Shown here: positions 1 to 64,000 of the stretch, in pieces
How the letters are laid out: the number at the start of each line of letters is the position of its first letter
Position numbering within the stretch: the first letter of the stretch is position 1
Assembly (NCBI GenBank): GCA_976226885.1
Contig: OZ320318.1
Location: 60,884,001 to 60,948,000, forward strand
Direction: 5' to 3'
Source of the DNA: Iphione sp. A-MEVVRFRX5
Lineage: Eukaryota
DNA length: 64,000 nt
Notes under the pieces: model-generated
What the model was told of the DNA's origin: nothing
The model's database searches: none
The model's input: only the letters and a program-made list of their open reading frames with translations
Position numbers and translations under genes: made by a program

Positions 1-349
1 TGTGTTGGGGTGCATTGATGTCTGTTGTTCATTACTGAACACTGCTAATTAATTTCTAACACAATGCACAGATGCACAGGAAGACAAGCTCTTTTCCAAT
101 CAAAATTTGCCATTTACCAGTCAAATTCGCCAATTTTCATCATAATTTTACACAATTCCACACATTTCCACAAAAATTCACCACTTTTATTTAATTTTTT
201 TAAAAATTTCTTTGTGACAGCTATCTGCCATCAGCCTAGAGGCCGGTTTTCAACCGGGGCTGTATGGAATACTTCCTGTAGAGACCAAGCAGCAGCAACA
301 AAAGCTTAATACACTATGTCTACTGAATTATGGAGTAATAGTGGAGACT

Positions 350-3300
350 CGTCTAACTAGGCCAGTTGAGATTGAAAATTACACATCTAGGTATTGTGCA
401 TGTTAAAGACAGCTTTTTGTTGTTCCACCATGAAAACGTCTCTCTTTTGGAACTTATGATGACATTGTGGTATATTGGATAGCATGTATTTAGAGTCGTT
501 CCAAAACTTGATGATTCTATTATAGGTAGTTTTACATATGTGTGTTGTGTTGGCGTTAGGTGAGGACTTGAATTTGTCTGCAAAATTGTCTCTTAGAGTG
601 TATGCAAATTGTTCTTTGTCAAAGTATTGTATTTTGGAGGGATGTATTTGTAAGGATGCTTTGTAGCCTTGAATAAGAAGATGTAGTTTTATCCTCCCTT
701 GAACTTGCATCATATTTGCTAATTGATGTATCTACACTGTTGGTGTTCTAATGTCTTGCAGCAGAGCTCTTTTTAGACCTCTGTTTTTAAGTCTCTGTAT
801 CGATTTTATATATTTAGTTGGAAAAGATGACCAGATAAATTCAAGATAGTTGAGATGTGGAGGAACCGGTAACTTGTATGACAACAGTTTTGTTCTATTA
901 TCTAGGTATCTGTTTATTATATTGAGTGCTGTAGGTGTTTTTTATTTTCTTTGTCATGTGTGTAATGTGATCTTTCATGCATAGGTTATTGTCGAATGTA
1001 AGTCTAAGGTACTTGTTTGTTGCAGGTTGCTGTATTCATGTTTTTGCAAGTTGGATAGAGATAGATTATCCGAGTTGGTTCGTGTGCCTGTTGGTGCCAA
1101 ACAGCATGCATTGGTTCTTTCCTACATTGAGTGCAGGCTTATGATATCTTAGCCAGCTATGTACTCTAGTGAGCATGATCTGTGTTATTTTAATAGCTTC
1201 CTGTATTGTATTGTTTACATAGAATAATGGTATCATCAGCGTAGATGGCATATTCATTTGGGATGATTTCTTTTGTTACATGATCAATACATATTGTGAA
1301 CAGAACAGGACCCAGAACTGATCCCTGGGTATTCCAGTTTGTATAAGTCTGTATTTGGAGTTTTCACCGTTAGCGATTGTGCATTGATATCTATTTGATA
1401 GGTAGTCCTTGAAGAGTCTAAGTGCTTTTCTAACTATTCAAATTTGTGATAGTTTGTTTTTTTATCATATTGTGAAAAATTGTATCGCATGCTTTAGATA
1501 TGACAAGGTAGAGGGCTACTGTGAAGAGCTTGTTATTATTGTTTTTCCTTATTGTGTCTACAACATGTTGCACCACAGTTAACGTTGAGAATCCGGCTCT
1601 GTAGCCAACTTGTTCGTTACCCAAGAACAGAGATGGATCTGTAGTTTGTTGGTTCTGACTTATTGCCTCCTTTATGTAGTGGTGTGATTGTAGCAATTTT
1701 CAAACTTGTGGGTATTTTCTCTTCACACAAAATTTTATTAATGATCTGGGAGGGTGGACCAGGCAGTATTGGGATTAACTTCAGAATATGTTTCATGGGT
1801 ATATTCTTGTATCCAGATGATTTTGTGGCCGAAAGGTCCTTTAGGATTGCTGCTACTTCATGTTCATTAGTGGATTCAAAATGTGTTAGCCTACATTTGG
1901 TTAGTTCATATTCATACTTCGTTGTGCTCATGGGTAATTTACTCTAAGTCACATATCCGATATCAGTGAAGTGGTCGTTTGAAATTTGAAATTTGTTTGA
2001 TATCTGCTATGATGGTTGCTTGATAGTGTAATTTGTCTATTGCAAGCTCCTCAATTTTCTTATTGTGTAGTAATGTCTTGAGCTTTCTTCAGTGCTTGGC
2101 TTGATCATGCTTGTACTGGTTGAGCTTTGTCATCGCGCTGGCTTTCTTAGCTTGTCTGATTTTATTGTTCGTTGTTTGTTCTTAATCCTTCTAGCTTGTA
2201 GTAGCAACTCAGATGAGTTTGTCTATCTGTAAAGGTTAAAGAGCTTCTGCTTTAGTCTTCCTAAGGTGGGATATTTTTTTAGTGATCCATCTAGGTATAT
2301 TCATTGGAATACTTTTGTATTTATAAGGTGCCTGTTTATCTAAGATTCAATCTATATCTTGTTCCAGTGTGACACACTGTCTAGATCAGGATTAATCTTG
2401 TGCATTTTACATTCAACTTGAGCTGTGAATTCAGTGTCACTGAAGTAAAAGGAATCTCTAATTCTGATGATTTGGAATTTAGGTTTCATATTTATGACTT
2501 TCCTTTTAACAAACGTCCCAAAATATCGCTTATAGTTGATATAATTGTTTCTGCTGTTTGTTATTTTTTGGGTGTGTTGACAAAAAATCAAGTCATACAT
2601 GTTCTAGTTTGGGGGGTCATTCTGGTGGGTACATTAATTATATTGGTGAGGCCCGTGTTGTTTTCAAATGACATAATCTTCTTATAATGGGAGTTTCTAG
2701 TCTTAAGTTAACCGATATTGAAATTACCAAGAATGACAATTCATCCTTGTTGATATTTAGATTCTGTATTGTCTTCTGTAATTATTGAATGAAGGAGTCA
2801 GCGTTTCCTGATGGAGGTTAACTATTCCTATATAAGTGTGTTTATACTGGTGGAGAGTGAGATCAATATACCCGCTAGAAATATTCATTTGTGCACTCAC
2901 TTCAATCGATGCTTTGTCAGGTAGACTTTTGTAGTAATATGTTGCTAGTCCGCTATGTCTCATGTCTGTATGATGTCTGTCTAGTCTCTGTAATATGTGC
3001 ATGTAGATGTGGATGCGAAATTGGTAATTTTCAATTGTTATTAAGCCATCTTTTTTAAAAACAAAGTATGTCTATATTCCTTTGGGTAAGCTCAGCTTGC
3101 AGTGCATCTACCTTATGTTTCAGACATTCACGTGGACTATTGAGATTCTTGACATAAGTGAGTAAGGGTAAATAGGGTGCCTAAAGGCACAGATAACACG
3201 GGGAAGTTGCGAAAGGGCTAGTGATCGACGTTGGGTCAATGATGGTAAAGACAGAATAAATCTAAATTTGATTTAAACTGGAGTGGCTTAGTGGAGTGGG

Positions 3301-5250
3301 AGCAATCTTGTGAACTGTTGTATGCATATTCAAGTACTTGTAGTTAGTAGGGGTGATGTTGCTGAGTGCTGGTTCATGTGGATGCCCAAGCAAGTTAATT
3401 GTTCAGTATGATGGACCCATCGATTTCCAGGTTTTTACCAAACCAGATAGGGAATGGCCTGTTGTCATGGTTACAGTGAGTCTGGAAATATGAAGACATG
3501 TGCCTCCCTCGACAAACAATCAGTACACAAAAGAGCTGACAGCTTTAAGAAAGAGGATGTTCTTTCTCAGGCCAATCCTCACAAACTATAAAAGGTAGGA
3601 GAAAATGGATTGGCAAATGTTTAGATAAGCTGTCAGAGATTATTCACCCAAATTATGAGATATTTCTGCGGAGAATTGAGAAAACTACAGCAGTGGAAAG
3701 TTGGGGCTTTTTAGGTAGAACCTAGTACAGACTGTCACATTAATGTCAAGGGTGCTGCTAACTAGGTCATATTCCAGCCTGCCACCTGGCGTGAATCAAT
3801 GGGTCTATTATGGATATTATAATTACTATGATGTGCCTCTGGTAGAGCTATTGTAACGTGCTAATTAGAGTTCATTAGTCCTGTCGCTGAAATCAAATGA
3901 TTATTGTCAATATTAAAATCCATGTCTAGTAAATAGTTAAGGAAATATTGATGGTTGTGCGGGAAAATAAAAAAGATTAATTAAAACACATGCACCATCA
4001 TTATCAGTGTAAAGGATAGCTGGGCTGGTCTGAGTAAGTTTTACATATATTTTCCCGTTTAGAGACCAGGCTCCCGCATAGTTCTCTGCTTTTATCCTTG
4101 CATGGTAGTATCTTTGTGATGGACACTTCGCCTGATTCTAAATGGCATCTGTAAATATGACCTAGTTATGAGTTCCCTCAACATTGGACTACCAGTCTGG
4201 ATTGAATCCTACCTAAAAAGTCTAATCTCTCCACTGCTCCTGATCTGTCAATTCTTCATATGATATTCCTTAATATCTCATCTATATATGCTACCCCGTT
4301 TTCTCCTATCTTGCATATTTTTTACGGATGGCCTGAGAAAGAACATGCTGTATGAGTATGTTCTGTATGAATCCACATGGCTACTTGTTTGTCAAGGAAA
4401 GCCTTTGGCACCCTATGTGCTCAACGGCTGTCACTAGAGCAACAAGCCACACCCTACCCGGAATAGTAAAAGATACATTGTTGTAACAGGCCTAGGCAAA
4501 GGGTCCATTCTGTTCAGTTATAACTTCATTGAAGAAGATCCCCTAGCTATTCTACCCAAGGAGGTACGCTTAGTATATATCTGCTGCTGGCTACTCTCTC
4601 TTAAAAACAATACAAACAGTCCTGGTGCAATTAGTTAGGGAGTCCTTTTTACCAATTTTATAGAGAAAATCGATGTCTTCTCTATTCACTTTCTGGTCCA
4701 AGTCTCACCTATCCAGGAGAGTAAGTAGTTCATCAATGTTTGTTTGTTGGGTGTTCTGAATTCCCATGATCCTCAAAGATCAGTTACGAGAATGAATCTC
4801 CAGTTCTTCAGCCTTTTGTGTGCTGCTAATTGGGGTATTTGTAACTTCCACCATGTGGTTTTAAACCATATCCAACCTATCATCGAAGTATTGGATTATT
4901 TCATGTCTGGGAGCTACAGTATCGTTATGTATTATTTTCTGTAAGTCTTTTTTAAGAGGTAGACAGTGAAGAACCTGGAAAACATAGAATTCATAGAGGT
5001 ACTTGATACACTCGTTTCAGGAGTCTCCTCAGCTGTTGGTATCATTGATGTAGTTGTTCAGTTAGTCTTGTTACTGCTGATGGCCTCAGCTTCTTCCTTA
5101 GTAAACCCAAGGAAGGACAACGAAGAATCACTAGAGAGACTTGGCCTCTTGACTGAACCTTGAAAGGCACCTTAAGTAAATTCCCTAGTTTTGATTCCTG
5201 ACCTTGATATTGGTTAAATGATGTAAATTTAATGAGAAAATGTCTGTTTT
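350..5250 (-). mobile_element. Decayed near-full-length non-LTR retrotransposon (CR1/L2-group LINE): ORF1, APE endonuclease, RT
   Basis: Minus-strand frameshifted fragments: ORF1-like EIHSRNxSLRIMGI, DIDFLYKIGKK, AWSLNGKIYVK; endonuclease start ISIVHVNV..KVDALQAELTQRNIDILC (~3150); RT motifs PTSLKIATITPLHKGG..NYRSISVL, QVGYRAGFST, GIPQGSVLGPVLFTIYVD. Many stops. Confidence 0.85.
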
Positions 5251-5479
5251 TTTGGGGGGGAGTATTGCTTTACAGCATATAAATGGTATCAATGTCAGTG
5301 TTTTTTTATATAGAGATTCCCTGTCTTGCTGATAAGTAAGGATTAAATTTCCCGTCTATGTCACTTCTTATTCTTTGTTTGGGAAAGATGTCATTGATTA
5401 ACTGTCAGTTCCCCAACTTAAATTATACTTCAGCGAGGAGTGCAACTCAAGCTTTTCTCGCCAAGACCGCATATGCCCA

Positions 5480-5738
5480 TGAACTGCACTTTTTCCAACA
5501 AATTTACTGTTTTTAGTAATTTTCCTATGTAACTTCAGCATTTTTTGCACTTCTCCCATCAATTTAACCATTTTTGGTACTTTTTCCTATCAAATTCACC
5601 ATTTTTTTTGCTCAGTAATAGAGCTCAATAGACAACCTTGTGCAAGAGGCGCCAAGAAAAAATCAACACATTGTGATGCACACGGAGGCCTCACGCAACC
5701 TCACAGACACACACACGCACAGGTAAGAGAACTGGGCC
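5480..5738. mobile_element. Degenerate Harbinger-like MITE fragment
   Basis: Ends gcacaggtaagagaactgggcc|taa and has degenerate aattt/ttttt subrepeats like the MITE at 23229. Confidence 0.4.
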
Positions 5739-6019
5739 TAAATGGCAAATTTGATGCGAAAAGAGCTTCCAATCCTGTGCGTTTGTGCATGAAATTACCA
5801 AGCAGTGTTCGCTAATGAACAATCAAATAGCTGTAGCACACACTGCATGTGGAGGTCACCAAAGTTAAGCAACACTGAGTCCTAGTAGTACTTGGATGGG
5901 TGACTGACTGCCTAGTGGTTGGGGATGAAAATTACTGAATATGAGGCTAGTTTCTAAGTTACCGTCTCAATGCTTCCAGTGAGACCATGTGAGAGGGTCA
6001 GGATGCAAGTGCATTCTCA

Positions 6020-6029
6020 TTCTCTCTCA

Positions 6030-6105
<76 letters not shown>

Positions 6106-6118
6106 ATCTCTCTATCTC
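6020..6118. repeat. (CT)n microsatellite
   Basis: Direct read. Confidence 0.95.
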
Positions 6119-6289
6119 TCAAACCTGTGCAACTATAACGGCTGCACCGACTGAACTTGGAGCCAGAGGCTCCTCCCACCCCAGCTGTCAAATAGTGGCT
6201 GCTGCACTGGTAGGGTGGGCTGGGGGTTCAAATCAACGTCAGTTTTTTCCCCCAACCTTCTCTTAGGCAGAGCTGATGTAACACACTTG

Positions 6290-6440
6290 TAAGGCAGCTT
6301 AGACTTACTCAAACATCAAAGAGTTCACTCCTCCCACTTTCCCTTCTGCATTACTCCTTGCATTCCGTGGAGGTCATCTCACTGCTGTAACTTATCAGCA
6401 CCATAAGCAGACATGGCCTCCACTGACAATGGATACTCAA
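6290..6440. repeat. Dispersed repeat with a gtggaggtca/tgacctccac hairpin (copy 1; others at ~14730-14840, 24058-24115, 38930-39090)
   Basis: Shared gatgtaacacactt...ttgcatt..gtggaggtcat...atgacctc(c/t)actga between the copies. Confidence 0.7.
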
Positions 6441-6879
6441 CACACACACGCACAGAGAAGACACCCTTTAATTTGTTCAACATATTCAATAAAAAAACAC
6501 ATCAACATACCCTAACACACACAGATACCAAACGAAGGTAAGGAGACTGGGCCTTATGGTGTGAGTGGAAATGGTTACTCTTGGAGGTGGCACGAAACAC
6601 TGATTTGCTGTGTGACCTCACAGAGACAACTCGACTGGTGGCATAGCCATGAGTGCAACTGAGACCATATACATGCCCACTACCAAGGTTTCAGCAAGAC
6701 AAAAACTGTTGTAAGCTGCTCTCCTGAGAAATTATCAAAAGTGTATGCACATGTTTGATGACTCTATTATTGTGGAATTAACACGCCACTGTTAGTGGGA
6801 CAAGAGCTTCAAAGCGAACCAAAAGTGAACAATACAGACATACAGATATAACACTTCTGCACTTGAAAGAATGACTCAC

Positions 6880-6938
6880 CTCAATACCAGTGGCAAAGGA
6901 AAGGATAAAGCAGACAAACCATGGCAGCAGATCCAATT
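6880..6938 (-). CDS. SLC26A11: SLC26A11 coding exon 14 (LDLLPWFVCFILSFATGIE)
   Basis: Acceptor ttttatccag, donor gtgagt, 59 nt. Confidence 0.9.
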
Positions 6939-9900
6939 CTGGATAAAAGCAAGACATAATGTACATTTTATCTAACAATCTGAAACAAGTTGTATTGAGA
7001 GTGTCAGACTTCTATACTTTGTACGAGTACGGGTCAAGCAATTTTAAATGATTAATTCACTCAGGCAGAGTAACTGTTAACTTATAACAAACAACACCAA
7101 CATAAATATATGTTGCTGCATAGGGCACGAGACATTACAATGTAAAAATCAATGTGTAACCACATCATCAGAGCTCTTTAAATTTTTTGGGCCCACCTGA
7201 CGCAACATAATTACAAAGTAATGTTTAATGCTTTATGTAAACTTTTTGGTATATAGCAGATTTTGACTGGAGCAAAACCGATTATGATGTCATTTTCAGG
7301 GTCAAAGATTCTGCTGTGGTGGTGTAAATGGTAGTTTGGCAATGGATAAATCCAACATACTTTATCACATGTATTCTAAAAACTTAGTTTTTTGGTCATA
7401 AACATATAAATTGACTCACTCCTGATGAGCCACAGTTTCCTGATGAGGCTGAAGGAGACCATATCAAGTACAGCCATAATAATGACACCGGCTAGTGCTG
7501 CATTTGGGATGAACCTGAACAGCGGTGTCATGACACCCAGAGCAAGCAGGATGAGTGCACCAGTCCACAGTCCTCCAGCAGGTGTCCGCACACCACTTTG
7601 GGAGTTCACGGCTGTCCTATTGACATGTAGTGGAAAAATATGATGGAAATACAACAAAATCAATTTAAATCACTCTCAGAGAGTAAACTTTAAAAAAAGC
7701 CCTATAACAAACATGTTCAAGAAGAGGAACAGTGACACCTGAATCAAACATAAGGACTGTATCTCGGCCTGAGCCCTGAACACAAAACAAAGGCCTGCGT
7801 GACCAGTACCTTTATCTGCAGAGTGCGTATTTGTGAGAGTATGTAGTCATACATTTTAATTGGGAGTTCACAATGCTGCTTATTCTCATAAAGAAAGGTG
7901 AATCTCCAAATAAGCTGCTATACTAGACCCATAGACTAACTAACTGAAATTGCCATGCAATGACAAGAGTAATTTGAACTATGTTGCAATCGATGGCTGA
8001 AACCAGCATTATTGCTGACGCCCTGTTGCTCTTTTTTTAAATGAAAAAGAATCTTTACATGCTCAAAAATTATTGTGTGTTATGACTGCAGCGGCTCTAC
8101 ATATGCTAAACCTTTTTCATTTCGAAACCTACACAACCTCCCAACAAATGGTACCTATACTACTGTTACACATCCAAGCATAAACCTATATACCATCTTC
8201 TATAAAGTTGGTGGAATAGGCATGAAAATATTTAAATTAATAATAAGTTTACATGTCATCCCCTAAGGCTTAATTTATATCAACTCGTATGTCATGTCGT
8301 TGTATCTGTGTTGGCATTAAACATCCTTTTTTTCCTTAATTTGAACATGCCCAAATCAAAGAAACATATACTCCATGTTTTGAGAGTGAAACACGGATGG
8401 GAAACAGGGTCACATGAAAAGGGGGCAACGCTTGTAAAACGCCTCTGCAAGCATACATCTAGCAAAGGACACAACACGGCAAAATCCTCATGTCTTCAGA
8501 GCAGGTTTAATCTAGCCCCTCCATGTACACGGGCAGCAACACCTGACAACTGAAACAGACTTTCTTCTATGAAGTCATGATTTATATGCGGGCTTCTGAA
8601 AAGTAATACTTTTTTAGTCATGTTTAGTTTGTTATAAATGGCTTCCAACAACTTTTCAAACTTTCTGAAACACACTTCCTCTGTTCCTAGTGAGTTGTGT
8701 ACAGCCAATGTGAAAAGTAGTAATGCAGTTCAACAGAACTTCAGTTTTAAACGCAAAGTATTTACCTATATTATATTGACTATATTACTAATTATCGAAC
8801 CTTGGTAATCTCAGTAATAAAATCGTGCAACGATTTTTCAAAAGGAAGTTGTGAACTAATTTCACGTTTATCTTTCCATTTTTTTTATCTTCTGGCCTGA
8901 CTTTTGAAAAAAAATCATTACCGTGAAAAACTTCCTGTCACAGGGTATGAGGCAGCAAAAGATCCGACTAGATTCGATGCACCTGTAAAGCACAAAATAG
9001 GAAACTGTCTAACAATTCATAATACAGAGACAAGTAAATCACATGCGTGTACACAATAATTGCGAAAACTAGATGGATCTAGTCCAAATAATGAGAATAA
9101 CTGTTTGTCATGCACTTACAAGAAAGGAAGCTATCCTTCCTGAGGCACCTTTGTCACAGCACATAACAATTATATCCACAGTAAGACAGACAAAAGCACA
9201 CTCACCGATAGCAATCAGTTCTTGATTAGCATCTATTCTGTATTTATTTCTTCTTGCTGAAATACGAGATTGTTGTTGGGTGATTAGAAATACCGACAGA
9301 TCAATGAACAAAACTAGAGCAAATGCAAAGTCTTCTATAGTTTCCTACTAAAAAGTACACACCAACAATAGGCTACTGAGTAAGTAAATTGAATACGACA
9401 GAAATTTAAGCAAAACAATTCAGTTAATAACATGTACGTTCTTACCAAAGGCGTTTCCTATTGCAATTGATTCAACTACTCCCATTAGCGGGACAACTGC
9501 AAGCCCTCCGCCAATTTTCTGAAACCAGAAAAAAAACAATATCTGTGAATACATTTCCCCAAAATCCTCTCTGCTTCAACACGCATTATTTAATACATGT
9601 CCAGTCAGACCCTGTTATCTAGGTTCTAATCCAGAAAACTGATTCCAAAGTCACAGAAAGATTGAATTTAATGTAATGAGGTCTCTGCTTATATTAGATA
9701 TAATGCTATGTTTTGCTGAAAATGGGACGTCATAGTAAAGTTTCCACCGATCAAAGTGTTGTTTCCCGACGTCGGCAGCTGCTTCAGTTATTCAGATGCT
9801 TTTGCTGATGCTTTAAAACAGTACTGAGTTGTTTGTAAGGCCAGGCAAGAGACTAAGACTTGTGCCTAGTTTGACCGCCAGCTCTTGCCACATTTGATGC

Positions 9901-12900
9901 TGCCATAGGTCACCATAACACTGCTAGTGTCAATATCTGCTATGGGTTGCAGTGTGAGGAGGAGGTAACAAAATTAGTAATGCTACCATGTCCCTACAAA
10001 CATACTAGCCCCTGTGTGTGCCTAATACACAGCCCCTAGTGCCTGCATGCTTGTTCCTGGTGTATAACTGGCTTCCATTCCAGCTCTCAAAGTCGGCCAA
10101 GCAGATGGTCATTTCACCGAAAGGTATTGTGTCCCATCTACGAGACTACAGGACATCATTGTTATTCTCATGAATGTCAGCCCTGCCTTGCTCATGGCCT
10201 GTTCAGCAAGAAGCAGTTTTTTTTTATTTCTTTGAAAAGAACAGCAAACCGACATCAGCCAAATGGGCTGGTTTCCAGCTGGAGCTGTTGGTGATACATT
10301 GTTGTAGGTGGATAGCAGCAGTGAAAGCTTAACACCATTCTAGGCTTTATAGGGAACTGATCTAACCTAATTGAAATAAATCTAAACTTGACTACCAGGC
10401 CAAACTTGAAACCTTATACATCTAGAAGACTGAGGAGCTATGTTAGGTCTAATAACTTTTGCTACCATTGTTGTATGATGTCATGTTTGAAGTGTCTTAT
10501 TGGGTATTGTGTTGCATAATGTTTCGCATGTATTTGAGACTTGTTCGTTGTTTTATGATTCTGCAGTGTGTTGTTTTATTTATGTGTGGACTGTGCACAT
10601 CTGCATTTATACTGAACTTGTCTGCATAATTGTCTCTAAGGTCATATGCATTTTGCTGTAGTGTGTAATGTTGTTGGATGTATTGTGGGTGAATTGGGAG
10701 GAATGCCTTGTAACCTTATATCAATAAATGGAAGTTTATTCTTTCCAGCACAATCATCATATTGGCTCTGTTATGTGCTTCTGTTGCAGGGTGTTCTTTT
10801 ATCTAGTCTAAGTCCTCTCTTGATGCCTCTGTTCTGTAGACGTTGAATTTGTATGACAGTGTATATATTTGTTAGGGATGCTGGACCGAATGATGTCAAG
10901 ATAGTCTATGTGAGGTTATGCTAGTAGTTTATATAGCATTAAACTGGCAGTGGTGTCGATATATTTGTTTATCTATGTTCAATGTCAATTTGTGGGCTGA
11001 TAGCCAGTGATGTACCTTAATGAGTGTATTTTGTGCCTTTTGTACTGCTGTGTGGAGGGTTTTGTGTGAGCATAGTATTATTGTGTCATCTGCATATATT
11101 GCATACTCATTGGGATGTATTACTTTACTAATGTTGTTAATGTATAGTGTAAAGAGAACCGGTCCTAGTACAAAGTCTTGCGGTACTCCATTTTTTATCC
11201 TTCTGAATTTTGATTTCTTGTCATTTACTATAGTGCATTTGTGTTGATGTGTCAGGTAGTTTTTGTAAAGTTGTAGTGCTGCTCCAGTGATGCCTATTTG
11301 TTGTAGTTTTGTTTGTAGTATTTTGTGTGATATAGTGTCGAAAGCTTTGGAGATGTTTAGAAATTGTTAGTGTGGAATATCCAGTCCTGTACCCGTGGAA
11401 TATCCAGTCCTGTACCCAGTTAGATGTCTATCAGTATGCCTCCCCCCTTTGGTGCATGATCCCCACTACTGATGGTGGAATTATGGACAACCATCTGACT
11501 GCTATGTAGTAGCTTACTGTCACTGACAACTTGTCAAAACGTCGATATACCATTTGAACCGGGGATACATACTTGCTTCCTCTCAACAAGTGAGAAAGCG
11601 TTTATAACCCAACAAGACATATTAATACAGACATTTTTTTCTACAACAGTAAGGGGGACTCCCTACATCAACAGTGCAACCCCATGCCTCGTCCTATGAG
11701 ATAGGAAGAACAACTGACCCATCGCAGAGAGGTTAGGAAACATATTACATGAATTGTATGTAGCTTTCCAACTATGTGGCAAAATAATNNNNNNNNNNNN
11801 NNNNNNNNNNNNNNNNNNNNNNNNNNNNNNNNNNNNNNNNNNNNNNNNNNNNNNNNNNNNNNNNNNNNNNNNNNNNNNNNNNNNNNNNNNNNNNNNNNNN
11901 NNNNNNNNNNNNNNNNNNNNNNNNNNAGAGTGCACCAGTAGACTAGAAAAGTCGGTGCGTCAGTGAGGGACTGAGTAAATAATCAAGTGACTGAAGGTGC
12001 AAATCAAAGGCCACCAATTTACTCACCGCAAGCATATCAAGAGCAGGGACCGTGGTGTTCGTGTGCTCGTCAAATGCCCCTCCAAAGGGCGGCAGGTTGA
12101 AGGGTGGAAGTCCAGAGGTTATGTTACCCGTAAGTGTTAGAACATGGATGTCATAGGCGTCAAGGACCCCTGCGAGACTGGATGCCACTAAAACAACCAC
12201 GGCGTTCCGAGCTAGAAGAGAACAGTATATCACACCATGCATGCCTTCGACCAATACTGTCTACACCTAGGCATAATTTTCTCAAAGATACCGATGGCAT
12301 ACATAAGCATAGTAGAATCTAACCTCAAGGGTATGCATAATGAAAGGTTAAAATTGGATCTCGCCAGATTCACAAACAACATCCCAACCAATGCCATCTC
12401 CAACATTTAAGTGCAAGCGAGTAATTAATTTCAGTGATACATTTCAATGACAGACACCGCAGACCAACTCGGACGCTTGTGTGTTATAGGTAAGAAGTCT
12501 ATGCAACAGACTGACCATCAGCCCACCGACTTCTTTTATGACACTTGGTAAGGCATGTTGACCCTCCAGCCTTATGGCGTGTTACAAGTCACCAAGATCA
12601 ATGACTTAATGTCAAATACATGCATATACAGACTTAAATATGCAGTCTTAGTTAAAGATTGTGTGCTGCAGAGGACCAGGCTCCAAATGTGTAGTTAAGC
12701 ACATTGGGCACTGATGCCTATTTACATTAAGTGTTTGCGTGACAACTTTGACTCAAATAACATCATGGAAATAAATGTTGCTAGTGTCTACTATACATCA
12801 AATATGCATTACAAAGCTTTGTGCGGTCATACAAAAAGGGGAGGACTTTATGGGCGAGCCCCTTTGCCTCATCAGATGCATTACATTCAGCAAAACACTC

Positions 12901-14212
12901 CCAAACTAACATACCTGCATATACTGACACACTAATGAAGAGGCCATTTTCTATGCACTTCTCGAAATATGGAATCATCTGGGTGTATGTAGGTGAGGAT
13001 CTAAACATTTCGGGGTTTATTCCTCTAAAACGAAATGGAGGTACTTTTCCAGTATTAAATTTCTGAATAGATACTGTACATGTAAATATATTTCCGGTGA
13101 AGACACATAATTTCTTCCGTTTGTGCTGCCTTACCTGTGGTGAAGATCCATATGAACTTCTTGCAACATCTTAGACATCTCGTCATTTCACTGTCATTAC
13201 GCCATTTCATATTCTTGATTTTCTAGAAATATACAAGTTTATAACTTCTCCCAGTGTCGCCTTATTATTATACTGTCTTCTTTAGACTATGAAAGACTGT
13301 TCAAGTCTCTCAGGGCAGCTGTGCAATACAAATACATACAAATATTGTACTGTGTCATTATTATAAGCGACTTTTCACTATATTAAGTGTCCAATTTGAT
13401 TTTGTAAAGGTGAGGCAACTATTGATCCTACCTTCATCGTAAATAGGACTATCATACAAATGAGACCAAGCAGGAAATCCCAGAGACTGGAAAAAAGCAA
13501 TACACCTGCTAATTAATCTATGTTAAAGGAGTGACAATATGTAAAAGAGTACATGAAGCCTAATACCTACAATGTCCAGATGTAATACTAAGACAAATCC
13601 ACCATAAAGTGATGGTCTTGTGGTGTGTATAAATTTATCTGTACCACATGACACTGCACACACACCATAGGAAGGCCAAAAAAGTGATCCTCTTTGTTCT
13701 ATTAATTTTCCTGTAAATTCTTGGGAAGGATTTATACCGGTAAAAGAAGGAAAAACGTAAACTTGTACATATTTGCTGTAAAGTGTGCAGTACACACTGG
13801 AAATATATCTGGCCATCAGTTGGTGGTTTACATGCCTATGTGCGACGTAAAAATGGAACAAGCAAATGGCTGCATTGTACGTTACACGCGGAGGTCACAA
13901 TCACTCTCTGTTTGTCTNNNNNNNNNNNNNNNNNNNNNNNNNNNNNNNNNNNNNNNNNNNNNNNNNNNNNNNNNNNNNNNNNNNNNNNNNNNNNNNNNNN
14001 NNNNNNNNNNNNNNNNNNNNNNNNNNNNNNNNNNNNNNNNNNNNNNNCCCCAAACTCACCAAAAATAAGGTTTTTAACTCCTCAAACTCACCAAAACTCA
14101 GGTTCACTCCTCAATATCACTGCAACTCAGGTTATTACTCTTCAATCTGACTACAATTCAGGTTTTTCTCCTCAAACACATCACAACTCAGGTTTAACAT
14201 TCATATGAGGAG

Positions 14213-14296
<84 letters not shown>

Positions 14297-17200
14297 CTAT
14301 CTGTCACTACCCCCTCCTCTCTCTCCCTCTTGCTGCTTGAGAGAGGAGCTGTACCAGCTGAGCTTGGGTCACAGCACCCTCCCACCCTGCCCCCCCCCCA
14401 CCTGGCAGCAGGGAAGTAGCAGCCAGACTGGCTGAGCTTGGGTCACAGCACCCTCCCACCCTGCTGCCAACCCTGCAGCCGGCCGATAGCTGCCAGACCA
14501 GCAGGTCACAAGCATCCTCCGGTCAAGCCAGACTCCCACCTTTATCCCTCCACTGTATCCCCCTGCTCCATCCTTGCTCTGCCGATGGTCAGCCCATCCA
14601 GGCTGCCACCATTATCCCTCATGATGTAACCCCCCTGCACCATCCCTGTTCCACCTGTACTTAGGCCAGTTTTTAGGTAACAGGTCTGATGTCGGCTCAT
14701 ATTTCAAAGAAAGGATTTACTACCTCACTACTGCTTGCATTAGTAGAGGTCATGTAAATGTCATCCAGTCTTGCATTAGTGGAGGTCATGTAAATGTCAT
14801 CCACTCTCACACAGCACAAGTGAATATGAACTCCACTGATTAAAGTGTTAAACAGTGGAAAAGATGAACGTGAGATATATAGTCAATCACTAACATGGAA
14901 AAACTTGACATGAGAGACATTTATTTACCAACATCAATCTTAAACTGAGTAATGAAAGAACTGGGAGATAAAATTAGCTAGTATTAAATAAAGACAGACT
15001 TACTTCGTATGTTCAATATTAGCAAACGTCCAATATAATTGTGGAATAAACGCTCGGGATTTAACTGTCAGTCCAAGCCATTTCTGAACAAAGATTGACC
15101 AACGAAGACAATAAGTAACACGTTTCAAAACCAAGATCGTGTATCATGTATATTCACGAAAATAACATAACTAGATTCCAATATAACGTTGATCATGGGC
15201 CCGTTCAGTGCTGTCATCACCTCACACGTACAGTACGTCCCTTTGAATAAAGCTTTATGTGTTTATGCTGTAATGACTCTCTGCATGAATTGGGTATATT
15301 TACGTGACTTACAAGCCACACTTTCATTCGTGATTTTATTCATAAGTATGTAATGCTTTAACCTGGAATGTATCATGTAGAAACAGGGACATTTAGTTGC
15401 AATGTCCAAACAAGAAGAAGTAATGTACAAGGAGTGTGATCACAATATGAAAATGACAAAGGATTTATTGTTTTCAGAGTAATCGACACTTAAAGGTATC
15501 CGTGATTGGTTATTTTGGTTTTCGTGATTGATATTTTCATGAATAGATCTACGTTGATATATCAAAATGGAGGTAAGCCAAAGACTCTAACCTGCTGTGC
15601 AAACAAATATACACATAGTTATATTCTATATAAGAGCCTTTGCATTTCTGTTATTCTACATTTATCGGTACTGGGTACAACAGACCGATCACGATGACTC
15701 CATAATTTCAACCATTTCTGCGCTCTGTGAGTTGCTGCTGCCCATTATATCTGACCCCGGCACGATTGGCGACCTACTTTGACCCTACCAGCCTTCTTGC
15801 CCAAGCAGAGCTAGCTTTAGGGGTCTGGCCTGGTGTTTTCTAGGGCATCATGTACTGCATGCGCCTCATCAGCTTTCTGATTTTTTTCCACGGTTTATAT
15901 ACACTGTATATCATATTCATTATATGCATATCGTTTATGCCAAAATAAAAAATACAAACGTCACAGAGGTCTAGCGTTGGTCAAATAGTAGCTAAATACA
16001 TCCCCAAAACACTCCTTGGTTTCGTTTTTACCGACCACAGATGATATGATTTGAAATATTGCATGATGTCTTTTACACACAACTAGCTAGTATCCAATTA
16101 ACCTGTAATGGTTGAGTTTTGGGAAACTGTTTCAACGAGTATTTTTTTTCCTTCAAATTCACAAATGAAACTCCATACATATCTGAGAAACAAAGCCAGA
16201 ATAGCACATCTCATCATTCTTCCGTGATAAATCGTACGGTCATCTTTCATGTATACCTAGACGACCACCATTTCTACATCATTCATAAAAATTAATCAGT
16301 ATCCAAAAATAAAACCTAATATAAAGGGATAAACAGCCATAGAATACCTTAAATTAATCCAAATGCTACGACTAGCAAGGAAACAAAGCACCACACAGAG
16401 ACATAACCATTTTTCGAATGATAACAAAATAAGGTTACTGTCCCTATAATCTAGCTGTACTAACACCTCCCATATATCACAAATTAGTACTTTGTCTTTC
16501 TATGACACCTTTCTGAAAAGCAAATATATTTTAGTAATTACAAAGTTCAACTCAGAACTTCAGTAATAGATCGACGACTGTGACATATGGTGCATCCCGC
16601 ATTGAACAAGCTACAATTTCCGAGAACAAAGCATGCGCTTATGCATGTAGCAGTAATGAATTAAAGAGAGGGGGGATATATTAAGCCAATATGCAGGTAT
16701 TTACGCACACGAGCATATTGCATAGTATGGAAGCATTCATATTAGTTACATTAACATAACAACTGGAAAAGTACATGTCTGACGTACGCACCTTTATCTG
16801 CCCGCATGCTATGGTTATGGCAGCTGCGACTGTAAAACTGTTGATTACAGGATAGGGAATGAAGTCGATAATAAAACCTGAAAAATGGAGACGTACATAC
16901 GATTCAGAATTCTTTAATGTGTGCGTACATAGCGATTATAACCGTGTTACACGTGTCATTGCAAACTGTTACTATCATCGACCTAACACTCTCAAGCATA
17001 TCCTCACTATGGAATAAACAACAGTGCGAAAGGAGGAGTTTTCAATGAGAGGTCTCACCTAGAGAGAAAATCCCCATGAGAAGCTGGAAGACTCCACACA
17101 TGAAGGTAAGTAGGATGCAGACTGGGACGCTACCGTGGCCGAATTCGGCGGTCATGAGTGACATAATGGCTGTAGGCCCGAGCGTGATGTCCTTGGACGT

Positions 17201-20200
17201 GCCAAGCAGGCAGTATACGAAGCAACCCATAAAGGCCGAATAAAGGCCGTACTGAAAGACATGAAGGGTCCAACAATCTAAGTCTTTTCTGTGTCACGAG
17301 GAGGAGGAAGGAGATAACTGGGTACGTAACATGTACAGTATAAGGAAGAACAACAGAAGTGTACGAACATGTTGTCAATGGAATAATTTATCCAAGAGGC
17401 AGTAACAGAAGGGTAAATTTGTCTTTGTCTCTGATTCTGGCTGTCTGTCTGTCTGTCTGTCTCTCTCTCTGTATCTGTATCTGTCCCTTACTTTGTCTGT
17501 CTGTCTCTCTCTCTTTCTGTCTCTCCCTCTTTCTGTCGGTCTGTCTNNNNNNNNNNNNNNNNNNNNNNNNNNNNNNNNNNNNNNNNNNNNNNNNNNNNNN
17601 NNNNNNNNNNNNNNNNNNNNNNNNNNNNNNNNNNNNNNNNNNNNNNNNNNNNNNNNNNNNNNNNNNNNNNNNNNNNNNNNNNNNNNNNNNNNNNNNNNNN
17701 NNNNNNNNNNNNNNNNNNNNNNNNNNNNNNNNATGATTAGGAAAGGAACCAACCTGGGGTGGTAATTCAGCGACCTGTGCATAAGCCAGACCTTGTGGAA
17801 TGACGGTGAGACCGACGGTGAGACCAGCAATAAGATCCCCTTGAAACTCAGGGCACCTGAAATAAAGTAAACCATCATGACCACCAGCACGAGCATTATC
17901 CACAGACGCTGTCCAGTACTAGACACAAATTTACTTAACTATCCGGTAATATGGTGTGAATAGAGTCCCTAAAAATAAGTTAAATTTAAACACGAATAAA
18001 AAAGGTCGATAGCCTTAAATGCCATAGATAGTCTCTGATGCTTGCCGGGCGTTGGAAGGTATTGCATCGCGCACTGCTCAGGAGTTACCTAAAGGGTCCT
18101 CATTATATTTACGGGCTCATGTGGGACTAGCACGCAGAGTGGGACAAGCCATATCTACTATGAAAGTATCGTTCTTCACTTCATGCTTCTTTTGTTTTGA
18201 AGCGAACACAGTGCCCACCTTTACAATTTGTCTGGGCAGCAAAGGCCGTTACGAATTCCTCATTATACCCAGCATCTGCCGATTTGGAAACCTGTTCCAG
18301 TGTATATTCAATAGACTCCCTCTGGGGCGACCACCAAGGGGACTGGATAAATATTGTCTAACTCGCGATCTTATCGCCCCCACTGACATATGACAATTTC
18401 ATATGAACGTCACCAGGAATGGTGATCTCACTTTTAACATTAACAAGTGCCTTTGTCACTTACCCCCTCTGACACCACAGGGGCGCAGACCTGTTTGTAA
18501 GCTACTCTTCCACAGACCAATGAGACTTGATGTAGTGACTGTACCTTCACCAATAATGGTTTGATTTTGATGAAACAAAATTAATTAGAAAGCGTACATA
18601 TATGCAACCATATGTATTGATATAGGGAAGAACGTGTGAAATTAATCAAAATATATTGTATCGTAATGTATAAGCAATTTGCTATAAAAAAGAAGGAAAT
18701 ATCAGATGATTAAAAACGTATTGCATCGTGTCGTACAACAACCATGTACTATGATAAATCGAAGTAGGTGAATATTAGAAGGATTGGAACGTGTGTAAAG
18801 ATACTGTCGCATCCCATCCCATCTCATCAAATGTAAATACAGTTAGACCCTGGTCATATATACAACTGCTGTATATTTTAAATCCCAGGTTAAATTAAAG
18901 TTTATAAAAAAAAAAGTGACTCAGGAGTATGCCGGTGTAGGTTTTATATGAGTTTATCTGAACAAAAATTAAAAAGATTACATGTAATCAAGAATAGGAA
19001 GCAATTTCTCTACACCAAACTGAAAGAGTGTCAGAGTTTTGTTCTGCTTTCTTTTATTCTGTTAACTACCTTAAAACATATGGTAGTATGAATTATTTCA
19101 AGAAAAGATTTAAATAACCTATGAAGAACAATGAATCGTGACGTTTAGAAAGAGTTTATACTAGTGAGTTCTTCACCCATGGCCTGATCTACTTTCAGGC
19201 AATGCTTTATTTATGTTGTGTAAACAGTACATTTACAATTGACTCATTGATTAAATCAGTTTCACCTTCTCAGCTAGACTGACTTCTTATTCCTTTGTAG
19301 TGGTGGCTGCCATCGTGTCTTGTGGAGTCTTTTTGTATAGAAACGTGGTCAGCAGCTCAGCAAGTAAATGAAGAAACTGCTCCCAATTCCTGTTTTTATC
19401 CCCTCCTGACGGGCAAGCATATAAGATCAAGCCAATGAGAGCACTCCTTCAGTGACATCTCATCCATGCTTTGAAGACAGTCCCAGCATGGAGAGGTGCG
19501 ACCTGATAACTTTGGGCTTCCCTCTTTCTTCACCTGTCTGAAGAGAGCCCCAGCCCCAGGTGGCGTGACCTGATGACTTTGGCCCTTCTCCTTTCTTCAC
19601 CATTTGAAGGGAGCCCCAGTCCTAGGAGGCATGACCTGATGACTTTGTGCCTCCCCTTTTGTTATTTATGTTAACCTGTTTGAAGAGTGTCCAGATCCAG
19701 GTGGTGTGAGCTGATGACTTTGGGTCTCCCCCTTTCTACCACTTGTTTGTAGAGAACCCAGCACTATGAGGCATGACCTAATGACTTTGGGCCTTCACCT
19801 TATTCACCTGTTTGAAGGGAACCCCAGCTCTAGGAGCCATGACCTGATGACTTTGAGCCTCCCCCTTTGTTCATCTATTTGAAGAGAGCCCCAGATCCAG
19901 GTGGTGTGACCTGATGACTTTTGGTTCCCCCCCCCTTCTTCACCTGTTTGATGAGAACCCAGCACTAGGAGGCATGACATGATGACTTTGGGCCTCCCCC
20001 TTTGTTCACCTGTTTGAAGGGACCCCCCACCCTAGGGGACATGACCTGATGACTGAGCCTCATCTGTTTGAGGAGAGCCCCATCCCTAGGAAGCCTGACC
20101 TGATGACTTCACAGCTGCCTTAGCACCTGCTGCTCCAGCCCCAGTATGGAGAGATGCAACCTCACAACTTCGCACCATCTTATGACTTGCTGCTCTAGCC

Positions 20201-23200
20201 CTATGCCTAGAGAGGCTATTCGGTTTTTGCTGCACTTTACTAAATGGTCTCAGGGTGTCCTGTTGGCTGTTTCTAGATCTGCCCCCCGATCTGGTCTCCC
20301 CCAGTCTGTTCTTATACAGGGAAATGTACAGGAGGCCATTCCATTCTAGGAGAATCTGGTCTCTGCCCCAGTCCTGTTTCCCCCGAGGTTTGGTCTTTAA
20401 CCTGAAGACTGCTGTATGTCCCATTGGTAGGGCAGATTCCACTTAGACGATGGTGGATAAGCATCTTGGATTTGCAGAGCTATAATTCACGTTAGTTAAG
20501 TCATCAGTCAGTTTCTGATATAAGTATGTACTGAGATATTCCATTTATTTAGTCCATGTTGTAGTATAGGAGATTCTGCTGAGAGCCCCCCCTTGAATGT
20601 TATGTTGAGTGTGAGATAATGCATCGATGCACAGACATAAAAATGATGGCAGGATAAATCATCTCAATAGCAGGACAAATCCACTAATAGGTTCTCTCCA
20701 AGGTTAAATCGGCTGCATGCAAGCGCTGAAGGCATTTGCTTTGGTGTTAAAAATGCATGCAGTCCTTCCCCATTTCCAGGCAAGAAAGACATAACCCTTG
20801 ATGTGTGCCCTTCATTCAGATTACAGTGTATACCTGTATCTTCTTTTTCTTGCAGGTCTGCCATGAACAGATTGAACAAATCTATCTGGCCGCAGCCTCT
20901 CCAGACATTTGCAGGTATTACTTGTATGTGCAAACCAAAAGTTGTCTATGGCTAGTGCCTTTCTTAGTAGATAGCAGAAACCACTGTCAGTTGGACTGTT
21001 TGTTTGACTTTATGACTATGCTGGCTGTTGCCTATAGTTTACCCATCGATTGGATAAAGTGATGAACATTCCATATTTATTTAGCTTTTCCTTTATTATT
21101 TTAAGTGATTCTCAATGCATTTAAGAAATTTCTCATACAATGCTTCTGGACGAAGTCAAATAAATTATAGGAATTACAGGACCACCACTCAACCTACTCA
21201 CAAACTATCTGATGAACAGAACACAAACCACCACAGTCAATGGTAAGACATTACAAATCATACATCATATCTGGAGTACCCCCAAGGCTCTGTTCTGGAG
21301 CCAATAATGTTTACACTGTACATAGGTCACCTTTGAACAGAAAGTAAATTTATGGTGAACATCATTACAGTATGTGTGCACATGATGCAGTCGTACTCTT
21401 TACCCTCAAAGACTTAAGTAAACGTATGTATAGACAATGCACAATCCACTCTCACTAAAATCTATAACTGGTTAACATTTGATTAATTGGCACTGAATAT
21501 TAGTAAAATCAAATATGTGGTCTTTAGGTCTTCAAGAAAGAACATACACTGCGCTAATCAAGACAGTTAATCATCAACTCTCATCACTGGATTTGATCAT
21601 TATATACCTAGACACCAGAACAAATCAAGGTCATACCAAGCCAACCCATAGGGTGCCAACGCGCATCTGAGTTGTACTTCCTGTTGTTGAGGGCCTGGGC
21701 ACAGGCAGTAAGTAAAAAACAAAAATATTGTTTTATAAACAGAAAATGACTTGAGTATCAGCTTTTCCCATAGTACTGACGGGAGACATGTATCCAGCTC
21801 TTTGAACTTCCCACTTCTCATACCAGAAACATGACTTACATGTAGTGGATGATGAAGCTGTGAGCTGCAATTTAGAGATCAGGCACCCTCAACCCCTATA
21901 CAATTGAGACGCATTAACCCAAGTACCTCCTTTACTTGAATTTTTGTATGGATTCAAGATATTCCGGTTACTGAAATTGCCACCTATGCGTCTCCTGGCA
22001 GGGAAAACTTGCATAATCCTTAATGTCTATAGAAAAGAAAGTATGTTGCTTCAACCTATGGCTTGTGCTGTTTCTCCCTTTAGGAGGTCATAGCCCCCAT
22101 CTCGTACGTGTATATGTTAGTTTTACCCATGATAAACATTCTAGCTTGTGTTTGTTCTACATTTACAAGGTCGCCGTCCATTTTTCACTTTTATGTAACA
22201 GTTGCTTTGTGTTGACTATAGACATCCTAATGCCAGGCATTTCCTTTGTTCTCCCTTGGCCAGTTAACTGCAATTATTTTCTATATAAACAAGAGTGTGG
22301 ACCTGTGAGGTCTATTGTCCCCCGCCATCAACTGCCTTGAGAGAGAGGGAGAGAGAAGGAGGGAGAGGGAGGGAGAGAGAGGGAGAGAGAGAGAGACAAT
22401 GTGTGTGTGTGTCTGTGTGTGTGTGTGGTGTCTCTCTCTCTTTACAACCACCTTGATTTGCAACTTGTTTTGGGGTTGGTTGGCTAGACTTGTCTAAATC
22501 CTTCAGGTTTACAACTCTCGGTTCTGCATGACTGAGCACAACACCCTTGGTTCTGCCTCACTGAGCACCAGACCTTTACAAACCTTTGGTTCTGCATGAG
22601 TGAGCACAGCACTCCTGGTTCTGCCTCACTGAGCACCAGACTGCTACATGCTGATAGTGGTAGAGGGGAGATATTGGTGAGTGTGTATGTGTATGGTCAG
22701 ACCTAGGAACCCCTGAACCAGGTATGTATGTTTGTAGGTGTGTTAGCACAAGAGTAAAATTGGTATAATTTCACCTTCAAAATACTTGGATTACTACCAG
22801 AATTACCCAGTGCCATGGTGCCATATATACCACTATCATATATTAAAATCAGTTCGTTTGATTGAAGGGTTTGAGACTTATAAGACCCACAAGAGTGTGA
22901 TGGATGGTCAGGACACCAGCCCATAGCATTCCTAATGTCCCCCCCCCCCCTCTATGAGGCGGGGGACAATTAAGTAAAAAATGGCTTGAAATGTACTCCA
23001 GTTGCAGATGATGAAATCCAGATACACAGTATAATTTATAGTGAAAATTGTTTCATCACTGACATTGAGTCTGGTTGATGTGATTCTCTGGTTGCGGGGT
23101 CTCCAGATGCCGAGGTCTGATTGTACATACATGCACACAGGCACACACACATTCACAGGCGTCCTCTGCTCACCCAGCTCATCCTGACCAAATTTCACAT

Positions 23201-26200
23201 AACAGCAATGGCACCACTTCTTGAATGAGCCCCGGTTTCCTTACGTGCGTGGCCATGCGTGCGTTGGAGTGCGGGAAATGCACCAATTTTACTGTCATGG
23301 TTATTTTAATGAGAGGTGTTCCTTACGTGCGTTGCTGTGCGTGTGCGTTGCTGTGCGTCGCCATGCGTGGCTGGTTTTCGGACCGTTCCCGTAAATTTCA
23401 CGCACACGCACAGCAATGCACTGGTATTTCCATCATTTTGACTGACTTTGACTGAATTTGACTGTCTTTTGACTGATGATACCGCACATTTCCACACAAT
23501 GACGTTTTTTTCCCGAATTTTTCCGCACATTTTTGCCGTTTTTTGGCCGAATTTGCATGAAATATGCGTTTTTCGGGACAATTTTCATGAAATTTGCCGT
23601 TCTTTGGACAAATTTGCATGAAATATGCGTTTTTCGGGACAATTTGCATGGAATTTGCCGTTTTTCGGCAGTTTTTTGCTGTTTTTTCATATTCTCTAGT
23701 CATATACGCACACAAACGCACGCATCAGTTGAGGACACCCCTGTGCGTTGCCGTACGGAAACCGGCCTAGACACCCCGTCCATGCGTTTTCCGCACTGAC
23801 ACGCACACGCATACCAACGGACGGCACCGCAGGTAAGGAAACCGGGCCTGAGGCAGTATCTGTGCGTGTGTGTGTGCGCGTGTGCATGCATGTGTGTGTG
23901 ATGAGAGTTTGTGTCAGAGGGAGGGTAGTAATCAAGGCCACCAACTAAAACAGGTGGCCAGCACAAAAACAACATTCCTCCCTTAGTCACGAACCTGCCC
24001 AAATTCACGACTGGCTTAGACTTCAAACAGCTTGGCACGTGAGCGGCACACGTTTTACATAGTGGAGGTCTCCCACCACCAACTGAAACATTATGAGTTG
24101 ATCTGACCTCCAGTGATTAATAGGTGGGATAAGCCGCATTACTTTTCCACTAAACTAGTCCTGTAAAATACATGTATATTGGACCTTTTCCTACTGGAAT
24201 CTGGAAGCAAATCAAGTGAAAAATGTTCAGCCTTCCTGCTAATCTAGCGGCTGGGGTACTCCTCAGGTAATCAAGGTATGTCTGATATCGGTCCTTTTTC
24301 ATAGGCCATTATCCGCGCATTTCCCTTAGTATAAGGAAATGAGCATCGAGGTTAGTGTCCACTTTGGAAACTACTACATTTGCTTTGATTCAAGATCATG
24401 ATATGGTCCGATACCTTCAAGGAGTCGCCTAAGGTCAGTTTATTGACGATTTCCCTCCCATTTACCCATATCGCTTTGGGCTGCTTGTTTTTACCTGCTG
24501 GAACAATGATTTCAAGCTCTTAGCAAAGTAATGATTATGAAGCTTTATTTTTTTTATACATCGCCTTCTAACAGGTCTAAAAGCTGGGCAAAGGTGGTGG
24601 AGAGGTCTCTGGATATGCTGCCCCCACTGCTACCAGCCACATCTCAAGCATCGACAGCTTCTTCGGTCTGCATACCCTACCTGGGATAGGGTAAACCCTC
24701 TCAAGCTGTTTTCCTGTCGCAAATGAGTAAAAGGCTGAGCAAGAATGATGCCAGGGTGTCAACAGTGACAATTTAGTGTGTCAGACTAATCTCCGCAAAC
24801 CACACCAAGAGAGTCAACCCTCGAAAGGTTGTTATTATCTTAGCCTTACTCGGCATGTAACTTTTCTAAAACTACCACATAGATTAGTCAGAAAGGAAAG
24901 TCCATAAAATTCATACCTCACCTGAAATATTAATATCAGATCCTCCAAACATAGGTAATGTTAAATATCAGTAAAAACTGTCATGACATTGTTTTGGATC
25001 TCACAAGGTGGAGATACCTTGGGTAATGGGAAAACATAATAAAATGTTACTTTTAAGAGTCCGTAAATTGAGGACGAAGGGTTTAGGCCTAGGCTCTAAC
25101 TTTTTGTGCGATAATCCAAGCCCGGCACCCGAGGCCGCAGGCCGAGGGTGCAAGGGCTTGGATTATCGCACAAAAAGTATAGAGCCTAGGCTTAAACACT
25201 GTTCTGACTACGACAATTTTATAAAAGAGGGTGAAATATTACCAAATTACTGCTTATCTTGGTAGAATTTTGTTGAGATGATGAGGCTTGTACGCCATTT
25301 TGGATTTGGATGTTTACTTTTGCATCGTGACTTTCTATTGGTCGTTTACCTTTTTATGGAAATATATTAAAATAAATGTGAAATTTGACAAATACAAGTC
25401 AAGAAACATTTAATAATTCAATTATTCAACAATTTATTCACATAAGGTGTACATTTATTAAGAATTTTCCAAAACGAGTATGTGCGAGCTGCATCTAATG
25501 CGCGTTTCCGGTTTACATGTTCATTTGCGCGCGAATTGAATATTAAAGACGCAGTTAGCGAAATTTGCTCCTGAGAACATACCAGCAACATCTTGTTCGA
25601 TATTTTTGTCAACTGTTGTGGAAGATGCTGTAGTTACTGATACAATGGACTTTGATGACGGAATTGTGGCTTTCTGCTCATCCGCATTGACAATTGCGGG
25701 CACAACACTTTCGGGATTGACTAAACATGAATCTGCCTTGCTTGCTTTATCTGCAACAACGGTTGCAGTCTTTCCGAAACTAGACAGGGTTTTGGACATA
25801 GATGCCTTCACATCTGAGGAACAACTTCCCAAATATGGAGCAAGTGAGTTAACATTTTTATGACCCGTTACTTCTTGTATTTTGGTCGGGGCAAAGCCAG
25901 CTCGGTCAAGGTTGGTTACTACCGTTGAGCGAATACAATGATTTGTGTATTTTTGTGAGAGACCACCATCTATACTCATATCCGACATCATACTGTATAA
26001 CTTGTTGCGACCCACAACCATATTGTCATACCAGCATGTCTGCTCATAACGATAAGGCCGTTTTGGCCGCTGAAAAAAATATGGATTCATTTCATTCAAT
26101 TTAGCCATGTATTTTTTGAAGCAAACCAAAGGGCACCTCCTAGGGTTCTCAGGTGTTGCATACATTCGTGTACTAACATCTTTCTCGTCTCGATTTAAAC

Positions 26201-29200
26201 CTTGACGGGTCTTTTCTTTCTCATTGAATGTCATATGAACATATTCCCTGTCCCTTCCATCAGTTGCTATGTTGAAGCTGTCCTTCCTTAATTCCCTCAA
26301 CCCTTCCCTTCCCCGTCTCCCAAAGTGAACCATTACATTATAAAACACCTGTCTCTGCAGCCCTACTGGATCATCCTTGAACACCTTGGAATAGAGCTTG
26401 TCAATGTCCTCATCTTCTATCACAGACTTATGCTGAGTGTGATCATTGCCCGTTTTGCGAATTTTGGCTACATACCCTTTAAAGGCTAAATTGGCATTCT
26501 TGAAAATGGGGTCGCTCGTAATATTAAATGGTTTGGAAAATGGTGGGTCATTTAGATACCGCTGTAGACCAAAACGCAAATTTTTCACAGCACTCTTTGA
26601 ATACATTTCACCTTTCTTATTATTAACCACTGTATAATATTGTTCGAGGGTATCCGCCAACTGCTGCTGGGAGTAATCTTCAAATGCCGGGTCTTTGCCT
26701 ACTCCAATGAGCCACTCTGAAAAATCATGAAAGTGCTACTAAATAATTGTTTTACAGTGATTTAATTTCATTTCATCCCATCTCCCCCATGTCAGCTTTA
26801 TAATTTACTATGCGTTTCATACCTTTGAACTGCTTGACCGCCCAACGTGTCTGTTGTTTTGTTGCTTCTGCTGTCCTGTGTTCCTTCAATTCGTCCATTT
26901 CCTCCTTGCTTGGCACATGGAAGCGAACGTTTGGATGATTCAAGGGAGACTTCTGCTGCTCATCTATCAATGTTTCTTGAACTGCAATGAAATAATCCAC
27001 ACATACCTACACTATTTGCATTAATGTTCTATGCGCCTCCCCCACCCTACGGAAACTTACATGAAAATCATAGGTAATATGATTGAAATTAATTGGAAAC
27101 TGCATAGACATATACTCACTTTCTCCTTCTGAGAGGGAATCTTGGAATTCTGCTGCATCGAGATCCATTTCGAAGGCCTCCAAGAATTTCGATATTTGGT
27201 ATATTCCTGCGATGTACTCTTCTTTGGTTGCGGTGTTTTCGAGACGATATGCATCTAGTTCCACGTTGGGGTAACGGAATATTTCCTTAACTTTGCATAG
27301 TTTCTCTTGGAAAATCACAAAATCTCCCTCTTTAATCTTAGTTTCAGCCATTTCAGCCGTTTCATTCATTCGACGTTCTCTTGTCAAAAAGATCGTCTGC
27401 TCGACCTGTGTTTATAAAACGTAGGGTTCATTTCCGCTGTTTCGACCAATGAAATCAACTTCCCTTATAGTATTTCCTGTCACATGACTTTTCTTCTATT
27501 TGTTGACAAGAAGGCATTCTTCGACGGTGTTTGTTACATTTCTTAGGAAAATAACCACAATGTCCATTAATTATTTCAGTATAACGCTGTCAAATTTCCT
27601 AACAATAATTCAGGGTCACAAAACTTGTGAGATACATACAAAAGGCGTCAGATTTTCATGAAGCGAGTCGTCAAGGGTCCGCCATTTTATTTTACTTGAA
27701 ACCAATGGTATTGCTGCTTACAAATCGCTTCCCGGGAATGGTCCAGAATTCAAATCCAGCTGAGAACAATCGTTTCTAGGGGACAATGTACCGATTATCA
27801 CAACAGGAGTGTTAGAACGGAGGACAACTCGACACCATCAATACAATTTCGCCATGGACACACACAAACATTAATTAATCATTCCATCAAGCACCACCAC
27901 AATATCACCACATCTGCAATAACCCAGCACTCAGTAAGGAAGTTAACAGTTTCACCACTGATGCGACAGTAGATGTTTCTGCTCTTGCTTTTTGCCAGTT
28001 CGTTTCAAAGCAGGTCCCTGCTGATAAAAATAAATGGAACTGACCTGTACTTTGGAAGCCATTGTAGTATTGGTAGCTTCTTTTTAACATTAGCTAACGT
28101 ACATGTGTTGCGCATGCAGGCACGGCAGTTGAAACTCATGATGCGTTCTTTGACGTCATGGCATGCAGAGGTAACGTCTTTACAGCCCTGTTGTAAGCCT
28201 GGAGTGAAAAAAGAAATAATTAATTGTCTTCACATAAAAAAGAGATCAAAATACATTTAATCGGGGTGTCTAATGGGACTACTTCATTCCCTGGTGGAAC
28301 ATTATCCTCATACTAATGCTAAACTTCAACTTTCTTGTAAATTAAAAACGAATACTTAAAAACAATTTGTGCAGCAGCAAGCAATTTCTGACACTGGAAA
28401 AGTATAACAGTCGACACCCGCGTCGGCGACCACTTCGGGACTGTGTGAAAGCGGTCGCCCCAACAAGTGGTTGCCCCAGTTGTTCACCTCTCTTCTCCCT
28501 CTCACCAAAGTAACTTAGACAATCGTCATATGTGTTAAGAGTCCTAAAAATGCTGAATTTGACGGGTAAGAGTCAAAAGGTGCTGAATTCGACACGTTAA
28601 AGTCCCAAATGTGCTGAATTTGACAAGTAAGACTCCTTCTTACCCTTCTTACTGACAGATTACATGATACATCAAACGGTCAACATGGAAGTAAAATTTA
28701 TAGCTACATTTTTAGAAGCCCTCTTCTACTGCTTTAAAATATAACACGTGCAACATTTATAGCTACATATACATTAAGCCTTCTCATGTGCTACTATCCT
28801 TTGCAATTTACGAACGTGGACAAGCTTAAAACAATTCCTATGAAATTGAAAAGACTTTTATATTCTAGTATGAACAGTTGGTGAACAGTTTGTAAACCGT
28901 TCCTTAATGTACCAACATGCTCCTAAACGTGCAAATACATCTGTATGCGCTATGTACCGTGGCATGAACTCGTAAGTTCATTGTTGATATAAAGTTAATC
29001 AGTCATAATTCGCCTGGGTCATAAAACAACAAATGTTGTAAACATATAATGTCACTGTGTGTGATAATAATTCAGATGAATATTGACAAGAAGCAAACAA
29101 CTCCAACGAGACAAAAACGTCATTCATGGCTAGTTACATAAATACGATGTACACGTTTTTGGGGTGTGTTTACCCACCCTCAGCAGTTGAGCATGTCACG

Positions 29201-29647
29201 TGATAAAGCAACAAAGTTCGAGACAATGCGCGTTTTCTATTAAGAAGTTCGTAGAGAAATAATTTGTACATGACCTTTGCGCTCAAATAAAGTATTAAGT
29301 TCGTCTTTGCATTCGTGTTGTTAAAGCGAAGGACTCAGACACGACTGTACTTAAAACGTCAGAACGTTCACATTTATCTAGTTTCCCTGTTATCGGAGAC
29401 CCTTAGACGTTGCCAAGTATATGTGAACTATAGACAATTGAACGCTACAACTGGAGCAGACCAAGAACAGGGACAGATTTGGACAGATCAAACTGGGTTT
29501 TCTCGTATCCAAGGGCTCAGAGATGGGGACAGACATGAAATAGGGCCAGAAACGACCTTTTAAGCAGACTTGAATTTCACAGCTACCCAGAATTGAAATG
29601 GTGAATTCTTATTTTATTCAGCTACCTTGTACGCACGATTTCGCCAT
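6880..29647 (-). CDS. SLC26A11: Sodium-independent sulfate anion transporter (SLC26/SulP family), spliced and 3'-partial: join of 29647-29626, 28198-28045, 17856-17754, 17251-17059, 16877-16792, 15083-15004, 13486-13432, 13222-13135, 12211-12027, 9518-9446, 9256-9206, 8982-8922, 7616-7420, 6938-6880
   Basis: All 14 exons have AG/GT boundaries with matching phases and total 1407 nt (469 codons). The translation contains KKKLPILQWLPKY, GDLIAGLTVGLTVIPQGLAYA, YGLYSAFMGCFVYCLLGTSKDITLGPTAIMSL, YRIDANQELIAIG and YPVTGSFSRTAVNSQSGVRTPAGG, closely matching SLC26A11. The last TM segment and STAS exons were not found and presumably lie left of position 1. Confidence 0.95.
7420..7616 (-). CDS. SLC26A11: SLC26A11 coding exon 13 (TAVNSQSGVRTPAGGLWTG...KLWLIR-K)
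   Basis: Acceptor gtcaatag, donor gtgagt, 197 nt. Confidence 0.95.
8922..8982 (-). CDS. SLC26A11: SLC26A11 coding exon 12 (ASNLVGSFAASYPVTGSFS-R)
   Basis: Acceptor gctttacag, donor gtaatg, 61 nt. Confidence 0.95.
9206..9256 (-). CDS. SLC26A11: SLC26A11 coding exon 11 (RRNKYRIDANQELIAI-G)
   Basis: Acceptor atttcag, donor gtgagt, 51 nt; NQEL motif. Confidence 0.95.
9446..9518 (-). CDS. SLC26A11: SLC26A11 coding exon 10 (KIGGGLAVVPLMGVVESIAIGNAF-A)
   Basis: Acceptor ggtttcag, donor gtaaga, 73 nt. Confidence 0.95.
10450..11370 (-). mobile_element. 5'-truncated LINE RT remnant
   Basis: Minus-strand translation KNGVPQDFVLGPVLFTLYINN...EYAIYADDTII. A 23-bp tandem duplication (11372-11417) sits at the truncation junction. 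Confidence 0.8.
11789..11927. other. Assembly gap (others at ~13918-14047, 17547-17732, 57007-57151, 57240-57403)
   Basis: Runs of N; ends approximate. Confidence 0.95.
12027..12211 (-). CDS. SLC26A11: SLC26A11 coding exon 9 (RNAVVVLVASSLAG...GLPPFNLPPF...ALDMLA)
   Basis: Acceptor ctcttctag, donor gtgagt, 185 nt. Confidence 0.95.
13135..13222 (-). CDS. SLC26A11: SLC26A11 coding exon 8 (KIKNMKWRNDSEMTRCLRCCKKFIWIFTT-A)
   Basis: Acceptor atatttctag, donor gtaagg, 88 nt. Confidence 0.88.
13432..13486 (-). CDS. SLC26A11: SLC26A11 coding exon 7 (LWDFLLGLICMIVLFTMK)
   Basis: Acceptor ttttttccag, donor gtagga, 55 nt. Confidence 0.9.
14213..14295. repeat. (CT)n microsatellite
   Basis: Direct read. 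Confidence 0.95.
15004..15083 (-). CDS. SLC26A11: SLC26A11 coding exon 6 (KWLGLTVKSRAFIPQLYWTFANIEHT-N)
   Basis: Acceptor ctttgttcag, donor gtaagt, 80 nt, phase 0 to 2. Confidence 0.9.
16792..16877 (-). CDS. SLC26A11: SLC26A11 coding exon 5 (FIIDFIPYPVINSFTVAAAITIACGQIK)
   Basis: Acceptor catttttcag, donor gtgcgt, 86 nt. Confidence 0.95.
17059..17251 (-). CDS. SLC26A11: SLC26A11 coding exon 4 (YGLYSAFMG...MGIFSL-G)
   Basis: Acceptor gtctttcag, donor gtgaga, 193 nt; SLC26 signature region. Confidence 0.96.
17754..17856 (-). CDS. SLC26A11: SLC26A11 coding exon 3 (CPEFQGDLIAGLTVGLTVIPQGLAYAQVAELPPQ)
   Basis: Acceptor tttatttcag, donor gttggt, 103 nt, phase 2 to 0. Confidence 0.95.
19490..20110. 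repeat. ~67-bp minisatellite, 10 copies, with three-unit higher-order structure
   Basis: The gacctgatgactttg anchor recurs at 19500, 19567, 19633, 19708, 19775, 19841, 19908, 19976, 20043 and 20097. Confidence 0.92.
21100..21900 (+). mobile_element. Highly decayed LINE RT fragment
   Basis: GVPQGSVLEPIMFTLYI at about 21273-21325, preceded by a frameshifted RT domain 3-4-like sequence. Confidence 0.65.
22518..22645. repeat. Short tandem repeat (ggttctgc..tgagcac x4)
   Basis: Two ~70-bp units, each made of two subunits. Confidence 0.75.
23229..23848. mobile_element. PIF/Harbinger-like MITE
   Basis: TIR gccccggtttccttac / gtaaggaaaccgggcc (15/16), TGA 3-bp duplication, internal ~30-bp tandem repeats. 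Confidence 0.82.
25081..25197. repeat. 117-bp near-perfect palindrome (cruciform-capable) with a GGCC-GCA-GGCC core
   Basis: Left arm gtttaggcctaggctcta-actttttgtgcgataatccaagccc against the reverse complement of the right arm, gtttaagcctaggctctatactttttgtgcgataatccaagccc: 1 mismatch and 1 indel. Inner stem gcaccc/gggtgc surrounds gaggccgcaggccga. Confidence 0.95.
25433..25459 (-). terminator. Two AATAAA polyadenylation signals of the recombinase gene
   Basis: Plus-strand tttatt at 25454-25459 and 25433-25438, 60-90 nt after the stop codon. Confidence 0.55.
25521..27369 (-). CDS. Crypton-type (DUF3504/KCTD1-ZMYM-like) tyrosine recombinase, three exons, 534 aa: join of 27369-27120, 26981-26823, 26716-25521
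   Basis: Exon 1 (250 nt) ends A|gtgagt. Exon 2 runs tttcattgcag|...AAA G|gtatga (159 nt). Exon 3 starts ttttcag|AG TGG (1196 nt to the stop). The junction restores TRWAVKQFK-E-WL. Catalytic motifs are intact: HFGRRGREGLREL (R), EKEKT (K), YTNHCIRST (HxxR), VTGHKN (H), SLAPY (Y). There are no internal stops or frameshifts. Confidence 0.92.
27411..27450 (-). promoter_or_regulatory. Candidate core promoter of the recombinase gene
   Basis: TATAAA on the minus strand at 27416-27411, about 42 nt upstream of ATG 27369; CCAAT/ATTGG box at 27446-27450. Confidence 0.55.
28045..28198 (-). CDS. SLC26A11: SLC26A11 coding exon 2 (..LQQGCKDVTSACHDVKERIMSFNCRACMRNTCTLANVKKKLPILQWLPKYR)
   Basis: Acceptor ttttttcactccag, donor gtcagt, 154 nt, phase 1 to 2; carries the family motif LPILxWLPxY. 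Confidence 0.92.
28535..28640. repeat. Three ~32-bp tandem units next to a pogo-like TIR fragment
   Basis: tgctgaatt(t/c)gac x3; cagtcgacacccgcgtcggcgaccac near 28408. Confidence 0.55.
29195..29204. promoter_or_regulatory. CLEAR-like E-box (GTCACGTGAT) in SLC26A11 intron 1
   Basis: Matches 9/10 of GTCACGTGAC; related CACGTGAC at 31299-31306 and CACGTGAT at 31943-31950. Confidence 0.4.
29626..29647 (-). CDS. SLC26A11: SLC26A11 coding exon 1 (MAKSCVQ-G)
   Basis: Kozak accATGG; 22 nt ending in G|gtagct (phase 1), in frame with the open phase-1 exon at 28198. Confidence 0.7.
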
Positions 29648-32600
29648 GGTAAACGGTTTCTCTCGCGCCTCGTGAAAAGATGGAGCACCAGCTCGAACCC
29701 AGATTGAGAGAGTAGCGGTCAGGTGAAGGACATCGACCCGCCTTCCAGCTTATCCAGCCCAAGTCGATGGTTGATCCTTAATATATCTCTGATCTGTACG
29801 CATCGTGTGTCCCATTTGAAAATATCGATGGAAAGGACTGGTGACTTTTACTGGGTATCCAGATAAAACAATATTTTCCTTCCAGTGGAGCCGGTAAAGG
29901 ATAGCAGCTGTTTACAGTTTAGGGTAGGCTGTATTGTGGATTTGTCACGTTCCTCTTATGAGTACAGGTTTCCTTCTCATAAAATGGCACTCCAGTTCCT
30001 TACGTCAGCTTAAATGTTGCCTTTCAGGCTATCTGTGAGTTTTTGAACCTTCCTTCGTGATAACACAGGAATGAAATATGCATTACTACCGACAGCTGGA
30101 GTGGGAGCTTGTTTTCGCTGTCCTCTGTGCTGATCGTACACAGATTACTGAATAACACGTCATTCTTGCCTTTGCATGTGGTGTTTGAAATTCTAGTTTC
30201 CTGCAAGTGTGTGGATGCCTTCAACTTGTTTGCAGGCCCGGGTCCCGGTGAAGGGCCTTGGTATGCTGGCCATCAGCACTGTCGCCATTTCAGCGGCAGG
30301 TCTGCACCAGCGAGCAATCGAAAGCAGCCAGCCAGCGAGCCTCGCGCACAGCGGTGCTACTTCTAGCGGGGACAGTTGATGCTGCTCCTGCAGCGCGGGT
30401 CTCCGCTCCGGCTGTGCTGTTTACATCATCGCCTCAGGGCCTGAAAGCCTACCGGTCACTCAGAGCGACTGCTGGTCACAGACCGTGTACAATAATGTAT
30501 ACATGTTGCGGCTATCCGCCCCCGCCCCCTCCTCTCGCACACCAAGGTACACACACCAAAGGAAAGCTAAAAATACAATTAAAAGACTGTAATCTTAGAA
30601 ACATGTCAGTTTTAGGCGAAAATGTGTCACTCAGCAGAAATAACCTCTGCAAAGACACAATCCCTATCGATTGCCTGAGGACAACTGGCAGTGTGTAAAT
30701 CAGGATAGTCCCACTGAAATAACTCAGATTAACTACAGTCCGGCGATCAGCCGACTATGCAGACAGTGGTGACATTTCGTCGTACATCGCTTTGCTCGTA
30801 TTCACTGCACGTACGAACACATTTTCTTTAAAGCTGCCTTACAAGAAATATCGTACTAGGGGTCTAATCTTAATGGCAGCTGTCAAGGGAATTTATTACA
30901 GCAGAAGCGCATGGATCATGTGCACGCTGTGTACGTAAGAAGCATGATACTGCTGGAGTAACGACAAACATAAATTTGTAAGATGTACGGCTGAAGAAAA
31001 CTGCTACTAGTTCCAAAATATTAAAATAAAGATGTGTCATTGTGATAAACATGTCGATATAACGGAGTTCGTCGTAACGATGCCTAAATGTATAACCTTG
31101 ACTACCGATGCTGAGCAGTGTTATTATTAGGGAGAAATTCCTTCCATTTCAGATGTCTACTTGCTAAGTAACTGGGAAAGAAGTCTGACAGCTCGAAATC
31201 TAAGCTTGAGGCAAATCAGCATCGGTTACGTATCCTGACTATGAGGTTACTGATAAAGATGACATTTTAAAAAAGTACAGAACATATGTACGGTATCACA
31301 CGTGACGCCCTAGGCAGCTCAATGCTAAAAACAAGCACTTCTGATGCTTTCAGTTTTATTTTTGCCATAAAAATATCTACCTATATATATGTACACATAC
31401 ACATATTTATACATGTATATAATTGCAATCCCTAGCAAATCGCCGCATAACGGACTCAATTTACATCTCCTGGACCAGGAAATGTAGAACTGAGGTAAAG
31501 AAATCGAACAGATGCCAGACGATACGTTACCTTTTCCTCTCCGTCAACTAGCGTCCTGTGTTGGGTGTTGAGAGGAAGAAAGCCTCCTCTTTTAAGGGAA
31601 ATTTCAGAGGATCGTCTTTAGACGATCAAATGGATATATCAAAGTAGGCGTCGGCAATCCGATCTCAACCGGAGAGGTCATTGTTATGAGGAACCGCCCC
31701 CACATGTCGAGCAACTCATGGTATTATGCTTGTAGGAAGGGAGCTACTCTTTCTAATCACCTGTGGCGATATCTCAGGTGACCACCTGGTGCTCAACCTA
31801 GAAACTTGAGTATAGACTGACTCTGTAACATGTGATAACGTGTGATAAGAAACCCGCGGTTCCCATAGTGACATTCTAATAAAATGTGTATAAAATGTGA
31901 AAACCAGTAGATAAATGTCTGGGATATTTCATGACTAGAACACACGTGATCTTCTCATGCTCTTTGCTTCCCACGGAGACACGTGGAAATTTCGGTAGGG
32001 TAGGGGGTGGCGGGTGATCTCTTCTTCACCACAATTATCTCATTACTGAAATGTCCATACTTCATATTATCTCCTTTCATTATGAGAGACAAATGTACCT
32101 CTATTATGTATGTTAAAATGTTAAATGTATGTTAATTTTTTTTAAAGCCGCCCTTGGCCACTTCAACAATAAAATATTATTCCACTCAAACCAACCTAAA
32201 AATCAGTGTTACAGAAATCATCCACATATGAGTCACCCTTCTAAATTTAAATCCTCGCTAGTCTCGTGCCACATTTAACAATACAACATGTGGGCGGGGA
32301 TGGCCTCAGACAACCCCCAGACTCTTCCTTGGGCGAGAATGATGATCATAACAGGATATTATATTTGTCTACTACTTATAACAATATTAGTACTGTCTGT
32401 CCCGTGATAACAGGGGGGGTCAGCTATTTTGGTGAAGCGTTATTGGGTGTTTTAATTCTTCGTGAAACGTTATTTGCCCTCCTAAATAGAGGTGAAACGT
32501 TACTGGGCAATTAATGGTGATACGTTATCAAGGAAACAATTCTTGGTGAAACGATATCTGCTCTTTTTTTAAGCGTTACAGGTGATTTGAATTGTTGGTG

Positions 32601-33727
32601 AAGCGTTATTAGGTATGCCCTGACTCCCCCTGTGTGATACCGCCAATGAATGAAAGAAATTTCCCTCATCCTCATCCCCACCATTCTGGAATGCTGGATG
32701 GCACGTGACCTCATCAACGTGGGCTTGATCAACGCATAATAGTTCTTTTTAATCTGGAAACGTAGCTAGGACAGAGGAAGAAAGAAGAGCGGTGTTAGTG
32801 AAGGTGGAAAGTGCTAATTATGTCATCATAACAAGTATGCGTGAAACATGAACAATTTACATTGATCACCGACTAACTTTACACACTTGCCTGAATTTTT
32901 TTAAGGGGTTGAAATATTTCAGACCAATTTAAACCCACCTAAGAACATCTTCAACTAGATGTGAACCCTGCCAAGCATAAATTATCACCCAGTTGCGTGT
33001 GTCGAAGCACTATATCACATAACAAGGTAACAGAAAAGTTGACGCTTCAGCAGAAGCTGAACCTAATACTACAGAACAGAACTGGATGTTCATGTAGACA
33101 AAGGCTGCAGCAAAGTAAGTGGACTCCTCAAAATGTAAGTTAAGATCTTACCAGATGAGAATTACCACACCACCACTGAAGCAAAAGCTCATCGGATTAC
33201 ACCAGACATAAATTAAAGACGGCTGATCTGGAGTTCTTCACAAAATTTAGGCCACTAGGTTATGCTGCTTGTCTATTTAGGGCCTCCATCGTGAGCCCTC
33301 GTGATAGCCAGTGACATTGGTCTGACTGACCTTTAGTCATCACAGGCTGGGTCACTAAGTTTAGACAGCGACCAGTTGACACTTGCGGGCTTTTTACCAA
33401 GTATTATTGGGAATTTCTATCCGTTTCAGGAGTTATTCTTTTAATAATTCCTGTGCCCAATAAATGCTATAAGACAAAAGAGGTTCGGGATAGAAAATAT
33501 TCCTGCAGCAAACTATGGCTTGCAGGGACTAAATGTTTATGGAGGTAAATCAACCAAGAAGCATATGACTGCCTACCGATGTAAACACGAAGAGGCAACC
33601 TCAAGAGCCTTTACTTACAGAGCAGTATAATCAGCACGTGAATCTCTCAGACTAAGTTCTGCGGAACCCTCTATTTCAAGCAGTCTCAGTGGCATTTAAA
33701 TCTACACGCATGTATATATATAAACTA

Positions 33728-34288
33728 CAGGAGAACCCCACCATGCGACCAGCCGCTTGGGGCAACCAGTCGCCCATGGCGACCACTTTTGCTCAGAACG
33801 GATGGAATTTTAATACATTTCCTACATGATTTACTTCGCCTATGGCGACCACTTGGCTTGGGCGACCATTCGCCCATTAAGACCACTATTTTCAGTACCA
33901 AAGTCATGATTTCAAGGTGTCTAGTGTGACCACTGGCCCCTATATCCAAGAAACACTACGAAAACAACACATGAGGGATGCCTGTCGCACTTCTTTGAGG
34001 GTAACCGGGGTGACCACTAGCCCCTATACCCAAGATACACTACGAAAACAACCCCTGAGGGACTCCTGTCGCGCTTCTTTGAGGGTAACTGGGGTGACCA
34101 CTACCCCCGATACCCAAGAAACACTACGAAAACAACCCTTGAGGGACTCCTGTCATGCTTCTTTGAGGGGGAGACAGAGAGAGGGAAATAGAGAGAGAGG
34201 GAGACACCCAATGCCTTAGGCGACCAGTTGCCTAATGCGACCACTTCAGCTCAGTCCCTTAGGTGGTCGTATTAGGCGGGTTCTCCTG
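33728..34288. mobile_element. Tc1/mariner-pogo-like MITE with internal 84-bp tandem repeats
   Basis: TA|caggagaaccc...gggttctcctg|TA; three 84-bp units starting at 33926, 34010 and 34094. Confidence 0.8.
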
Positions 34289-34545
34289 TACCTGGGCCAT
34301 GACATTCTGCAGGAAAGAGTTTGTAACACAGAACCAAATAAACATCTCACTTAATCAAGAAAGTACTGAGAAAGGGAGTTCTTTTTACAGTGTACAGATA
34401 TAAGTCTATAAGCACTGTCTAGGTGAGATAACTGCTGTGCGATGTTGCTGAGTGGTGCCACTGAAAGTCTGGGCACCGACAGTCTTAGCCAGAGCAGACA
34501 CCCATAAACTATGTATGGCTGAAATGTGGGCATGATAAAAAGATA

Positions 34546-34722
34546 AAGTCAAGACCCTATTTACAACCACATTGATTTATGACTGTATCTAATTTATGAC
34601 CATTTAAGATGGGAACAAAACTCATGGTTGCTATAGGAATTGTGATCAATTTATGACCAAATTTGCCAATACAACCTGTTCAGCTTGATCCAAAGAGGTG
34701 GTCATAAATAGAGTTTCGACTG
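34546..34722. mobile_element. Older copy of the 51637 pogo-like MITE family
   Basis: aagtcaagaccctatttacaaccac...gtggtcataaatagagtttcgactg|ta. Confidence 0.7.
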
Positions 34723-35750
34723 TACATCACAATGGAGATCTCAGGAGCTACTAGGAAAGGTGTTGACAGTAAACACCTGGAAAAGACATGTATCATGAAA
34801 GGGTGCTAGGCTAGGACCAGGGGTTAATTTGAAAATTGGCTAGTCATGACCCAGGTTATGCACCTAAGTCAGAGTTTATGTTCCCTATGACCTAAGGCTA
34901 CAACAGGTTACAAACTATGTACCTAAGGTTGTGAACTGTGACATGGAGGTTGCAAACCCAACATAAGGGTCATGAACTTTTGCTACATAATGTCCTTGAT
35001 TTTTCTTGACTTTTCAGAGGACTCCTTCATGCCACCTGTATGTGTCGACTCTGCTGAAATAAAGATCAGCCAACTTGGAAACCTGTGTCGTCTTGAGTTG
35101 TGTTACAAGCTATAGTGTAGCCTGTAGGTTATTTATAGCTGACACCAGCCATCCACACTTGTGACAATGCCTCCGCCTAAAGTATAAACCTAAGATGTTT
35201 TAATAAAAGTATATCTAATACGATGAGAAGCACACAATTTAATCATTTTAAATTTGTTTGTGTGGAAGTTATAACTACAAACGTTGACAGGATGTCAGCA
35301 CAAATACCATGCAGTAATCTAAAGTAGATGGCATCTGAAAGTGGTCGGGTGGACAGGACTTGTGACTCTGCCTCCAACTAAAGTATGAATAAGTTTAATA
35401 AAAGCATATCTCATATGATGAGAACCCCACAATTTAACCATTTTGCAATTGTTTGTGTGGAAATGACACAGGAGTCCAAGAAGAAAGGCATACGACAGGT
35501 AGGAACATGGCAGTCAGCAAAGACACATATCTACGGCTGCACGTGTGTGAAGATTTATGTTTAATTTCATGAACACATTGTAATTTTACACAAATGGTAC
35601 TTGAGTGTTTTAGGTAGTAGTCAGTGCAGAGTGTCACTCAAATGTCGAGGCAGCCTGAAGCTGGGTCACCTCCCACTGCACCCTCTCAAATGAGGAATGG
35701 TCAATAGAAAGAGTAGAAACAATCGTTTACAACTGCAAGTTCATAATTAC

Positions 35751-35752
<2 letters not shown>

Positions 35753-35782
<30 letters not shown>
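35753..35782. repeat. (AT)n microsatellite
   Basis: Direct read. Confidence 0.9.
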
Positions 35783-35784
<2 letters not shown>

Positions 35785-35923
35785 GTCATGCATCTAAACT
35801 CTATGTTTAGTACCCGTGTATTAATATAGCTGGTCAAGAATGGCGAGCAAACAGGGCTCAGGTACCTGCATACCACAGACTGAGAACTAACCTGAAAATT
35901 TTCAATTCCAATTTCAACAGTTA

Positions 35924-36575
35924 GGCCGGCTTTCCATGTATCCGGAGAATTTTACGCACAGCGTAGTTCATGCGGAAATTCGGCCGATTTCCGCACCCCT
36001 ACGCACAGGTGCTTTCCATGTGTGCGTGCGTGCGTGCATGCATGCGTGCGTGTGTGCATGCATGCCATTATCTCAGACAACAGAGAGAGGGGTATCAGTT
36101 GAAATTGTGAAGTTTTTTTTGTGAATATTGAAGCATATTTGTGGAAATTGTGCAGTTTTTCATGGAGTTTGAAGCATATCGGTGGAAATTGTGCGTTTTT
36201 TCATGGAGTTTGAAGCATATCGGTGGAAATTGTGCAGTTTTTCATGGAGTTTGAAGCATATCAGTGGAAATTGTGCAGTTTTTATCCAAATGATATGCAA
36301 ATTAGAAAATAATTCACAACATCTATCAAGTGATAGACAATGTCTATCATGCTGAAAAGGCTCATCTCTCTATTCTACTTGCCTCTGTAGGCATCCGTGC
36401 TATGGAATCCGGAGAAATTTACGGCCCAGGTTCGTTTTTCACCTCCGGACCCGGACTATGGACCCACGGACCCGGATGCATGGAAACAATCATGTAAAAC
36501 ATCATAGAATCGTTTTTTTCCGGACCTACGTATGCGTGGTCCGGAAAGTATTTCCGTGTGCATGGAAAGCCAGCC
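35924..36575. mobile_element. PIF/Harbinger-like MITE
   Basis: TIR ggccggctttccatg / catggaaagccagcc (14/15), TTA target duplication on both sides, internal 41-bp tandem repeats. Confidence 0.85.
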
Positions 36576-36784
36576 TTAATCACCTTTATAGGAGATTTTT
36601 ACATGATGCTAAAGATAAATTAAAGAAAAACATTATATATATATATTAACTCCAAGCAACATCATGCCCACTTTGGTAACCACTTAGCAGTCTGGTTGAA
36701 CATCTCTCTCAAATGGAGGGACTGATATGGGGGGAATTATGGCACCCACCCTCCAGTGTCTTCTACCAACTAAAATGTTACTTT

Positions 36785-37096
36785 ACGCACAAGATATACC
36801 ATATTTAATTTTAAAGCACGGCAGCCATCTTTTTTCTTCTTTGAGCCTATATGACGAACCGTGGGTGTATTTCACATAATGCACGGGACCATGGGGTCCT
36901 GTCACGCATCCCCAAACTGTGAATACACTCGTTATGCACCTATGACGCACAGCGTGGTTGGGGATGATTGGGTTTGGCAATTCAGGTGGTAGTGGCCGAT
37001 TTTACATAGCCTCTGCCGCTTGGGGAATCGAACCCACTTCATACACATGACTCTCAGCTTGCTCAGCACCTTAACCCACTGGGCCACAGAGACCCC
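36785..37096 (-). mobile_element. tRNA-derived SINE
   Basis: The minus strand starts ggggtctctgTGGCCCAGTGGgttaagg (A box)...GGGTTCGATTCCC (B box), followed by a ~230-bp non-tRNA body; no complete cloverleaf or acceptor stem. Confidence 0.75.
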
Positions 37097-37109
37097 AGCA
37101 TAAGAGAGG

Positions 37110-38070
37110 GACAGAGACCTGTCTGTTACCTGTTGTGTGTCCCCTCTAATCTTCTGTAGCGGTGTCTGTTGGATGTTGTGTGTCCCCTGTAATGCTCTGT
37201 AGAGGTGTCTGTTACCTATTGTGTGTCCCCTGTAATGCTCTGTAGAGGTGTCTGTTACCTATTGTGTGTCCCCTGTAATGCTCTGTAGAGGTGTCTGTGA
37301 CCTGTTTTGTGGCCCCTGTAATGCTCTGTAGAGGTGTCTGTTGAATGTTTTGTGTCCCCTCTAATCTTCTGTAGTGGTGTCTGTTGGATGTTGTTTGTCC
37401 CCTGTAATGCTCTGTAGAGTTGTCTGTGACCTGTTGTGTGTTTCCTGTAATGCTCTGTAGAGGTGTCTGTTGGATGTTGTTTGTCCCCTGTAATGCTCTG
37501 TAGAGTTGTCTGTGACCTGTTGTGTGTTTCCTGTAATGCTCTGTAGAGGTGTCTGTTGGATGTTGTGCATCCCCTGTAATGCTCTGTAGAGGTGTCTGTT
37601 GGCTGTTGTGTGTTCTCTGTAATGCTTTGTAGAGGTGTCTGTGACCTGTTATGTGTCTCCTGTAATGCTCTGGAGAGATGTCTGGTACCGGTTGTGTGTC
37701 CCCTGTAATGCTCTGTAGAGGTGTCTGTTGAATGTTTTGTGTCCCCTGTAACATTCTGTAGTGGTGTCTGTTGGATGTTGTGTGTCCCCTGTAATGCTCT
37801 GTAGAGCTGTTTGTGACTTGTTGTGTGTTTCCTGTAATGCTCTGTAGTGGTGTCTGTTGGATGTTGTGTATCCCCTGTAATGCTCTGTAGAGGCATCTGT
37901 TGGATGTTGTATGTCCCCTGTAACTCTCTAAAGAGGCACATGTTACCTGCTGTGTGTCCCCTGTAATGCTCTGTAGAGGTGTCTGTTACCTGTTGTGAGT
38001 CCCCTGCAATGCTCTGTAGAGGTGTCTGTGACCTGTTGTGTGTTTCCTGTAATGCTCTGTATAGGTGTCT
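37110..38070. repeat. 43-bp minisatellite, about 22 copies
   Basis: Unit cccctgtaatgctctgtagaggtgtctgttggatgttgtgtgt (starts at 37141, 37184...). It produces the repetitive minus-strand ORFs with a 43-aa period. Confidence 0.95.
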
Positions 38071-38116
38071 GGGCATCAAGGGAAGGGGGCTTGGCGTCAG
38101 GGGAGGGGGCCTTGCT

Positions 38117-38260
38117 TTAAGTGAGATACATAAGCTCGTGTGTGGCTGTTTGCGAAATAAACCCATGGGTCATTCGCCCACTCGGCTGCGCCTCGTGGGC
38201 TACTGACCCGTGGGTTTATTTCGCATACAGCCACACACTCGTTATGTATCTATCACTTAA
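38117..38260. mobile_element. 144-bp TTAA-bounded palindromic (foldback) element
   Basis: Arms ttaagtga..gatacataa..gtgtgtggctgt.tgcgaaataaaccca.gggtca and their reverse complement. The core on the minus strand reads gcccac-gaggcgcagccga-gtgggc. Confidence 0.8.
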
Positions 38261-38929
38261 CCACTGACGCCTGAAGAAACATTTGATTGAAACCATAGGA
38301 TTCTAATGACAATACATGTACATGTATATCATTGTCAAACTGGATATCACATGATATCCTGCATGAAATCACAAAGAACTGCTCGTGTATTCCTTCCTTC
38401 GACCGTTAATAATAGGCAAGGCTGACATTACAATTTTTTAGAGCTTTCGTAGTTTTTTAAAAGAATAGTTTATTTGAAGACAGAAGACACACATCAAAGA
38501 TGTGCACACATGCTCGCAGAACACAGGTATGGGTTATGGCGTTGAGATCCAATTTCAATGTACTGGATTCAGGTCAATGTTTCAGTGCGGCCTTCTGTCT
38601 ACTGATACTGTTGCTATCAACAGAAGTATTTCTGACTAGACGAATCCATAGACATGGGAAAACAAGAATGACTGCAGCGCACACAGCAAGTAGAGGTCAA
38701 ACGCCCCAGCCACCCTTCTGCTGACCTGCTGACTAAGCAGGGGGGTGGGGAGTGGCTGGGAGTGAACCTGACAGCCCCGCCACCTGGTGGCACTGGTGAG
38801 CTTTGGTTGGAAGCACCATCCCACCCTCCCCCCTGGCCTGGTGCACCAACTAAGAATGCAAGGCCAGGGTATAGAGCTGTCAATCATCTCAAAGCACCCA
38901 GTTGAGAGTTTTCTTCTACCTTTCTCTTA

Positions 38930-39090
38930 CACAGAGGTGATGTAACACACTTACATGTTTACTCAGACTTGCTCTGACTTCAAAGAGTTAGCTCTACCCA
39001 CTTTCTCATCTGCACTACCCCTTGCATTAAGTGGAGGTCATATCATCCACAACACTGATCAGCACTATAAGCAGATATGACCTCTACTGA
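38930..39090. repeat. Dispersed hairpin repeat (homologous to 6290-6440)
   Basis: gatgtaacacactt...gcattaagtggaggtcatat...atatgacctctactga. Confidence 0.7.
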
Positions 39091-40441
39091 ACATTGAACT
39101 TGTCCCATTTTTCATGGCCACATGCGAGTATATCAGGCCAGAAATACAATGAAAGAGGCATGAAATGTATGGCCAATGTAAGGACTATGTATGAACACGG
39201 TATGAGTTAGTCTGACTTTTTTGGAGACAATTGTATTTTTAAAAAAAGGACCATTTATAAGTTCTTCTAGTTTTCCAAGACATTTCGTAAAGGCACAGTT
39301 TACACAAATACTACTTGTTTTTACACTTCATACACATATGCATTTGTCATTCTGTTCACAGAAAGACTATTTTCCTAGGCCACATTTTCATGTATACACA
39401 GTCTTCATGGCTGTCATTCAGAATGTGTGGATACGGACACTCCCAGACTAGGGAACGTGATGATCTTTCCATGTAGACATATTCCATATTATAGACAGAG
39501 CAATCCTTGCGTGCAACCTTGATAACTGAAATAACCATATTATGCTTCCATTGTATGCATTTGTATCCAGGAAAAACAATGGTTGGCTGACCACCACAGG
39601 GGGGGGGGGGGCGTATCACCTTCGCTATGTTCAGACACATGAGTAGGGGCCTATAGTGACTGTCTATGTCTGGTTTTTCGTGCATGTCCCGAAGTATAAT
39701 GTTCAACAGAAATGTATACTCTACTCACTGGGCAATTTCTTGCTGAGGAAATGGTGTGTGCTAATAATACACTTTGCGGTATCTTTTATGAAGAGTCCAC
39801 ACAGGAACAACGGCAACTGAATCATCCATGTAAGCAAATCAGAAATTATCGTACACCGCATCCCTAGTACTTAATGCTTCGAAGTGAGTAAATCTAAACT
39901 CGAGTAAAAGTACGATTCGTTTCCGGCCGGCATGGATGGCTGAGTAATTAGGACGTGGTGACACACTTACAGTCCCCTCCCGAAAATAAACAGAAACATT
40001 ATTTAGTAGGTCCTTTTAAATCTGGTGTATAAATGAGGGGGGTGAAGTGATATTACAGTGAATATTTCAACTATACCAGAATCTCGTCCTCCTCCCAGAA
40101 GATCAATATATTTTTATGTTAGCAGTAAATATTTTGGCTGATCCTCAATCATTCTTTACTACAAGTGATATTACTCGCACTGGCACTGACTACGTACTTC
40201 ATACCCGTACTATAACTCTCATAATGCTGGCGGCGAACCCTGATAAAGGTAACGGGGCTATCAAAAACATTAAATGATGCATCGATCAATGAATGGTACT
40301 TACGCAACATTAAAATGCGTGTTAACAGTCAGTTACAAGATGACATTCATGCTTAATTTTCAGTACCTATTATGTAGCTGTTAACGAGGATAAATGTACA
40401 ACCCTACCTCACAGCTCTCGTCCGTGCTAATCATGAGTTCA

Positions 40442-40493
40442 ACCGGAAGTGCTCTTGTGAAAAGAGCAGACGAAATAACTGGGGTCTTCCGGT
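40442..40493. promoter_or_regulatory. SGSH proximal promoter with two oppositely oriented ETS/GABP-type sites
   Basis: accggaagtg (40442-40451) and cttccggt (40486-40493), 10-60 bp upstream of the SGSH ATG. Confidence 0.6.
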
Positions 40494-40501
40494 GAAGCGA
40501 G

Positions 40502-40595
40502 ATGAGATCGTTGGTGCTGCCAATAGTGTATTTTACAGCTTATTTGTTCGTAACACAGGGGAAAGAGAATGTTAAAAACGTGCTACTATTTGTGG
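40502..40595 (+). CDS. SGSH: SGSH exon 1 (signal peptide + KNVLLFV-A)
   Basis: ATG at 40502, donor G|gtaagt, 94 nt, phase 1. Confidence 0.9.
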
Positions 40596-43500
40596 GTAAG
40601 TAAAGTTAATCTTGTGAAAACATCTAAAAACGATTTTAGAAGTTTGTCTCCCCCTGTCAACTGGGAGTGCTGAGTTGTCAGTCTCATATCATGTTTACAC
40701 TCCCTATATAAATCTGTCTGTTTAAAACAGTGCGAGCACTGAAGGTGCTTGTTGTTTTCTGAAAGCGGGTATGGTCGATATGGGCCATGGTCAATATGAT
40801 CCAGAGGATATGATCCAACACTCTAGTTGATATGAGCCAAGCCATATGAGCAAGACCCCTCTCCAGTGAGCAGCCCTGGCACTGTCTTCAAGTTCCCACC
40901 ATCAAGCTTTTTACACTGTCTTTCTGACTTCTCTATAATCACATGGATAAAGCACTGTCAGATACTCACAGTGCAATAATAGTAACTCTTAAGTTTGATG
41001 GGCAGGTCATCACCCCAGAAAAAAAACCCAGAGATAATAACAGTGTAACTGAAGAAGAAAACACCATAGGTCTTGGTATAAGTGTATCAGAACGAAATGG
41101 GACAACATGCTAAATGATGTATACACAAATGCATTCAATGATGACCGAATGACACAATTGCATAATAATCTTGACAAACTTGGTACCGGTACAACTGGTA
41201 TTACACAGGAAGCAATTGATAGTATTATTGAGGATGTTTGCCTAATGTTCATTGAACCTGATAAAGAACTTGGTATGTGCAAGGAAGTACCTAGCAAAAA
41301 GAAAGTGTATACGAGAAACAGGTCAACAAAGGATCAACACAACAAACCCTGGTTCTCAAAATTATGTCTTAAGAAACGAGTTGAATACTTCGGAATCAAG
41401 AATAAATTTAGAAATATAAAAACAGAAGCAGCCAAATCCAAAGTTAAAGAAAAGTCAATTGAGTACAAAAAGGCCATCAGAAGAGAATATAAGAGCTATC
41501 ACAAGGCACTCCATAAGAAACTACAGGGCCTCAAATCCAGTAACCCAAGATCGAAGTATTGGAATATCTTGAATAAAGCTACCAACCATACTGAAACAGG
41601 GAGACATATATCCACACAGGTACTCATGGAACACTTTAAAAAACTAAATCAAAAACCACATACAGCAAATGAAAGCACTCCTAAAGCAAACACAAGTGTG
41701 GAAACTAATCAAACAGACAACCCTATAAATATCCCATTTACAATGACAGAAGTACAGTTCTAAATTGATCAAGAAACTGAAGAACAACAAAGCATGTGGC
41801 TCTGATCACATAATTAATGAATACCTAAAAAACTGTAACGAGAAGGTAGTGTCAGTTATTGTGAAACTGTTCAATACCATTCTGTCATTAGGAGTTGTCC
41901 CCACCAATTGGTGTATAGGCATCATCAAACCATTGTACAAGAAAAAGGGATCAATTAGTGACCCAGACAATTACTGGGGAATTACCCTTCTCAGTTGCTT
42001 AGGCAAACTATTCACAGCATGCCTAAACACTCGTTTGACCAGCTATCTTGAGGAGAACCATATATTAGGAGAGGAACAAGCTGGGTTTAGGGCAAACTAC
42101 AGCACACTAGATCACATCTTTGTCCTTCACTCACTTATAGAAATTTACTTGCACTGCAAAAAACGAATTTACTGTGCCTTTATAGACTATACAAAGGCAT
42201 TTCATCTAATCAACAGGGCATCTCTATAGACAAAGGTGATCTCTTGCGGCATACATGGAAACATCTTTAATGTCATAAAAAATATGTATGACAAAGCAAA
42301 ATCCTGTGTCAAAAATGGTAACATGGTATCAGGCATATTTGACTGCAATATTGGTGTCCGACAAGGAGAAAATCTCTCTTCTCTTCTTTTTGCCATTTAT
42401 CTAAATGACTTTAAAGATACTATCAGTGACAGCTACAAGGGACTAGAAGTTAACTTTGATAACATACACCTATTCTTAAGAATGTATGTTCTCCTCTATG
42501 CAGATGACACCATAATCATGGCAGATTCTGCCATGAAACTGCAGAGTGCCCTGAAGGCTGTAGAGGAATATTGTACCCAATGGAACCTCACTGTAAATAC
42601 TTCCAAAACTAAGATTGTAGTTTTCTGTAGGGGTAAGGTCAGGAGACATCCAGACTTTATATTTAGTAACAAAGTCCTAGAAGTGGTTGAGGAATACCTA
42701 TACTTAGGAATAACCTTTAATTATAATAGCCGATTCAACAAAGCTATAAACAAATAGGTAACACAGGCAAGGCGAGCTATGTTCAATCTCACTACTAAGG
42801 CAAGAAAGGTATGTCTCCCAATAGACATCTAAACAGAGCTTTTTGATCAACTGGTAACACCTATTCTGCTGTATGAATGCAAAATCTGGGGCTTCCAAAA
42901 CACGGATCAAATTGAGATGTTCCACAAAAAGTTTTGAAGAATTTACTAAAAATTCATAGGGGATCATCAAACTGTATGGTATATGGAGAACTTGGACGCT
43001 TCAGCCTTACTAGTCAGATTGATAAGAGAATGGTTAATTTCTGGGCCAGGATACACACAGGCAAAGAAACCAAGGCCTCATACATTCTATACCAAATGTT
43101 ATACCAACTATATGATAAAGGAGAATTCAAATCAAAGTAGATTTCTAAAATCAAATGCACACTAGACAGGTGTGGTCTATCTGCAGTCTGGTCTCAGGAA
43201 TGCAAATTTAACCCAGACTGGCTAAAACATTCCATAGACCTAAGAATCAGTGACATAGATAGCCCAAACTGGAAGAGTGAAACCCATAGAAATAAGCTAT
43301 GTACTAATTACAGAATTTTTAAGCAAAAAGTTGGCTTTGAAAACTACCTCCTTGACTTAGATGTATGTAACAGAGTTACTTTAAGCAAATTCCGTTGCTG
43401 CAACCATAACCTGCCTGTAACAAACAGTAGATTTAGTATTGAACATGCGAATCAAATCTGTAATCTCTGCACACTAAACAAGCAGGGAGACAAATTTCAC

Positions 43501-46500
43501 TATATCCTTGTATGTCCATCACTGAAGGAACACAGGACAAGATACATTAAGATATATTATAGGTGCAGACCTAATGCTATTAAAATGTCTCAACTGTTTA
43601 ACACAAAAAATGTTAAAGAATTTTGTCTCACCAAATTTATCAAAATCATCATGGCCCAATTTCCAAAGAGATACTAAACAGGTTTTTATATAGAAGTGTA
43701 TAGGTTTTATTGAAAATGAAAACATGAATAAAAATGGTGCTCTTAGTTCATATATGTCAAATATGGTGCATGCAGTCTGAAACAACAACCAATCTAGTGA
43801 TGACACCTGCTTAACATTGTAAATATGTTTTGTTTCATGTTTGTTTTTGTTTGCTCTTCATCATATACTATGTACTCTCATACCATGAAAAGGGGATCTA
43901 GAGAATAAACTCATTGTCATTATCAAAATTGGTCACCAAATGACCAGCACCTAAAGTGCACGACACCTACTGAAGCATTCCTGGCGGGACGAACCATGAC
44001 AGCACCCCAGTACCTCAGGCCTAGGCAAGATGCTTGCATCCCCAAACTGGCGGGACTATAACTTATCTGTGATGACATCATATATTATTCTGTGATATAT
44101 TTAATAACATTTTGATATTTACAATAATACACATGTATGTGGTTGCACTGTTAATTACCTTCACCTCATCAGCTCACACTTTTTATGCTCAATGTCATGG
44201 CTGTATGATGACATTGACCTATAGATTTTACTTTGCCAACTTGACTTGCAAACTTTTCAGGCCTATTTTCCATGAATTTTGCTGTTTTCCAGACATCACC
44301 TGCCACAACTACACAAAAGGTAGGGTTTCACAAATTTATTTTCTGTGGATCATATCGATTGGAACATTGGCTCATTTTGACCAAAATGGCTCATATCGAC
44401 CAGTTGCTCATTTTGACCATGGATCATATCAACGACCAATTGGAACCTGAAATACAAGGTTTAATAAAAGTCAGATCAAAGTCAATGAGGTGCCCTTTTC
44501 GCAGGGGGGGGATAGGGGCCTTTGGAGATTCCGTAAGGACATTGTGAATACTCTTCATTTTTACACCCTATACTGGGTGGCCATACTACTGCCTAGGTGG
44601 TCAGTAGCTAGGTAGTAGGGAGTACATAGTTTCAATCATAAGACCATGCACTCCCTACTGTTTAGCTACTGATTATACTTCTATCACCTCCCCACTTCCC
44701 TCCCCTGCCCTTTTTCAATTAATCAACCTCCCCTCCCACTGAATCACACCAGGAAGTCTCTCTCCCCCTCTCCTGGAGCATTATGGGAGCTCAACAAAAT
44801 AATGCAAAAAAAATCTTTTGGGTAGTTTCTGGTATAGCAGACCCCAGTGAAAACTGCCATACTGGGGACAGGAGTGTGTGTGTGTGGGGGGGGGCGTCTC
44901 CCCCCACAGTAAGTAAAGAGCTTGAAGGAATGGGGGGGAGTGGGGGTCTCCCCCCACAATAAGTCGTCCTGTATATAGGCTGTGGGGACATCTACTTGCC
45001 TAACTTTGCCAGGGTCCACTATACCAGAAGTGAGCCAATCTTTTCTCTTTTTTCAAAAAACTATTATTAGAGGATATTCCCCTGCACACATAGGCCTACC
45101 ACCACACCCTCTGAATTTCTACATGGGTCTAGAGGTTTGCTTTCACATGGAGGAAGCAGCTATAGATTTCTCAACAGTTGCTGTGAGCGGAGTGGCTACG
45201 TTGGACTAACACTAAACAAGTATGTCATTATCTAGAAGAGCAGATGCTGAACAAGATCCATGCTAGCTTATGTCCATGCTTCATTTTCTACACAAGAACT
45301 TTCCGGATGGAGCCATCAAATGAGGCAATCCAACTCTTGATGAATATATTCACCAATCACTTTTTGGCTGATAGCTCCTCCCACCCAGAAGCATCGATCC
45401 CTGACGGATGCATCCAGCATAGACAGGCTGCACGGTGCCCAGCCCTTTACAATGCTAAAATGCTTATCTTTGACTTCTTGTAACTTAGAAACTCTTTGAT
45501 GGAAAATGCCAAAGTTGGTTTGAATCATGGTTAATTCTATCTGTAATATTCACACAGAATTTTAACTCATTTAACTCAGAATTTTCTCATTGGCCTCAGT
45601 GCTAGACCGCTTTGTCTACGATTCAAATTCCCACACGTTTCCATGGGTGCTCTCTGATTGGTCAGACTCAGGTGTCACTAACAAAAAGCAATCGGTTATT
45701 ACCTATCTTCTTTGTGGCCGATCCATTCTTCTTGTCACTCAGCCCTCAAAATAGGATGGGCCTGCTGTGATCTGGAATGGGTCATTGGTTATTCCCTCGT
45801 CTTCTGCTGCCACAGATTCTGCAGAGAGGACTTGCCACAACATATACAGGGCTATGTTGACAGATGTCAGCTTACAGCTTTTAAAGCATTAACTTTCCAC
45901 AATTTTTCATTCATTTCACTGTTTCACACAGGCTTCATTAGCCACATAGATCTCATCATTCCTGATTGATCACGTACAACAGGATGTGGTGGATGGAAGT
46001 CACTCAAAATCAGCAGTCTGATTCTAGCCTGAAGAAGGGTCGAGTATAGACCCGAAAGCTCACTGACTTGTGACCTTTGAAGACAATTAAAAGCCAAGCT
46101 TTGGCATCAAACGAGTTCTGGTTTTGTTTCCAAACCAAAATCAGCAGATGTAAGATCTAGTGTGCTCCAGAGCACCATCCTTGGACTGCTATTATTCTGA
46201 TTGCACATCAACGACCTACCATGTGTCACTGACCCCAAAACATAGGTCTGCCTCTTCTCAGACGACTGCCTGAAATATAGGAACATCAGTAGCATTCAGG
46301 ACCAATTCTCTCCTCCTTTGGAGGAGAGACACAGAGCTCATACTGTCATTTAAGATGGCGCATAGTCTGGTGGCTGTCACTCCAGAAGAATGACTTAAGG
46401 ACATGTAGGACACACAAGTTCAAATTCAAAGAGAAGAGGACATGAACAGAAGAAGAAAAGTTCTCCTTTGTCCACCTTACCATCACTGAGTAGAATAAGC

Positions 46501-49500
46501 TACCCACTACAGCAGCAGAGGCTAGTACCCTAACTGCCTTCAAGGGCCAGCTGCCAGTACAGCTCAACTAATTGAGCCATAACTCCATTGGCGTAGATGA
46601 GTCATGCTCCATGTCAGTTACCAACTAAAACTAGAACCTTTCCCTCCATGTATTTTTCTGCTATTACTTCCACATGTTTCTGTTGTGTTCTTAGTGTAAG
46701 GATCTTCATTAATATTGTTGTATGGATGTATGTCTCAGGATAAACATGTATTGATAGCAACTTACAATGTTAAGGGATTGGGAGGAGCCATTAAACATAA
46801 AGCAGTTCTAGATGCTTTCACTGCCTCTAAATAACTACAATACAGGAGACTCATAATTCTAATTCAACATATGAATTTGGATCGACTCAGTTACCTGGTG
46901 GTATGCCTCTCACTGCACCACTCAGTCTGATAGTGAAGCATTGTTATTTTCTTGTAATTTGCATTACAAAATATTACTAGGAAAAGCTGATAATAATGGT
47001 TATTATTAGCGGGATCTCAAAGGAATAGATCAGGAGAAGGCATTAGTCACTATATTTATATTAAAATTAGATCTAAATATCTTGAGATCTCTGAAGTGGT
47101 GGAGTAAGACTGGTTTATGTAATAAGTTCGATTCAGTATATACATATACATGGACTCTCTACTCTCATAGTAACTGACATACCTACATATGGAGTAAACG
47201 AGTTAACTGTGAATATAACACCATGTAGCTCTTTTTACCGCAGTCTCGAGTATATATCGACAGCAGGCCTCTCAAAACCTTGTGTGAGAAGTACATACAT
47301 GCATCTTTTGTGTGGGCTGTCCATCTGTGCAAGTTTAGTACTCCTGTGCCTCAAAAGGAAAGGAATGCCAAACGATTGGGCCTCCAAACAACTGTGCCCA
47401 CAGTTTCAGACAATTGGGTCCACAGATTTAACGCAAATTGGTGATGGTTTCATGCCTAAGAAAGGTAGGAAAGTGTTGTTTCACTTCTTGCTTTTGTAAT
47501 TCATGTGTTTGATTGGAAAAATTAAAAAGAAAATGAAAAAGATTGAAAAAATGTTGAAACGTTAAATGTAATAAACGTACTGTAAAATAATCACCAGATG
47601 GAACAATTCACGAATACATGCAATACACTATGACACACAAAACATCATACACAGCTTCAAATCAGACATCATGCATCAATGGAAGAACAATAATATTAAC
47701 CTCATTTAAAATTACAGGCATACGGTACATGGTATATGGCATAGATTAAATATTTTATGTTGGTACATTTCTTACTATTATTGGCCTGGCTAGAATAGTT
47801 AGATCCCTATAGAAGGTTTAAGCATTGTTGCTGCTCTCCAGTCTTACTGTACTGTATTCACAGCCCCGGTTGTAAACCAGCCATTATTATGGTTGGGAAA
47901 TGGGCAGCAACATTACATGCACAATATGTAGGTGGGCTCAGAATACTTCATTACTAAAGCAATATATCGCAGACAAGAATAATAGGACATTGTACAAAAA
48001 CCAGTGCGTTTGAAAGGAAAATTAGAGTAGGAGGCAACCCTGGGTATCCTGGTCTTTTAGTTCACAATAATAGATGGTAGCATGCTGTCCCAGGAGGATA
48101 TGGAAGAATAGTTAATAAAAGCTGAATATCTAGTGCCTGGTTAAATATAGGGAAAAAAGTGCTGTGGGCTGGAGATGTTAGCACTAAATGTAGTGGGACT
48201 CTTGACTGGGCCAGTTAACTTGGCCAGGAGGGTTGGTACTAAAGCTGTGATGGAGTTTTCATTAAAATTCTCTAGGAAATAATGAATATACATACATCTA
48301 GTATACACAATTGTCTTCCTCATAACCCCAGCTTTTGAATGCATTTTGTTGGTTCCAAATGAAACCATTATTGGTGAAACAGTGAGTACTACTGTCACTA
48401 CTTAAAGTACAGGCCCAGTCGTCTGGAATTGTGGGCTCAGTTATCCAGGCCCAATTGTTTGTGGGCCCAATCATCTGGTACCAATGAAAGTGCACACATC
48501 CGACCTGCTAGAGAATAAATCCGTGAAAGTGTATGAGACACTGAGACTACAGAGCAATTCCTTCAAGGGATACATAGGGCTGTAATAGACAGTTGGTATA
48601 CTAAACATGACAAAGAGACAATGTCAGTTTGGTCCAGCCAAAAGCATTGGAGGTTTACTTTATGCTTTTGTGCATGTCAAGTTTGTCACGGAATTTAAGC
48701 TCCATTTTCGAGCTGATGCAGCGAGAAAGGAAAAAAATTAATTATAAAGCTTGTGGCCCTCGCAGAAAGAGTCATTCCAGCTGTTACACTCTGAAGCTGC
48801 AGTGTTTAGATACGGATTGTGTGTATCTATGCTGTATCTGCTTTGAAAATCAATGAACTGCATTTACGAACTCTACATTTTCAAACGTTCTGTGCATCCA
48901 ATCAGCCTGCGATGAACCAATTAGTTTGCTAGTGTTGATATACTAACTAAACTTTCCTGTTTCTGAACATGAACTGAGACAGGTCGGTCAATTTTGTATA
49001 AAAAAAAAATAATACTCAGGAACCAAGCAAAGAAAATGCCTTCCCATGTCTGTTTACTCATTTCGCGTTGGTTTCAACTCTGAATAACCTAGGCAAGCGA
49101 GCAAGACATAATATGGCCTCACTGGTGGCGGAAGTGCGAACACATGGAGGGTGGAGTGTCATCCCCTCTGGGGCAAAACTGAGTATTTTAGTAACCCCTT
49201 TCATATGGTGGATCAAAGAGAACGTGTATTTGTTTCATGTTGAGCGCATGTTCAGCTATACTAAAAGAATGCATTATTGAACTTCACCTGTAATAAGAAA
49301 ATGTATTTACGCACCATTCGTCCTCAGAGGGTTTTTTGTTTTTCTACCTTTGGTCCCCACAGGTAACTATAAATTCAACTACAGTGGAACGTCATCTGAG
49401 GAACATGTCTGGGATCAGGCATGTCTCATATAGGGACACTTCGGGAGAAAACCAAAATATTTCCTATATATAATCTAGATAAGGAGAACATCTGTAAACG

Positions 49501-49697
49501 AGACAGTAAAATTACCAGCATGTCACCTTGGGGGCACCCTCAAGTGTGATAAGTGGTTTGAGAAGTGCTTTCTTTAGGTTTCCTTTTAAGGGAAGACCAG
49601 AGAGGTGTAAGAAACCAACTAATTTGTGCCTCCCCATCCTTATCTCTCCCGACATAGTCTCCTTCCTTTTGAAGTGAGGTGTGAGAAAATGACTTTG

Positions 49698-49747
<50 letters not shown>

Positions 49748-52700
49748 CTCGGTCTTTCTCCTTTGAAGTGAACTCCAGAATAGGGAATAGCCTTCGTACA
49801 TCTCAATCTAAGTTTTACTGCTCATTTGTAGTGAACACATCTTACTTTGACATAAAGTGGCCTTGGGTCACAATATTTCGGATTGGAACACGTCTCAAAT
49901 TAGGACACCTTTTGGGAAGAATCAAGGGTGTCCCAATTAGAGATGTTCCACTGTATGTGTTTCTGAACATTCTATACTCACTTCTGATCTTGGCTATTGA
50001 CAGGCTCTTGGTTTTGATTTTGTTAATTCCAACGGCAATGTACCACCATGCTCTTTTTGAAATCATGCAGTTTTTATCCCACATATCATCTTCGGCATTC
50101 TTTTTACACGATACAGTCAACAAGGTTGAACATCTGGCACATTCACCTCATTGCTATTAGATATGTTCATGCGTTGTTTGAAGTGACCTGTCTGATTAAT
50201 GAACATAAAGTGGCAGTCTGTCCATTGGCACAAGGTTCCTCATACCACACAACAGCATAGGCAGAGTGTACTGTGAGGAAACAAGTGCCAATGGATAGAT
50301 TCACCACTAAAGTGTTGTCCCGTCTTTATTCCCCACCTGATTATGCATATATTTTATAGAACCATACCAATTTGGATTGGTTTCTATTGATTATGCATCT
50401 ATTTTAACTTGCAAACAACATGTTGTACTGAGAACACCATCTTAAACTAGTCTAATTGGCATGTCTGATGCACCCAAACCCTATGTCTAACTGTGATATT
50501 GTTGTGCAGAGATGTGTACTCCACCCCAAGGTTGTGATTCTGCACAGGTTTATACTCCACCACCTTATGACTTTTTGTATAAGAACTGGGTGTGCAGAGC
50601 ATTCAGTTTAGTTCATGTTGGTCTATTGAATAAACCACACCTCTGTATATCAGACGTTTTATTATTCCATAATGATAAGATTGAGATGTAACAATTTTTT
50701 TGTTAAAAAGTCTACATACTTAGAAGTAGATTTTGTTTTATATGACAGAATTTATGATAAAGAAATAGGTGAGACTACCTTTAGATCAAGTGCTTACATC
50801 TAAACTCTTCTTAGTTTCATTTTGCAAGCCTAAGATTCTCAAAGGAATATGTACTAACACCCCTATTATCACCTGTTATTCACTTCTATAGTATTTTTGC
50901 AAAGTACACAATTTTACGAGAGATTTAAATTTTCTTCTCAGATATTTTTCTTTTGTTAATTGATTGATAAATGAATTACAGATTAAAGATTTAATTGTCA
51001 CAGTATAAATACACATGGAATGAGCTTTGACAACCCTTTGTTTGACCAGGAAACAGAAGTGTTGCATACCATGTACTGCTACATGCTGGGATAGCACTGG
51101 ATTGGTCCATAAGTAACCCAGTGAGCATGCACAATGTACAAAAACTTTGTTGACCTAATTTTTGATGGGTATGATGCTCTGAACTAAAAGTCTTCCAATA
51201 AATTAAAATATGTCTAAATAGCTTCCACACACATCACAAAGCTGTGTATATGTTAAATTTAAGTAGCTTTCATCTTAGTTTCACTTAAAATGATCTATTC
51301 TCACAGAATTTCATTGATCAAAAGATGAGTCAACACCATCCCGCTATTTTGTTTTGGAAAAATGAGAACGGCCTTCACCTTTGTCCCCATACAACAGTCT
51401 CATGCAGTATTTGTCTACAGAAATGCATGCTATGAGAGGGCAGTATTGTCATGTGTGCTCCCTACTCTGTCTAATACAATGTGTGATTATGACAAAGATG
51501 GTAGTGTATGTAACCAATCATAGTTATTCCATTGTTGCCTAGTAAGATGAGTATGATATCTATGCAGTAAGATTCTTTTATGAGTGAAGTATACATGTAC
51601 TACATAGATCTTAGCATATCAAATACAAGTTTTATACAGTCGAAACCCTATTTGCGACCACATCAAATTGCAACCATTCTCTGAGGGGGGAACCAAAGTG
51701 TTGATTTGTATACATTTGATACCCTATTTGTGACCAAATTCGCCAGTGCGACCATCTGAGCTTGGTGCAGAGGGGTGGTCGCAAATAGGGTTTGTACTGT
51801 ACTGCCTATCTAGTATTCTATACATAAAGATTCTAATTTGTACTGATGATACATGTTATTACTATCAGTGCTTTTTGCGACAAAATCTCTGTTAGGCAGA
51901 TTACAAAATCTGAAGTAACAATTCATACTCTGTGTAAGGATCTACCATTTCAATATGAGTCAAAATAATTATTTTATTGCACTACAAATGATGGTTCTTT
52001 CTTTTTAAACTTGGTTTTCATATCTAATTTAAATTAACAGTTTCATTGTCTCTATGCAAAGCTTTAGCACTATTCCACACTTAGAGTCAGTAGTGGAAGT
52101 ATAACGACATATCAGATGTACTGTTTGTTACATTTCTGTGATAGCTGTGATAGCCTTCACAAATTAAGGAGTGACTTCGTACATCTGTAAACTGTATGTT
52201 TAGACTGAATTCAGACATTTACTTAATTTCGTTGCATATAAAATAAGGGTGCAGTTATACTTTCACTGTCCGCTTTATACTGTTTTCAAAAGAGGTGTTC
52301 ATCATTTCAGCTGATGATGCTGGATTTGAGACGAGTGTTTATAACCACTCAGTATGCCTCACTCCTCACATGAAGTCTCTTGGGGACCGCAGCTTGATCT
52401 TTACCCGGGCATTCACGTCTGTCAGCAGCTGTTCACCAAGCAGGTGGGTGTAAATTAAAACTCAGAAATGTCTATAAATATAAGTTTGTGAGCACTCCTT
52501 ATTTAGGGCCACGGCCACAAATTTGCTTACCTAGTATGAATGGTTTTCACGTAAATTATTTACATCATAGTAATATGAAAAATGGATATCATAATGATAA
52601 TTATTTTCCAAGATCATATATTTTACTTACATACATTGTTTTAATGTTTATTTCCAATACTACACGTTATTATAGTTAAATCAGTACGAATTTTGTTATA

Positions 52701-54324
52701 CCTGTAGAAAGAGGGTACATACATATTGTCTAAAGGTTACATTACAAAAGGCCTCACAATACTGGTGTAATTGATACGATAGGTTTCCAAATGTAAATTT
52801 ATAGAAATTCAAGTTTGTTTCCATTATCTAACCAATTGTGCTTTATGCCAAAACTACTAGGAACTGCATAAAGTTAGGGCATAAAGTTAGGGTAGAAACC
52901 TCTTCTATTCTGGCTGGTTGGACGCATAGAAATTAATATATGTATAGAAAAATCATTATAGAATAATGGCGTAATCACATCATGGGATCATCTTCATATA
53001 AGGTTGTTGCAGGCTACCCCAGATGTGACCATGATCATGTGTCACCACATGTGTGTCTGTATATAGCTGTCTGCTTATGCCCACCTGAGAGATAGACACA
53101 CAGACACACACACACACAGAGACGAAGACACACAGAGAGAGACAGAGTATGGGGTAGTAAGAGGGAATGACAGATAGTTCATCAACTTTCTCACATACAT
53201 GCACTGACATAAATATGTGTACACATCAGCAAATATACTTGCACATGTACGCACAGCAACGCACACGCACATCGACGCAGGTATGGAAACACTCTCTCTG
53301 ATAGCTTATATACCTATAATGACATAATTCACCGCAAAGAAATGCACACGCATAGCGCCGCATGTATGGAAACCGGGCCTATGGACGACTGCCTCGAGTC
53401 GGCGACGTGGACACCGTGGACGCCCCTTCTGCCCCAGCCCTCATTATGTCCAGGAGACCAGCATGCAGAGCAGCCATGAAACACTCGAAAAAGATGGGCA
53501 CGGTACTCAGGACAAAGCTCATTATCCTACGTTACTCTATGAGGAAAAAGCTGCGCTTTTTCCGGTGCACGTTTTGGCCATCGCGCATTCCATATTGGAT
53601 AGCGAGCGGATTTATCCTAATGCTGTTCTCTCGCTTTGGAATAGTGGAGCCTGTCTGACTGAAACATCCAAATTTGGCGACAGGTTGTCTACCTCATGGT
53701 CAGGATGGATGGCTGCCGTATAGGTGCTATGAACCTTTGTCCTTGTATGTCACTTACAGACATAATGTTGCTGCTTATTCTTTCAAGAAGCGGGCATGCT
53801 TGTGACTCGCAATCAAGCACAGAATTGTGCTATTCACTTGTTGTTATGCGAAAAGGCGGATTTGCTTATTGTTCACTTTTCATCAATGAAAAACCAGAGT
53901 TCCATAAACAATCTGCCACGTTGGCCTGGTCTGCACTTGGAAGGACTTCAGTTTGTCCGCCTTCTACAATTAAGTTATTGAGGAAATATTTCAGTATTAC
54001 CAGTTAGGAAGATTCCATTTTTTCCTCCTGAATATTTGTAGTGTTCAAGAACCAGGGGTTTACATCAAGGCTCATATCTACTTCATCCCTGAGAAATATT
54101 CCTTTCCAATAGATACTACCTTCAAACTGATCAAACTGAAAACTATACATATGTATCTGTATCACTATTAGTTTCGAAAGTACGAATATCGTCAGAAATA
54201 TTTCAAAATCCCTCCTTGATAATTCATCTGTGGGAGCTACTGGTTGGAAGGCAGTCAGTTTCTCTGTGATAATGTTATGTCGCGTATATGGCCTATCCTT
54301 GCCACCGAAGATTATGGTAGTAAA

Positions 54325-54390
<66 letters not shown>

Positions 54391-55559
54391 TCACTCACTC
54401 ATTCTCTCACTCACTCAGTCGTGTATTGCTGTTTCCAGATCAACAATACTAACCGGACTTCCACAGCATCAGAATGGCATGTATGGTCTTCACCAAGACG
54501 TACATCACTTCAATTCTTTTGATGGAGTGAGGAGTTTACCGAAATTATTACAGGAAAATAACATTCGCACGGGTAGGTATTGATTATAACTATTGATGAC
54601 TTTACTCGAATTATACAAAAAACATCCATATATGTACACACACACATTCACACAACATAAATAGTTCTCATGAAATGTATGTAGCTGGTGGATTACAAGG
54701 TGGTGCACATTTTAATCATTCATATAGATGCATTGAGTAATTATCTCACCTGTAAGATGTTTATTGTGCCCCTTAATGACAGTAGGTGGGAAACTGTCGA
54801 TTAAACCATTTTGTCCGTTCTGTACTTTGCCAGTGCCAGTAGTCTTTGCGATTTGCGGCCTGAGACCGTTACTGGTCATCTCTGGAAAAGAAATGTTTAG
54901 TTCAGTATATGATGAGTGAAAAAACGAAGATCAGTAATATCTAGGGAATCTTCCAATTATATTGGTAATCCCTAATTTACCGACTAAAGCAGTAATCCTC
55001 AGGGGCCTCAATCTTCTGGTCTAGCGATTCATATTAGTAATCTCCAAGGCCCTTAGTTATCTACTAAAATCGTTAATCCCTAATCAACCTCCTGATCGAG
55101 CAATCTATGTCAGTAGTCTTCAGAACCCTCAACTGTCAAAGCTACCGACTATAATCGGTAATCACTGAGAGCTTCAACCTTCTGGACCAAGCCAGGGGAG
55201 AACTATCCGCACGTTGTTCATCTCTAGTTTAATCTATGTCATAAATATCCCAAGCTATATCATTTTGTCAGAGCTGCTGCTTTACTACTTCTGCACTTCC
55301 ATATATGTATGTGTACATACGTATTCGTTCTCATTCATTCTGTTCTTTTTATTTCGTCTCTGTCACTGTCCTCCCGGCTTTATGCACATTGTGGACACTT
55401 AATGGCAGGCATCATCGGCAAAAAGCACGTTGGACCAGAGACAGTGTATCCGTTTGATTTCGCCCACACGGAAGAAACGGAATCAATCCTTCAGGTCGGA
55501 AGGAATATCAGCCGGATACGAGACTTGGTGCGGGAATTTCTAACGCAGAATGATTCCAG
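40502..55559 (+). CDS. SGSH: N-sulfoglucosamine sulfohydrolase (sulfamidase), spliced and 3'-partial: join of 40502-40595, 52311-52443, 54439-54572, 55409-55559
   Basis: Translation: [43 protein letters not shown]...[46 protein letters not shown]...[25 protein letters not shown]...[17 protein letters not shown]. It has a signal-peptide-like N-terminus, the sulfatase formylglycine motif CSPSR and SGSH-typical stretches. Splice phases are consistent. Later exons were not found in the window. Confidence 0.96.
41090..43925 (+). mobile_element. 5'-truncated RTE-X-like LINE (ORF2 pseudogene) in SGSH intron 1
   Basis: [101 protein letters not shown]. Interrupted by stops and frameshifts; aataaa and a short-repeat tail near 43905-43925. 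The clade assignment is from motif recall. Confidence 0.88.
46020..46075 (+). ncRNA. Minimal type-I hammerhead ribozyme motif (Penelope type), possibly degenerate
   Basis: CTGAAGA(46029-35)-a-gggtc[gagtata]gaccc-GAAA-gct-C(46061). Stem II is perfect, stem III is the self-complementary AGCT, stem I is weak. Confidence 0.55.
46150..46570 (+). mobile_element. Internally deleted LINE RT and 3' end fragment
   Basis: [17 protein letters not shown]..[14 protein letters not shown] and [30 protein letters not shown]. Confidence 0.75.
49382..49953. mobile_element. pogo/Tigger-like MITE containing a (CT)n tract
   Basis: TA|cagtggaacgtc...gatgttccactg|TA. Confidence 0.7.
51637..51799. mobile_element. 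pogo/Tigger-like MITE
   Basis: TA|cagtcgaaaccctatttgcgaccac...gtggtcgcaaatagggtttgtactg|TA (23/25 TIR). Confidence 0.85.
52311..52443 (+). CDS. SGSH: SGSH exon 2 (DDAGFE...SSCSPS-R)
   Basis: Acceptor atcatttcag, donor gtgggt, 133 nt. Confidence 0.96.
53200..53379. mobile_element. Partial Harbinger-like MITE end
   Basis: gcacacgcac-rich subterminal sequence ending gtatggaaaccgggcc, resembling the TIR at 23833-23848; no partner TIR found. Confidence 0.5.
54327..54387. repeat. (CT)n microsatellite about 50 bp upstream of the SGSH exon 3 acceptor
   Basis: Direct read. Confidence 0.95.
54439..54572 (+). CDS. SGSH: SGSH exon 3 ([19 protein letters not shown]...NIRT-G)
   Basis: Acceptor gtttccag, donor gtaggt, 134 nt. 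Confidence 0.96.
55409..55559 (+). CDS. SGSH: SGSH exon 4 ([17 protein letters not shown]...QNDS-R)
   Basis: Acceptor aatggcag, donor gtatgc, 151 nt. Confidence 0.95.
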
Positions 55560-55748
55560 GTATGCATGTTCGTAATCAGTTTTACCACCTTATCTATGTT
55601 TCCGAAACATCATTTGAAAACTTTGCATACGGTGAAAATGTAGTTTCCTGGTTTATAGAAGGAAAACAATTCATGTGATCTCTCTGTCTAGCTGTCTGTC
55701 CGTCTCTCTCTGTCTCCTACGCTCTCTGTCTATCTGTCTTTGTCTCTG

Positions 55749-55784
<36 letters not shown>

Positions 55785-58739
55785 TCTCTCATTATTCTAA
55801 TGCATGCTGAAAACCTAAGTCTACACATTGCGTTAACCATGTACATCAGTGGTTTCAATGGGACTCGTGCCTGACTCTAACGGATAACTTTGGATTTCTT
55901 TCAATTAGAGCATGATTTAAAGGCAGCACACGGTGTGTGACTTATTGTGAGTACATATATACTAATACCTTCTCCACCTGACACGAACATTCAGTGCGAA
56001 CACTTGTGTCAGCTTTTGATAGCTTGGCAGGATATCACACCATTGGCCTGCTGCCACTTCACCCAGAGCCTGACTCTCACTCATGTGATTATCCAATTTG
56101 CCAGAAGGTTTTGTTTTTGTTTATTTTCGGTTTGAACTCTTTACGCTGCTCAGTTTTTTTCATGTCCATAGACTATGATAGAAGCCTACGTGAACTTAGC
56201 ATCGTTCACACAGACGGTTTGCCAGAAACTGACAACCCCCAATTCATCACAAATGGCAAACTTGACACTTATTTGTATACTCAAATATCTATGCCAAAGG
56301 GTGTGTCTCGGAACGCATTTTGATTCATGATCATTTCATATATTTATTTGCTCAAATGACGACACCACGACTGAATCACAGTCTCCATTACTGAAATGGA
56401 ACGATAAATCAGGCGTGAATTGCTTAGGCCCAACGACCATTATAACATACCAATTCATCCTAACCTCCACATAGTGAATATTCACCAGCAATATATTCAT
56501 GTGTATATATATATCTGGGCAGTGATCATGCCCTTTCCCCTATGTAACTTATATGCGATTGCCTTAATCTTGTGCAATTAGTTGTGACAAAGTGGACATG
56601 GAGGTGGTACCTGTATGGCATATCAGAATTTATCGTCACGACCTTAAGGTACCGGACTAATTTGAAGTAAACAAATTATGCATTTGTTTTTTACCTTTTC
56701 AACCGACATCAAAGCCTTATCACAATGGGATCGTTCCGTAATGCTAGATGATTCCTAGATTGATCATATGACGATGTTAGGTACTATTGATTTGGTAAAG
56801 AGGTCGTCAAAAATAATTGACGTAGAAATTTTTACTTTTATTAAAGTCCGATTATATACCCATGAATAACATTGTGCTGTAGCCCTCCAGGCCAATAAGC
56901 CTGTAGGCGGAAATTCCTACCAGACAAAAGGTTACGACAAGTGACATTTTTGTAATCAGTTGATATCCTTTTTCTTTCCTGATGTGAAGGGATTGTCTCG
57001 TGCATANNNNNNNNNNNNNNNNNNNNNNNNNNNNNNNNNNNNNNNNNNNNNNNNNNNNNNNNNNNNNNNNNNNNNNNNNNNNNNNNNNNNNNNNNNNNNN
57101 NNNNNNNNNNNNNNNNNNNNNNNNNNNNNNNNNNNNNNNNNNNNNNNNNNNNTGAGAAAATTATCCGTTGAACTCTGTCCCTTCCTGGTGAGAGGAGATT
57201 GTCCTATACATCCCATATATCTCGTTTTTTGTCGTTTTCNNNNNNNNNNNNNNNNNNNNNNNNNNNNNNNNNNNNNNNNNNNNNNNNNNNNNNNNNNNNN
57301 NNNNNNNNNNNNNNNNNNNNNNNNNNNNNNNNNNNNNNNNNNNNNNNNNNNNNNNNNNNNNNNNNNNNNNNNNNNNNNNNNNNNNNNNNNNNNNNNNNNN
57401 NNNAATATGAAAACTTTCCACCGCAACCCCTTTCGTTCGCACGGCAGAGGAATCCTGTTTTTGTTTTTTTTTTAATATAATCCTCACTATGCTGTTAGCC
57501 CTGTCGGGGTGAAGAGTCCATTGATGCACTACCACTGGGAGGCGATTAGGGCCACTAGTGCATTAATAATGCATTAGACATCAATTTGAAGAATAAAGAA
57601 ATTAATCAGACATATTTCTTTTTTCAAAACAGTGTTTGAAGACACCCTTTATCAAATAGGGTTTTTAAAATGTAGGAAATTTTGATTGAATACAATTTTA
57701 AAGACTCACTGATAACATAATAGAGATAATATGTTTGCCTCCAGGGCACCAGTTTGTATTTAACATTCAGCCTTTTGGCATATGTAGGAATCTATGAGTG
57801 GTGGCTTTAAAGGGTTAAACTTAAGTCTGATGTCAATGCCTTGTATGCGAATGCAACAAAGCACTTCCTTCTTGTAAATGTGTCACCGTTTTATTTGCAG
57901 GAAACCTTTCCGGTTTACCTTCTGTAGTGGCAATTTTGTGTCTGGACTCTGAAAGATGGTTATTTAATAGCAACACGCTCTTGAGTGTCAGGAGCAAACA
58001 TGTGCGAAGCATAGGATGTGAGCTCATAAATATGTGTGATAGAATTAAGTGTTATTTGGCTAAATTACTGCAATGTGATGTCCATCTAAGCACCGCTTAA
58101 ACATATTGTAGCTATAGTTCACTCAATAGGATTGCGGCATATACATGTATTGATTTTTAGAATGGTTTTCGGTGTTTGAAACATCCCAGTCATTTCCTTG
58201 CATATGCGTATTGAATAGAATCATAGGTAGGACACCCCTTTGTATTTTGAAATGTTACGGATGAGCCTCTTCAGTTGTCTAATGTCTTGAGCTTCTGGAT
58301 TACTAACCGCTGTGGGAATTTTGAGATGCTCTCCCACCACTCACATTTCTCTACTACTTGTGTGTATCCACAAAGGGTAAAACAACACATTGGAAGGACA
58401 CAATGGTGAATCGTGCAAGTTTCCTATCAGGGAATATTATTTGAATATAAAATGAGGTGATGTATTCATGTCTGGATATGATACATAACATAAGACTAAT
58501 TAGGTCGGTTATCCTCTTGATAGCAAATGCAGAATGAACCACATTGAAGTATGTAAACCATCCAGTTTGGGAATTTCTGTGAATGTCACAGGTTATCCAC
58601 GTAACATCTTAATGACCTCAGTAGACTGACATTTGCAGTAGATTTGCATTTTTCCCCTTCTCCAGCCAGCCCGGGCAAACACACTGTTGACATTGTCAAA
58701 AACTGCAAAGTCCCTTCTGCTAAACTTATTCTGTAGTGG

Positions 58740-61050
58740 CCCTTTCCTGCTTCCCAGTCTGCCCATCCTCGGTAAATATTAAGAGAGATTCTCCAAACAG
58801 CAAAATAAAACTGCTAGCGAAAGATCAAACTACTGACCATCGATACAAAAGAGAAACTCTTGCAGAAAGAGCTGCCACCATACACATTTATCTGAACAGA
58901 ATTGGACAGTGGTTGGCTACTGCCTGTACTGCAGTATGGTTCATACCAACAAATCCCACCTTTACCAAGGAAATCCACAGATATCCAAAGCAGAAAGAGC
59001 CTTCACGCTTCAAAGCTTATATGGCATCAAAGGTGTTTCCTCTGTAGCACCATTTGATGCCCTGAAGATTATCCCAAATGGGTTCACGTCTTGTTAACCT
59101 CTCCATCAATACCAAAAAGTGAGTGAGATTCTGCCCCAGTGCCAATACATAAAGATTATAGTGAAGTAGAGGTAGGAAACTACCTGTCTATTTTATTACT
59201 GCTTTTCCAGGGCAAGATGCTACAAAGGCTCGTCTAAGACAAACTTAACAAGTACTAAGAGACTAGCAACCTGTTCACAGCAAATCAAGGTGGATTCATT
59301 GGGAGACCTTCCAAAATAAGCACCTCAAAAACGTTCATCAACAGGATATGCAACAGTTTAAGGGCTTCATCAGGTAAAAGTCTTTGCCAGTTGTGTGCAC
59401 AGCATACGCTAACCCTTCTCTTTGGAGCTCAGACCAAATCAATTACAGAACAGGTATACAGAACCATGGTAAAGCAGCTTCGGAATGGTAAACCTAGTGC
59501 TTTTCTAGGATTAAAGATGGAAGTAAGTAAGGATATACTGGTGATCCTTCATAAACAGATAGTATACCTGCTGAATTACTCGTTTATGTATAAGGTAATT
59601 CCAGTTGAATGGAAAACAGCTTTGGTAACACTGATTTTCAAAGGAGGCGACAAGAGTCAAGTGACAAATTACAGACCTGTGAGTGCACTACCTGTATTTG
59701 CTAAACTACTAGAACAGGCAGTGTTTAAACAAATGATGGCATATATGGATAAATATAACTTGTTAGCAAAGGAACAGCATGGGTTCAGACCAAACAGAAG
59801 CATGGGTACAGCCATTGGGATACTGATGAACAAAATTTATTAGGGTCTGAATAATAACGAATTAGTGGGTAGTGTATATATTAATTGTAAAAAAGCTTTT
59901 GACTCTGTGAACCATGAGATAGTTTTATATAAATTGAAGCAAATAGGAATGGGCCTTGAATTAGATTGGTTTGTGAATTATCTAAAAGGACTCAAACAGA
60001 GGGTTAAAGTAAAGGGGATAATATCGTCTGAAAGGGAAATCCAGTGTGGAGTTCCACAAGGATCAACCCTAGGCCCCCTACTATTTGCCATCTTCAGTAA
60101 TGACCTTCCACAGTGCTGCATCAAATAAAAAGAACTATTGTATGCTGAAAATACGGTACTGTACATGACAGGCAGAAATTTAGCTGAATTGCAACAAAAT
60201 ATGCAGAGTGAATTGGAGGTAGTGTCAAATTGATACAAGAACAAGAGAAATTTAGTGAATGCAAAGAAGACTGAGTTAGTGCTATATGGGTCTGGTAAAA
60301 CTGACAAAGTCTTGATGCTACAAATGGATAATGTAACGCCTATATGGCATCAAAGATGTTTCCAATGTAGCACCATTTAATGCCCTGAAGATTATCCCAA
60401 ATGGGTTCATGTCTTGTTAATGTCTCCATCAATACCAAAAAGTGAGTGAGATTCTGCCACAGTGCCCATACATAAAGATTATAGTGAAGTAGAGGTAGGA
60501 AACTACCTGTCTATTTTATTACCGCTTTTCCAGGGCAAGATGGTACAAAGGCTTGTCTAAGACAAACTTAACAAGTACATATACTAAGAAACCAGCAACC
60601 TAGTCACAGCAAATCAAGGTGGATTCATGACTTTAAATGGTTGGTCAAGCAGTTTTTTATAAATAGGACTAGGAAGGAGAACTACAAAGTGTCATGAATG
60701 TATATAACTCGAATAGTGTGAGAGATCTTGAGTGAATGTGAGTAAAACGGAACTAACTGTATAATTGATTGAATGTGAGTGAGAGTTGATGCGTACATAT
60801 TCTTGCTGAGGATTGATCTATATTGGAGGGTGATATTGATATTATTATTATTAGTGTACAGGAAAACTGTATGGAGATTAAGTAATCAGATATTGTATGT
60901 TTCTCGATGTATACCAGTGATATTAAGATGTGTTGATCATTATCATGTATTCATCCATTTTCATTATTGTACTTTGATGCAGTCACCTGAACCTACATAC
61001 TGAATGTATTTTCACCCCAGGAATAAAAAAAATGTTTAAAAAAAAGAAAT
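58740..61050 (+). mobile_element. Mosaic of CR1/L2-type LINE RT fragments with a polyA-like end
   Basis: WKTALVTLIFKGGDKSQVTNYRPVSALPVFAKLLE, QHGFRPNRS, INCKKAFDSVNH, CGVPQGSTLGPLLFAIFSNDLP. A-rich end at about 61020-61050. A ~285-bp RT segment is repeated at 59018-59299 and 60341-60628. Confidence 0.85.
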
Positions 61051-61429
61051 AGTGCATAATGTAAGTAAGCCAGCAAGCACGCGATATATATAGAAATCCT
61101 GATGCCAGGTCTAGACATCACAGGGCTCCAATGCTGTGGTGTCAAGAGGCATCACCTCTAGTCAGACCTGTGGTCAGTGGTTACATAACCTACCCCCCCG
61201 ACTATTGGGACAGCTGTCTCAGCTAGCAAGGCCTATGACTAGTAGATCTCAGCTCTACATTGCTGCTTACAGCTGCAGTTTCGTTTTGTTTTTAAATTCT
61301 AATACTAATACTAATAAATGTAATGAAAATGGACTCATTTAACATCAGTAACCATGTTGTGTGTATGATTGCCTCCATAAATATACATAGGCCAAAGTAG
61401 TAATTGGGCAAAACTTCCAGTGAATTTGC

Positions 61430-61900
61430 AATTGTTTATGGAGTACCCCAAGGCTCTATTCAGAAACTTTTGTTGTTCATCGATATTTCAGTGATCTGCC
61501 TAGCGTTAGAACAGTACCTAAGCACATGTATGTAAAACCACACGAATCTATCTGAACATTTTTCGGGATATGCACAGTTGTCATTGACTTCACTGCTAAA
61601 CATCTTTATTTTTTCTTGTTAAAATCGATACTTTTATTTGCCAGTGTACGTGAGACACCACAAACAGCATTCTGTCAATCAGCTGACCCTAAATGTTAAA
61701 GAAAAGAAGTGGTAAACTGCATATCTTTGACAAGATTCAACACTATATCCGCATATGTACAAATATTACCTTGACTAAGATAATTTCTTCCTGATGGCAG
61801 CAAGAAAGGAGGTCGTCAAGAAAATTCACGCTCTCCAAAACAGTTGCCTGAGAGCCTGCTTTAGAGCATCCTTAGACTTTAGTGGTACTCTGCTGCTTTA
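61430..61900 (+). mobile_element. Old LINE RT fragment
   Basis: YGVPQGSIQKLLLFI at about 61438, followed by decayed sequence. Confidence 0.5.
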
Positions 61901-62729
61901 CCCAGCATCCCACACTAACAACTTAGGTCAGTTAATTGCCTTCCATACAGCTCACGTGTCAGTTTCAGGTTAGGTATTTCGTTTCACTTTTACCTGTCTG
62001 TTAATTATGCCTTTTGGTTTCTATCATCACTGTCACTAACCTGTGTCGACTCTTTTGACTTGTTTTTGGCTCATTTTGAGCATTTCTGGTTTGTGTTTGT
62101 TCTCCCTATCTCCAAGAAGAGTGGAGGACATTAGGAATGCTGCTGTCGATCTGTTCAACCCTCCATCATGATCATGTGAGCCATCTCTTCTAAAATATTG
62201 CATCAGATGCTTTGATTTTTAAATATGGTGTTTCTCTATAGAGACTCTTAACATTTGCTTATTTTTTATCAATCGAAGTTACTTAAAAGGTCAAATTTAT
62301 ATATTTTGACATGTGGTTCCACACACACAAATTTGCACAGTCAGTTTCTTTGGGTGAAACATGGCTAGATCTTTCTCCCACTATGTGCTACCCTGTTCTG
62401 TGGAGCCAAACTGAAACTCCAGCTGCTTTGTATTTTTTGACACCTGTGTTGCTAGGTGACCAGTATTCAGCACAAAATGTGTGCTCAACAGTTGTTGGCC
62501 AAAATGCAATGGGAGCTGGAGGGCACAGAAGGTTATCCTGGTTTCAAAATCTGTCTTATCAGGCACTATGATGGAATATACTGGGGTATGGTATTCTTGG
62601 GTATTTTATTCGTAGTTTAGGCCCCAAGGTCTCATGGTATGTAGTTGATAAATCCAGTTACACTTTATCAGGAGACTGAGGTATGCCAATTTATCCCCTT
62701 GTGGGTGACTGAGGATGAAATCAATAATA

Positions 62730-63328
62730 CAGTAGGACGCCTCCCTGCGGACACGTCTCGGAAGCGGACACGTCTCCAATGTGGACAATTTGATGCAGAA
62801 CCGACTGAGTTCCTATAGTTAACCATTATAAGCTGACGTCTCGAATGCGGACAGCCTAATTTTACACACGCCCCCCTGCGGACAGTGACTGTCGTGCGAC
62901 AATTTTTCTCACATTCCTCCAATTTTACACCTCAAGGTGGCCAACGTACCCCCATAGACCCTCAAAGAGTAGCTATTGCTTTGATTTCGCATGTGTAAAC
63001 GGTTGTTGTGCGAATTTGGGGCTTCAGAGAGGCTCCAGGAGTCATTTTCAAAGGTAGACATGAATAAACCCTGTGGACAAGGTGTTGTCGCGCGAATTTG
63101 GGGCTTCAGAGAGGCTCCAGAAGTCATTTTTCAAAGGTAGACATGAATAAACCCTGTGGACGAGGTGTTGTTGCGCAATTTGACTAGTCAAATTCAGTAG
63201 AGAGAGAGGGAGAAGGGGAAAACATTTCCAAGCTTGATCCCCCCAGTCCGATCTCCAATGCGGACGCGTCTCAAATGCGGACGGTTTGAAGCAGAACGGA
63301 GGGTGTCCGGAATTGAGAGAGTGGACTG
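62730..63328. mobile_element. pogo-like MITE with an internal ~70-bp duplication
   Basis: TA|cagtagg..cggacac ... gtgtccg..ggactg|TA; internal repeat gaatttggggcttcagagaggctccag...aaaccctgtggac occurs twice. Confidence 0.65.
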
Positions 63329-63330
63329 TA

Positions 63331-64000
63331 CGTATATCAACATCGTGAAGGCGTTTATGTCCTTTTTGAGTGAACTAAGAAGACACCACTGTTTTGCTGG
63401 ATTCTCTTTTAATATTGTAGGGATGTATTTCAAAACGTTCCTTGAGTTCATTCTTTGTTTGTCCCATCCATATATTGCATTTTGTAAGTTTTGCAGCTAA
63501 TGCAGTATATATTTGAGCTGTTGCACATGACATTTTACTTGGATTTATATATGTGACCAGTGCTGTTCCTTGTGCCTCCCATGTTTAGCAGTGGACAGTA
63601 TCTGCATTTGGATGTATGCATGTTTTTAGTCTTTTCATTTTTTCACCTTTGGGGTGAGTCTTCTTTATGGTTTCCTCATCTTTCCTTGGGGATAATTTCA
63701 CCCTTATGAGTATATTTTTGAGGTTTTGGGGTCTGCAGTATACAGTTAGTAATTTTTGGCCAGTGAGAAATCTAGTCCTTTTGGACTTTTTAAGATAGTC
63801 CCAATTTTTTCTCACTATGAGTTTTGCGTGCTCACTTCCTGTTTGGTAAGCAGTACAGAGCATGTGCACTTTCCTTTTTTTCTTTGGCTGGTTCAGAGTG
63901 TAGTAAAATGGTTCCGTCTAGCTTCAATGCCCTATCGAAAGCCTTGAGTAAGAGGGTAGCTATGCATCCCAAATTCAGTTTTTTAGCAACTTGCTAGATC
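63331..64000 (-). mobile_element. Penelope-like retroelement remnant (RT thumb/linker + GIY-YIG endonuclease)
   Basis: Minus-strand AYQTGSEHAKLIVRKNWDYL...VYCRPQNLKNILIRVKL, then NIYCISCKTYKMQY/GQTKNELKERFEIH with frameshifts and stops. Confidence 0.8.

What the first reader, a model, noticed from the sequence alone, without database searches (positions are those of the whole stretch)
25521..27369. Intact three-exon Crypton-type tyrosine recombinase nested in an SLC26A11 intron
Seen: three ORF-track fragments (27007-27387, 26773-27000, 25521-26660) join through two canonical phase-1 introns (27119-26982; 26822-26717) into one 534-aa frame. It keeps the full R-K-HxxR-H-Y catalytic set (GRRGRE, EKEKT, NHCIRST, TGHKN, SLAPY), an upstream TATAAA and CCAAT, and two AATAAA signals. 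The other recognisable transposon ORFs in the window are broken; this one is not. Established: Cryptons are intron-bearing, RT-less DNA transposons with tyrosine recombinases, and domesticated animal derivatives include the DUF3504 genes KCTD1/15, ZMYM2/3/4, QRICH1 and KIAA1958. Inference: this is either a recent, potentially active animal Crypton or a catalytically competent domesticated gene.
Basis: partly seen in the sequence, partly recalled or inferred. Interest (0 to 1): 0.88.

Follow-up and report, generated by a model that had tools for sequence, protein, structure and literature searches.

The report
Intact Crypton transposon with terminal palindrome
This is a structurally complete copy of a Crypton, a known kind of jumping gene moved by a tyrosine recombinase, sitting inside an intron of an invertebrate anion-transporter gene; comparison with relatives shows the lineage also carries a conserved DNA palindrome at its 3' end that may be its recombination site.

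Summary
Three minus-strand exons (27369-27120, 26981-26823, 26716-25521) join through two GT..AG phase-1 introns into a 534-aa frame. Pfam finds DUF3504 above its cutoff. The AlphaFold model matches Cre over about 320 aligned columns. R271, K305, H396, R399, H422 and Y431 are conserved. Relatives support both introns: intron 2 lies at the same codon in 15 of 15 cases, and intronless relatives read straight through the intron 1 join.

The gene lies in an intron of an SLC26-type gene, on the same strand. It is a CryptonA-type DNA transposon, a known kind. At least 6,445 representative proteins are related; the closest is 45-49% identical.

New here:
- A 117-bp palindrome (25081-25197) lies 636 bp past the tyrosine codon. 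Relatives from other (meta)genomes carry an equivalent (13 in 46 kb of such zones against 5 in 166 kb elsewhere).
- In one multi-copy family, similarity between copies ends 8-12 bp after the palindrome.
- Many palindrome centres share a CTCG...CTCG asymmetry and a GNA mini-hairpin tip.
- The lineage also has an N-terminal SH3-like barrel (exon 1) and a conserved C-terminal peptide.

Copy number in this genome, the 5' end and current activity could not be tested. Other first-stage notes report Cryptons with hairpins elsewhere in this genome.

The parts
27446..27450 (-). Inverted CCAAT box (ATTGG on the gene strand), candidate promoter element
   Evidence: Relatives also carry ATTGG/CCAAT boxes upstream of their N-terminal ORF. 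Function is inferred.
27411..27416 (-). TATAAA, 42 nt upstream of the ATG
   Evidence: Function is inferred.
27120..27369 (-). Exon 1: aa 1-83 plus the first base of codon 84. It encodes a small SH3-like beta-barrel (strands within residues 17-63) followed by an acidic linker.
   Evidence: a homologous N-terminal domain in 10 relatives' loci. AlphaFold model m67049bab69a7 has pLDDT 83-93 over residues 11-60. The best structural matches are eIF5A/EF-P domain I and the eS4 KOW barrel, but they are weak (E 6e-3).
26982..27119 (-). Intron 1 (138 nt, phase 1, GTGAGT..CAG)
   Evidence: Relatives L001, L038 and L037 encode the exon 1 and exon 2 equivalents in one uninterrupted ORF and align across the join. 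The exact splice sites lie in a poorly conserved linker and rest on the splice consensus only.
26823..26981 (-). Exon 2: linker plus the conserved motif RF..s.ee.d.l......TKQQTRWAVKQFK, the start of the N-terminal (core-binding) recombinase domain
   Evidence: Matches 25 relatives' loci and annotated proteins P0027 (Ptychodera) and P0083 (Mytilus) across the exon 2/3 join.
26717..26822 (-). Intron 2 (106 nt, phase 1, GTATGA..CAG)
   Evidence: The same position and phase, with GT..AG, occurs in 15 of 15 cases from 12 distinct related loci: F[KR] G|GT...AG|AN TGG.
25521..26716 (-). Exon 3: the last two bases of codon 137, then aa 138-534 and the stop. It holds the Cre-like two-domain tyrosine recombinase (R271, K305, H396, R399, H422, Y431; Tyr codon 25833-25835), a disordered Ser/Thr-rich linker and the conserved C-terminal peptide MFSGANFANCVFNIQF (516-531).
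   Evidence: Pfam DUF3504 54 bits and Phage_integrase 26.6 bits. Alignment A1 shows the invariant residues and the C-terminal motif. The model has pLDDT 82.8. Foldseek finds Cre/Tre at E 3e-8, plus QRICH1, XerA, Tn1549 Int and XerH. The PDB profile search finds QRICH1, Tn1549 Int and XerA.
25433..25459 (-). Two AATAAA poly(A) signals (25454-25459 and 25433-25438)
   Evidence: Function is inferred.
25201..25207 (-). TCAGAAC motif 3 nt before the palindrome
   Evidence: The same heptamer lies directly before the palindrome in the closest relatives L002 and L024 (TAGAAC in L003).
25081..25197 (-). 117-bp imperfect palindrome, the probable 3'-terminal structure of the element. On the gene strand its centre reads CCTCGGCC-TGC-GGCCTCGG. 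On the other strand it carries a C-GCA-G triloop.
   Evidence: Its DNA fold is -58 kcal/mol, z = -12.8. It is one of only two long palindromes in the 64-kb window. It starts 636 bp after the Tyr codon; relatives lie at 430-705 bp or 1380-1860 bp. For the core motifs.
28046..28139 (-). Context: upstream exon of the host SLC26-type gene (N-terminal LPILQWLPKY motif), with its donor AG|GTCAGT at 28045
   Evidence: All five PDB matches are SLC26 proteins, aligned at their N-terminal motif: pendrin, SLC26A11 (9iar), SLC26A9 and a sulfate transporter. Sequence. The upper exon bound is approximate.
17742..17903 (-). Context: next recognisable host exon, the start of the Sulfate_transp domain
   Evidence: Pfam PF00916, positions 1-33, 39.8 bits. 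A further exon at 7376-7663 matches positions 302-371.

Best explanation
This is a structurally complete copy of a CryptonA-lineage DNA transposon. Its likely span is from somewhere between 27450 and 27800 down to about 25075 on the minus strand. It is inserted in the sense orientation in the intron that follows the first recognisable coding exon of an SLC26A11-like gene.

What is shown:
- The element carries one spliced gene for a 534-aa protein. The protein has an N-terminal SH3-like barrel, a Cre-like two-domain tyrosine recombinase with the full R-K-H-R-H-Y set, a disordered linker and a conserved C-terminal hydrophobic peptide.
- A 117-bp palindrome follows the gene. Its equivalent marks the 3' end of mobile copies in relatives.

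What is inferred, from the Goodwin model of Crypton movement and from Cre-type chemistry:
- The recombinase assembles on the element's ends, cuts through a 3'-phosphotyrosine on Y431, releases the element as a circle and re-inserts it at short matching target sequences.
- The palindrome next to the circle junction acts as the recombinase-binding or architectural site, possibly in folded (cruciform or hairpin) form.
- The N-terminal barrel may tether the protein to nucleic acid or chromatin.
- The C-terminal peptide may dock in trans between subunits, as the C-termini of Cre and lambda Int do.

Whether this particular copy is active now is unknown.
For: Gene model and frame.

Family and fold: DUF3504 at 54 bits against a cutoff of 29.7, and Phage_integrase at 26.6 bits. 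The model has pLDDT 82.8 and matches Cre/Tre over about 320 columns at E 3e-8, as well as QRICH1, XerA and Tn1549 Int.

Catalytic residues: invariant or nearly invariant in 28 aligned relatives.

Introns: both are supported by comparison with relatives.

Mobility of relatives:
- Clusters at 90% identity hold 25-60 member sequences.
- One contig carries a head-to-tail array of 3.2-kb units that are 97.6-99.9% identical, with one palindrome per unit.
- Deletion derivatives with the same breakpoints occur on several contigs.

Palindrome association:
- 8 of 10 non-redundant loci with at least 2 kb of sequence downstream of the Tyr codon carry a palindrome within that 2 kb.
- 13 palindromes lie in 45.9 kb of such zones, against 5 in 166 kb elsewhere (Poisson P about 3e-9).
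- In one family, six copies with different flanks lose similarity 8-12 bp after the palindrome.
- 8 of 63 stem pairs in that family show compensatory changes.
- Two direct CTCG copies occur in 9 of 28 distinct centres, against a shuffle mean of 0.56.
- A GCGN(N)AGC mini-hairpin motif occurs in 12 of 27 centres, against a shuffle mean of 1.1.
- TCAGAAC is shared with the closest relatives.

Host context.

Literature: Cryptons are intron-bearing elements that encode only a tyrosine recombinase, and they are known in six animal phyla (PMC3212892). Active Crypton insertion and excision has been seen in Chlamydomonas (PMC9977147).
Against: - Only one copy is visible in the window, and this genome could not be searched. 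Multi-copy status here rests on unchecked first-stage notes.
- The 5' end is not defined, and no terminal direct repeats could be identified from a single copy.
- No expression data are available.
- The closest relatives are only 44-49% identical, so age and selection (dN/dS) cannot be estimated.
- The role of the palindrome is inferred. Compensatory changes in DNA palindromes can also arise by arm-to-arm conversion.
- Some relatives with 1-2 kb of downstream sequence show no palindrome.
- In L001 the palindrome lies upstream of the gene.
Confidence: 0.8

Rival explanations
1. A domesticated, Crypton-derived host gene that still has its catalytic residues. It would be fixed at this position and serve a cellular role rather than move.
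For: The ORF is intact across three exons, with plausible promoter and poly(A) signals. There is only one copy in the window. Crypton domestication has happened repeatedly in animals (PMC3212892).
Against: - Known domesticated DUF3504 genes have lost catalytic residues and are fused to host domains (PMC3212892, PMC13465315). This gene keeps all six residues and has no host domain.
- It keeps the non-coding palindrome, with the lineage-typical spacing, core and flanking motif. A host gene would have no need for that.
- It sits inside another gene's intron.
- No protein closer than 50% identity exists among 1.84 billion cluster representatives. This genome may simply be absent from that library, however.
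Confidence: 0.08
2. A dead but young copy. It would be a genuine Crypton insertion whose gene is still intact but which can no longer move, for example because its 5' site is lost or the host silences it.
For: The 5' end cannot be recognised. The palindrome has mismatches and 4 gap positions (87% identity).
Against: Palindromes of clearly multi-copy relatives are equally imperfect, at 78-94%. The ORF has no defect and aligns without gaps to L001 over 316 aa. This rival differs from the best explanation only in current activity, which no tool here can test.
Confidence: 0.1
3. The recombinase belongs to a different tyrosine-recombinase element (a DIRS/Ngaro-type retrotransposon remnant or a larger cargo element), and the palindrome is an unrelated foldback or MITE insertion.
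For: A second palindrome with a similar core lies at 38124-38251 with no recombinase gene nearby. Foldback repeats are common in invertebrate genomes.
Against: - No reverse-transcriptase or other long ORF lies within 22-31 kb.
- DIRS and Ngaro recombinases do not match DUF3504 (PMC3212892), whereas this one does.
- Introns are retained.
- The gene-palindrome linkage recurs in many unrelated contigs at a similar distance.
Confidence: 0.02

Closest known systems
CryptonA elements of animals (Kojima & Jurka 2011, PMC3212892), e.g. those of sea urchin, acorn worm, sea anemone and medaka
   Same: It has a single intron-bearing gene for a tyrosine recombinase that matches DUF3504. It has no reverse transcriptase and no terminal inverted or long direct repeats. 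Its hosts are marine invertebrates. Non-autonomous derivatives and multi-copy families occur among relatives.
   Different: That paper states that animal Cryptons have no C-terminal domain and no terminal repeats. It contains no occurrence of 'palindrom' or 'hairpin'. This lineage has a short conserved C-terminal peptide, an N-terminal SH3-like barrel and a 100-180-bp subterminal 3' palindrome. I could not compare against Repbase sequences.
Glomhoppers: DUF3504-encoding CryptonA elements of Glomeromycota (PMC13465315)
   Same: The DUF3504 domain has intact catalytic residues. Copies with and without introns coexist. Mobility is inferred rather than shown.
   Different: The hosts are fungi. No palindrome or hairpin is mentioned in that paper. 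Sequence relatedness to this copy was not measured.
CryptonF-1_cRei of Chlamydomonas, the first Crypton seen to move (PMC9977147)
   Same: It is a transposon that encodes only a tyrosine recombinase. [quoted passage not shown] Both excision and copy gain were observed.
   Different: It belongs to the CryptonF group in a green alga. The terminal motif and target of the present element are unknown.
Domesticated DUF3504 genes (KCTD1, ZMYM2/3/4, QRICH1, KIAA1958)
   Same: The fold and Pfam family are the same. QRICH1 (9hjt) is the best PDB sequence match and a top structural match.
   Different: Those genes lack the full catalytic set and are fused to host domains (PMC3212892). This gene keeps R-K-H-R-H-Y and stands alone, with a cis palindrome.
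Cre/loxP and Xer-type tyrosine recombinases
   Same: It shares the two-domain C-clamp fold over about 320 aligned columns (TM 0.5-0.6) and the same catalytic residues.
   Different: Sequence identity is only 12-15%. The extra N-terminal barrel and the long tail are absent from Cre. No loxP-like 13-8-13 site has been identified here.
Folded-DNA recombination sites of tyrosine recombinases: integron attC (IntI) and the CTX-phage attP hairpin (XerCD). Also the subterminal 3' hairpin of Helitrons. All from my own knowledge.
   Same: Each is an imperfect palindrome of roughly 60-140 bp whose sequence varies while its structure is kept, with small conserved asymmetries near the tip. In Helitrons the hairpin also lies about 10 nt from an element end.
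   Different: This is an analogy only. There is no evidence here that the Crypton palindrome is used in folded or single-stranded form. Helitrons use a HUH enzyme, not a tyrosine recombinase.

Membership tests
Crypton (tyrosine-recombinase DNA transposon) | Encodes a tyrosine recombinase with the catalytic R-H-R-Y tetrad (plus K and H/W) | tested here: met
   R271, K305, H396, R399, H422 and Y431 are present. The aligned columns are invariant or conserved in 28 relatives. The fold is Cre-like.
Crypton (tyrosine-recombinase DNA transposon) | No reverse transcriptase or other transposition enzyme in the element | tested here: met
   No other ORF of at least 90 aa lies between 24.1 and 27.9 kb, and there is no RT ORF within 22-31 kb. 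Relatives' 3.2-kb array units hold only the recombinase gene.
Crypton (tyrosine-recombinase DNA transposon) | Introns retained in the gene (DNA-level transposition) | tested here: met
   There are two GT..AG introns. The position of intron 2 is conserved in 15 of 15 relatives' cases.
Crypton (tyrosine-recombinase DNA transposon) | No long terminal direct or inverted repeats; short (4-6 bp) direct repeats at the termini | tested here: inconclusive
   No long repeats flank the gene. Short terminal repeats cannot be told from chance with one copy and an undefined 5' end.
Crypton (tyrosine-recombinase DNA transposon) | Repeated, dispersed copies in the host genome and insertion polymorphism | not testable with these tools
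   This genome cannot be searched. There is only one copy in the window. Unchecked first-stage notes list 24 Crypton mentions elsewhere in the genome.
CryptonA group / Pfam DUF3504 | The recombinase domain matches DUF3504 (PF12012) above the gathering score | tested here: met
   54 bits against a cutoff of 29.7. Most of the 115 homologues carry PF12012 and/or PF00589. No phylogeny against named CryptonA and CryptonI references was made.
Domesticated Crypton-derived gene | Loss of catalytic residues and/or fusion to host domains | tested here: not met
   The full catalytic set is kept. Apart from weak sub-threshold hits, no other Pfam domain was found in any exon.
Domesticated Crypton-derived gene | Single-copy syntenic orthologues under purifying selection | not testable with these tools
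   No genome of a related species is available. The nearest proteins are 44-49% identical.
DIRS/Ngaro tyrosine-recombinase retrotransposons | Reverse transcriptase/RNase H gene and split or inverted terminal repeats | tested here: not met
   There is no RT nearby. Introns are retained. The match to DUF3504 is something DIRS and Ngaro recombinases lack, according to PMC3212892.

The most novel reading that the evidence does not exclude
Animal CryptonA-type elements of this lineage may have a defined cis-acting end. This would be a 100-180-bp subterminal 3' palindrome whose arms vary freely. Its tip keeps a GNA-type mini-hairpin motif and a CTCG...CTCG asymmetry, in a mostly fixed orientation relative to the gene. 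The recombinase would recognise it, possibly in folded (cruciform or hairpin) form as in integron attC or CTX-phage attP. This would be the first candidate recombination or recognition site for animal Cryptons, which have been described as lacking terminal structures. The copy in this window would be a complete, testable example.
Probability: 0.4. Interest if true: 0.65.

Novelty: new member of a known kind. Interest (0 to 1): 0.42.

Why it matters
In itself this is an ordinary, well-preserved Crypton copy. It adds a clean three-exon gene model, validated by comparison with relatives, for a lineage with no relative closer than about 49% identity.

The wider value lies in the cis structure. How Cryptons move is still largely a model, and published accounts say animal Cryptons have no terminal structures. 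A palindrome linked to the gene in many independent (meta)genomes gives a concrete, mutable target for binding, excision and integration assays. It ends the element in one family and carries a conserved asymmetric, hairpin-prone core.

The sense-oriented insertion 0.7 kb downstream of a host splice donor, with its own poly(A) signals, could also affect SLC26A11-like transcripts.

Tried and rejected
- **Terminal repeats.** I looked for direct or inverted repeats bracketing the gene. Only short matches at chance level turned up: a 10-nt exact match at 25053/28535, when dozens of such matches are expected in 9 kb.
- **Second copy.** Self-BLAST and tblastn of the window for a second copy or fragment found none.
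- **Earlier findings by sequence.** This look-up returned nothing.
- **Loci without DNA.** P0004 and P0022 gave no DNA because the sample files are too large.
- **Aligning the two window palindromes.** Aligning them with each other, and with those of L002, L003 and L024, shows that the arms do not align; only the core and the TCAGAAC motif are shared.
- **5' end in the multi-copy family.** Boundaries differ between copy pairs, so I gave no end.
- **First palindrome scanner.** My first gapless scanner missed the window's own palindrome because of an indel. I replaced it with a self-reverse-complement BLAST.
- **Literature.** Searches for Crypton with palindrome, hairpin, stem-loop or cruciform found no paper that links them. 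The library lacks most subscription journals and Repbase Reports, so this is not proof of novelty.
- **Host organism.** It was not identified. The protein search tool cannot find full-length proteins from short exons.
- **dN/dS.** It was not attempted, because the nearest relatives are too diverged.

Full report
**1. Observation**

On the minus strand, three open segments join through two canonical introns. Exon 1 is 27369-27120, intron 1 is 27119-26982 (GTGAGT...TTGCAG), exon 2 is 26981-26823, intron 2 is 26822-26717 (GTATGA...TTTCAG), and exon 3 is 26716-25521. Both introns are phase 1. The CDS is 1605 nt and encodes 534 aa. All five quoted motifs are present. TATAAA lies at 27411-27416. An inverted CCAAT box (ATTGG on the gene strand) lies at 27446-27450. 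AATAAA lies at 25454-25459 and 25433-25438. The window has 40.4% G+C, so a 397-codon exon free of stops is not a chance ORF.

**2. The protein**

Exon 3 scores 54 bits on Pfam DUF3504 (cutoff 29.7) and 26.6 bits on Phage_integrase, just under that model's cutoff. A database search gave 115 relatives. The best are only 44-49% identical. The named ones come from an acorn worm, a mussel and a brittle star. An exhaustive search of 1.84 billion cluster representatives found 6,445 relatives at E up to 1e-3 and 485 at E up to 1e-30, none above 45% identity. The family is therefore large and this copy is a distinct branch of it.

In an alignment of 28 sequences, several columns are invariant or nearly so. 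They correspond to R271, K305, H396, H422 and Y431. R399 is conserved in most sequences.

An AlphaFold model built on that alignment has pLDDT 82.8. Only the Ser/Thr-rich tail, residues 321-375 of exon 3, is disordered. Foldseek matches the model to Cre and Tre over about 320 columns (E 3e-8, TM 0.5-0.6). QRICH1, XerA, Tn1549 integrase and XerH follow. A profile search of PDB sequences agrees.

After the variable tail, the last 16-19 residues (MFSGANFANCVFNIQF) form a motif shared by most full-length relatives.

**3. The gene model is supported by comparison**

Annotated proteins and ORFs of relatives align across the exon 2/3 join. In 15 of 15 cases, from 12 distinct loci, relatives have a GT..AG phase-1 intron at exactly the same codon: F[KR] G|GT...AG|AN TGG.

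Exon 1 is not an artefact. In L001, L038 and L037, the equivalents of exons 1 and 2 form one uninterrupted ORF that aligns across the join. Ten relatives' loci carry a homologous domain of about 50 residues. A model of exon 1 gives a five-stranded barrel with pLDDT 83-93. Its best structural matches are eIF5A/EF-P domain I and the eS4 KOW barrel, that is, an SH3-like fold. These matches are weak, at E 6e-3.

The exact splice sites of intron 1 lie in a poorly conserved acidic linker. They rest on the splice consensus only.

**4. Host context**

Minus-strand exons at 17742-17903 and 7376-7663 match Sulfate_transp profile positions 1-33 and 302-371. A small exon that ends at 28046, with donor AG|GTCAGT, carries LPILQWLPKY. 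Its only PDB matches are five SLC26 proteins, all aligned at their N-terminal motif. One of them is SLC26A11.

The recombinase gene starts 677 bp downstream of that donor, on the same strand. It therefore lies within the roughly 10-kb intron that separates the two exons.

**5. The palindrome**

The window holds only two long palindromes. One lies at 25081-25197, 320 bp past the stop codon and 636 bp past the Tyr codon. The other lies at 38124-38251. Both fold far better than shuffled sequence, with z of -12.8 and -13.6.

I fetched 74 loci that encode relatives. I scanned them with a self-reverse-complement BLAST and located the Tyr codon in each.
- Among non-redundant loci with at least 2 kb of sequence downstream of the Tyr codon, 8 of 10 have a palindrome within 2 kb. 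Among those with at least 1.5 kb downstream, 11 of 14 do.
- 13 palindromes fall in 45.9 kb of such zones, against 5 in 166 kb elsewhere (Poisson P about 3e-9).
- Distances from the Tyr codon cluster at 430-705 bp, where the window belongs with 636 bp, and at 1380-1860 bp.

One contig (L004/L005) is a head-to-tail array of 3.2-kb units that are 97.6-99.9% identical. Each unit has one gene and one palindrome, 612 bp past the Tyr codon.

In a multi-copy family from other metagenomes, six copies with different flanks are alignable through the palindrome. They diverge 8-12 bp after it, following GTCCTATT. There the palindrome is the subterminal 3' structure of the element. Eight of 63 stem pairs in that family show compensatory changes.

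Between families the arms do not align, but the centres share three features:
- Two direct CTCG copies placed symmetrically break the palindrome. This occurs in 9 of 28 distinct centres, plus one in inverted orientation. Shuffles give a mean of 0.56 and a maximum of 4.
- A GCGN(N)AGC motif, or at least C-GNA-G, sits at the tip. The strict form occurs in 12 of 27 centres, against a shuffle mean of 1.1. This is the sequence class of the extraordinarily stable DNA mini-hairpins (PMC13037366).
- The motif lies mostly on the strand opposite the gene: 13 against 3 for the relaxed form.

The window's palindrome has the CCTCGG...CCTCGG asymmetry and a C-GCA-G tip. It shares TCAGAAC immediately upstream with its closest relatives L002 and L024.

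By analogy with the multi-copy family, the 3' end of the window's element lies at about 25075-25081. The 5' end is not defined. In the array, and in L001, the palindrome precedes the next start codon by about 330-420 bp. That would put the window's 5' end no further upstream than about 27800, clear of the host splice donor.

**6. Interpretation**

Shown:
- an intact, spliced gene for a tyrosine recombinase of the DUF3504/CryptonA kind;
- a lineage-typical non-coding palindrome;
- a position within a host intron.

Inferred:
- The recombinase excises the element as a circle and re-inserts it at short matching targets. This is the Goodwin model, summarised in PMC3212892. Insertions and clean excisions were observed for a CryptonF element in Chlamydomonas, which also gained copies (PMC9977147).
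- The palindrome next to the junction is the recombinase's recognition or architectural site. The hairpin-prone tip and the conserved asymmetry suggest use in folded form, by analogy with integron attC and the CTX-phage attP (my own knowledge). That part is a hypothesis.

Domestication is unlikely but not excluded. The gene keeps all catalytic residues, has no host fusion and retains the cis palindrome. Copy number and synteny could not be tested.

**7. Comparison with the literature**

Kojima and Jurka describe animal Cryptons as having no C-terminal domain and no terminal repeats. Their text never mentions palindromes or hairpins. The same is true of the 2026 Glomhopper paper. Full-text searches found no paper that links Cryptons to such structures. 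The library is incomplete and I could not consult Repbase, so I file the element as a new member of a known kind. The palindrome is a lineage feature that deserves checking.

**8. Earlier notes of this scan**

Other first-stage notes, all unchecked, list Cryptons elsewhere in this genome. They include a head-to-tail array and several 'terminal hairpin' remarks. One of them mentions GCGAAGC. That note led me to test the mini-hairpin motif. These notes are leads, not support.

Noticed in passing
window 38124-38251: A second long palindrome (z = -13.6) with no recombinase gene nearby. Its centre reads CACTCGGC-TGC-GCCTCGTG, which has the same CTCG...CTCG asymmetry, and it carries a strict GCGCAGC mini-hairpin motif on the minus strand. 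It abuts a tandem-repeat ORF region at 37212-38166. It may be the 3' end of a non-autonomous or decayed Crypton.
   Followed up: partly
L004 and L005 (ENA ERZ25069853, contig ctg20619c, 17.9 kb): The whole contig is a head-to-tail array of about 5.5 Crypton units of 3.2 kb, 97.6-99.9% identical. Each unit has an N-terminal ORF, a conserved intron, a recombinase ORF and one 170-bp palindrome.
   Followed up: partly
L063, L065, L066, L073 compared with L049: Several contigs share the same internal deletion of about 680 bp inside the recombinase ORF. They are 85-90% identical to each other. This looks like an amplified non-autonomous derivative family.
   Followed up: partly
L001 2497-6070: In this relative the conserved intron is 3.5 kb long and holds three tandem repeats of about 791 bp. 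The C-terminal motif is in another frame (7613-7789). The palindrome lies upstream of the gene (1685-1830) rather than downstream.
   Followed up: partly
L002, L008, L014, L033, L036, L058, L071, L072: Many metagenome contigs end within a few bases of the palindrome. Either assemblies break at the palindrome, or it marks a repeat boundary.
   Followed up: no
window 41107-42757, 59391-59843 and 1617-1931: Reverse-transcriptase-like ORFs, split over several frames. They look like decayed LINE-type elements.
   Followed up: no
window 23125-23900: A cluster of inverted repeats (arms up to 44 nt, 430-700 nt apart) and 61-nt tandem repeats (23532-23653). It may be a foldback-type repeat about 1.2 kb beyond the Crypton's palindrome.
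   Followed up: no
window 28540-28635: Three tandem copies of a unit of about 31 nt, 0.4 kb upstream of the SLC26-type exon. A weak (63%) look-alike lies at 25366-25400 inside the Crypton's 3' region, which is probably chance.
   Followed up: no
window 25433-25459 relative to the host gene: The Crypton is in the same orientation as the host gene and brings two AATAAA signals into the intron. It could truncate or alter host transcripts.
   Followed up: no

Follow-up and report, generated by a model that had tools for sequence, protein, structure and literature searches.

Cryptons are DNA transposons, reportedly described by Goodwin et al. in 2003, and we know of no single-stranded stage in their life. 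Animal Cryptons have been found to have no terminal repeats, direct or inverted (Kojima and Jurka, 2011; PMC3212892), and guides to Crypton curation give a direct repeat of several base pairs as the only distinguishing feature. Crypton recombinases are related to DUF3504, whereas those of DIRS and Ngaro elements are not (PMC3212892). DIRS1-like retrotransposons combine a tyrosine recombinase with internal complementary regions (ICRs), a circular junction and the absence of a target duplication (Piednoel et al., 2011; PMC3266345).

The locus described here lies in a 64-kb window, by which we mean the whole stretch of DNA analyzed, from Iphione sp. A-MEVVRFRX5 (assembly GCA_976226885.1, contig OZ320318.1, positions 60,884,001-60,948,000 of the forward strand). 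The minus strand of the window carries an intact three-exon gene for a DUF3504-type tyrosine recombinase (CryptonA), and a long imperfect palindrome lies about 320 bp to its 3' side. Exon 3 (25521-26716, with the stop codon at 25521-25523) encodes the DUF3504 and Phage_integrase matches; splice signals and reading frame predict exon 2 (26823-26981, 159 nt, bounded by AG/GT) and exon 1 (27120-27369, with the ATG at 27369-27367), giving 250 + 159 + 1196 = 1605 nt, or 535 codons. The recombinase matches PF12012 (DUF3504) with E = 2.6e-14 and 54 bits, against a cut-off of 29.7, and contains the catalytic R..HxxR..H..Y; in an alignment with relatives, RRGREG, HxxR, H and Y are invariant. On sequence grounds, the window element appears to be a Crypton of the CryptonA group with its catalytic residues intact. 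Only short, unrelated reading frames surround the gene in the ORF listing, and relatives with proven ends are elements of 1.7, 3.2 and 3.8 kb with a single gene. The elements resemble known Cryptons in their small size and their single DUF3504-like recombinase gene with intact catalytic residues; the relatives also lack a target-site duplication, and one related family (Fam2) has a short 7-bp terminal direct repeat. They differ in that a structured palindrome of 120-180 bp forms the 3' end in many lineages.

In the window, repeat finding, DNA folding and arm alignment place this palindrome at 25078-25200 on the minus strand. Numbered on the plus strand, its arms lie at 25081-25123 and 25154-25197, around a core at 25124-25153. 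The repeat finder returned perfect 25-nt arms at 25099-25123 and 25154-25178, and outer extension to 25078-25105 and 25173-25200 keeps 82% complementarity; the aligned arms of about 43 bp are complementary except for a single mismatch (TTAG against TTAA) and a single indel of 1 nt. Folding of 25075-25205 gave -61.2 kcal/mol, compared with -17.8 +/- 2.9 kcal/mol for 200 shuffles (z = -15.2). The palindrome that an earlier note on this DNA had reported at 25081-25197 is therefore real. That note also placed it about 240 bp past the polyadenylation signals. Indeed, two AATAAA signals, read from the sequence at 25438-25433 and 25459-25454 on the minus strand, precede the palindrome by about 235-255 bp, which puts it beyond the likely 3' end of the mRNA. 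An 18-mer from the palindrome arm has no other occurrence within the window.

The core forms a mini-hairpin at 25125-25151 on the plus strand, that is, the strand complementary to the gene. It reads gcaccc-GA-GGCC-GCA-GGCC-GA-gggtgc, with stems gcaccc/gggtgc and GGCC/GGCC and a GCA loop at 25137-25139. Two CGAG tetranucleotides are present, and GA at 25131-25132 faces GA at 25144-25145 as a tandem G.A mismatch. Twelve related palindromes contain this core module as well. Weak dyad symmetry reaches beyond TTAG/TTAA, as far as about 25058 on one side and 25218 on the other. The two tetranucleotides therefore belong to the interior of the arms and do not represent flanking target duplications; the earlier idea that they form the edges of the element is not supported. 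In the distal flank (25053-25077, minus strand) the dyad runs on in degenerate form, and the 10-mer GGACTCTTAA occupies 25053-25062. On the gene-proximal side the palindrome is adjoined by GTCAGAAC, read on the gene strand (25201-25208, minus strand). This motif, which overall is no commoner than chance predicts (12 occurrences in 724 kb, 11 expected), occupies the same proximal-edge position in the window, in L002, in L003 (where the contig ends) and in L025. As a clade-specific sequence marker, it ties the window palindrome to the palindromes of its own clade.

We compared 86 loci related to the window recombinase, scanning 101.5 kb of upstream and 88.6 kb of downstream sequence. Strong palindromes were present at 12 of the 86, all downstream of the gene and none upstream (p = 1e-4). 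When the count is limited to loci for which 1 kb or more of downstream sequence is available, 8 of 23 have a strong palindrome; these loci are mostly short metagenome contigs, which break at palindromes. Signature-based rescanning of the palindrome-negative loci revealed no further weak palindromes. Five contigs (L002, L013, L033, L066 and L003) end exactly at palindromes, a potential hint of element ends that was dropped because contig breaks are an expected assembly artefact of long palindromes. Another candidate, L074, which might have been a head-to-tail pair showing the junction, proved to contain two divergent paralogues with no palindrome between them. The palindrome-bearing families are spread over the entire recombinase tree. 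Their arm sequences are unrelated between families, the architecture is common to all, and compensatory changes occur at 15 of 16 consensus stem pairs; between copies within young families, there are too few differences for compensatory change to be judged. The recombinase lineages that share this conserved architecture have a protein identity of only 30-47%, and their arm sequences are free to co-vary.

The breaks in the dyad are fixed and specific to the strand. On the gene strand both arms read C-TC-G and the loop reads T-N-C, and double mismatches are TC/GA in 23 cases versus 2 in the reversed arrangement (p = 2e-5). The opposite strand presents tandem G.A mismatches in a YGAR context together with a GC-GNA-GC mini-hairpin. 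Of 13 palindromes, 12 have a GNA or GNNA loop, and in each case it lies on the strand complementary to the gene, so the GNA triloop noted earlier is a conserved feature and not an accident of the window copy. The complementary strand also folds better than the gene strand in 11 of 13, by a small advantage of 1-7 kcal/mol with generic DNA energy parameters. Mini-hairpins of the d(GCGAAGC) type, with a GNA loop, and tandem sheared G.A pairs in 5'-YGAR-3' are stable structural motifs. The palindrome cores resemble them on the complementary strand, where GC-GNA-GC or GNNA is flanked by CGAG opposite CGAG. The likeness is to a structural motif, however, not to a genetic system, and the stability assumed here is only roughly reflected in a generic energy model. 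A scan of the window with the palindrome signature gave only two matches, one of them 25078-25200, and shuffled sequence gave none.

A second palindrome, without a gene, lies at 38117-38260 on the plus strand. It shares the architecture of the palindrome at 25078-25200, with TC/GA mismatches, a TGC loop on the plus strand and TTAA-like outer arms, and its arm sequence is unrelated. Searching its surroundings by tblastn revealed no recombinase remnant. This palindrome may be a solo or non-autonomous Crypton end. A 12-nt match between it and 27627-27638 is at chance level (E = 0.5) and was set aside.

Where the elements end can be seen in relatives that have moved. Copies lie at unrelated genomic places in three families (L001/L087/L088, L006/L089 and L030/L031), and between these independent insertions homology stops 3, 5 and about 10 bp beyond the palindrome. 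These copy boundaries place the palindrome inside the mobile unit, at the unit's 3' end, as the earlier note had proposed for the recombinase element. No target-site duplication was found in any of the three multi-copy families. Fam2 has a 7-bp direct repeat, TATAGCA, at both ends, overlapping the distal arm, and the contrast that had been drawn with simple direct-repeat excision is not supported. Fam1 and Fam3 show no clear terminal repeat. Because the search for relatives retrieved no second copy of the window's own family, and because the best relative of the window recombinase has 47% protein identity, the palindrome is assigned to the 3' terminus of the window element by analogy with these relatives. 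Viral contigs contained no relative of the recombinase, and hence no captured circles.

The 5' ends provided a further link to the palindrome. The 5' terminus and the proximal flank of the palindrome are inversely complementary for 13 nt in Fam2 (a score reached by 0 of 300 shuffles) and for 12 nt in Fam1 (2 of 300); Fam3 lacks this ICR-like complementarity. By the same logic we looked for the 5' end of the window element, and found no inverse complement of the proximal flank within 4 kb upstream. A k-mer comparison of 5' and 3' ends for inverted terminal repeats gave only the proximal-flank match and one arm motif. Arm motifs recur in 5' subterminal tandem repeats. In the window, a tandem repeat of 31 bp x 3.3 (28536-28637, minus strand) is a candidate for such a 5'-subterminal array, and two related families with proven 5' ends have comparable arrays (22 bp x 3 and 26 bp x 2.2) 30-50 bp inward from those ends. 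The 10-mer seen at 25053-25062, GGACTCTTAA, recurs in the last unit of the window array (28535-28544), a match with a chance probability of about 0.14 that is therefore only suggestive of a terminal repeat. A lone GTTCTGAC at 29365 was considered as the 5' end of the window element and rejected; it has no supporting context and is probably due to chance.

The complementarity in Fam1 and Fam2, in which internal sequence near the 3' end and adjoining the circle junction is inversely complementary to the 5' terminus, recalls DIRS1. Several differences separate the two systems. The elements described here are too small, with one gene, and have no reverse transcriptase, RNase H or methyltransferase; there are no inverted terminal repeats between their left and right ends; and the equivalent of the ICR is contiguous with the right terminus, in one hairpin with a conserved G.A/GNA core. 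The ICR feature is seen in Fam1 and Fam2, but not in Fam3 or the window copy. Moreover, the recombinase gene keeps its introns, which implies that there is no cDNA step, unlike DIRS1; with the predicted introns in place, a role at the DNA level is needed.

We regard it as very probable that the palindrome is the Crypton's own 3' end signal. It is likely to be a 3'-terminal cis-acting module, the attachment site of a CryptonA-type DNA transposon made up of the recombinase gene and its end signals, and we lean towards its being the actual recombination site. The recombinase may bind or cleave it. In the mechanism we propose, the recombinase would bind the 3' palindrome module, and the proximal arm would act within the element as a copy of the circle junction in inverted orientation, much like the DIRS1 ICR; this copy would align the two element ends or present the crossover site as a stem. 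Since the proximal flank in Fam1 and Fam2 is the inverse complement of the 5' terminus, joining of the 3' and 5' ends in a circle would complete the distal arm, and this would place the crossover (TATAGCA in one family) inside that arm. Integration would be a conservative exchange between the site and a short similar target, leaving no target duplication.

Several other readings of the palindrome have to be set against an end signal. The possibility of a separate MITE, already raised in the earlier note, would make it an independent palindromic MITE or foldback element, for instance one targeting TTAA, that landed by chance behind a recombinase gene. TTAG/TTAA near the edges, the gene-less palindrome at 38117-38260 and the AT-rich foldback repeats that occur near related Cryptons are all in keeping with this. 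Equivalent palindromes with unrelated arms, however, stand in the same place and orientation behind the recombinase genes of 12 families, and copy boundaries take in both gene and palindrome. In addition, dyad symmetry extends 8-13 bp outside TTAA in several families, and the clade-specific motif joins flank and palindrome. A piggyBac-like TTAA element fares no better, given that one edge is TTAG and that the palindrome co-terminates with recombinase genes. This reading is largely refuted, and we consider it extremely improbable. Hardly more credible is a telomere-resolvase-type site, an analogy suggested before, in which cutting around the palindrome center would yield the covalently closed hairpin ends of a linear element. 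It is well established that telomere resolvases are related to tyrosine recombinases and act on palindromes, but the integrated copies retain the whole palindrome, with their boundaries at its outer edge rather than its center, and the center is an asymmetric loop of 3-4 nt with fixed polarity and no dyad. If the palindrome acted instead as RNA, its position 3' of the gene would suit a transcribed long hairpin for 3'-end formation or a small-RNA precursor regulating the element. An Rfam search of the palindrome returned only sub-threshold microRNA precursor matches (34.9 bits versus a gathering score of 76), which reflect merely the hairpin shape. The palindrome lies about 235 bp beyond two AATAAA signals, in relatives it falls where the element ends at the DNA level, and RNA from the gene strand would carry U.C/C.U mismatches and so be the less stable version; an RNA role is very unlikely. 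It is also very unlikely that the hairpin serves to prime or replicate single-stranded circular intermediates, as do the mini-hairpins of single-strand phage origins. Its appeal is that the GC-GNA-GC loops are conserved and that such mini-hairpins are known from the phage G4 and phiX174 origins, but elements of 1.7-3.8 kb that encode no Rep or polymerase do not fit it, and the terminal position and ICR-like complementarity point to end recognition.

The form in which the palindrome would be recognized is a separate question. It might work purely as double-stranded DNA, as a symmetric platform for recombinase binding that needs no hairpin or cruciform; the TC dinucleotides and the odd-numbered center would then give polarity, as does the asymmetric spacer in loxP/FRT. 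At classical tyrosine recombinase sites, binding elements in inverted orientation flank a spacer that is asymmetric (PMC3212892). The terminal direct repeat in Fam2 fits this arrangement, and the recurrence of arm motifs in 5' subterminal tandem repeats suggests plain protein-binding sites. On the other hand, a dyad of 120-180 bp whose arms can change in sequence provided that they stay complementary is unlike sequence-specific duplex sites, and duplex recognition offers no reason why one strand should be selected for tandem G.A pairs in YGAR and for GC-GNA-GC loops. We see recognition as duplex DNA as possible but somewhat doubtful. The one-sided fixed mismatches suggest that the recombinase may read the palindrome as a folded DNA hairpin. 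In the folded form the complementary strand would be favored, since on that strand the breaks turn into sheared G.A pairs together with a GC-GNA-GC mini-hairpin, which would make it the strand that is recognized; the recombinase would then act on the hairpin or cruciform. That the palindrome acts folded, as a cruciform or a single strand, is a suggestion we put forward tentatively.

Two bacterial systems offer parallels to such folding. Integron attC sites, of 60-140 bp and with single extrahelical bases, are the folded bottom-strand substrates of the IntI tyrosine recombinase; crossover takes place in the outer box, so that the integrated unit begins with the rest of the site. The Crypton palindromes are similar, by resemblance only, in being imperfect palindromes 3' of a gene, with free sequence, kept structure and conserved unpaired positions that mark one strand. 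They differ in having tandem G.A pairs and in that single-strand use is here a hypothesis. The gene they accompany is eukaryotic, contains introns and encodes a DUF3504-type recombinase, and there is no IntI-type integrase or integron platform (attI, Pc). In CTX-phi attP(+), single-stranded DNA with two copies of a site in inverted orientation folds to create the duplex target of XerCD. The likeness is again that of inverted recombination-site copies folding into a tyrosine recombinase target, but CTX-phi is a bacterial filamentous phage with a single-stranded genome and host-encoded recombinases. It is conceivable, though we would not assume it, that animal Cryptons recombine via a folded 3' palindrome on the strand complementary to the gene, in the manner of IntI/attC or XerCD/CTX-phi attP.

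It has not been clear by what signals animal Cryptons mark their ends; no terminal repeats were found in the reference survey. The structured 3' palindrome is an end signal not described before for these elements. Conserved and of fixed strand polarity, it is a concrete cis element that can be tested, and its signature is practical for annotating Crypton ends and gene-less derivatives. The compact pair of recombinase and site could also be examined as a tool. More broadly, the palindrome may connect Cryptons in mechanism with DIRS1-type retroelements and with those bacterial recombinases whose substrate is folded DNA. If the substrate is indeed folded, no earlier tyrosine recombination site of a structure-specific, single-strand type would be known from eukaryotes, and it would link Cryptons mechanistically to the DIRS1 ICR.

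The window's recombinase gene lies on the minus strand. An open reading frame at 25521-26660 matches DUF3504 (E = 2.6e-14) and Phage_integrase and, together with two GT-AG-bounded upstream exons at 27369-27120 and 26981-26823 on the same strand, suggests from splice signals and frame a three-exon gene with a closed frame of 535 codons. The nearest relatives in a set of 5.8 billion proteins are at most 44-47% identical, and the catalytic RRGREG, HxxR, H and Y are invariant in an alignment of the window recombinase and 11 relatives. By the definition of Kojima & Jurka (PMC3212892), the protein classifies from its sequence as a CryptonA-type tyrosine recombinase. On the 3' side of the gene, about 320 bp from the stop codon, stands a near-perfect palindrome at 25078-25200, which we confirmed as genuine. 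A repeat finder gives perfect 25-nt arms at 25099-25123 and 25154-25178 and, outside these, 28-nt arms of 82% complementarity; aligning the left arm with the reverse-complemented right arm bears out the earlier note's count for the arms of about 43 bp, a single mismatch (TTAG versus TTAA) plus a single-base indel. The plus-strand core is gcaccc-GA-GGCC-GCA-GGCC-GA-gggtgc. Folded as single-stranded DNA, 25075-25205 reaches -61.2 kcal/mol; shuffles come to -17.8 +/- 2.9 (z = -15). The arm sequence was found once in the 64-kb window.

We then looked at relatives in metagenome or assembly contigs rather than in the window's own genome. We fetched 89 loci encoding such relatives (L001-L089) and scanned 86 (L001-L086) for hairpin-type inverted repeats, L087-L089 being used only in alignments with their sister copies. 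Strong palindromes, with a score of at least 25, were found in 12 loci, in all 12 on the downstream side of the recombinase gene and at 244-1743 bp from where the match ends. The upstream side had none, despite slightly more sequence there (101.5 kb versus 88.6 kb downstream; p = 1e-4); the only upstream hairpins in the scanned loci were four weak, AT-rich ones. Families with a palindrome are spread over all major branches of a maximum-likelihood tree of 74 recombinases, which argues that the feature is old or widespread in the group and not one lineage's peculiarity.

Independent insertions with unrelated flanks served as the boundary test in three multi-copy families. In L001/L087/L088 (95-98% identical) the palindrome occupies L001:5820-5984 and homology stops at L001:5987 in every comparison; in L006/L089 (97%) it occupies 5656-5820 and homology stops at 5825; in L030/L031 (97%) homology stops about 10 bp past the palindrome. 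These stops, so close beyond it, argue that in all three families the palindrome terminates the mobile unit on the 3' side, with units of 3.2, 3.8 and 1.7 kb. No target-site duplication was seen at the ends of these families. TATAGCA occurs at both element ends in L006/L089 and is the classical Crypton short direct repeat; the 3' copy in L089 is TATAACA, as expected if the repeat is partly target-derived. One copy, L088, is 5'-truncated at L088:3366 (= L001:3363), its 3' palindrome and terminus being complete. Elsewhere, L083:1466-3049 is a 1.6-kb insertion within the element relative to sister copies L082 and L040, and a second small signature palindrome in opposite orientation (L031:3188-3254), about 120 bp past the L031 element's 3' end, may be the end of another, adjacent inserted element. 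Near all three L001-family copies lies a foldback repeat, AT-rich and about 230 bp long (L001:130-245, 6279-6519 and 7546-7776; L087:1060-1305; L088:7213-7399), its copies 74-84% identical and in both orientations. It lacks the TC/GA signature described below, and probably represents an unrelated MITE that is abundant in that genome.

Between families the arms share no sequence similarity, and yet all the palindromes are built alike. In gene orientation the core is stem - TC - (N)GGC - T(N)1-2C - GCC(N) - TC - stem, and each arm carries one or two further C-TC-G positions; because both arms have TC on the same strand, the dyad is broken there. Among the 12 gene-linked families, TC/GA double mismatches take the common orientation 23 times and the opposite one twice (p = 2e-5), both exceptions belonging to L025, whose inner segment is apparently inverted. 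Within L025:2497-2638 the loop and the two inner mismatch positions have a polarity opposite to that of the outer position and of every other family, and it looks as if arm-arm exchange had inverted the central segment, a flip-flop-like state. Overall, mismatched columns place a left-arm pyrimidine opposite a purine in 65 cases and the reverse in 8, with 10 of other kinds. On the gene-complementary strand CGAG faces CGAG at the mismatch positions, giving tandem G.A in a 5'-YGAR-3' context, which forms stable sheared pairs. The loops of that strand (GCA, GCA, GTAA, GAA, GTA, GGA, GAA, GTTA, GAA, GGA, GCA and GAA) are closed by GC...GC and belong to the GC-GNA-GC mini-hairpin type. With generic DNA parameters the fold of this strand is the more stable one in 11 of 13 palindromes, by 1-7 kcal/mol over that of the gene strand, and in a consensus fold of 55-nt cores 15 of 16 stem pairs show compensatory double changes.

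A scan of the 64-kb window for this signature returned exactly two sites, 25081-25197 (-) and 38124-38251 (+); 362 kb of shuffled sequence gave no match. The second palindrome, at 38117-38260, repeats the TC/GA and TGC-loop architecture with unrelated arms, and directly follows a 43-bp x 22 satellite (37120-38071) and a 21-bp x 2 repeat (38072-38114). No recombinase gene or remnant was found near it. It may mark a Crypton end, non-autonomous or solo, in which satellite has taken the place of the internal part. The window also holds a 67-bp tandem repeat of about nine copies (19463-20109) and long (TC)n / (GA)n microsatellites at 6028-6122, 14216-14294 and 22337-22411.

The window recombinase groups with those of L002, L003, L025 and others (support 100/98). 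The octamer GTCAGAAC lies directly gene-proximal to the palindrome, on the side facing the gene, in the window, L002 and L025, and in L003 it stands 10 bp short of the contig end, at which the palindrome would start. Its total over all loci and the window is at chance frequency (12 found versus 11 expected), which argues that the four occurrences at this exact place are not chance. Elements with about 47% identical proteins share a conserved 3' non-coding end. In two other families the 5' end is related to the gene-proximal flank of the palindrome. The first 13 nt of the L006/L089 element (ATTATAGCACTTT) form a perfect inverse complement to the 13 nt directly on the gene side of the palindrome, with a score that none of 300 shuffles reached, and L001/L087 have equivalent complementarity over 12 nt (2 of 300), the 5' termini of the two families being one base apart. 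Such complementarity was not demonstrable in L030/L031, and in the window the inverse complement of the proximal flank was absent within 4 kb upstream. The window has a tandem array of 3.3 copies of 31 bp (28536-28637), a candidate 5'-subterminal array; two other families have comparable arrays with units of 22 and 26 bp (L087:2747-2812 and L006:2073-2129), 30-50 bp inward from their proven 5' ends. The arrays, which in two families have a 9-mer in common with the palindrome arms, are possibly repeated protein-binding sites. The 10-mer GGACTCTTAA stands both in the last unit of the window array and 16-25 bp beyond the palindrome; array and match suggest a window element of about 3.6 kb, although the match has a chance probability of about 0.14.

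Comparison of the related elements establishes the palindrome's terminal position, conservation and polarity and, in two families, its complementarity to the 5' terminus. We propose that it is the Crypton's attachment module. The distal outer arm, facing away from the gene, would hold the crossover site, and the proximal arm would be an inverted copy able to base-pair to it. Mismatches and loop, through their fixed polarity, would tell the recombinase, which presumably binds the palindrome, which strand or side is which. A circular intermediate has been proposed for Cryptons (PMC3212892). If such a circle is used, as seems probable to us, joining of the 3' to the 5' end would let the 5' terminus complete the distal arm, with the crossover (TATAGCA) inside it. 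DIRS1-like retrotransposons follow the same logic of internal complementary regions and a circular junction (PMC3266345), seen here in L006/L089 and L001/L087; unlike them, the Crypton has no reverse transcriptase and its gene retains introns.

The recombinase might even act on folded DNA, a hypothesis to which we would give about a third of the weight and for which integron attC sites and the CTX-phi attP hairpin would be parallels. What favours it is that a duplex site would hardly account for pairing kept despite free sequence, together with breaks that correspond, on one strand, to the stablest non-Watson-Crick motifs. The main rival, to which we would give nearly as much weight, is a purely duplex binding platform. 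A hairpin acting in RNA is unlikely; the palindrome is probably outside the recombinase mRNA, since it lies beyond the stop codon and about 235 bp past two gene-strand AATAAA signals. An independent MITE is also unlikely, the palindromes standing downstream of recombinase genes in family after family. We think the same of a replication origin and of a telomere-resolvase site, an analogy that the earlier note had drawn.

Animal Cryptons have been described as without terminal repeats, direct or inverted (PMC3212892), and a short direct repeat as the only distinguishing feature of Cryptons. In the literature outside Repbase reports and subscription journals, we found no hairpin, palindrome or cruciform structure described for them. 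Of the 23 loci that had 1 kb or more of downstream sequence, only 8 showed a strong palindrome, most scanned loci being short metagenome contigs, several of which break off exactly at the palindrome: short-read contigs of L002, L003, L013, L033, L066 and L079 break at its start or outer edge. De Bruijn assemblers typically break contigs at long palindromes, and we therefore gave these stops no weight as a sign of the element end, treating them as an assembly artefact. Such breaks will hide Crypton ends in metagenome surveys.

What the first reader, a model, noticed from the sequence alone, without database searches (positions are those of the whole stretch)
29647..40502. SLC26A11-SGSH head-to-head pair retained in an apparent invertebrate
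Seen: the two genes diverge, with start codons 10.9 kb apart and no other recognisable host gene between them. Established: human SGSH and SLC26A11 are head-to-head neighbours on 17q25.3; SGSH releases sulfate from heparan sulfate in lysosomes and SLC26A11 is a lysosomal sulfate transporter. Inference: an ancient functional enzyme-plus-exporter pair kept together despite heavy transposon invasion, suggesting shared regulation.
Basis: partly seen in the sequence, partly recalled or inferred. Interest (0 to 1): 0.7.

Follow-up and report, generated by a model that had tools for sequence, protein, structure and literature searches.

The report
Ancient SGSH–SLC26A11 divergent gene pair
A worm-like invertebrate keeps the gene for a lysosomal enzyme that frees sulfate (SGSH) back-to-back with the gene for the lysosomal sulfate exporter (SLC26A11), as humans do; identifier evidence puts the two side by side in several molluscs and close together in an acorn worm, so the pairing looks very old, but shared control is not shown.

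Summary
An SLC26A11 orthologue lies on the minus strand. Its exons run from 29647/28198 down past the left end of the window. An intact seven-exon SGSH orthologue of 563 codons starts at 40502 on the plus strand and ends about 17.7 kb beyond the right end. Both genes are single-copy in this 1.18-Gb genome.

The genome is a lophotrochozoan outside Mollusca, probably an annelid, and not a vertebrate.

The 10.9 kb between the start codons holds no recognisable gene. It holds short dispersed repeats and a minisatellite.

Consecutive locus tags or accessions place the two genes side by side in Patella caerulea, Patella vulgata and Solemya velum. They place them within a few identifiers in Babylonia and the hemichordate Ptychodera. 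In Owenia the listed copies are on different chromosomes, and in several other species they are far apart. I found no paper describing the pair outside vertebrates.

"Shared regulation" stays untested. No RNA run was listed. The two 5' ends sit in separate CpG-rich zones, not one bidirectional promoter. A cluster of TCACGTG E-boxes, the MiT/TFE type, lies on the SLC26A11 side and is a testable candidate for a shared control element.

The scan has not reported this pair on other DNA.

The parts
29626..29647 (-). Putative first coding exon of the SLC26A11 orthologue (MAKSCVQ + first base of Gly)
   Evidence: accATGG context and GT donor. Its phase 1 end fits the exon 2 acceptor. The N-terminus resembles Ptychodera MAKAIREG. 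No RNA evidence.
28045..28198 (-). SLC26A11 exon 2 (N-terminal cytoplasmic part ending ...KKKLPILQWLPKY)
   Evidence: tblastn to Patella, Nucella and Glandiceps proteins. AG/GT boundaries.
17754..17856 (-). SLC26A11 exon 3 (CPEFQGDLIAGLTVGLTVIPQGLAYAQVAELPPQ)
   Evidence: Pfam PF00916 positions 1-33. tblastn 60-78% identity. Boundaries.
17057..17251 (-). SLC26A11 exon 4
   Evidence: PF00916, E 4e-15. The best solved structure is human SLC26A11 9iar at 70.5 bits, against 34 bits or less for prestin, A6, A2 and pendrin.
16792..16878 (-). SLC26A11 exon 5
   Evidence: tblastn 62-72% identity.
15003..15089 (-). SLC26A11 exon 6 (weak match)
   Evidence: tblastn 41% identity, E 0.1-0.2. Approximate.
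12054..12239 (-). SLC26A11 middle exon
   Evidence: tblastn, E 6e-10 to the Nucella protein.
9438..9524 (-). SLC26A11 exon (GGGLAVVPLMGVVESIAIGNAF)
   Evidence: tblastn 59-61% identity.
9204..9257 (-). SLC26A11 exon (YRIDANQELIAIG)
   Evidence: tblastn 67-72% identity.
8933..8983 (-). SLC26A11 exon (GASNLVGSFAASYPVTG)
   Evidence: tblastn. Weak on its own, but collinear with the other exons.
7421..7621 (-). SLC26A11 exon (RTAVNSQSGVRTPAGGL...). The remaining exons, including STAS, lie left of the window
   Evidence: PF00916. 9iar scores 66.2 bits; the best other animal SLC26 scores 27.8 and a plant SULTR 39.7. The STAS Pfam hit is on L030:5588-5743:-.
29648..40501 (.). Spacer between the two start codons, with no recognisable gene
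   Evidence: No Pfam family above cut-off in the ten longest ORFs. Tandem repeats. Dispersed repeats at 32402-32642, 33703-34294, 36800-38263 and 38812-39100.
29197..33640 (.). Cluster of CACGTG E-boxes, five of them with a T/A flank (MiT/TFE-type, CLEAR-like). It spans SLC26A11 intron 1 and the nearby spacer
   Evidence: TCACGTG: 6 hits in 29000-34000 against 0.53 expected, and 0 of 400 first-order Markov simulations reached 6. Window-wide: 9 against 4.4 expected. The region was chosen after seeing the hits.
39500..40500 (.). CpG-rich zone directly upstream of the SGSH start codon
   Evidence: CpG observed/expected is 0.72-0.90 here against 0.46 for the window. CpG-poor DNA (0.04-0.4) at 34-35.5 kb and 37-39.3 kb separates it from the SLC26A11-side zone at 27-31.7 kb.
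40502..40595 (+). SGSH exon 1: start codon, signal peptide, NVLLFV
   Evidence: Sequence and GTAAGT donor. Joins in phase to exon 2 to give NVLLFVADDAGFE, as in mollusc SGSH NVLVLIGDDAGFE.
52311..52443 (+). SGSH exon 2 with the metal-binding DD and the catalytic CSPSR motif
   Evidence: Human SGSH 4mhx residues 28-74, E 2.5e-12. The next sulfatase scores E 0.003. Boundaries.
54439..54572 (+). SGSH exon 3 ([27 protein letters not shown]...)
   Evidence: tblastn 73-79% identity to Patella, Nucella and Solemya SGSH. Boundaries.
55409..55559 (+). SGSH exon 4 ([17 protein letters not shown]...). Exons 5-7 lie beyond the window at L037:5055-5293, 5638-5813 and 6917-7678
   Evidence: 4mhx residues 116-169, E 2.9e-20, the only structure matched. 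The later exons match 4mhx at E 4.7e-44, 1.5e-22 and 4.1e-59.
25081..27369 (-). Crypton-type element inside SLC26A11 intron 2
   Evidence: 379-aa ORF at 25521-26660. Lies between exon 2 (28045) and exon 3 (17856). Identified by earlier notes s1-334820 and s1-334863; not re-analysed here.
41107..42757 (+). Reverse-transcriptase-like ORFs (LINE-type) inside SGSH intron 1
   Evidence: ORF translations. Not scanned against Pfam here.

Best explanation
**Shown.**
- The window holds the 5' halves of two single-copy orthologues in divergent (head-to-head) orientation.
- One is SLC26A11, the lysosomal proton:sulfate/chloride exchanger, on the minus strand.
- The other is SGSH, the heparan N-sulfatase, on the plus strand. 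It is intact, with 7 exons and 563 codons.
- The genome is a lophotrochozoan, probably an annelid.

**Shown indirectly.**
- The neighbourhood is inherited from the bilaterian ancestor. The two genes carry consecutive identifiers in Patella caerulea, Patella vulgata and Solemya velum.
- They carry near-consecutive identifiers in Babylonia and in the hemichordate Ptychodera.
- They are neighbours in vertebrates.

**Inferred, at about 0.3 on its own.**
- The pair has been kept because both genes belong to the lysosomal gene programme and draw on common regulatory DNA in the spacer.
- In this genome that DNA is not one bidirectional promoter. Each gene has its own CpG-rich 5' zone.
- An E-box cluster of the MiT/TFE (TFEB-type) kind on the SLC26A11 side may serve both genes.
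- Splitting the pair would uncouple sulfate release from sulfate export.
For: **Identity of the genes.**
- Pfam Sulfate_transp and STAS on the minus-strand exons.
- Human SLC26A11 (9iar) is the best solved match by a factor of two in bits over every other animal SLC26.
- The nearest named proteins are 'sodium-independent sulfate anion transporter'.
- The trees place the window protein in the SLC26A11 clade. That clade is separated, at 100% support, from this genome's four other SLC26 genes.
- SGSH exons match human SGSH 4mhx over residues 28-502 at E 1e-12 to 1e-59. Other sulfatases score at or near noise.
- All SGSH splice sites are GT-AG with consistent phases, giving 1689 nt.
- Both genes are single-copy.

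**Linkage elsewhere.**
- Patella caerulea: SNE40_019537 and SNE40_019538.
- Patella vulgata: XP_050390169-70 and XP_050390171.
- Solemya velum: ScPMuIL_003652 and ScPMuIL_003653.
- Ptychodera flava: XP_070580306 and XP_070580310-11.
- Babylonia areolata: XP_076444410-25 and XP_076444451-75.
- In each of these five species both genes lie on contigs of identical length.
- Lottia: both genes on one 4.19-Mb scaffold.
- Vertebrates.

**Function.**
- PMC13408680 identifies SLC26A11 as the candidate lysosomal sulfate exporter and notes its upregulation during lysosomal biogenesis.
- PMC12448385 reports Sgsh and Slc26a11 rising together in mineralisation models and high in macrophages.

**Regulatory hint.**
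- E-box cluster.
Against: - No RNA evidence exists for transcription starts, for SLC26A11 exon 1, or for co-expression.
- The start codons are 10.9 kb apart. CpG-poor repeat DNA separates two CpG-rich zones, which argues against a shared core promoter.
- No CACGTG lies within 5 kb upstream of the SGSH start.
- The E-box region was picked after seeing the hits, and other bHLH-ZIP factors such as USF and MYC/MAX bind the same core.
- Adjacency in other species rests on the order of identifiers, not on coordinates, and their orientation is unknown.
- The listed copies are on different chromosomes in Owenia. They are far apart by identifier in Gigantopelta, Mya, Glandiceps and Pinctada.
- Slowly rearranging genomes keep many neighbour pairs without any functional reason.
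Confidence: 0.55

Rival explanations
1. Neutral inertia. The two genes are true orthologues and ancestral neighbours. They are still adjacent here, and in some other slowly rearranging genomes, only because no breakpoint has yet fallen between them. No shared regulation or selection keeps them together.
For: - The listed copies are separated in Owenia, on different chromosomes.
- They are far apart by identifier in Gigantopelta (difference 847), Mya (about 3000), Glandiceps (359) and Pinctada.
- The spacer has grown to 10.9 kb with repeats.
- Each gene has its own CpG-rich 5' zone.
- Hundreds of ancient neighbour pairs are known in such genomes (Irimia et al. 2012, PMC3514665; title and abstract only).
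Against: - Adjacency survives in at least three deep branches: a lophotrochozoan outside Mollusca, two mollusc classes, and a hemichordate and vertebrates.
- This particular pair has a direct biochemical link between product and exporter.
- Several species have lineage-specific SLC26A11 duplicates, and only the best 120 hits were listed. Some apparent separations may therefore be the wrong paralogue.
Confidence: 0.35
2. The 5' ends are mis-assigned. SLC26A11 starts at the methionine inside exon 2 (MSFNCRAC...) or at an undetected exon. Or an unrecognised short-exon or non-coding gene lies in the spacer, so the two genes are not immediate neighbours.
For: - Exon 1 is only 22 coding bases with a weak donor (gtagct). 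A phase match has a one-in-three chance.
- Some orthologues have short N-termini that would fit a start in exon 2.
- No RNA run was available.
- Only ORFs of 60 aa or more were screened.
Against: - Similarity to hemichordate and mollusc proteins extends upstream of that methionine, and exon 2 has no earlier in-frame ATG.
- Even without exon 1 the orientation and neighbourhood stand. The gap becomes 12.3 kb.
- No Pfam family scored above cut-off in the spacer.
Confidence: 0.07
3. The transporter is not the SLC26A11 orthologue but another SLC26 paralogue, so the resemblance to the human pair is coincidental.
For: - The gene model is incomplete. Two expected exons were not found, possibly under the masked stretches 11789-11926 and 13918-14047.
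- No named vertebrate SLC26A1-A9 sequences were in the trees.
Against: - Against solved structures, human SLC26A11 scores 70.5 and 66.2 bits. Prestin, SLC26A6, SLC26A2, pendrin and SLC26A3 score 34 bits or less.
- The trees place the protein inside a clade that follows the species tree and contains bird, shark and lungfish SLC26A11. That clade is 100% separated from this genome's other SLC26 genes.
Confidence: 0.03

Closest known systems
Human SGSH / SLC26A11 divergent pair at 17q25.3 (also linked in gar and teleosts)
   Same: - The same two orthologues are in the same head-to-head arrangement.
- In human, the published deletion of SGSH exons 2-8 and the SLC26A11-RNF213 duplication place SGSH exon 1 on the SLC26A11 side.
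- Fish keep slc26a11 and sgsh in one conserved segment.
   Different: - From my own knowledge, unverified here, the human 5' ends are within about a kilobase or overlap.
- Here the start codons are 10.9 kb apart, with repeats and two separate CpG-rich zones between them.
- The SGSH gene has 7 exons here against 8 in human, and spans about 41 kb.
Conserved bidirectional (head-to-head) gene pairs such as GALNS/TRAPPC2L
   Same: - Divergent orientation.
- One partner is a lysosomal sulfatase.
- Such pairs are said to be evolutionarily conserved for functional reasons (PMC8895820).
   Different: - The definition there requires 5' ends within 1 kb and a shared promoter.
- This locus fails the distance criterion, and no shared promoter is shown.
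- That review does not list SGSH/SLC26A11.
Ancient metazoan microsyntenic pairs kept by cis-regulatory constraint (Irimia et al. 2012, PMC3514665)
   Same: A neighbour pair retained across protostomes and deuterostomes. One proposed cause is regulatory DNA that cannot be separated from its target.
   Different: - Those blocks typically pair a developmental regulator with a bystander gene that holds its enhancers.
- Here both partners are housekeeping lysosomal genes of one pathway.
- I could not check whether this pair is in that paper's lists, because no supplement was held.
CLEAR network / TFEB regulation of lysosomal genes (Sardiello 2009, cited in PMC13408680)
   Same: - SLC26A11 is reported as upregulated during lysosomal biogenesis.
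- The window has a cluster of TCACGTG-type E-boxes near its 5' end.
   Different: - No site matches the full 10-base CLEAR consensus.
- Binding by an MiT/TFE factor in this animal is untested.
- The SGSH-proximal 5 kb has no such site.

Membership tests
SLC26A11 orthology group (SLC26/SulP family) | Sulfate_transp (PF00916) transmembrane domain | tested here: met
   Exon-wise Pfam hits over the cut-off at 17748-17846, 17051-17254 and 7418-7624. E 4e-15 for exon 4.
SLC26A11 orthology group (SLC26/SulP family) | C-terminal STAS domain | tested here: met
   PF01740, E 4e-7, 30.1 bits against a cut-off of 22.6. The hit is on L030:5588-5743:-, about 14.3 kb left of the window and collinear with the other exons.
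SLC26A11 orthology group (SLC26/SulP family) | Closer to SLC26A11 than to any other SLC26 paralogue, and placed inside the A11 clade | tested here: met
   9iar scores 70.5 and 66.2 bits against 34 or less for other animal SLC26 structures. Trees. Named vertebrate A1-A9 sequences were not in the trees.
SLC26A11 orthology group (SLC26/SulP family) | Complete, uninterrupted coding sequence | tested here: inconclusive
   13 collinear coding segments were found, plus the putative exon 1 and a weak match at 13491-13432. About two expected exons are missing. They may lie under the masked stretches 11789-11926 and 13918-14047, which I did not fill.
SLC26A11 orthology group (SLC26/SulP family) | Lysosomal localisation and proton-coupled sulfate/chloride exchange | not testable with these tools
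   Known for the human protein (PMC13408680) and for lysosome and symbiosome localisation in cnidarians (bioRxiv 2025.10.09.679812).
SGSH (N-sulfoglucosamine sulfohydrolase, type I sulfatase) | Sulfatase domain with the C-x-P-x-R formylglycine motif and metal/active-site residues (DD, GKKH, HDPH, SDNG) | tested here: met
   ADDAGFE...SSCSPSR, IIGKKH, FHDPHRCGH and TSDNGIPFPSGRTN, each aligned to 4mhx. PF00884 hit on exon 6.
SGSH (N-sulfoglucosamine sulfohydrolase, type I sulfatase) | SGSH-specific C-terminal domain (PF16347) and best match to SGSH rather than other sulfatases | tested here: met
   PF16347, E 1e-10. 4mhx scores 203 bits against 32.5 for the next sulfatase. Exons 4 and 5 matched SGSH only.
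SGSH (N-sulfoglucosamine sulfohydrolase, type I sulfatase) | Intact open reading frame with signal peptide | tested here: met
   Seven exons, all GT-AG, phases consistent, 1689 nt ending in TGA. The hydrophobic N-terminus reads [20 protein letters not shown]. No signal-peptide predictor was run.
Bidirectional-promoter gene pair | Opposite strands with 5' ends within about 1 kb, sharing one promoter | tested here: not met
   The start codons are 10,855 bases apart. Two separate CpG-rich zones are divided by CpG-poor repeats. Transcription starts are unknown.
Ancient conserved microsyntenic pair | The same two orthologues are adjacent in distant phyla | tested here: met
   Consecutive identifiers in Patella caerulea, Patella vulgata and Solemya velum. 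Near-consecutive identifiers in Babylonia and Ptychodera. Vertebrates. The evidence is indirect: identifier order, not coordinates. Orientation was not tested.

The most novel reading that the evidence does not exclude
SGSH and SLC26A11 form a two-gene lysosomal sulfate module that has been held together since the bilaterian ancestor. A shared MiT/TFE (TFEB-type) E-box enhancer cluster in the spacer holds it together, so that sulfate release from heparan sulfate and sulfate export from the lysosome are switched on together. The spacer can grow and fill with repeats, but it cannot be broken.
Probability: 0.2. Interest if true: 0.65.

Novelty: new member of a known kind. Interest (0 to 1): 0.5.

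Why it matters
SLC26A11 was proposed as the long-sought lysosomal sulfate exporter only in 2026 (PMC13408680). That paper does not mention its neighbour SGSH.

If an enzyme that frees sulfate in the lysosome has stayed next to this transporter in worms, limpets, a protobranch clam, an acorn worm and vertebrates, that is independent evolutionary support for the transporter's role.

It also gives a simple case for asking whether gene neighbourhoods in animals can be preserved by pathway co-regulation. The usual explanation is a developmental enhancer that cannot be separated from its target.

There is a practical point for Sanfilippo A (SGSH) work. Deletions or regulatory variants at the shared 5' region could affect both genes.

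Tried and rejected
I could not read neighbours, distances or orientation in other genomes and fell back on identifier order.
- **The look-up of sequencing runs** listed no run. Read laying was therefore not used, and there is no expression or transcription-start evidence.
- **Species identification** by exact look-up of six intronless ORFs of this genome found nothing. The species is unidentified.
- **Pfam on the genome.** The genome-wide PF00884 scan matched none of the seven SGSH exons. The SGSH_C (PF16347) scan later matched exon 7, beyond the window. I found the window exons by motif and confirmed them against 4mhx.
- **Literature.** Searches for the pair with microsynteny, bidirectional or head-to-head terms gave nothing relevant. 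The supplements of Davila Lopez 2010 hold neither gene name. The Irimia 2012 supplements are not held. Zimmermann 2019 is not held.
- **Full CLEAR palindrome.** TCACGTGA occurs once in the window, which is not more than chance. Only the 7-base form clusters.
- **Second SLC26A11-like gene.** The multi-exon SLC26 gene on C4 is closer to the other paralogue group.
- **Failed scripts.** Two shuffle scripts timed out. A lighter Markov control replaced them.
- **Joined models.** Joined spliced models were never sent to a search tool. They were used only in local scripts for the trees, with X at each junction.
- **Masked stretches.** The N stretches were not filled.
Full report
**Where the window is and what kind of genome it is.** The window is G000:C13:60884001-60948000 of a 1.18-Gb assembly in 89 contigs. 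GC content is about 40% and CpG observed/expected is 0.46. The genes are intron-rich. The nearest named relatives of both genes come from molluscs, an annelid, a brachiopod and hemichordates, not vertebrates. In the SLC26A11 tree the window protein sits in the lophotrochozoan group. It falls outside the well-supported bivalve-plus-gastropod clade, in a polytomy with Owenia (annelid, highest identity at 55%) and Lingula. The SGSH tree is poorly resolved but also places it loosely among lophotrochozoans. Other agents' notes on this genome call it an annelid. My trees are compatible with that but do not prove it. Exact look-ups of intronless ORFs found no annotated copy of this genome, and no sequencing run was listed, so the species stays unidentified. 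The "vertebrate" refutation does not apply.

**The transporter gene.** Pfam Sulfate_transp hits lie on the minus strand at 7418-7624, 17051-17254 and 17748-17846. A whole-library search with exon 4 returned full-length proteins. Their sources name them "sodium-independent sulfate anion transporter", which is SLC26A11, in Patella, Glandiceps, Strongylocentrotus and a bird. tblastn with these proteins maps collinear coding segments:
- 28198-28045
- 17856-17754
- 17251-17057
- 16878-16792
- 15089-15003
- 12239-12054
- 9524-9438
- 9257-9204
- 8983-8933
- 7621-7421
- left of the window, at about -735, -13.1 kb and -14.3 kb

The segment at -14.3 kb gives a Pfam STAS hit. The gene therefore spans at least 44 kb. 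About two expected exons were not found. The masked stretches 11789-11926 and 13918-14047 lie where those exons are expected, and I left them as they are.

Against solved structures, two exons score 70.5 and 66.2 bits to human SLC26A11 (9iar). They score 34 bits or less to prestin, SLC26A6, SLC26A2, pendrin and SLC26A3. In the trees the protein lies inside a clade that follows the species tree: lophotrochozoans, ambulacrarians, vertebrates, insects. That clade is separated, at 100% support, from the four other SLC26 genes of this genome that were included in the trees. The multi-exon SLC26 gene on C4 also belongs with that other group. Only one SLC26A11-type gene was found in the genome. The paralogue refutation is therefore not met, with one caveat: named vertebrate A1-A9 sequences were not in the trees.

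**The 5' end of the transporter.** Exon 2 (28198-28045) has no in-frame ATG before the internal MSFNC, yet similarity to hemichordate and mollusc proteins extends upstream of that methionine. It encodes MAKSCVQ plus one base before a GT donor, and it joins in phase to the exon 2 acceptor. The resulting N-terminus is within the length range of orthologues and resembles Ptychodera's MAKAIREG. This is plausible but unproven. A phase match alone has a one-in-three chance.

**The sulfatase gene.** The genome-wide Pfam Sulfatase scan missed every SGSH exon. I found the exons by motif and open-frame listing and by the SGSH_C scan, and confirmed six of the seven against human SGSH 4mhx. Exon 3 was not run against 4mhx. 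It rests on 73-79% tblastn identity to mollusc SGSH and on the sequence itself.

| Exon | Position | 4mhx residues | E-value |
|---|---|---|---|
| 2 | window | 28-74 | 2.5e-12 |
| 4 | window | 116-169 | 2.9e-20 |
| 5 | beyond the window (L037) | 162-251 | 4.7e-44 |
| 6 | beyond the window (L037) | 247-309 | 1.5e-22 |
| 7 | beyond the window (L037) | 306-502 | 4.1e-59 |

Other sulfatases score at or near noise in the same searches. Exact boundaries, in window coordinates with the last three exons beyond the window end, are:
- 40502-40595
- 52311-52443
- 54439-54572
- 55409-55559
- 79055-79293
- 79638-79813
- 80917-81678, followed by TGA

All splice sites are GT-AG and all phases are consistent, giving 1689 nt or 563 codons. 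Exon 1 encodes a hydrophobic signal-like N-terminus and NVLLFV. It joins to give NVLLFVADDAGFE, matching NVLVLIGDDAGFE in molluscs. The catalytic CSPSR motif and the DD, GKKH, HDPH and SDNG motifs are all present. The gene is single-copy. It carries an insertion of about 48 residues relative to human, between residues 353 and 359.

**The spacer.** From 29648 to 40501, the ten longest ORFs give no Pfam family above the cut-off. There is a 43-bp minisatellite at 37120-38071 and smaller arrays. Dispersed repeats were detected at 32402-32642, 33703-34294, 36800-38263 and 38812-39100. Some copies of the 32402-32642 element are up to 99% identical. The 36800-38263 element carries the minisatellite and the palindrome noted earlier. 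Together these make at least 2.6 of 10.9 kb. That figure is a lower bound, because only 40 candidates are scored per search. Larger mobile elements sit in the introns: a Crypton in SLC26A11 intron 2, and reverse-transcriptase ORFs in SGSH introns 1 and 4.

CpG observed/expected is 0.6-1.07 from 27 to 31.7 kb and 0.72-0.90 from 39.5 to 40.5 kb. It is 0.04-0.4 at 34-35.5 kb and 37-39.3 kb. The two 5' ends thus look like two separate unmethylated zones, not one bidirectional promoter.

| Species | SLC26A11 (or -like) | SGSH | Contig evidence | Reading |
|---|---|---|---|---|
| Patella caerulea | SNE40_019537 (KAK6171323) | SNE40_019538 (KAK6171324) | one 35.1-Mb contig | consecutive |
| Patella vulgata | XP_050390169-70 | XP_050390171 | one contig | consecutive |
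| Solemya velum | ScPMuIL_003653 | ScPMuIL_003652 | one contig | consecutive |
| Ptychodera flava | XP_070580310-11 | XP_070580306 | one contig | near-consecutive |
| Babylonia areolata | XP_076444451-75 | XP_076444410-25 | one contig | near-consecutive |
| Lottia gigantea | LOTGIDRAFT_212898 | LOTGIDRAFT_230682 | one 4.19-Mb scaffold | close |
| Glandiceps talaboti | XP_077980013 | XP_077979654 | same contig | identifiers differ by 359 |
| Gigantopelta aegis | XP_041362514 | XP_041363361 | same contig | identifiers differ by 847 |
| Mya arenaria | XP_052766005-45 | XP_052762938 | same contig | identifiers differ by about 3000 |
| Pinctada imbricata | FSP39_019726 | FSP39_001551 | same contig | tags far apart |
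| Owenia fusiformis | listed copy | listed copy | different chromosomes | separated |
| Nucella lapillus | ACOMHN_065735 | ACOMHN_050034 | different contigs | separated, or a split assembly |
| Lingula anatina | listed copy | listed copy | different scaffolds | separated, or a split assembly |

Several lineages have their own SLC26A11 duplicates, and only 120 hits were listed per search. Apparent separations may therefore involve the wrong copy. With vertebrates, the simplest reading is that the two genes were neighbours in the bilaterian ancestor and have since separated in some lines. Orientation outside this genome and human was not tested.

**Function and regulation.** PMC13408680 shows human SLC26A11 to be a proton:sulfate/chloride exchanger. 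It proposes the protein as the lysosomal sulfate exporter, notes its upregulation during lysosomal biogenesis, and notes that sulfate efflux prevents product inhibition of sulfatases. It does not mention SGSH. A cnidarian study finds SLC26A11 on lysosomes and symbiosomes. A mouse and human study reports Sgsh and Slc26a11 rising together. No paper I could search describes the pair as a conserved unit.

In the window, CACGTG E-boxes are concentrated between 28.7 and 35.5 kb, with 8 of the 12 in the window. The T-flanked form favoured by MiT/TFE factors occurs 6 times in 29-34 kb against 0.53 expected, and 0 of 400 simulations reached 6. None lies in the 5 kb upstream of SGSH. The region was chosen after seeing the hits, and other factors bind the same core. 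It is a lead, not a finding.

**Verdict.** The reading "ancient enzyme-plus-exporter pair" is supported by indirect but consistent evidence. "Shared regulation" remains a hypothesis that the 10.9-kb spacing and the two CpG zones neither prove nor exclude. This is a new, functionally suggestive example of a known kind of thing, conserved microsynteny of a divergent pair, and not a new kind of system.

Noticed in passing
G000:C10:37744194-37745468, C15:56277139-56278461, C15:76610662-76611999, C4:38230065-38231393 (L009-L012): Four full-length SLC26 genes have uninterrupted open frames of 758-827 aa, with no introns across the whole Sulfate_transp domain. The SLC26A11 gene, by contrast, has about 16 exons. 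In the trees the four form their own clade. They may be retrogene-derived expansions.
   Followed up: partly
G000:C10:12.70-12.82 Mb (L021-L028, L031-L034): A dense tandem cluster holds at least eight sulfatase genes. Sulfatase N-terminal and SGSH_C-like exon hits repeat within 120 kb.
   Followed up: no
The first look found thousands of candidate copies genome-wide, at 75-87% identity.
   Followed up: partly
window 32402-32642: A short interspersed element of about 225 bp has copies that are 98-99% identical elsewhere (C2, C15, C17), so it has been active recently.
   Followed up: no
window 11789-11926, 13918-14047, 17547-17732, 57007-57152, 57240-57403: These are masked or gap stretches. The first two lie where SLC26A11 exons are expected but were not found. 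The third abuts exon 3.
   Followed up: no
L037:7070-7220 (window about 81070-81220): The SGSH last exon carries an in-frame insertion of about 48 residues (KPAPNKLQLQSN...ARETGGSG) relative to human SGSH residues 353-359. Lengths vary here in other invertebrates too. It could be a surface loop or an unrecognised short intron.
   Followed up: no
window 59259-60125 and 41107-42757: Reverse-transcriptase-like ORFs, probably LINE fragments, lie in SGSH introns 4 and 1. Duplicated flanking segments at about 58.9-59.2 kb and 60.3-60.6 kb have near-identical translations.
   Followed up: no

Follow-up and report, generated by a model that had tools for sequence, protein, structure and literature searches.

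An imperfect foldback at positions 38117-38260 of the 64-kb window (the whole stretch of DNA analysed here, 64,000 nucleotides from a eukaryotic host genome of 1.18 Gb) is the conserved 3'-terminal module of a gene-less, satellite-carrying mobile element of ~1.4 kb that occurs in hundreds of copies. The hairpin of this element, hereafter element A, is maintained by compensatory change, such that structure and not sequence is conserved, and the two ends of the element are halves of one larger, split palindrome. The results support a parallel with the Cryptons of the same genome, which extends to the hairpin tip, the strand-specific G.A mismatches, the co-variation of the arms and the position at a sharp element end. 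We propose, with moderate confidence, that the enzyme mobilising A in trans is a tyrosine recombinase of the Crypton type, which acts on the split palindrome once folded.

Extent, parts and insertion sites of the element

The foldback recorded in the initial annotation was borne out by the analysis. It contains a 136-nt imperfect palindrome (38121-38256) with TTAA present on both sides in the window copy (38117-38120 and 38257-38260), and the DNA fold of 38117-38260 reaches -58.5 kcal/mol, compared with -15.3 +/- 2.8 kcal/mol for dinucleotide shuffles (z = -15.3; 0 of 200 as good). The foldback recurs at dispersed sites in the genome, for which there were 621 first-look candidates; the 40 scored copies are 81-90% identical. 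Exact genomic matches numbered 304 for the 3'-terminal 19-mer of A and 180 for the 19-nt hairpin tip, while the 5' 22-mer had 925 matches at up to one mismatch; the reversed control gave 0 for each of the three.

To define the boundaries of the element, 28 further copies of the foldback were aligned together with their flanks. DNA rightward of ...TATCTATCAC was different in each of them, placing a sharp 3' boundary after ...CTATCAC in 28/28 copies. Leftward of the left TTAA, the same 28 copies continued with a conserved GCCGTGCT or GCCGTGACT and then a microsatellite, which was (GA)n, (CAGA)n or G-rich. An all-versus-all comparison of 3-kb loci gave the same picture, as the 29 loci shared 0.2-1.5 kb to the left of the foldback and nothing to the right. 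A second sharp boundary was found on the 5' side, where TTAAAGCACGGC-N-GCCATCTTT, beginning at TTAAAG, was present in 14/16 copies. Beyond both boundaries the flanks were unique in every copy. Paired A ends on contig C1 span 0.75-2.7 kb, and a solo hairpin lacking the rest of the element was not found among the 29 A loci. The window copy is composed of the following parts:

36811-38256, plus strand: whole composite non-autonomous A element, 1446 bp, with two sharp boundaries
36811-36822, plus strand: 5' terminal inverted repeat TTAAAGCACGGC, inverse of the 12 nt ahead of the palindrome
36824-36832, plus strand: short internal inverted repeat GCCATCTTT, partly complementary to the 5' repeat and conserved in the aligned 5' modules
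36859-36946, plus strand: 5' module region that includes a degenerate direct copy of the right arm of the palindrome
About 36859-36886, plus strand: mini-hairpin of ~28 nt, CCGTGGCTGTAT-TTCGC-ATACAGCACGG, conserved at ~49-76 of the 5' module in most copies
36990-37095, minus strand: spacer with a tRNA-like (SINE-head-like) stretch, read by eye
37120-38071, plus strand: tandem array, 43-bp unit x 22.1 (TRF score 1232, 83% matches)
38072-38108, plus strand: G-rich microsatellite-like stretch (TRF row 38072-38114), replaced in other copies by (GA)n, (CAGA)n or further G-rich runs
38109-38120, plus strand: 3' subterminal inverted repeat GCCTTGCTTTAA, conserved in 28 copies and including the left TTAA of the initial annotation
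38121-38256, plus strand: terminal imperfect palindrome, 136 bp, fold z = -15, with co-variation
38181-38195, minus strand: hairpin tip CGAG-GC-GCA-GC-CGAG, carrying tandem G.A mismatches and a GNA triloop; of the inner alignment columns, these are the best conserved
38257-38260, plus strand: 3' flank, target DNA, TTAA in the window copy

The short repeat GCCATCTTT starts 1 nt after the 5' repeat and folds back on it in some copies, the 5' module matches the right arm of the palindrome in two collinear direct stretches (18/20 and 12/12), and the stem of the mini-hairpin is a repeat of the middle stem of the big palindrome. ARAGORN called no tRNA in the spacer at 36990-37095, partial matches to which were present in only four loci (L014, L016, L021 and L028). 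The 43-bp array family recurs in many A copies, and others hold different arrays between like ends. The stretch had been described as gene-less, and this description stands: the window element contains no real gene, and its open reading frames are periodic translations of the tandem array. A is a non-autonomous, high-copy family and a composite carrier of tandem repeats; the minimal hairpin-only element that had been envisaged gives way to a mobile unit of ~0.75-2.7 kb with a tandem-repeat array.

The flanks of the aligned copies show how A inserts. At the 3' flank, the first base is A in 11, G in 7 and T in 10 of the 28 copies and C in none; the second is T in 19/28 (T or C in 20/28), the third is A in 27/28 and the fourth is mixed. 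On the other side, the element always starts with TTAAAG and the preceding base is T in 9/14 copies. Because the left T is invariant while the first base on the right varies, no duplication of 2, 3 or 4 bp fits. A inserts without target duplication, with a T or A on its 5' side and, on its 3' side, an N-T-A resembling the bases with which it begins; TTA(A) at the start of the element can be set against N-T(19/28)-A(27/28) after its end. Of the two TTAA words in the window copy, the left one falls within the internal inverse repeat and the right one is target DNA. The Crypton of the same window (family B, described below) follows a comparable rule, with GTTC at its 5' end and G-D-Y as its 3' flank (G, then not C, then a pyrimidine in 29/29 copies). 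The first flanking base is never C in A or B, and the second is T or C in 20/28 A copies and 29/29 B copies.

These flanks bear on the proposal that TTAA bounds the element. A TTAA-specific cut-and-paste MITE of the piggyBac or Kolobok type would consist of the foldback alone and would duplicate its TTAA target, and the window copy, with TTAA beside both foldback ends, resembles one; the preference of the 3' flank for xTAx points the same way. The likeness is confined to the window copy. TTAA is the right flank in just 2/28 copies, the left TTAA lies inside conserved element sequence, and the 29 loci share DNA leftward and none rightward, with no solo hairpin among them, so the foldback is not the mobile unit. 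The TTAA duplication, which the initial annotation had itself set against its reading, was looked for and is ruled out by the flank tables of the 28 copies. We consider a MITE of this type very improbable.

Elsewhere in the window, 44601-44672 holds another imperfect palindrome of 72 bp, with 30-nt arms that are 83% complementary and a 12-nt spacer; it is not assigned to a family.

A structurally conserved hairpin, split between two ends

The palindrome has been preserved as a structure. Among the 28 A copies, 96.8% of palindrome cells are paired, and co-variation was detected at 12/40 pairs, with 68 cells changed on both sides compared with 18 +/- 3 in shuffles (0/500) and at most 6 in slid controls. 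The inner arms are too variable for alignment, yet they remain paired within each copy.

The departures from perfect symmetry are conserved as well. On the top strand CTCG stands opposite CTCG twice, so that the bottom strand carries CGAG/CGAG tandem G.A mismatches, and folding with DNA parameters gave the bottom strand the greater stability in 25/28 A copies and 27/29 B copies. Among the 180 exact tips the triloop is GCA, GAA or GGA. GNA loops and sheared G.A pairs are generic motifs of stable DNA hairpins, and a loop in which G and A are fixed and the middle base varies is as expected if a sheared G.A-closed loop, and not a sequence word, has been retained.

The second half of the structure lies at the other end of the element. 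The first 12 nt of A (TTAAAGCACGGC) repeat in inverse orientation the 12 nt that lead into the palindrome (GCCGTGCTTTAA), with 9-12 of 12 positions matching in most copies, and in L004 and L006 the sub-family changes of this repeat occur at both ends. When the two ends were joined in silico, 3' to 5', the hairpin lengthened by 12-16 bp and gained -14 to -21 kcal/mol. After joining, the breakpoint CAC|TTAA falls in the right arm, 4 nt from a 2-nt bulge that is kept in all 28 copies.

Several loci depart from this arrangement. At locus L072 (232-345 and 1140-1256) the A palindrome is without the CGAG-GNA-CGAG tip and has the centre GGATT-AGC-AATCC; near this copy, the opposite strand bears a tandem duplication of the final 31 nt of the element, in a rearranged or head-to-head arrangement. 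Two further atypical copies, C1:100826057-100826208 and C1:82284700-82284786, are known from their coordinates only. One of the two has a complete 22-nt inverse of the 5' end ahead of the palindrome. In the other, the 5' 22-mer is just ~60 nt from a tip, and this copy is possibly a minimal element.

Parallels with the Cryptons of the same genome

The hairpin of A lies 11.6 kb from a second hairpin with a matching tip, which belongs to an element with a recombinase gene:

25072-27820, minus strand: Crypton (family B) with a DUF3504/tyrosine-recombinase open reading frame and its 3' palindrome at 25072-25204

The open reading frame matches Pfam DUF3504 (2.6e-14) and Phage_integrase (5.4e-6). The palindrome represents a second, separate family with 166 candidates of 85-96% identity; it adjoins a sharp element end and has the tip CGAG-GCC-GCA-GGC-CGAG (CGAGGCCGCAGGCCGAG). 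Full-length copies of B and deletion derivatives of 655-827 bp have both ends in common. Moreover, the 5' end of B, GTTCTAAC, is the inverse of GTCAGAAC (GTYAGAAC) directly before its palindrome, which is the same split layout as in A. The short copies of B (L033-L058) retain about the first 160 bp and the last 190 bp of the element, with the palindrome in the latter part; none of them contains a tandem array.

The initial annotation had likened the cores of the two palindromes, pointing to 25128-25148, and this likeness was confirmed: the best local alignment of A and B is a 15/17 match at the exact centre of both. It had also likened the arms, each with TGCGA, an A/T tract and CCC, and here the comparison failed. 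An arm-only alignment scored no better than shuffles (p about 0.5-0.66), the letters concerned lie in variable, co-varying columns, and the arms have no sequence in common beyond the tip. A local duplication of the 25-kb palindrome was rejected, as the arms are unrelated and the two palindromes belong to separate multi-copy families found genome-wide; the view of them as sibling families held.

In the 64-kb window the tip pattern CGAG-stem-GNA-stem-CGAG occurs at just two sites, the A and B palindromes, and about 240 kb of further DNA contained it at palindromes of this kind and nowhere else. It is central in A (19-22 of 28 copies), in B (21-26 of 29) and in the recombinase lineages L060, L061 and L067. 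These three are among ten other recombinase lineages that we sampled (46-68% protein identity), eight of which have a palindrome of 113-153 bp located 350-560 bp beyond the match to the open reading frame. All eight palindromes have the CTCG/CTCG mismatches and six are preceded by CGTTGTTAGAAC; the tips of the remaining lineages are variants of the motif. Cryptons are abundant in this genome, with at least 1684 recombinase and at least 1170 DUF3504 first-look candidates and many open frames.

The ends of A are nevertheless distinct in sequence from those of the Cryptons examined. The Crypton motifs GTTCTAAC/GTTAGAAC and the subterminal CGTTGTTAGAAC are absent from A, and a hybrid with GTTAGAAC within 30 nt of the start of an A palindrome had 0 matches in the genome. 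Comparison of the A ends with B and the ten sampled lineages gave no near-identical pair of ends; the arms were unlike, and only chance words were shared with the ten lineages. An 8-mer (AAAGATGG/CCATCTTT) is common to A and the outer stem of the L062-type palindrome, from which we claim no relationship.

The search for an autonomous partner covered the A loci themselves and the surroundings of candidate genes. No recombinase (YR) gene was present in 33 A loci, nor was there a recombinase or Rep gene within the long 5'-to-3' A pairs on contigs C1 and C2 (L071-L073). The initial annotation had expected A to co-occur with DUF3504/YR genes. None of 152 scored YR/DUF3504 loci (~15% of candidates) lies within 95 kb of an exact A tip, and A is not enriched near recombinase genes, the nearest distances on C1 being as for random positions. 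No such enrichment would be expected of an element that is mobilised in trans. Helitron-like Rep genes yielded 36 candidates, all of them scored, with 32 matches and ~20 open frames of 1930-2168 aa; because all candidates were scored, the proximity test is close to complete for this class. The 18 Rep loci located on five contigs all stand at least 148 kb away from any exact A tip. C1 and C2 together hold six Rep loci; five of these, including four intact ones, have no A-type end of either kind closer than 1 Mb, and the only A feature near the sixth is an unpaired 5' end at a distance of 47 kb. Scans of metagenomes for both A ends gave nothing besides one chance match, and the Cg_HINE supplementary tables, of which the table itself was illegible, had no words in common with A.

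Nothing shows that the A family is active at present, given that its nearest copies are ~95% alike. Since the closest copies differ by ~5%, the cognate autonomous lineage may be extinct. Taken together, what the initial annotation had observed is partly confirmed and its interpretation partly supported: of the proposed system of an autonomous YR element and a non-autonomous partner, the gene-less sibling with a Crypton-type hairpin signature stands, whereas no recombinase with A ends was found among the loci covered.

At locus L070 (3313-9652; C2 near 12.26 Mb), a minus-strand LTR retrotransposon with protease, RT, RNase H and integrase open reading frames follows an A-type 5' end and appears to sit inside an A element. 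It also has a 731-aa open reading frame with a weak match to Baculo_F (envelope-like).

Mobilisation of A and its significance

In the model that we favour, the 3' and 5' ends of A would be joined in an excised circle or a single-stranded intermediate, with the junction ...CTATCAC|TTAAAGCACGG, and this would lengthen the hairpin. A Crypton-type tyrosine recombinase would read the folded hairpin, probably on the strand that carries the G.A mismatches and the GNA loop, and strand exchange would take place at CAC|TTAA. A inserts, without duplication, just 5' of an N-T-A resembling its own first bases (TTA). For A, we infer the strand choice, the single-strand exchange and the circle.

Bacterial tyrosine recombinases offer an experimentally proven precedent, as the attC sites of integrons and the attP site of the CTX phage are folded as single-strand hairpins. 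Sites of this type have an imperfect hairpin with extra bases near the cut, a favoured strand, and a structure that is kept over sequence. A shares these traits, the strand choice by inference, but the attC and attP sites are bacterial and much shorter. The IS200/IS605 elements, which are prokaryotic and use an HUH transposase, have small hairpins with like stems at both ends, make no duplication and recognise a target word that resembles the word at the other cut site. A is like them in its hairpins at both ends and their like stems, the lack of duplication and the target word (TAN versus TAA on the minus strand); it differs from these prokaryotic elements in the size of its hairpin, and no such transposase was linked to A.

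Among animal Cryptons and their derivatives (CryptonA/I; CryptonI-1N1_RPro and CryptonA-1N1_OL), there are likewise high-copy gene-less families beside abundant recombinase elements (PMC3212892). The known non-autonomous Cryptons are plain deletion derivatives, ~98% identical to their parent at both ends (PMC3212892), whereas A has no known parent, is without the motif GTTAGAAC and carries a tandem array. With the Cryptons of its own genome, A has in common the hairpin tip, the strand-specific mismatches, the split palindrome and the logic of the 3' flank. Fungal Cryptons have short direct repeats, to which the imperfect recurrence of the first bases of A after its 3' end may be comparable.

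We counted in favour of the Crypton-type recombinase the sharp boundaries, the split palindrome, the co-variation, the strand asymmetry, the common tip, the flank logic, the abundance of recombinases, and the distance of at least 148 kb between the 18 Rep loci and any exact A tip. Counted against it were the failure to find a recombinase element with A-type ends in the loci covered, the missing motifs GTTCTAAC/GTTAGAAC, the different arms and cut-site sequences of A and B, and the array, microsatellite and short inverted repeat, which are hallmarks of HINE and pearl elements and are absent from B derivatives. The pearl/HINE-like tandem-repeat elements of this genome might be moved by Crypton tyrosine recombinases acting on a folded, single-stranded split palindrome, in the manner of an integron attC site, with the G.A mismatches and the GNA loop marking the active strand; we offer this wider suggestion tentatively.

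Those hallmarks point to another mode of transposition, in which A is a HINE (a pearl/DTC84/DINE-1-like, non-autonomous Helentron) and depends on a rolling-circle Rep/helicase for its movement. Its palindrome of 136 bp would then be an overgrown 3' stem-loop and the likeness to Cryptons a convergence on stable single-stranded DNA hairpins; the G.A/GNA features could have been selected independently by an HUH Rep. Like A, HINE, DINE-1-like, pearl and DTC84 elements are gene-less and consist of a left module, a tandem core, a microsatellite and a right module (PMC4067079, PMC7492417, PMC3879986), and the order of parts in A is that of DTC84/pearl (PMC3879986) and Cg_HINE (PMC7492417). HINEs have inverted repeats of 11-13 bp at the 5' end and subterminally at the 3' end, as A has repeats of 12 bp at its 5' end and directly ahead of its 3' palindrome (TTAAAGCACGGC versus GCCGTGCTTTAA). 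They also have a short inverted repeat adjoining the 5' repeat, with the HINE 'IR' (PMC7492417) in the same position as GCCATCTTT, show different arrays between like ends and make no target duplication, all of which holds for A; the T that ends the 5' flank in 9/14 copies, the TT that begins the element, and the intact Rep/helicase frames of 1930-2168 aa in the genome fit as well. HINEs are ascribed to Helentrons because those of mite, mosquito and fly share ends with autonomous Helentrons (PMC4067079); for A, the surroundings of the Rep loci on the five contigs revealed no Helentron with A ends. The palindromes described for HINEs are of 5-10 bp in a right module of ~60 bp (PMC4067079, PMC7492417), forming short stems 8-35 bp from the end, whereas that of A is 136 bp long and extends to the last base. 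The 3' flank of A is N-T-A and not the T of HINEs (T at the first position in 10/28), the tip signature CGAG-GNA-CGAG is shared with recombinase elements of this genome, and most of the Rep loci on C1 and C2 (5/6) have no A end within 1 Mb. On this evidence we regard transposition as a HINE as rather unlikely.

Alternatively, A could be an orphan whose enzyme is of another kind or has died out, with the symmetry of its palindrome kept passively, for instance through hairpin-primed repair or a switch of template from one arm to the other, and not by selection for a recombinase site. The searches described above yielded no partner, whatever its class; the closest copies are only ~95% alike, so that the family may be dead; and template switching is known to make the two arms of an inverted repeat more alike (PMC13100816). 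A passive process would, however, erase asymmetries, yet 28 diverged copies have preserved the bulge, the CTCG/CTCG mismatches and the tip, and these asymmetries recur in recombinase elements, which makes an orphan family of this sort improbable. A hairpin RNA gene, such as a microRNA-like precursor, is scarcely credible: the one match in its favour, to the Rfam family MIR1858, scores 44.6 bits against a gathering score of 137, is to a plant family and reflects the long hairpin alone, and the hundreds of dispersed copies have transposon-like boundaries.

Mobilisation by a Crypton-type recombinase, the reading that we prefer, would bear on how animal Cryptons work. According to the literature, animal Cryptons lack terminal repeats (PMC3212892). 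All that A, a gene-less family of a thousand copies, has preserved is a hairpin, a split palindrome and a few asymmetries; recombinase elements share these features, which points to the parts of the ends that are important. The ends of A provide substrates of oligonucleotide size for binding and cleavage assays. If a Crypton does move A, these ends would be the first defined cis site for animal Cryptons.

The comparison also concerns classification. Inverted repeats together with a 3' palindrome have been used to assign tandem-repeat elements of the mollusc type to Helentrons; the same layout is present in recombinase elements, and classification by architecture alone is thus unsafe. If the wider suggestion made above is true, some invertebrate elements filed as Helentrons by their architecture would belong to another class of transposon. 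Tandem-repeat-carrying elements of this kind are known sources of satellite DNA, and their movement by Cryptons would add a recombinase-driven route for seeding satellite arrays.

Just upstream of A in the window, 36022-36283 holds a (GTGC)n microsatellite followed by a tandem repeat of 41 bp x 4.6, which is possibly the remnant of another repeat-carrying element.
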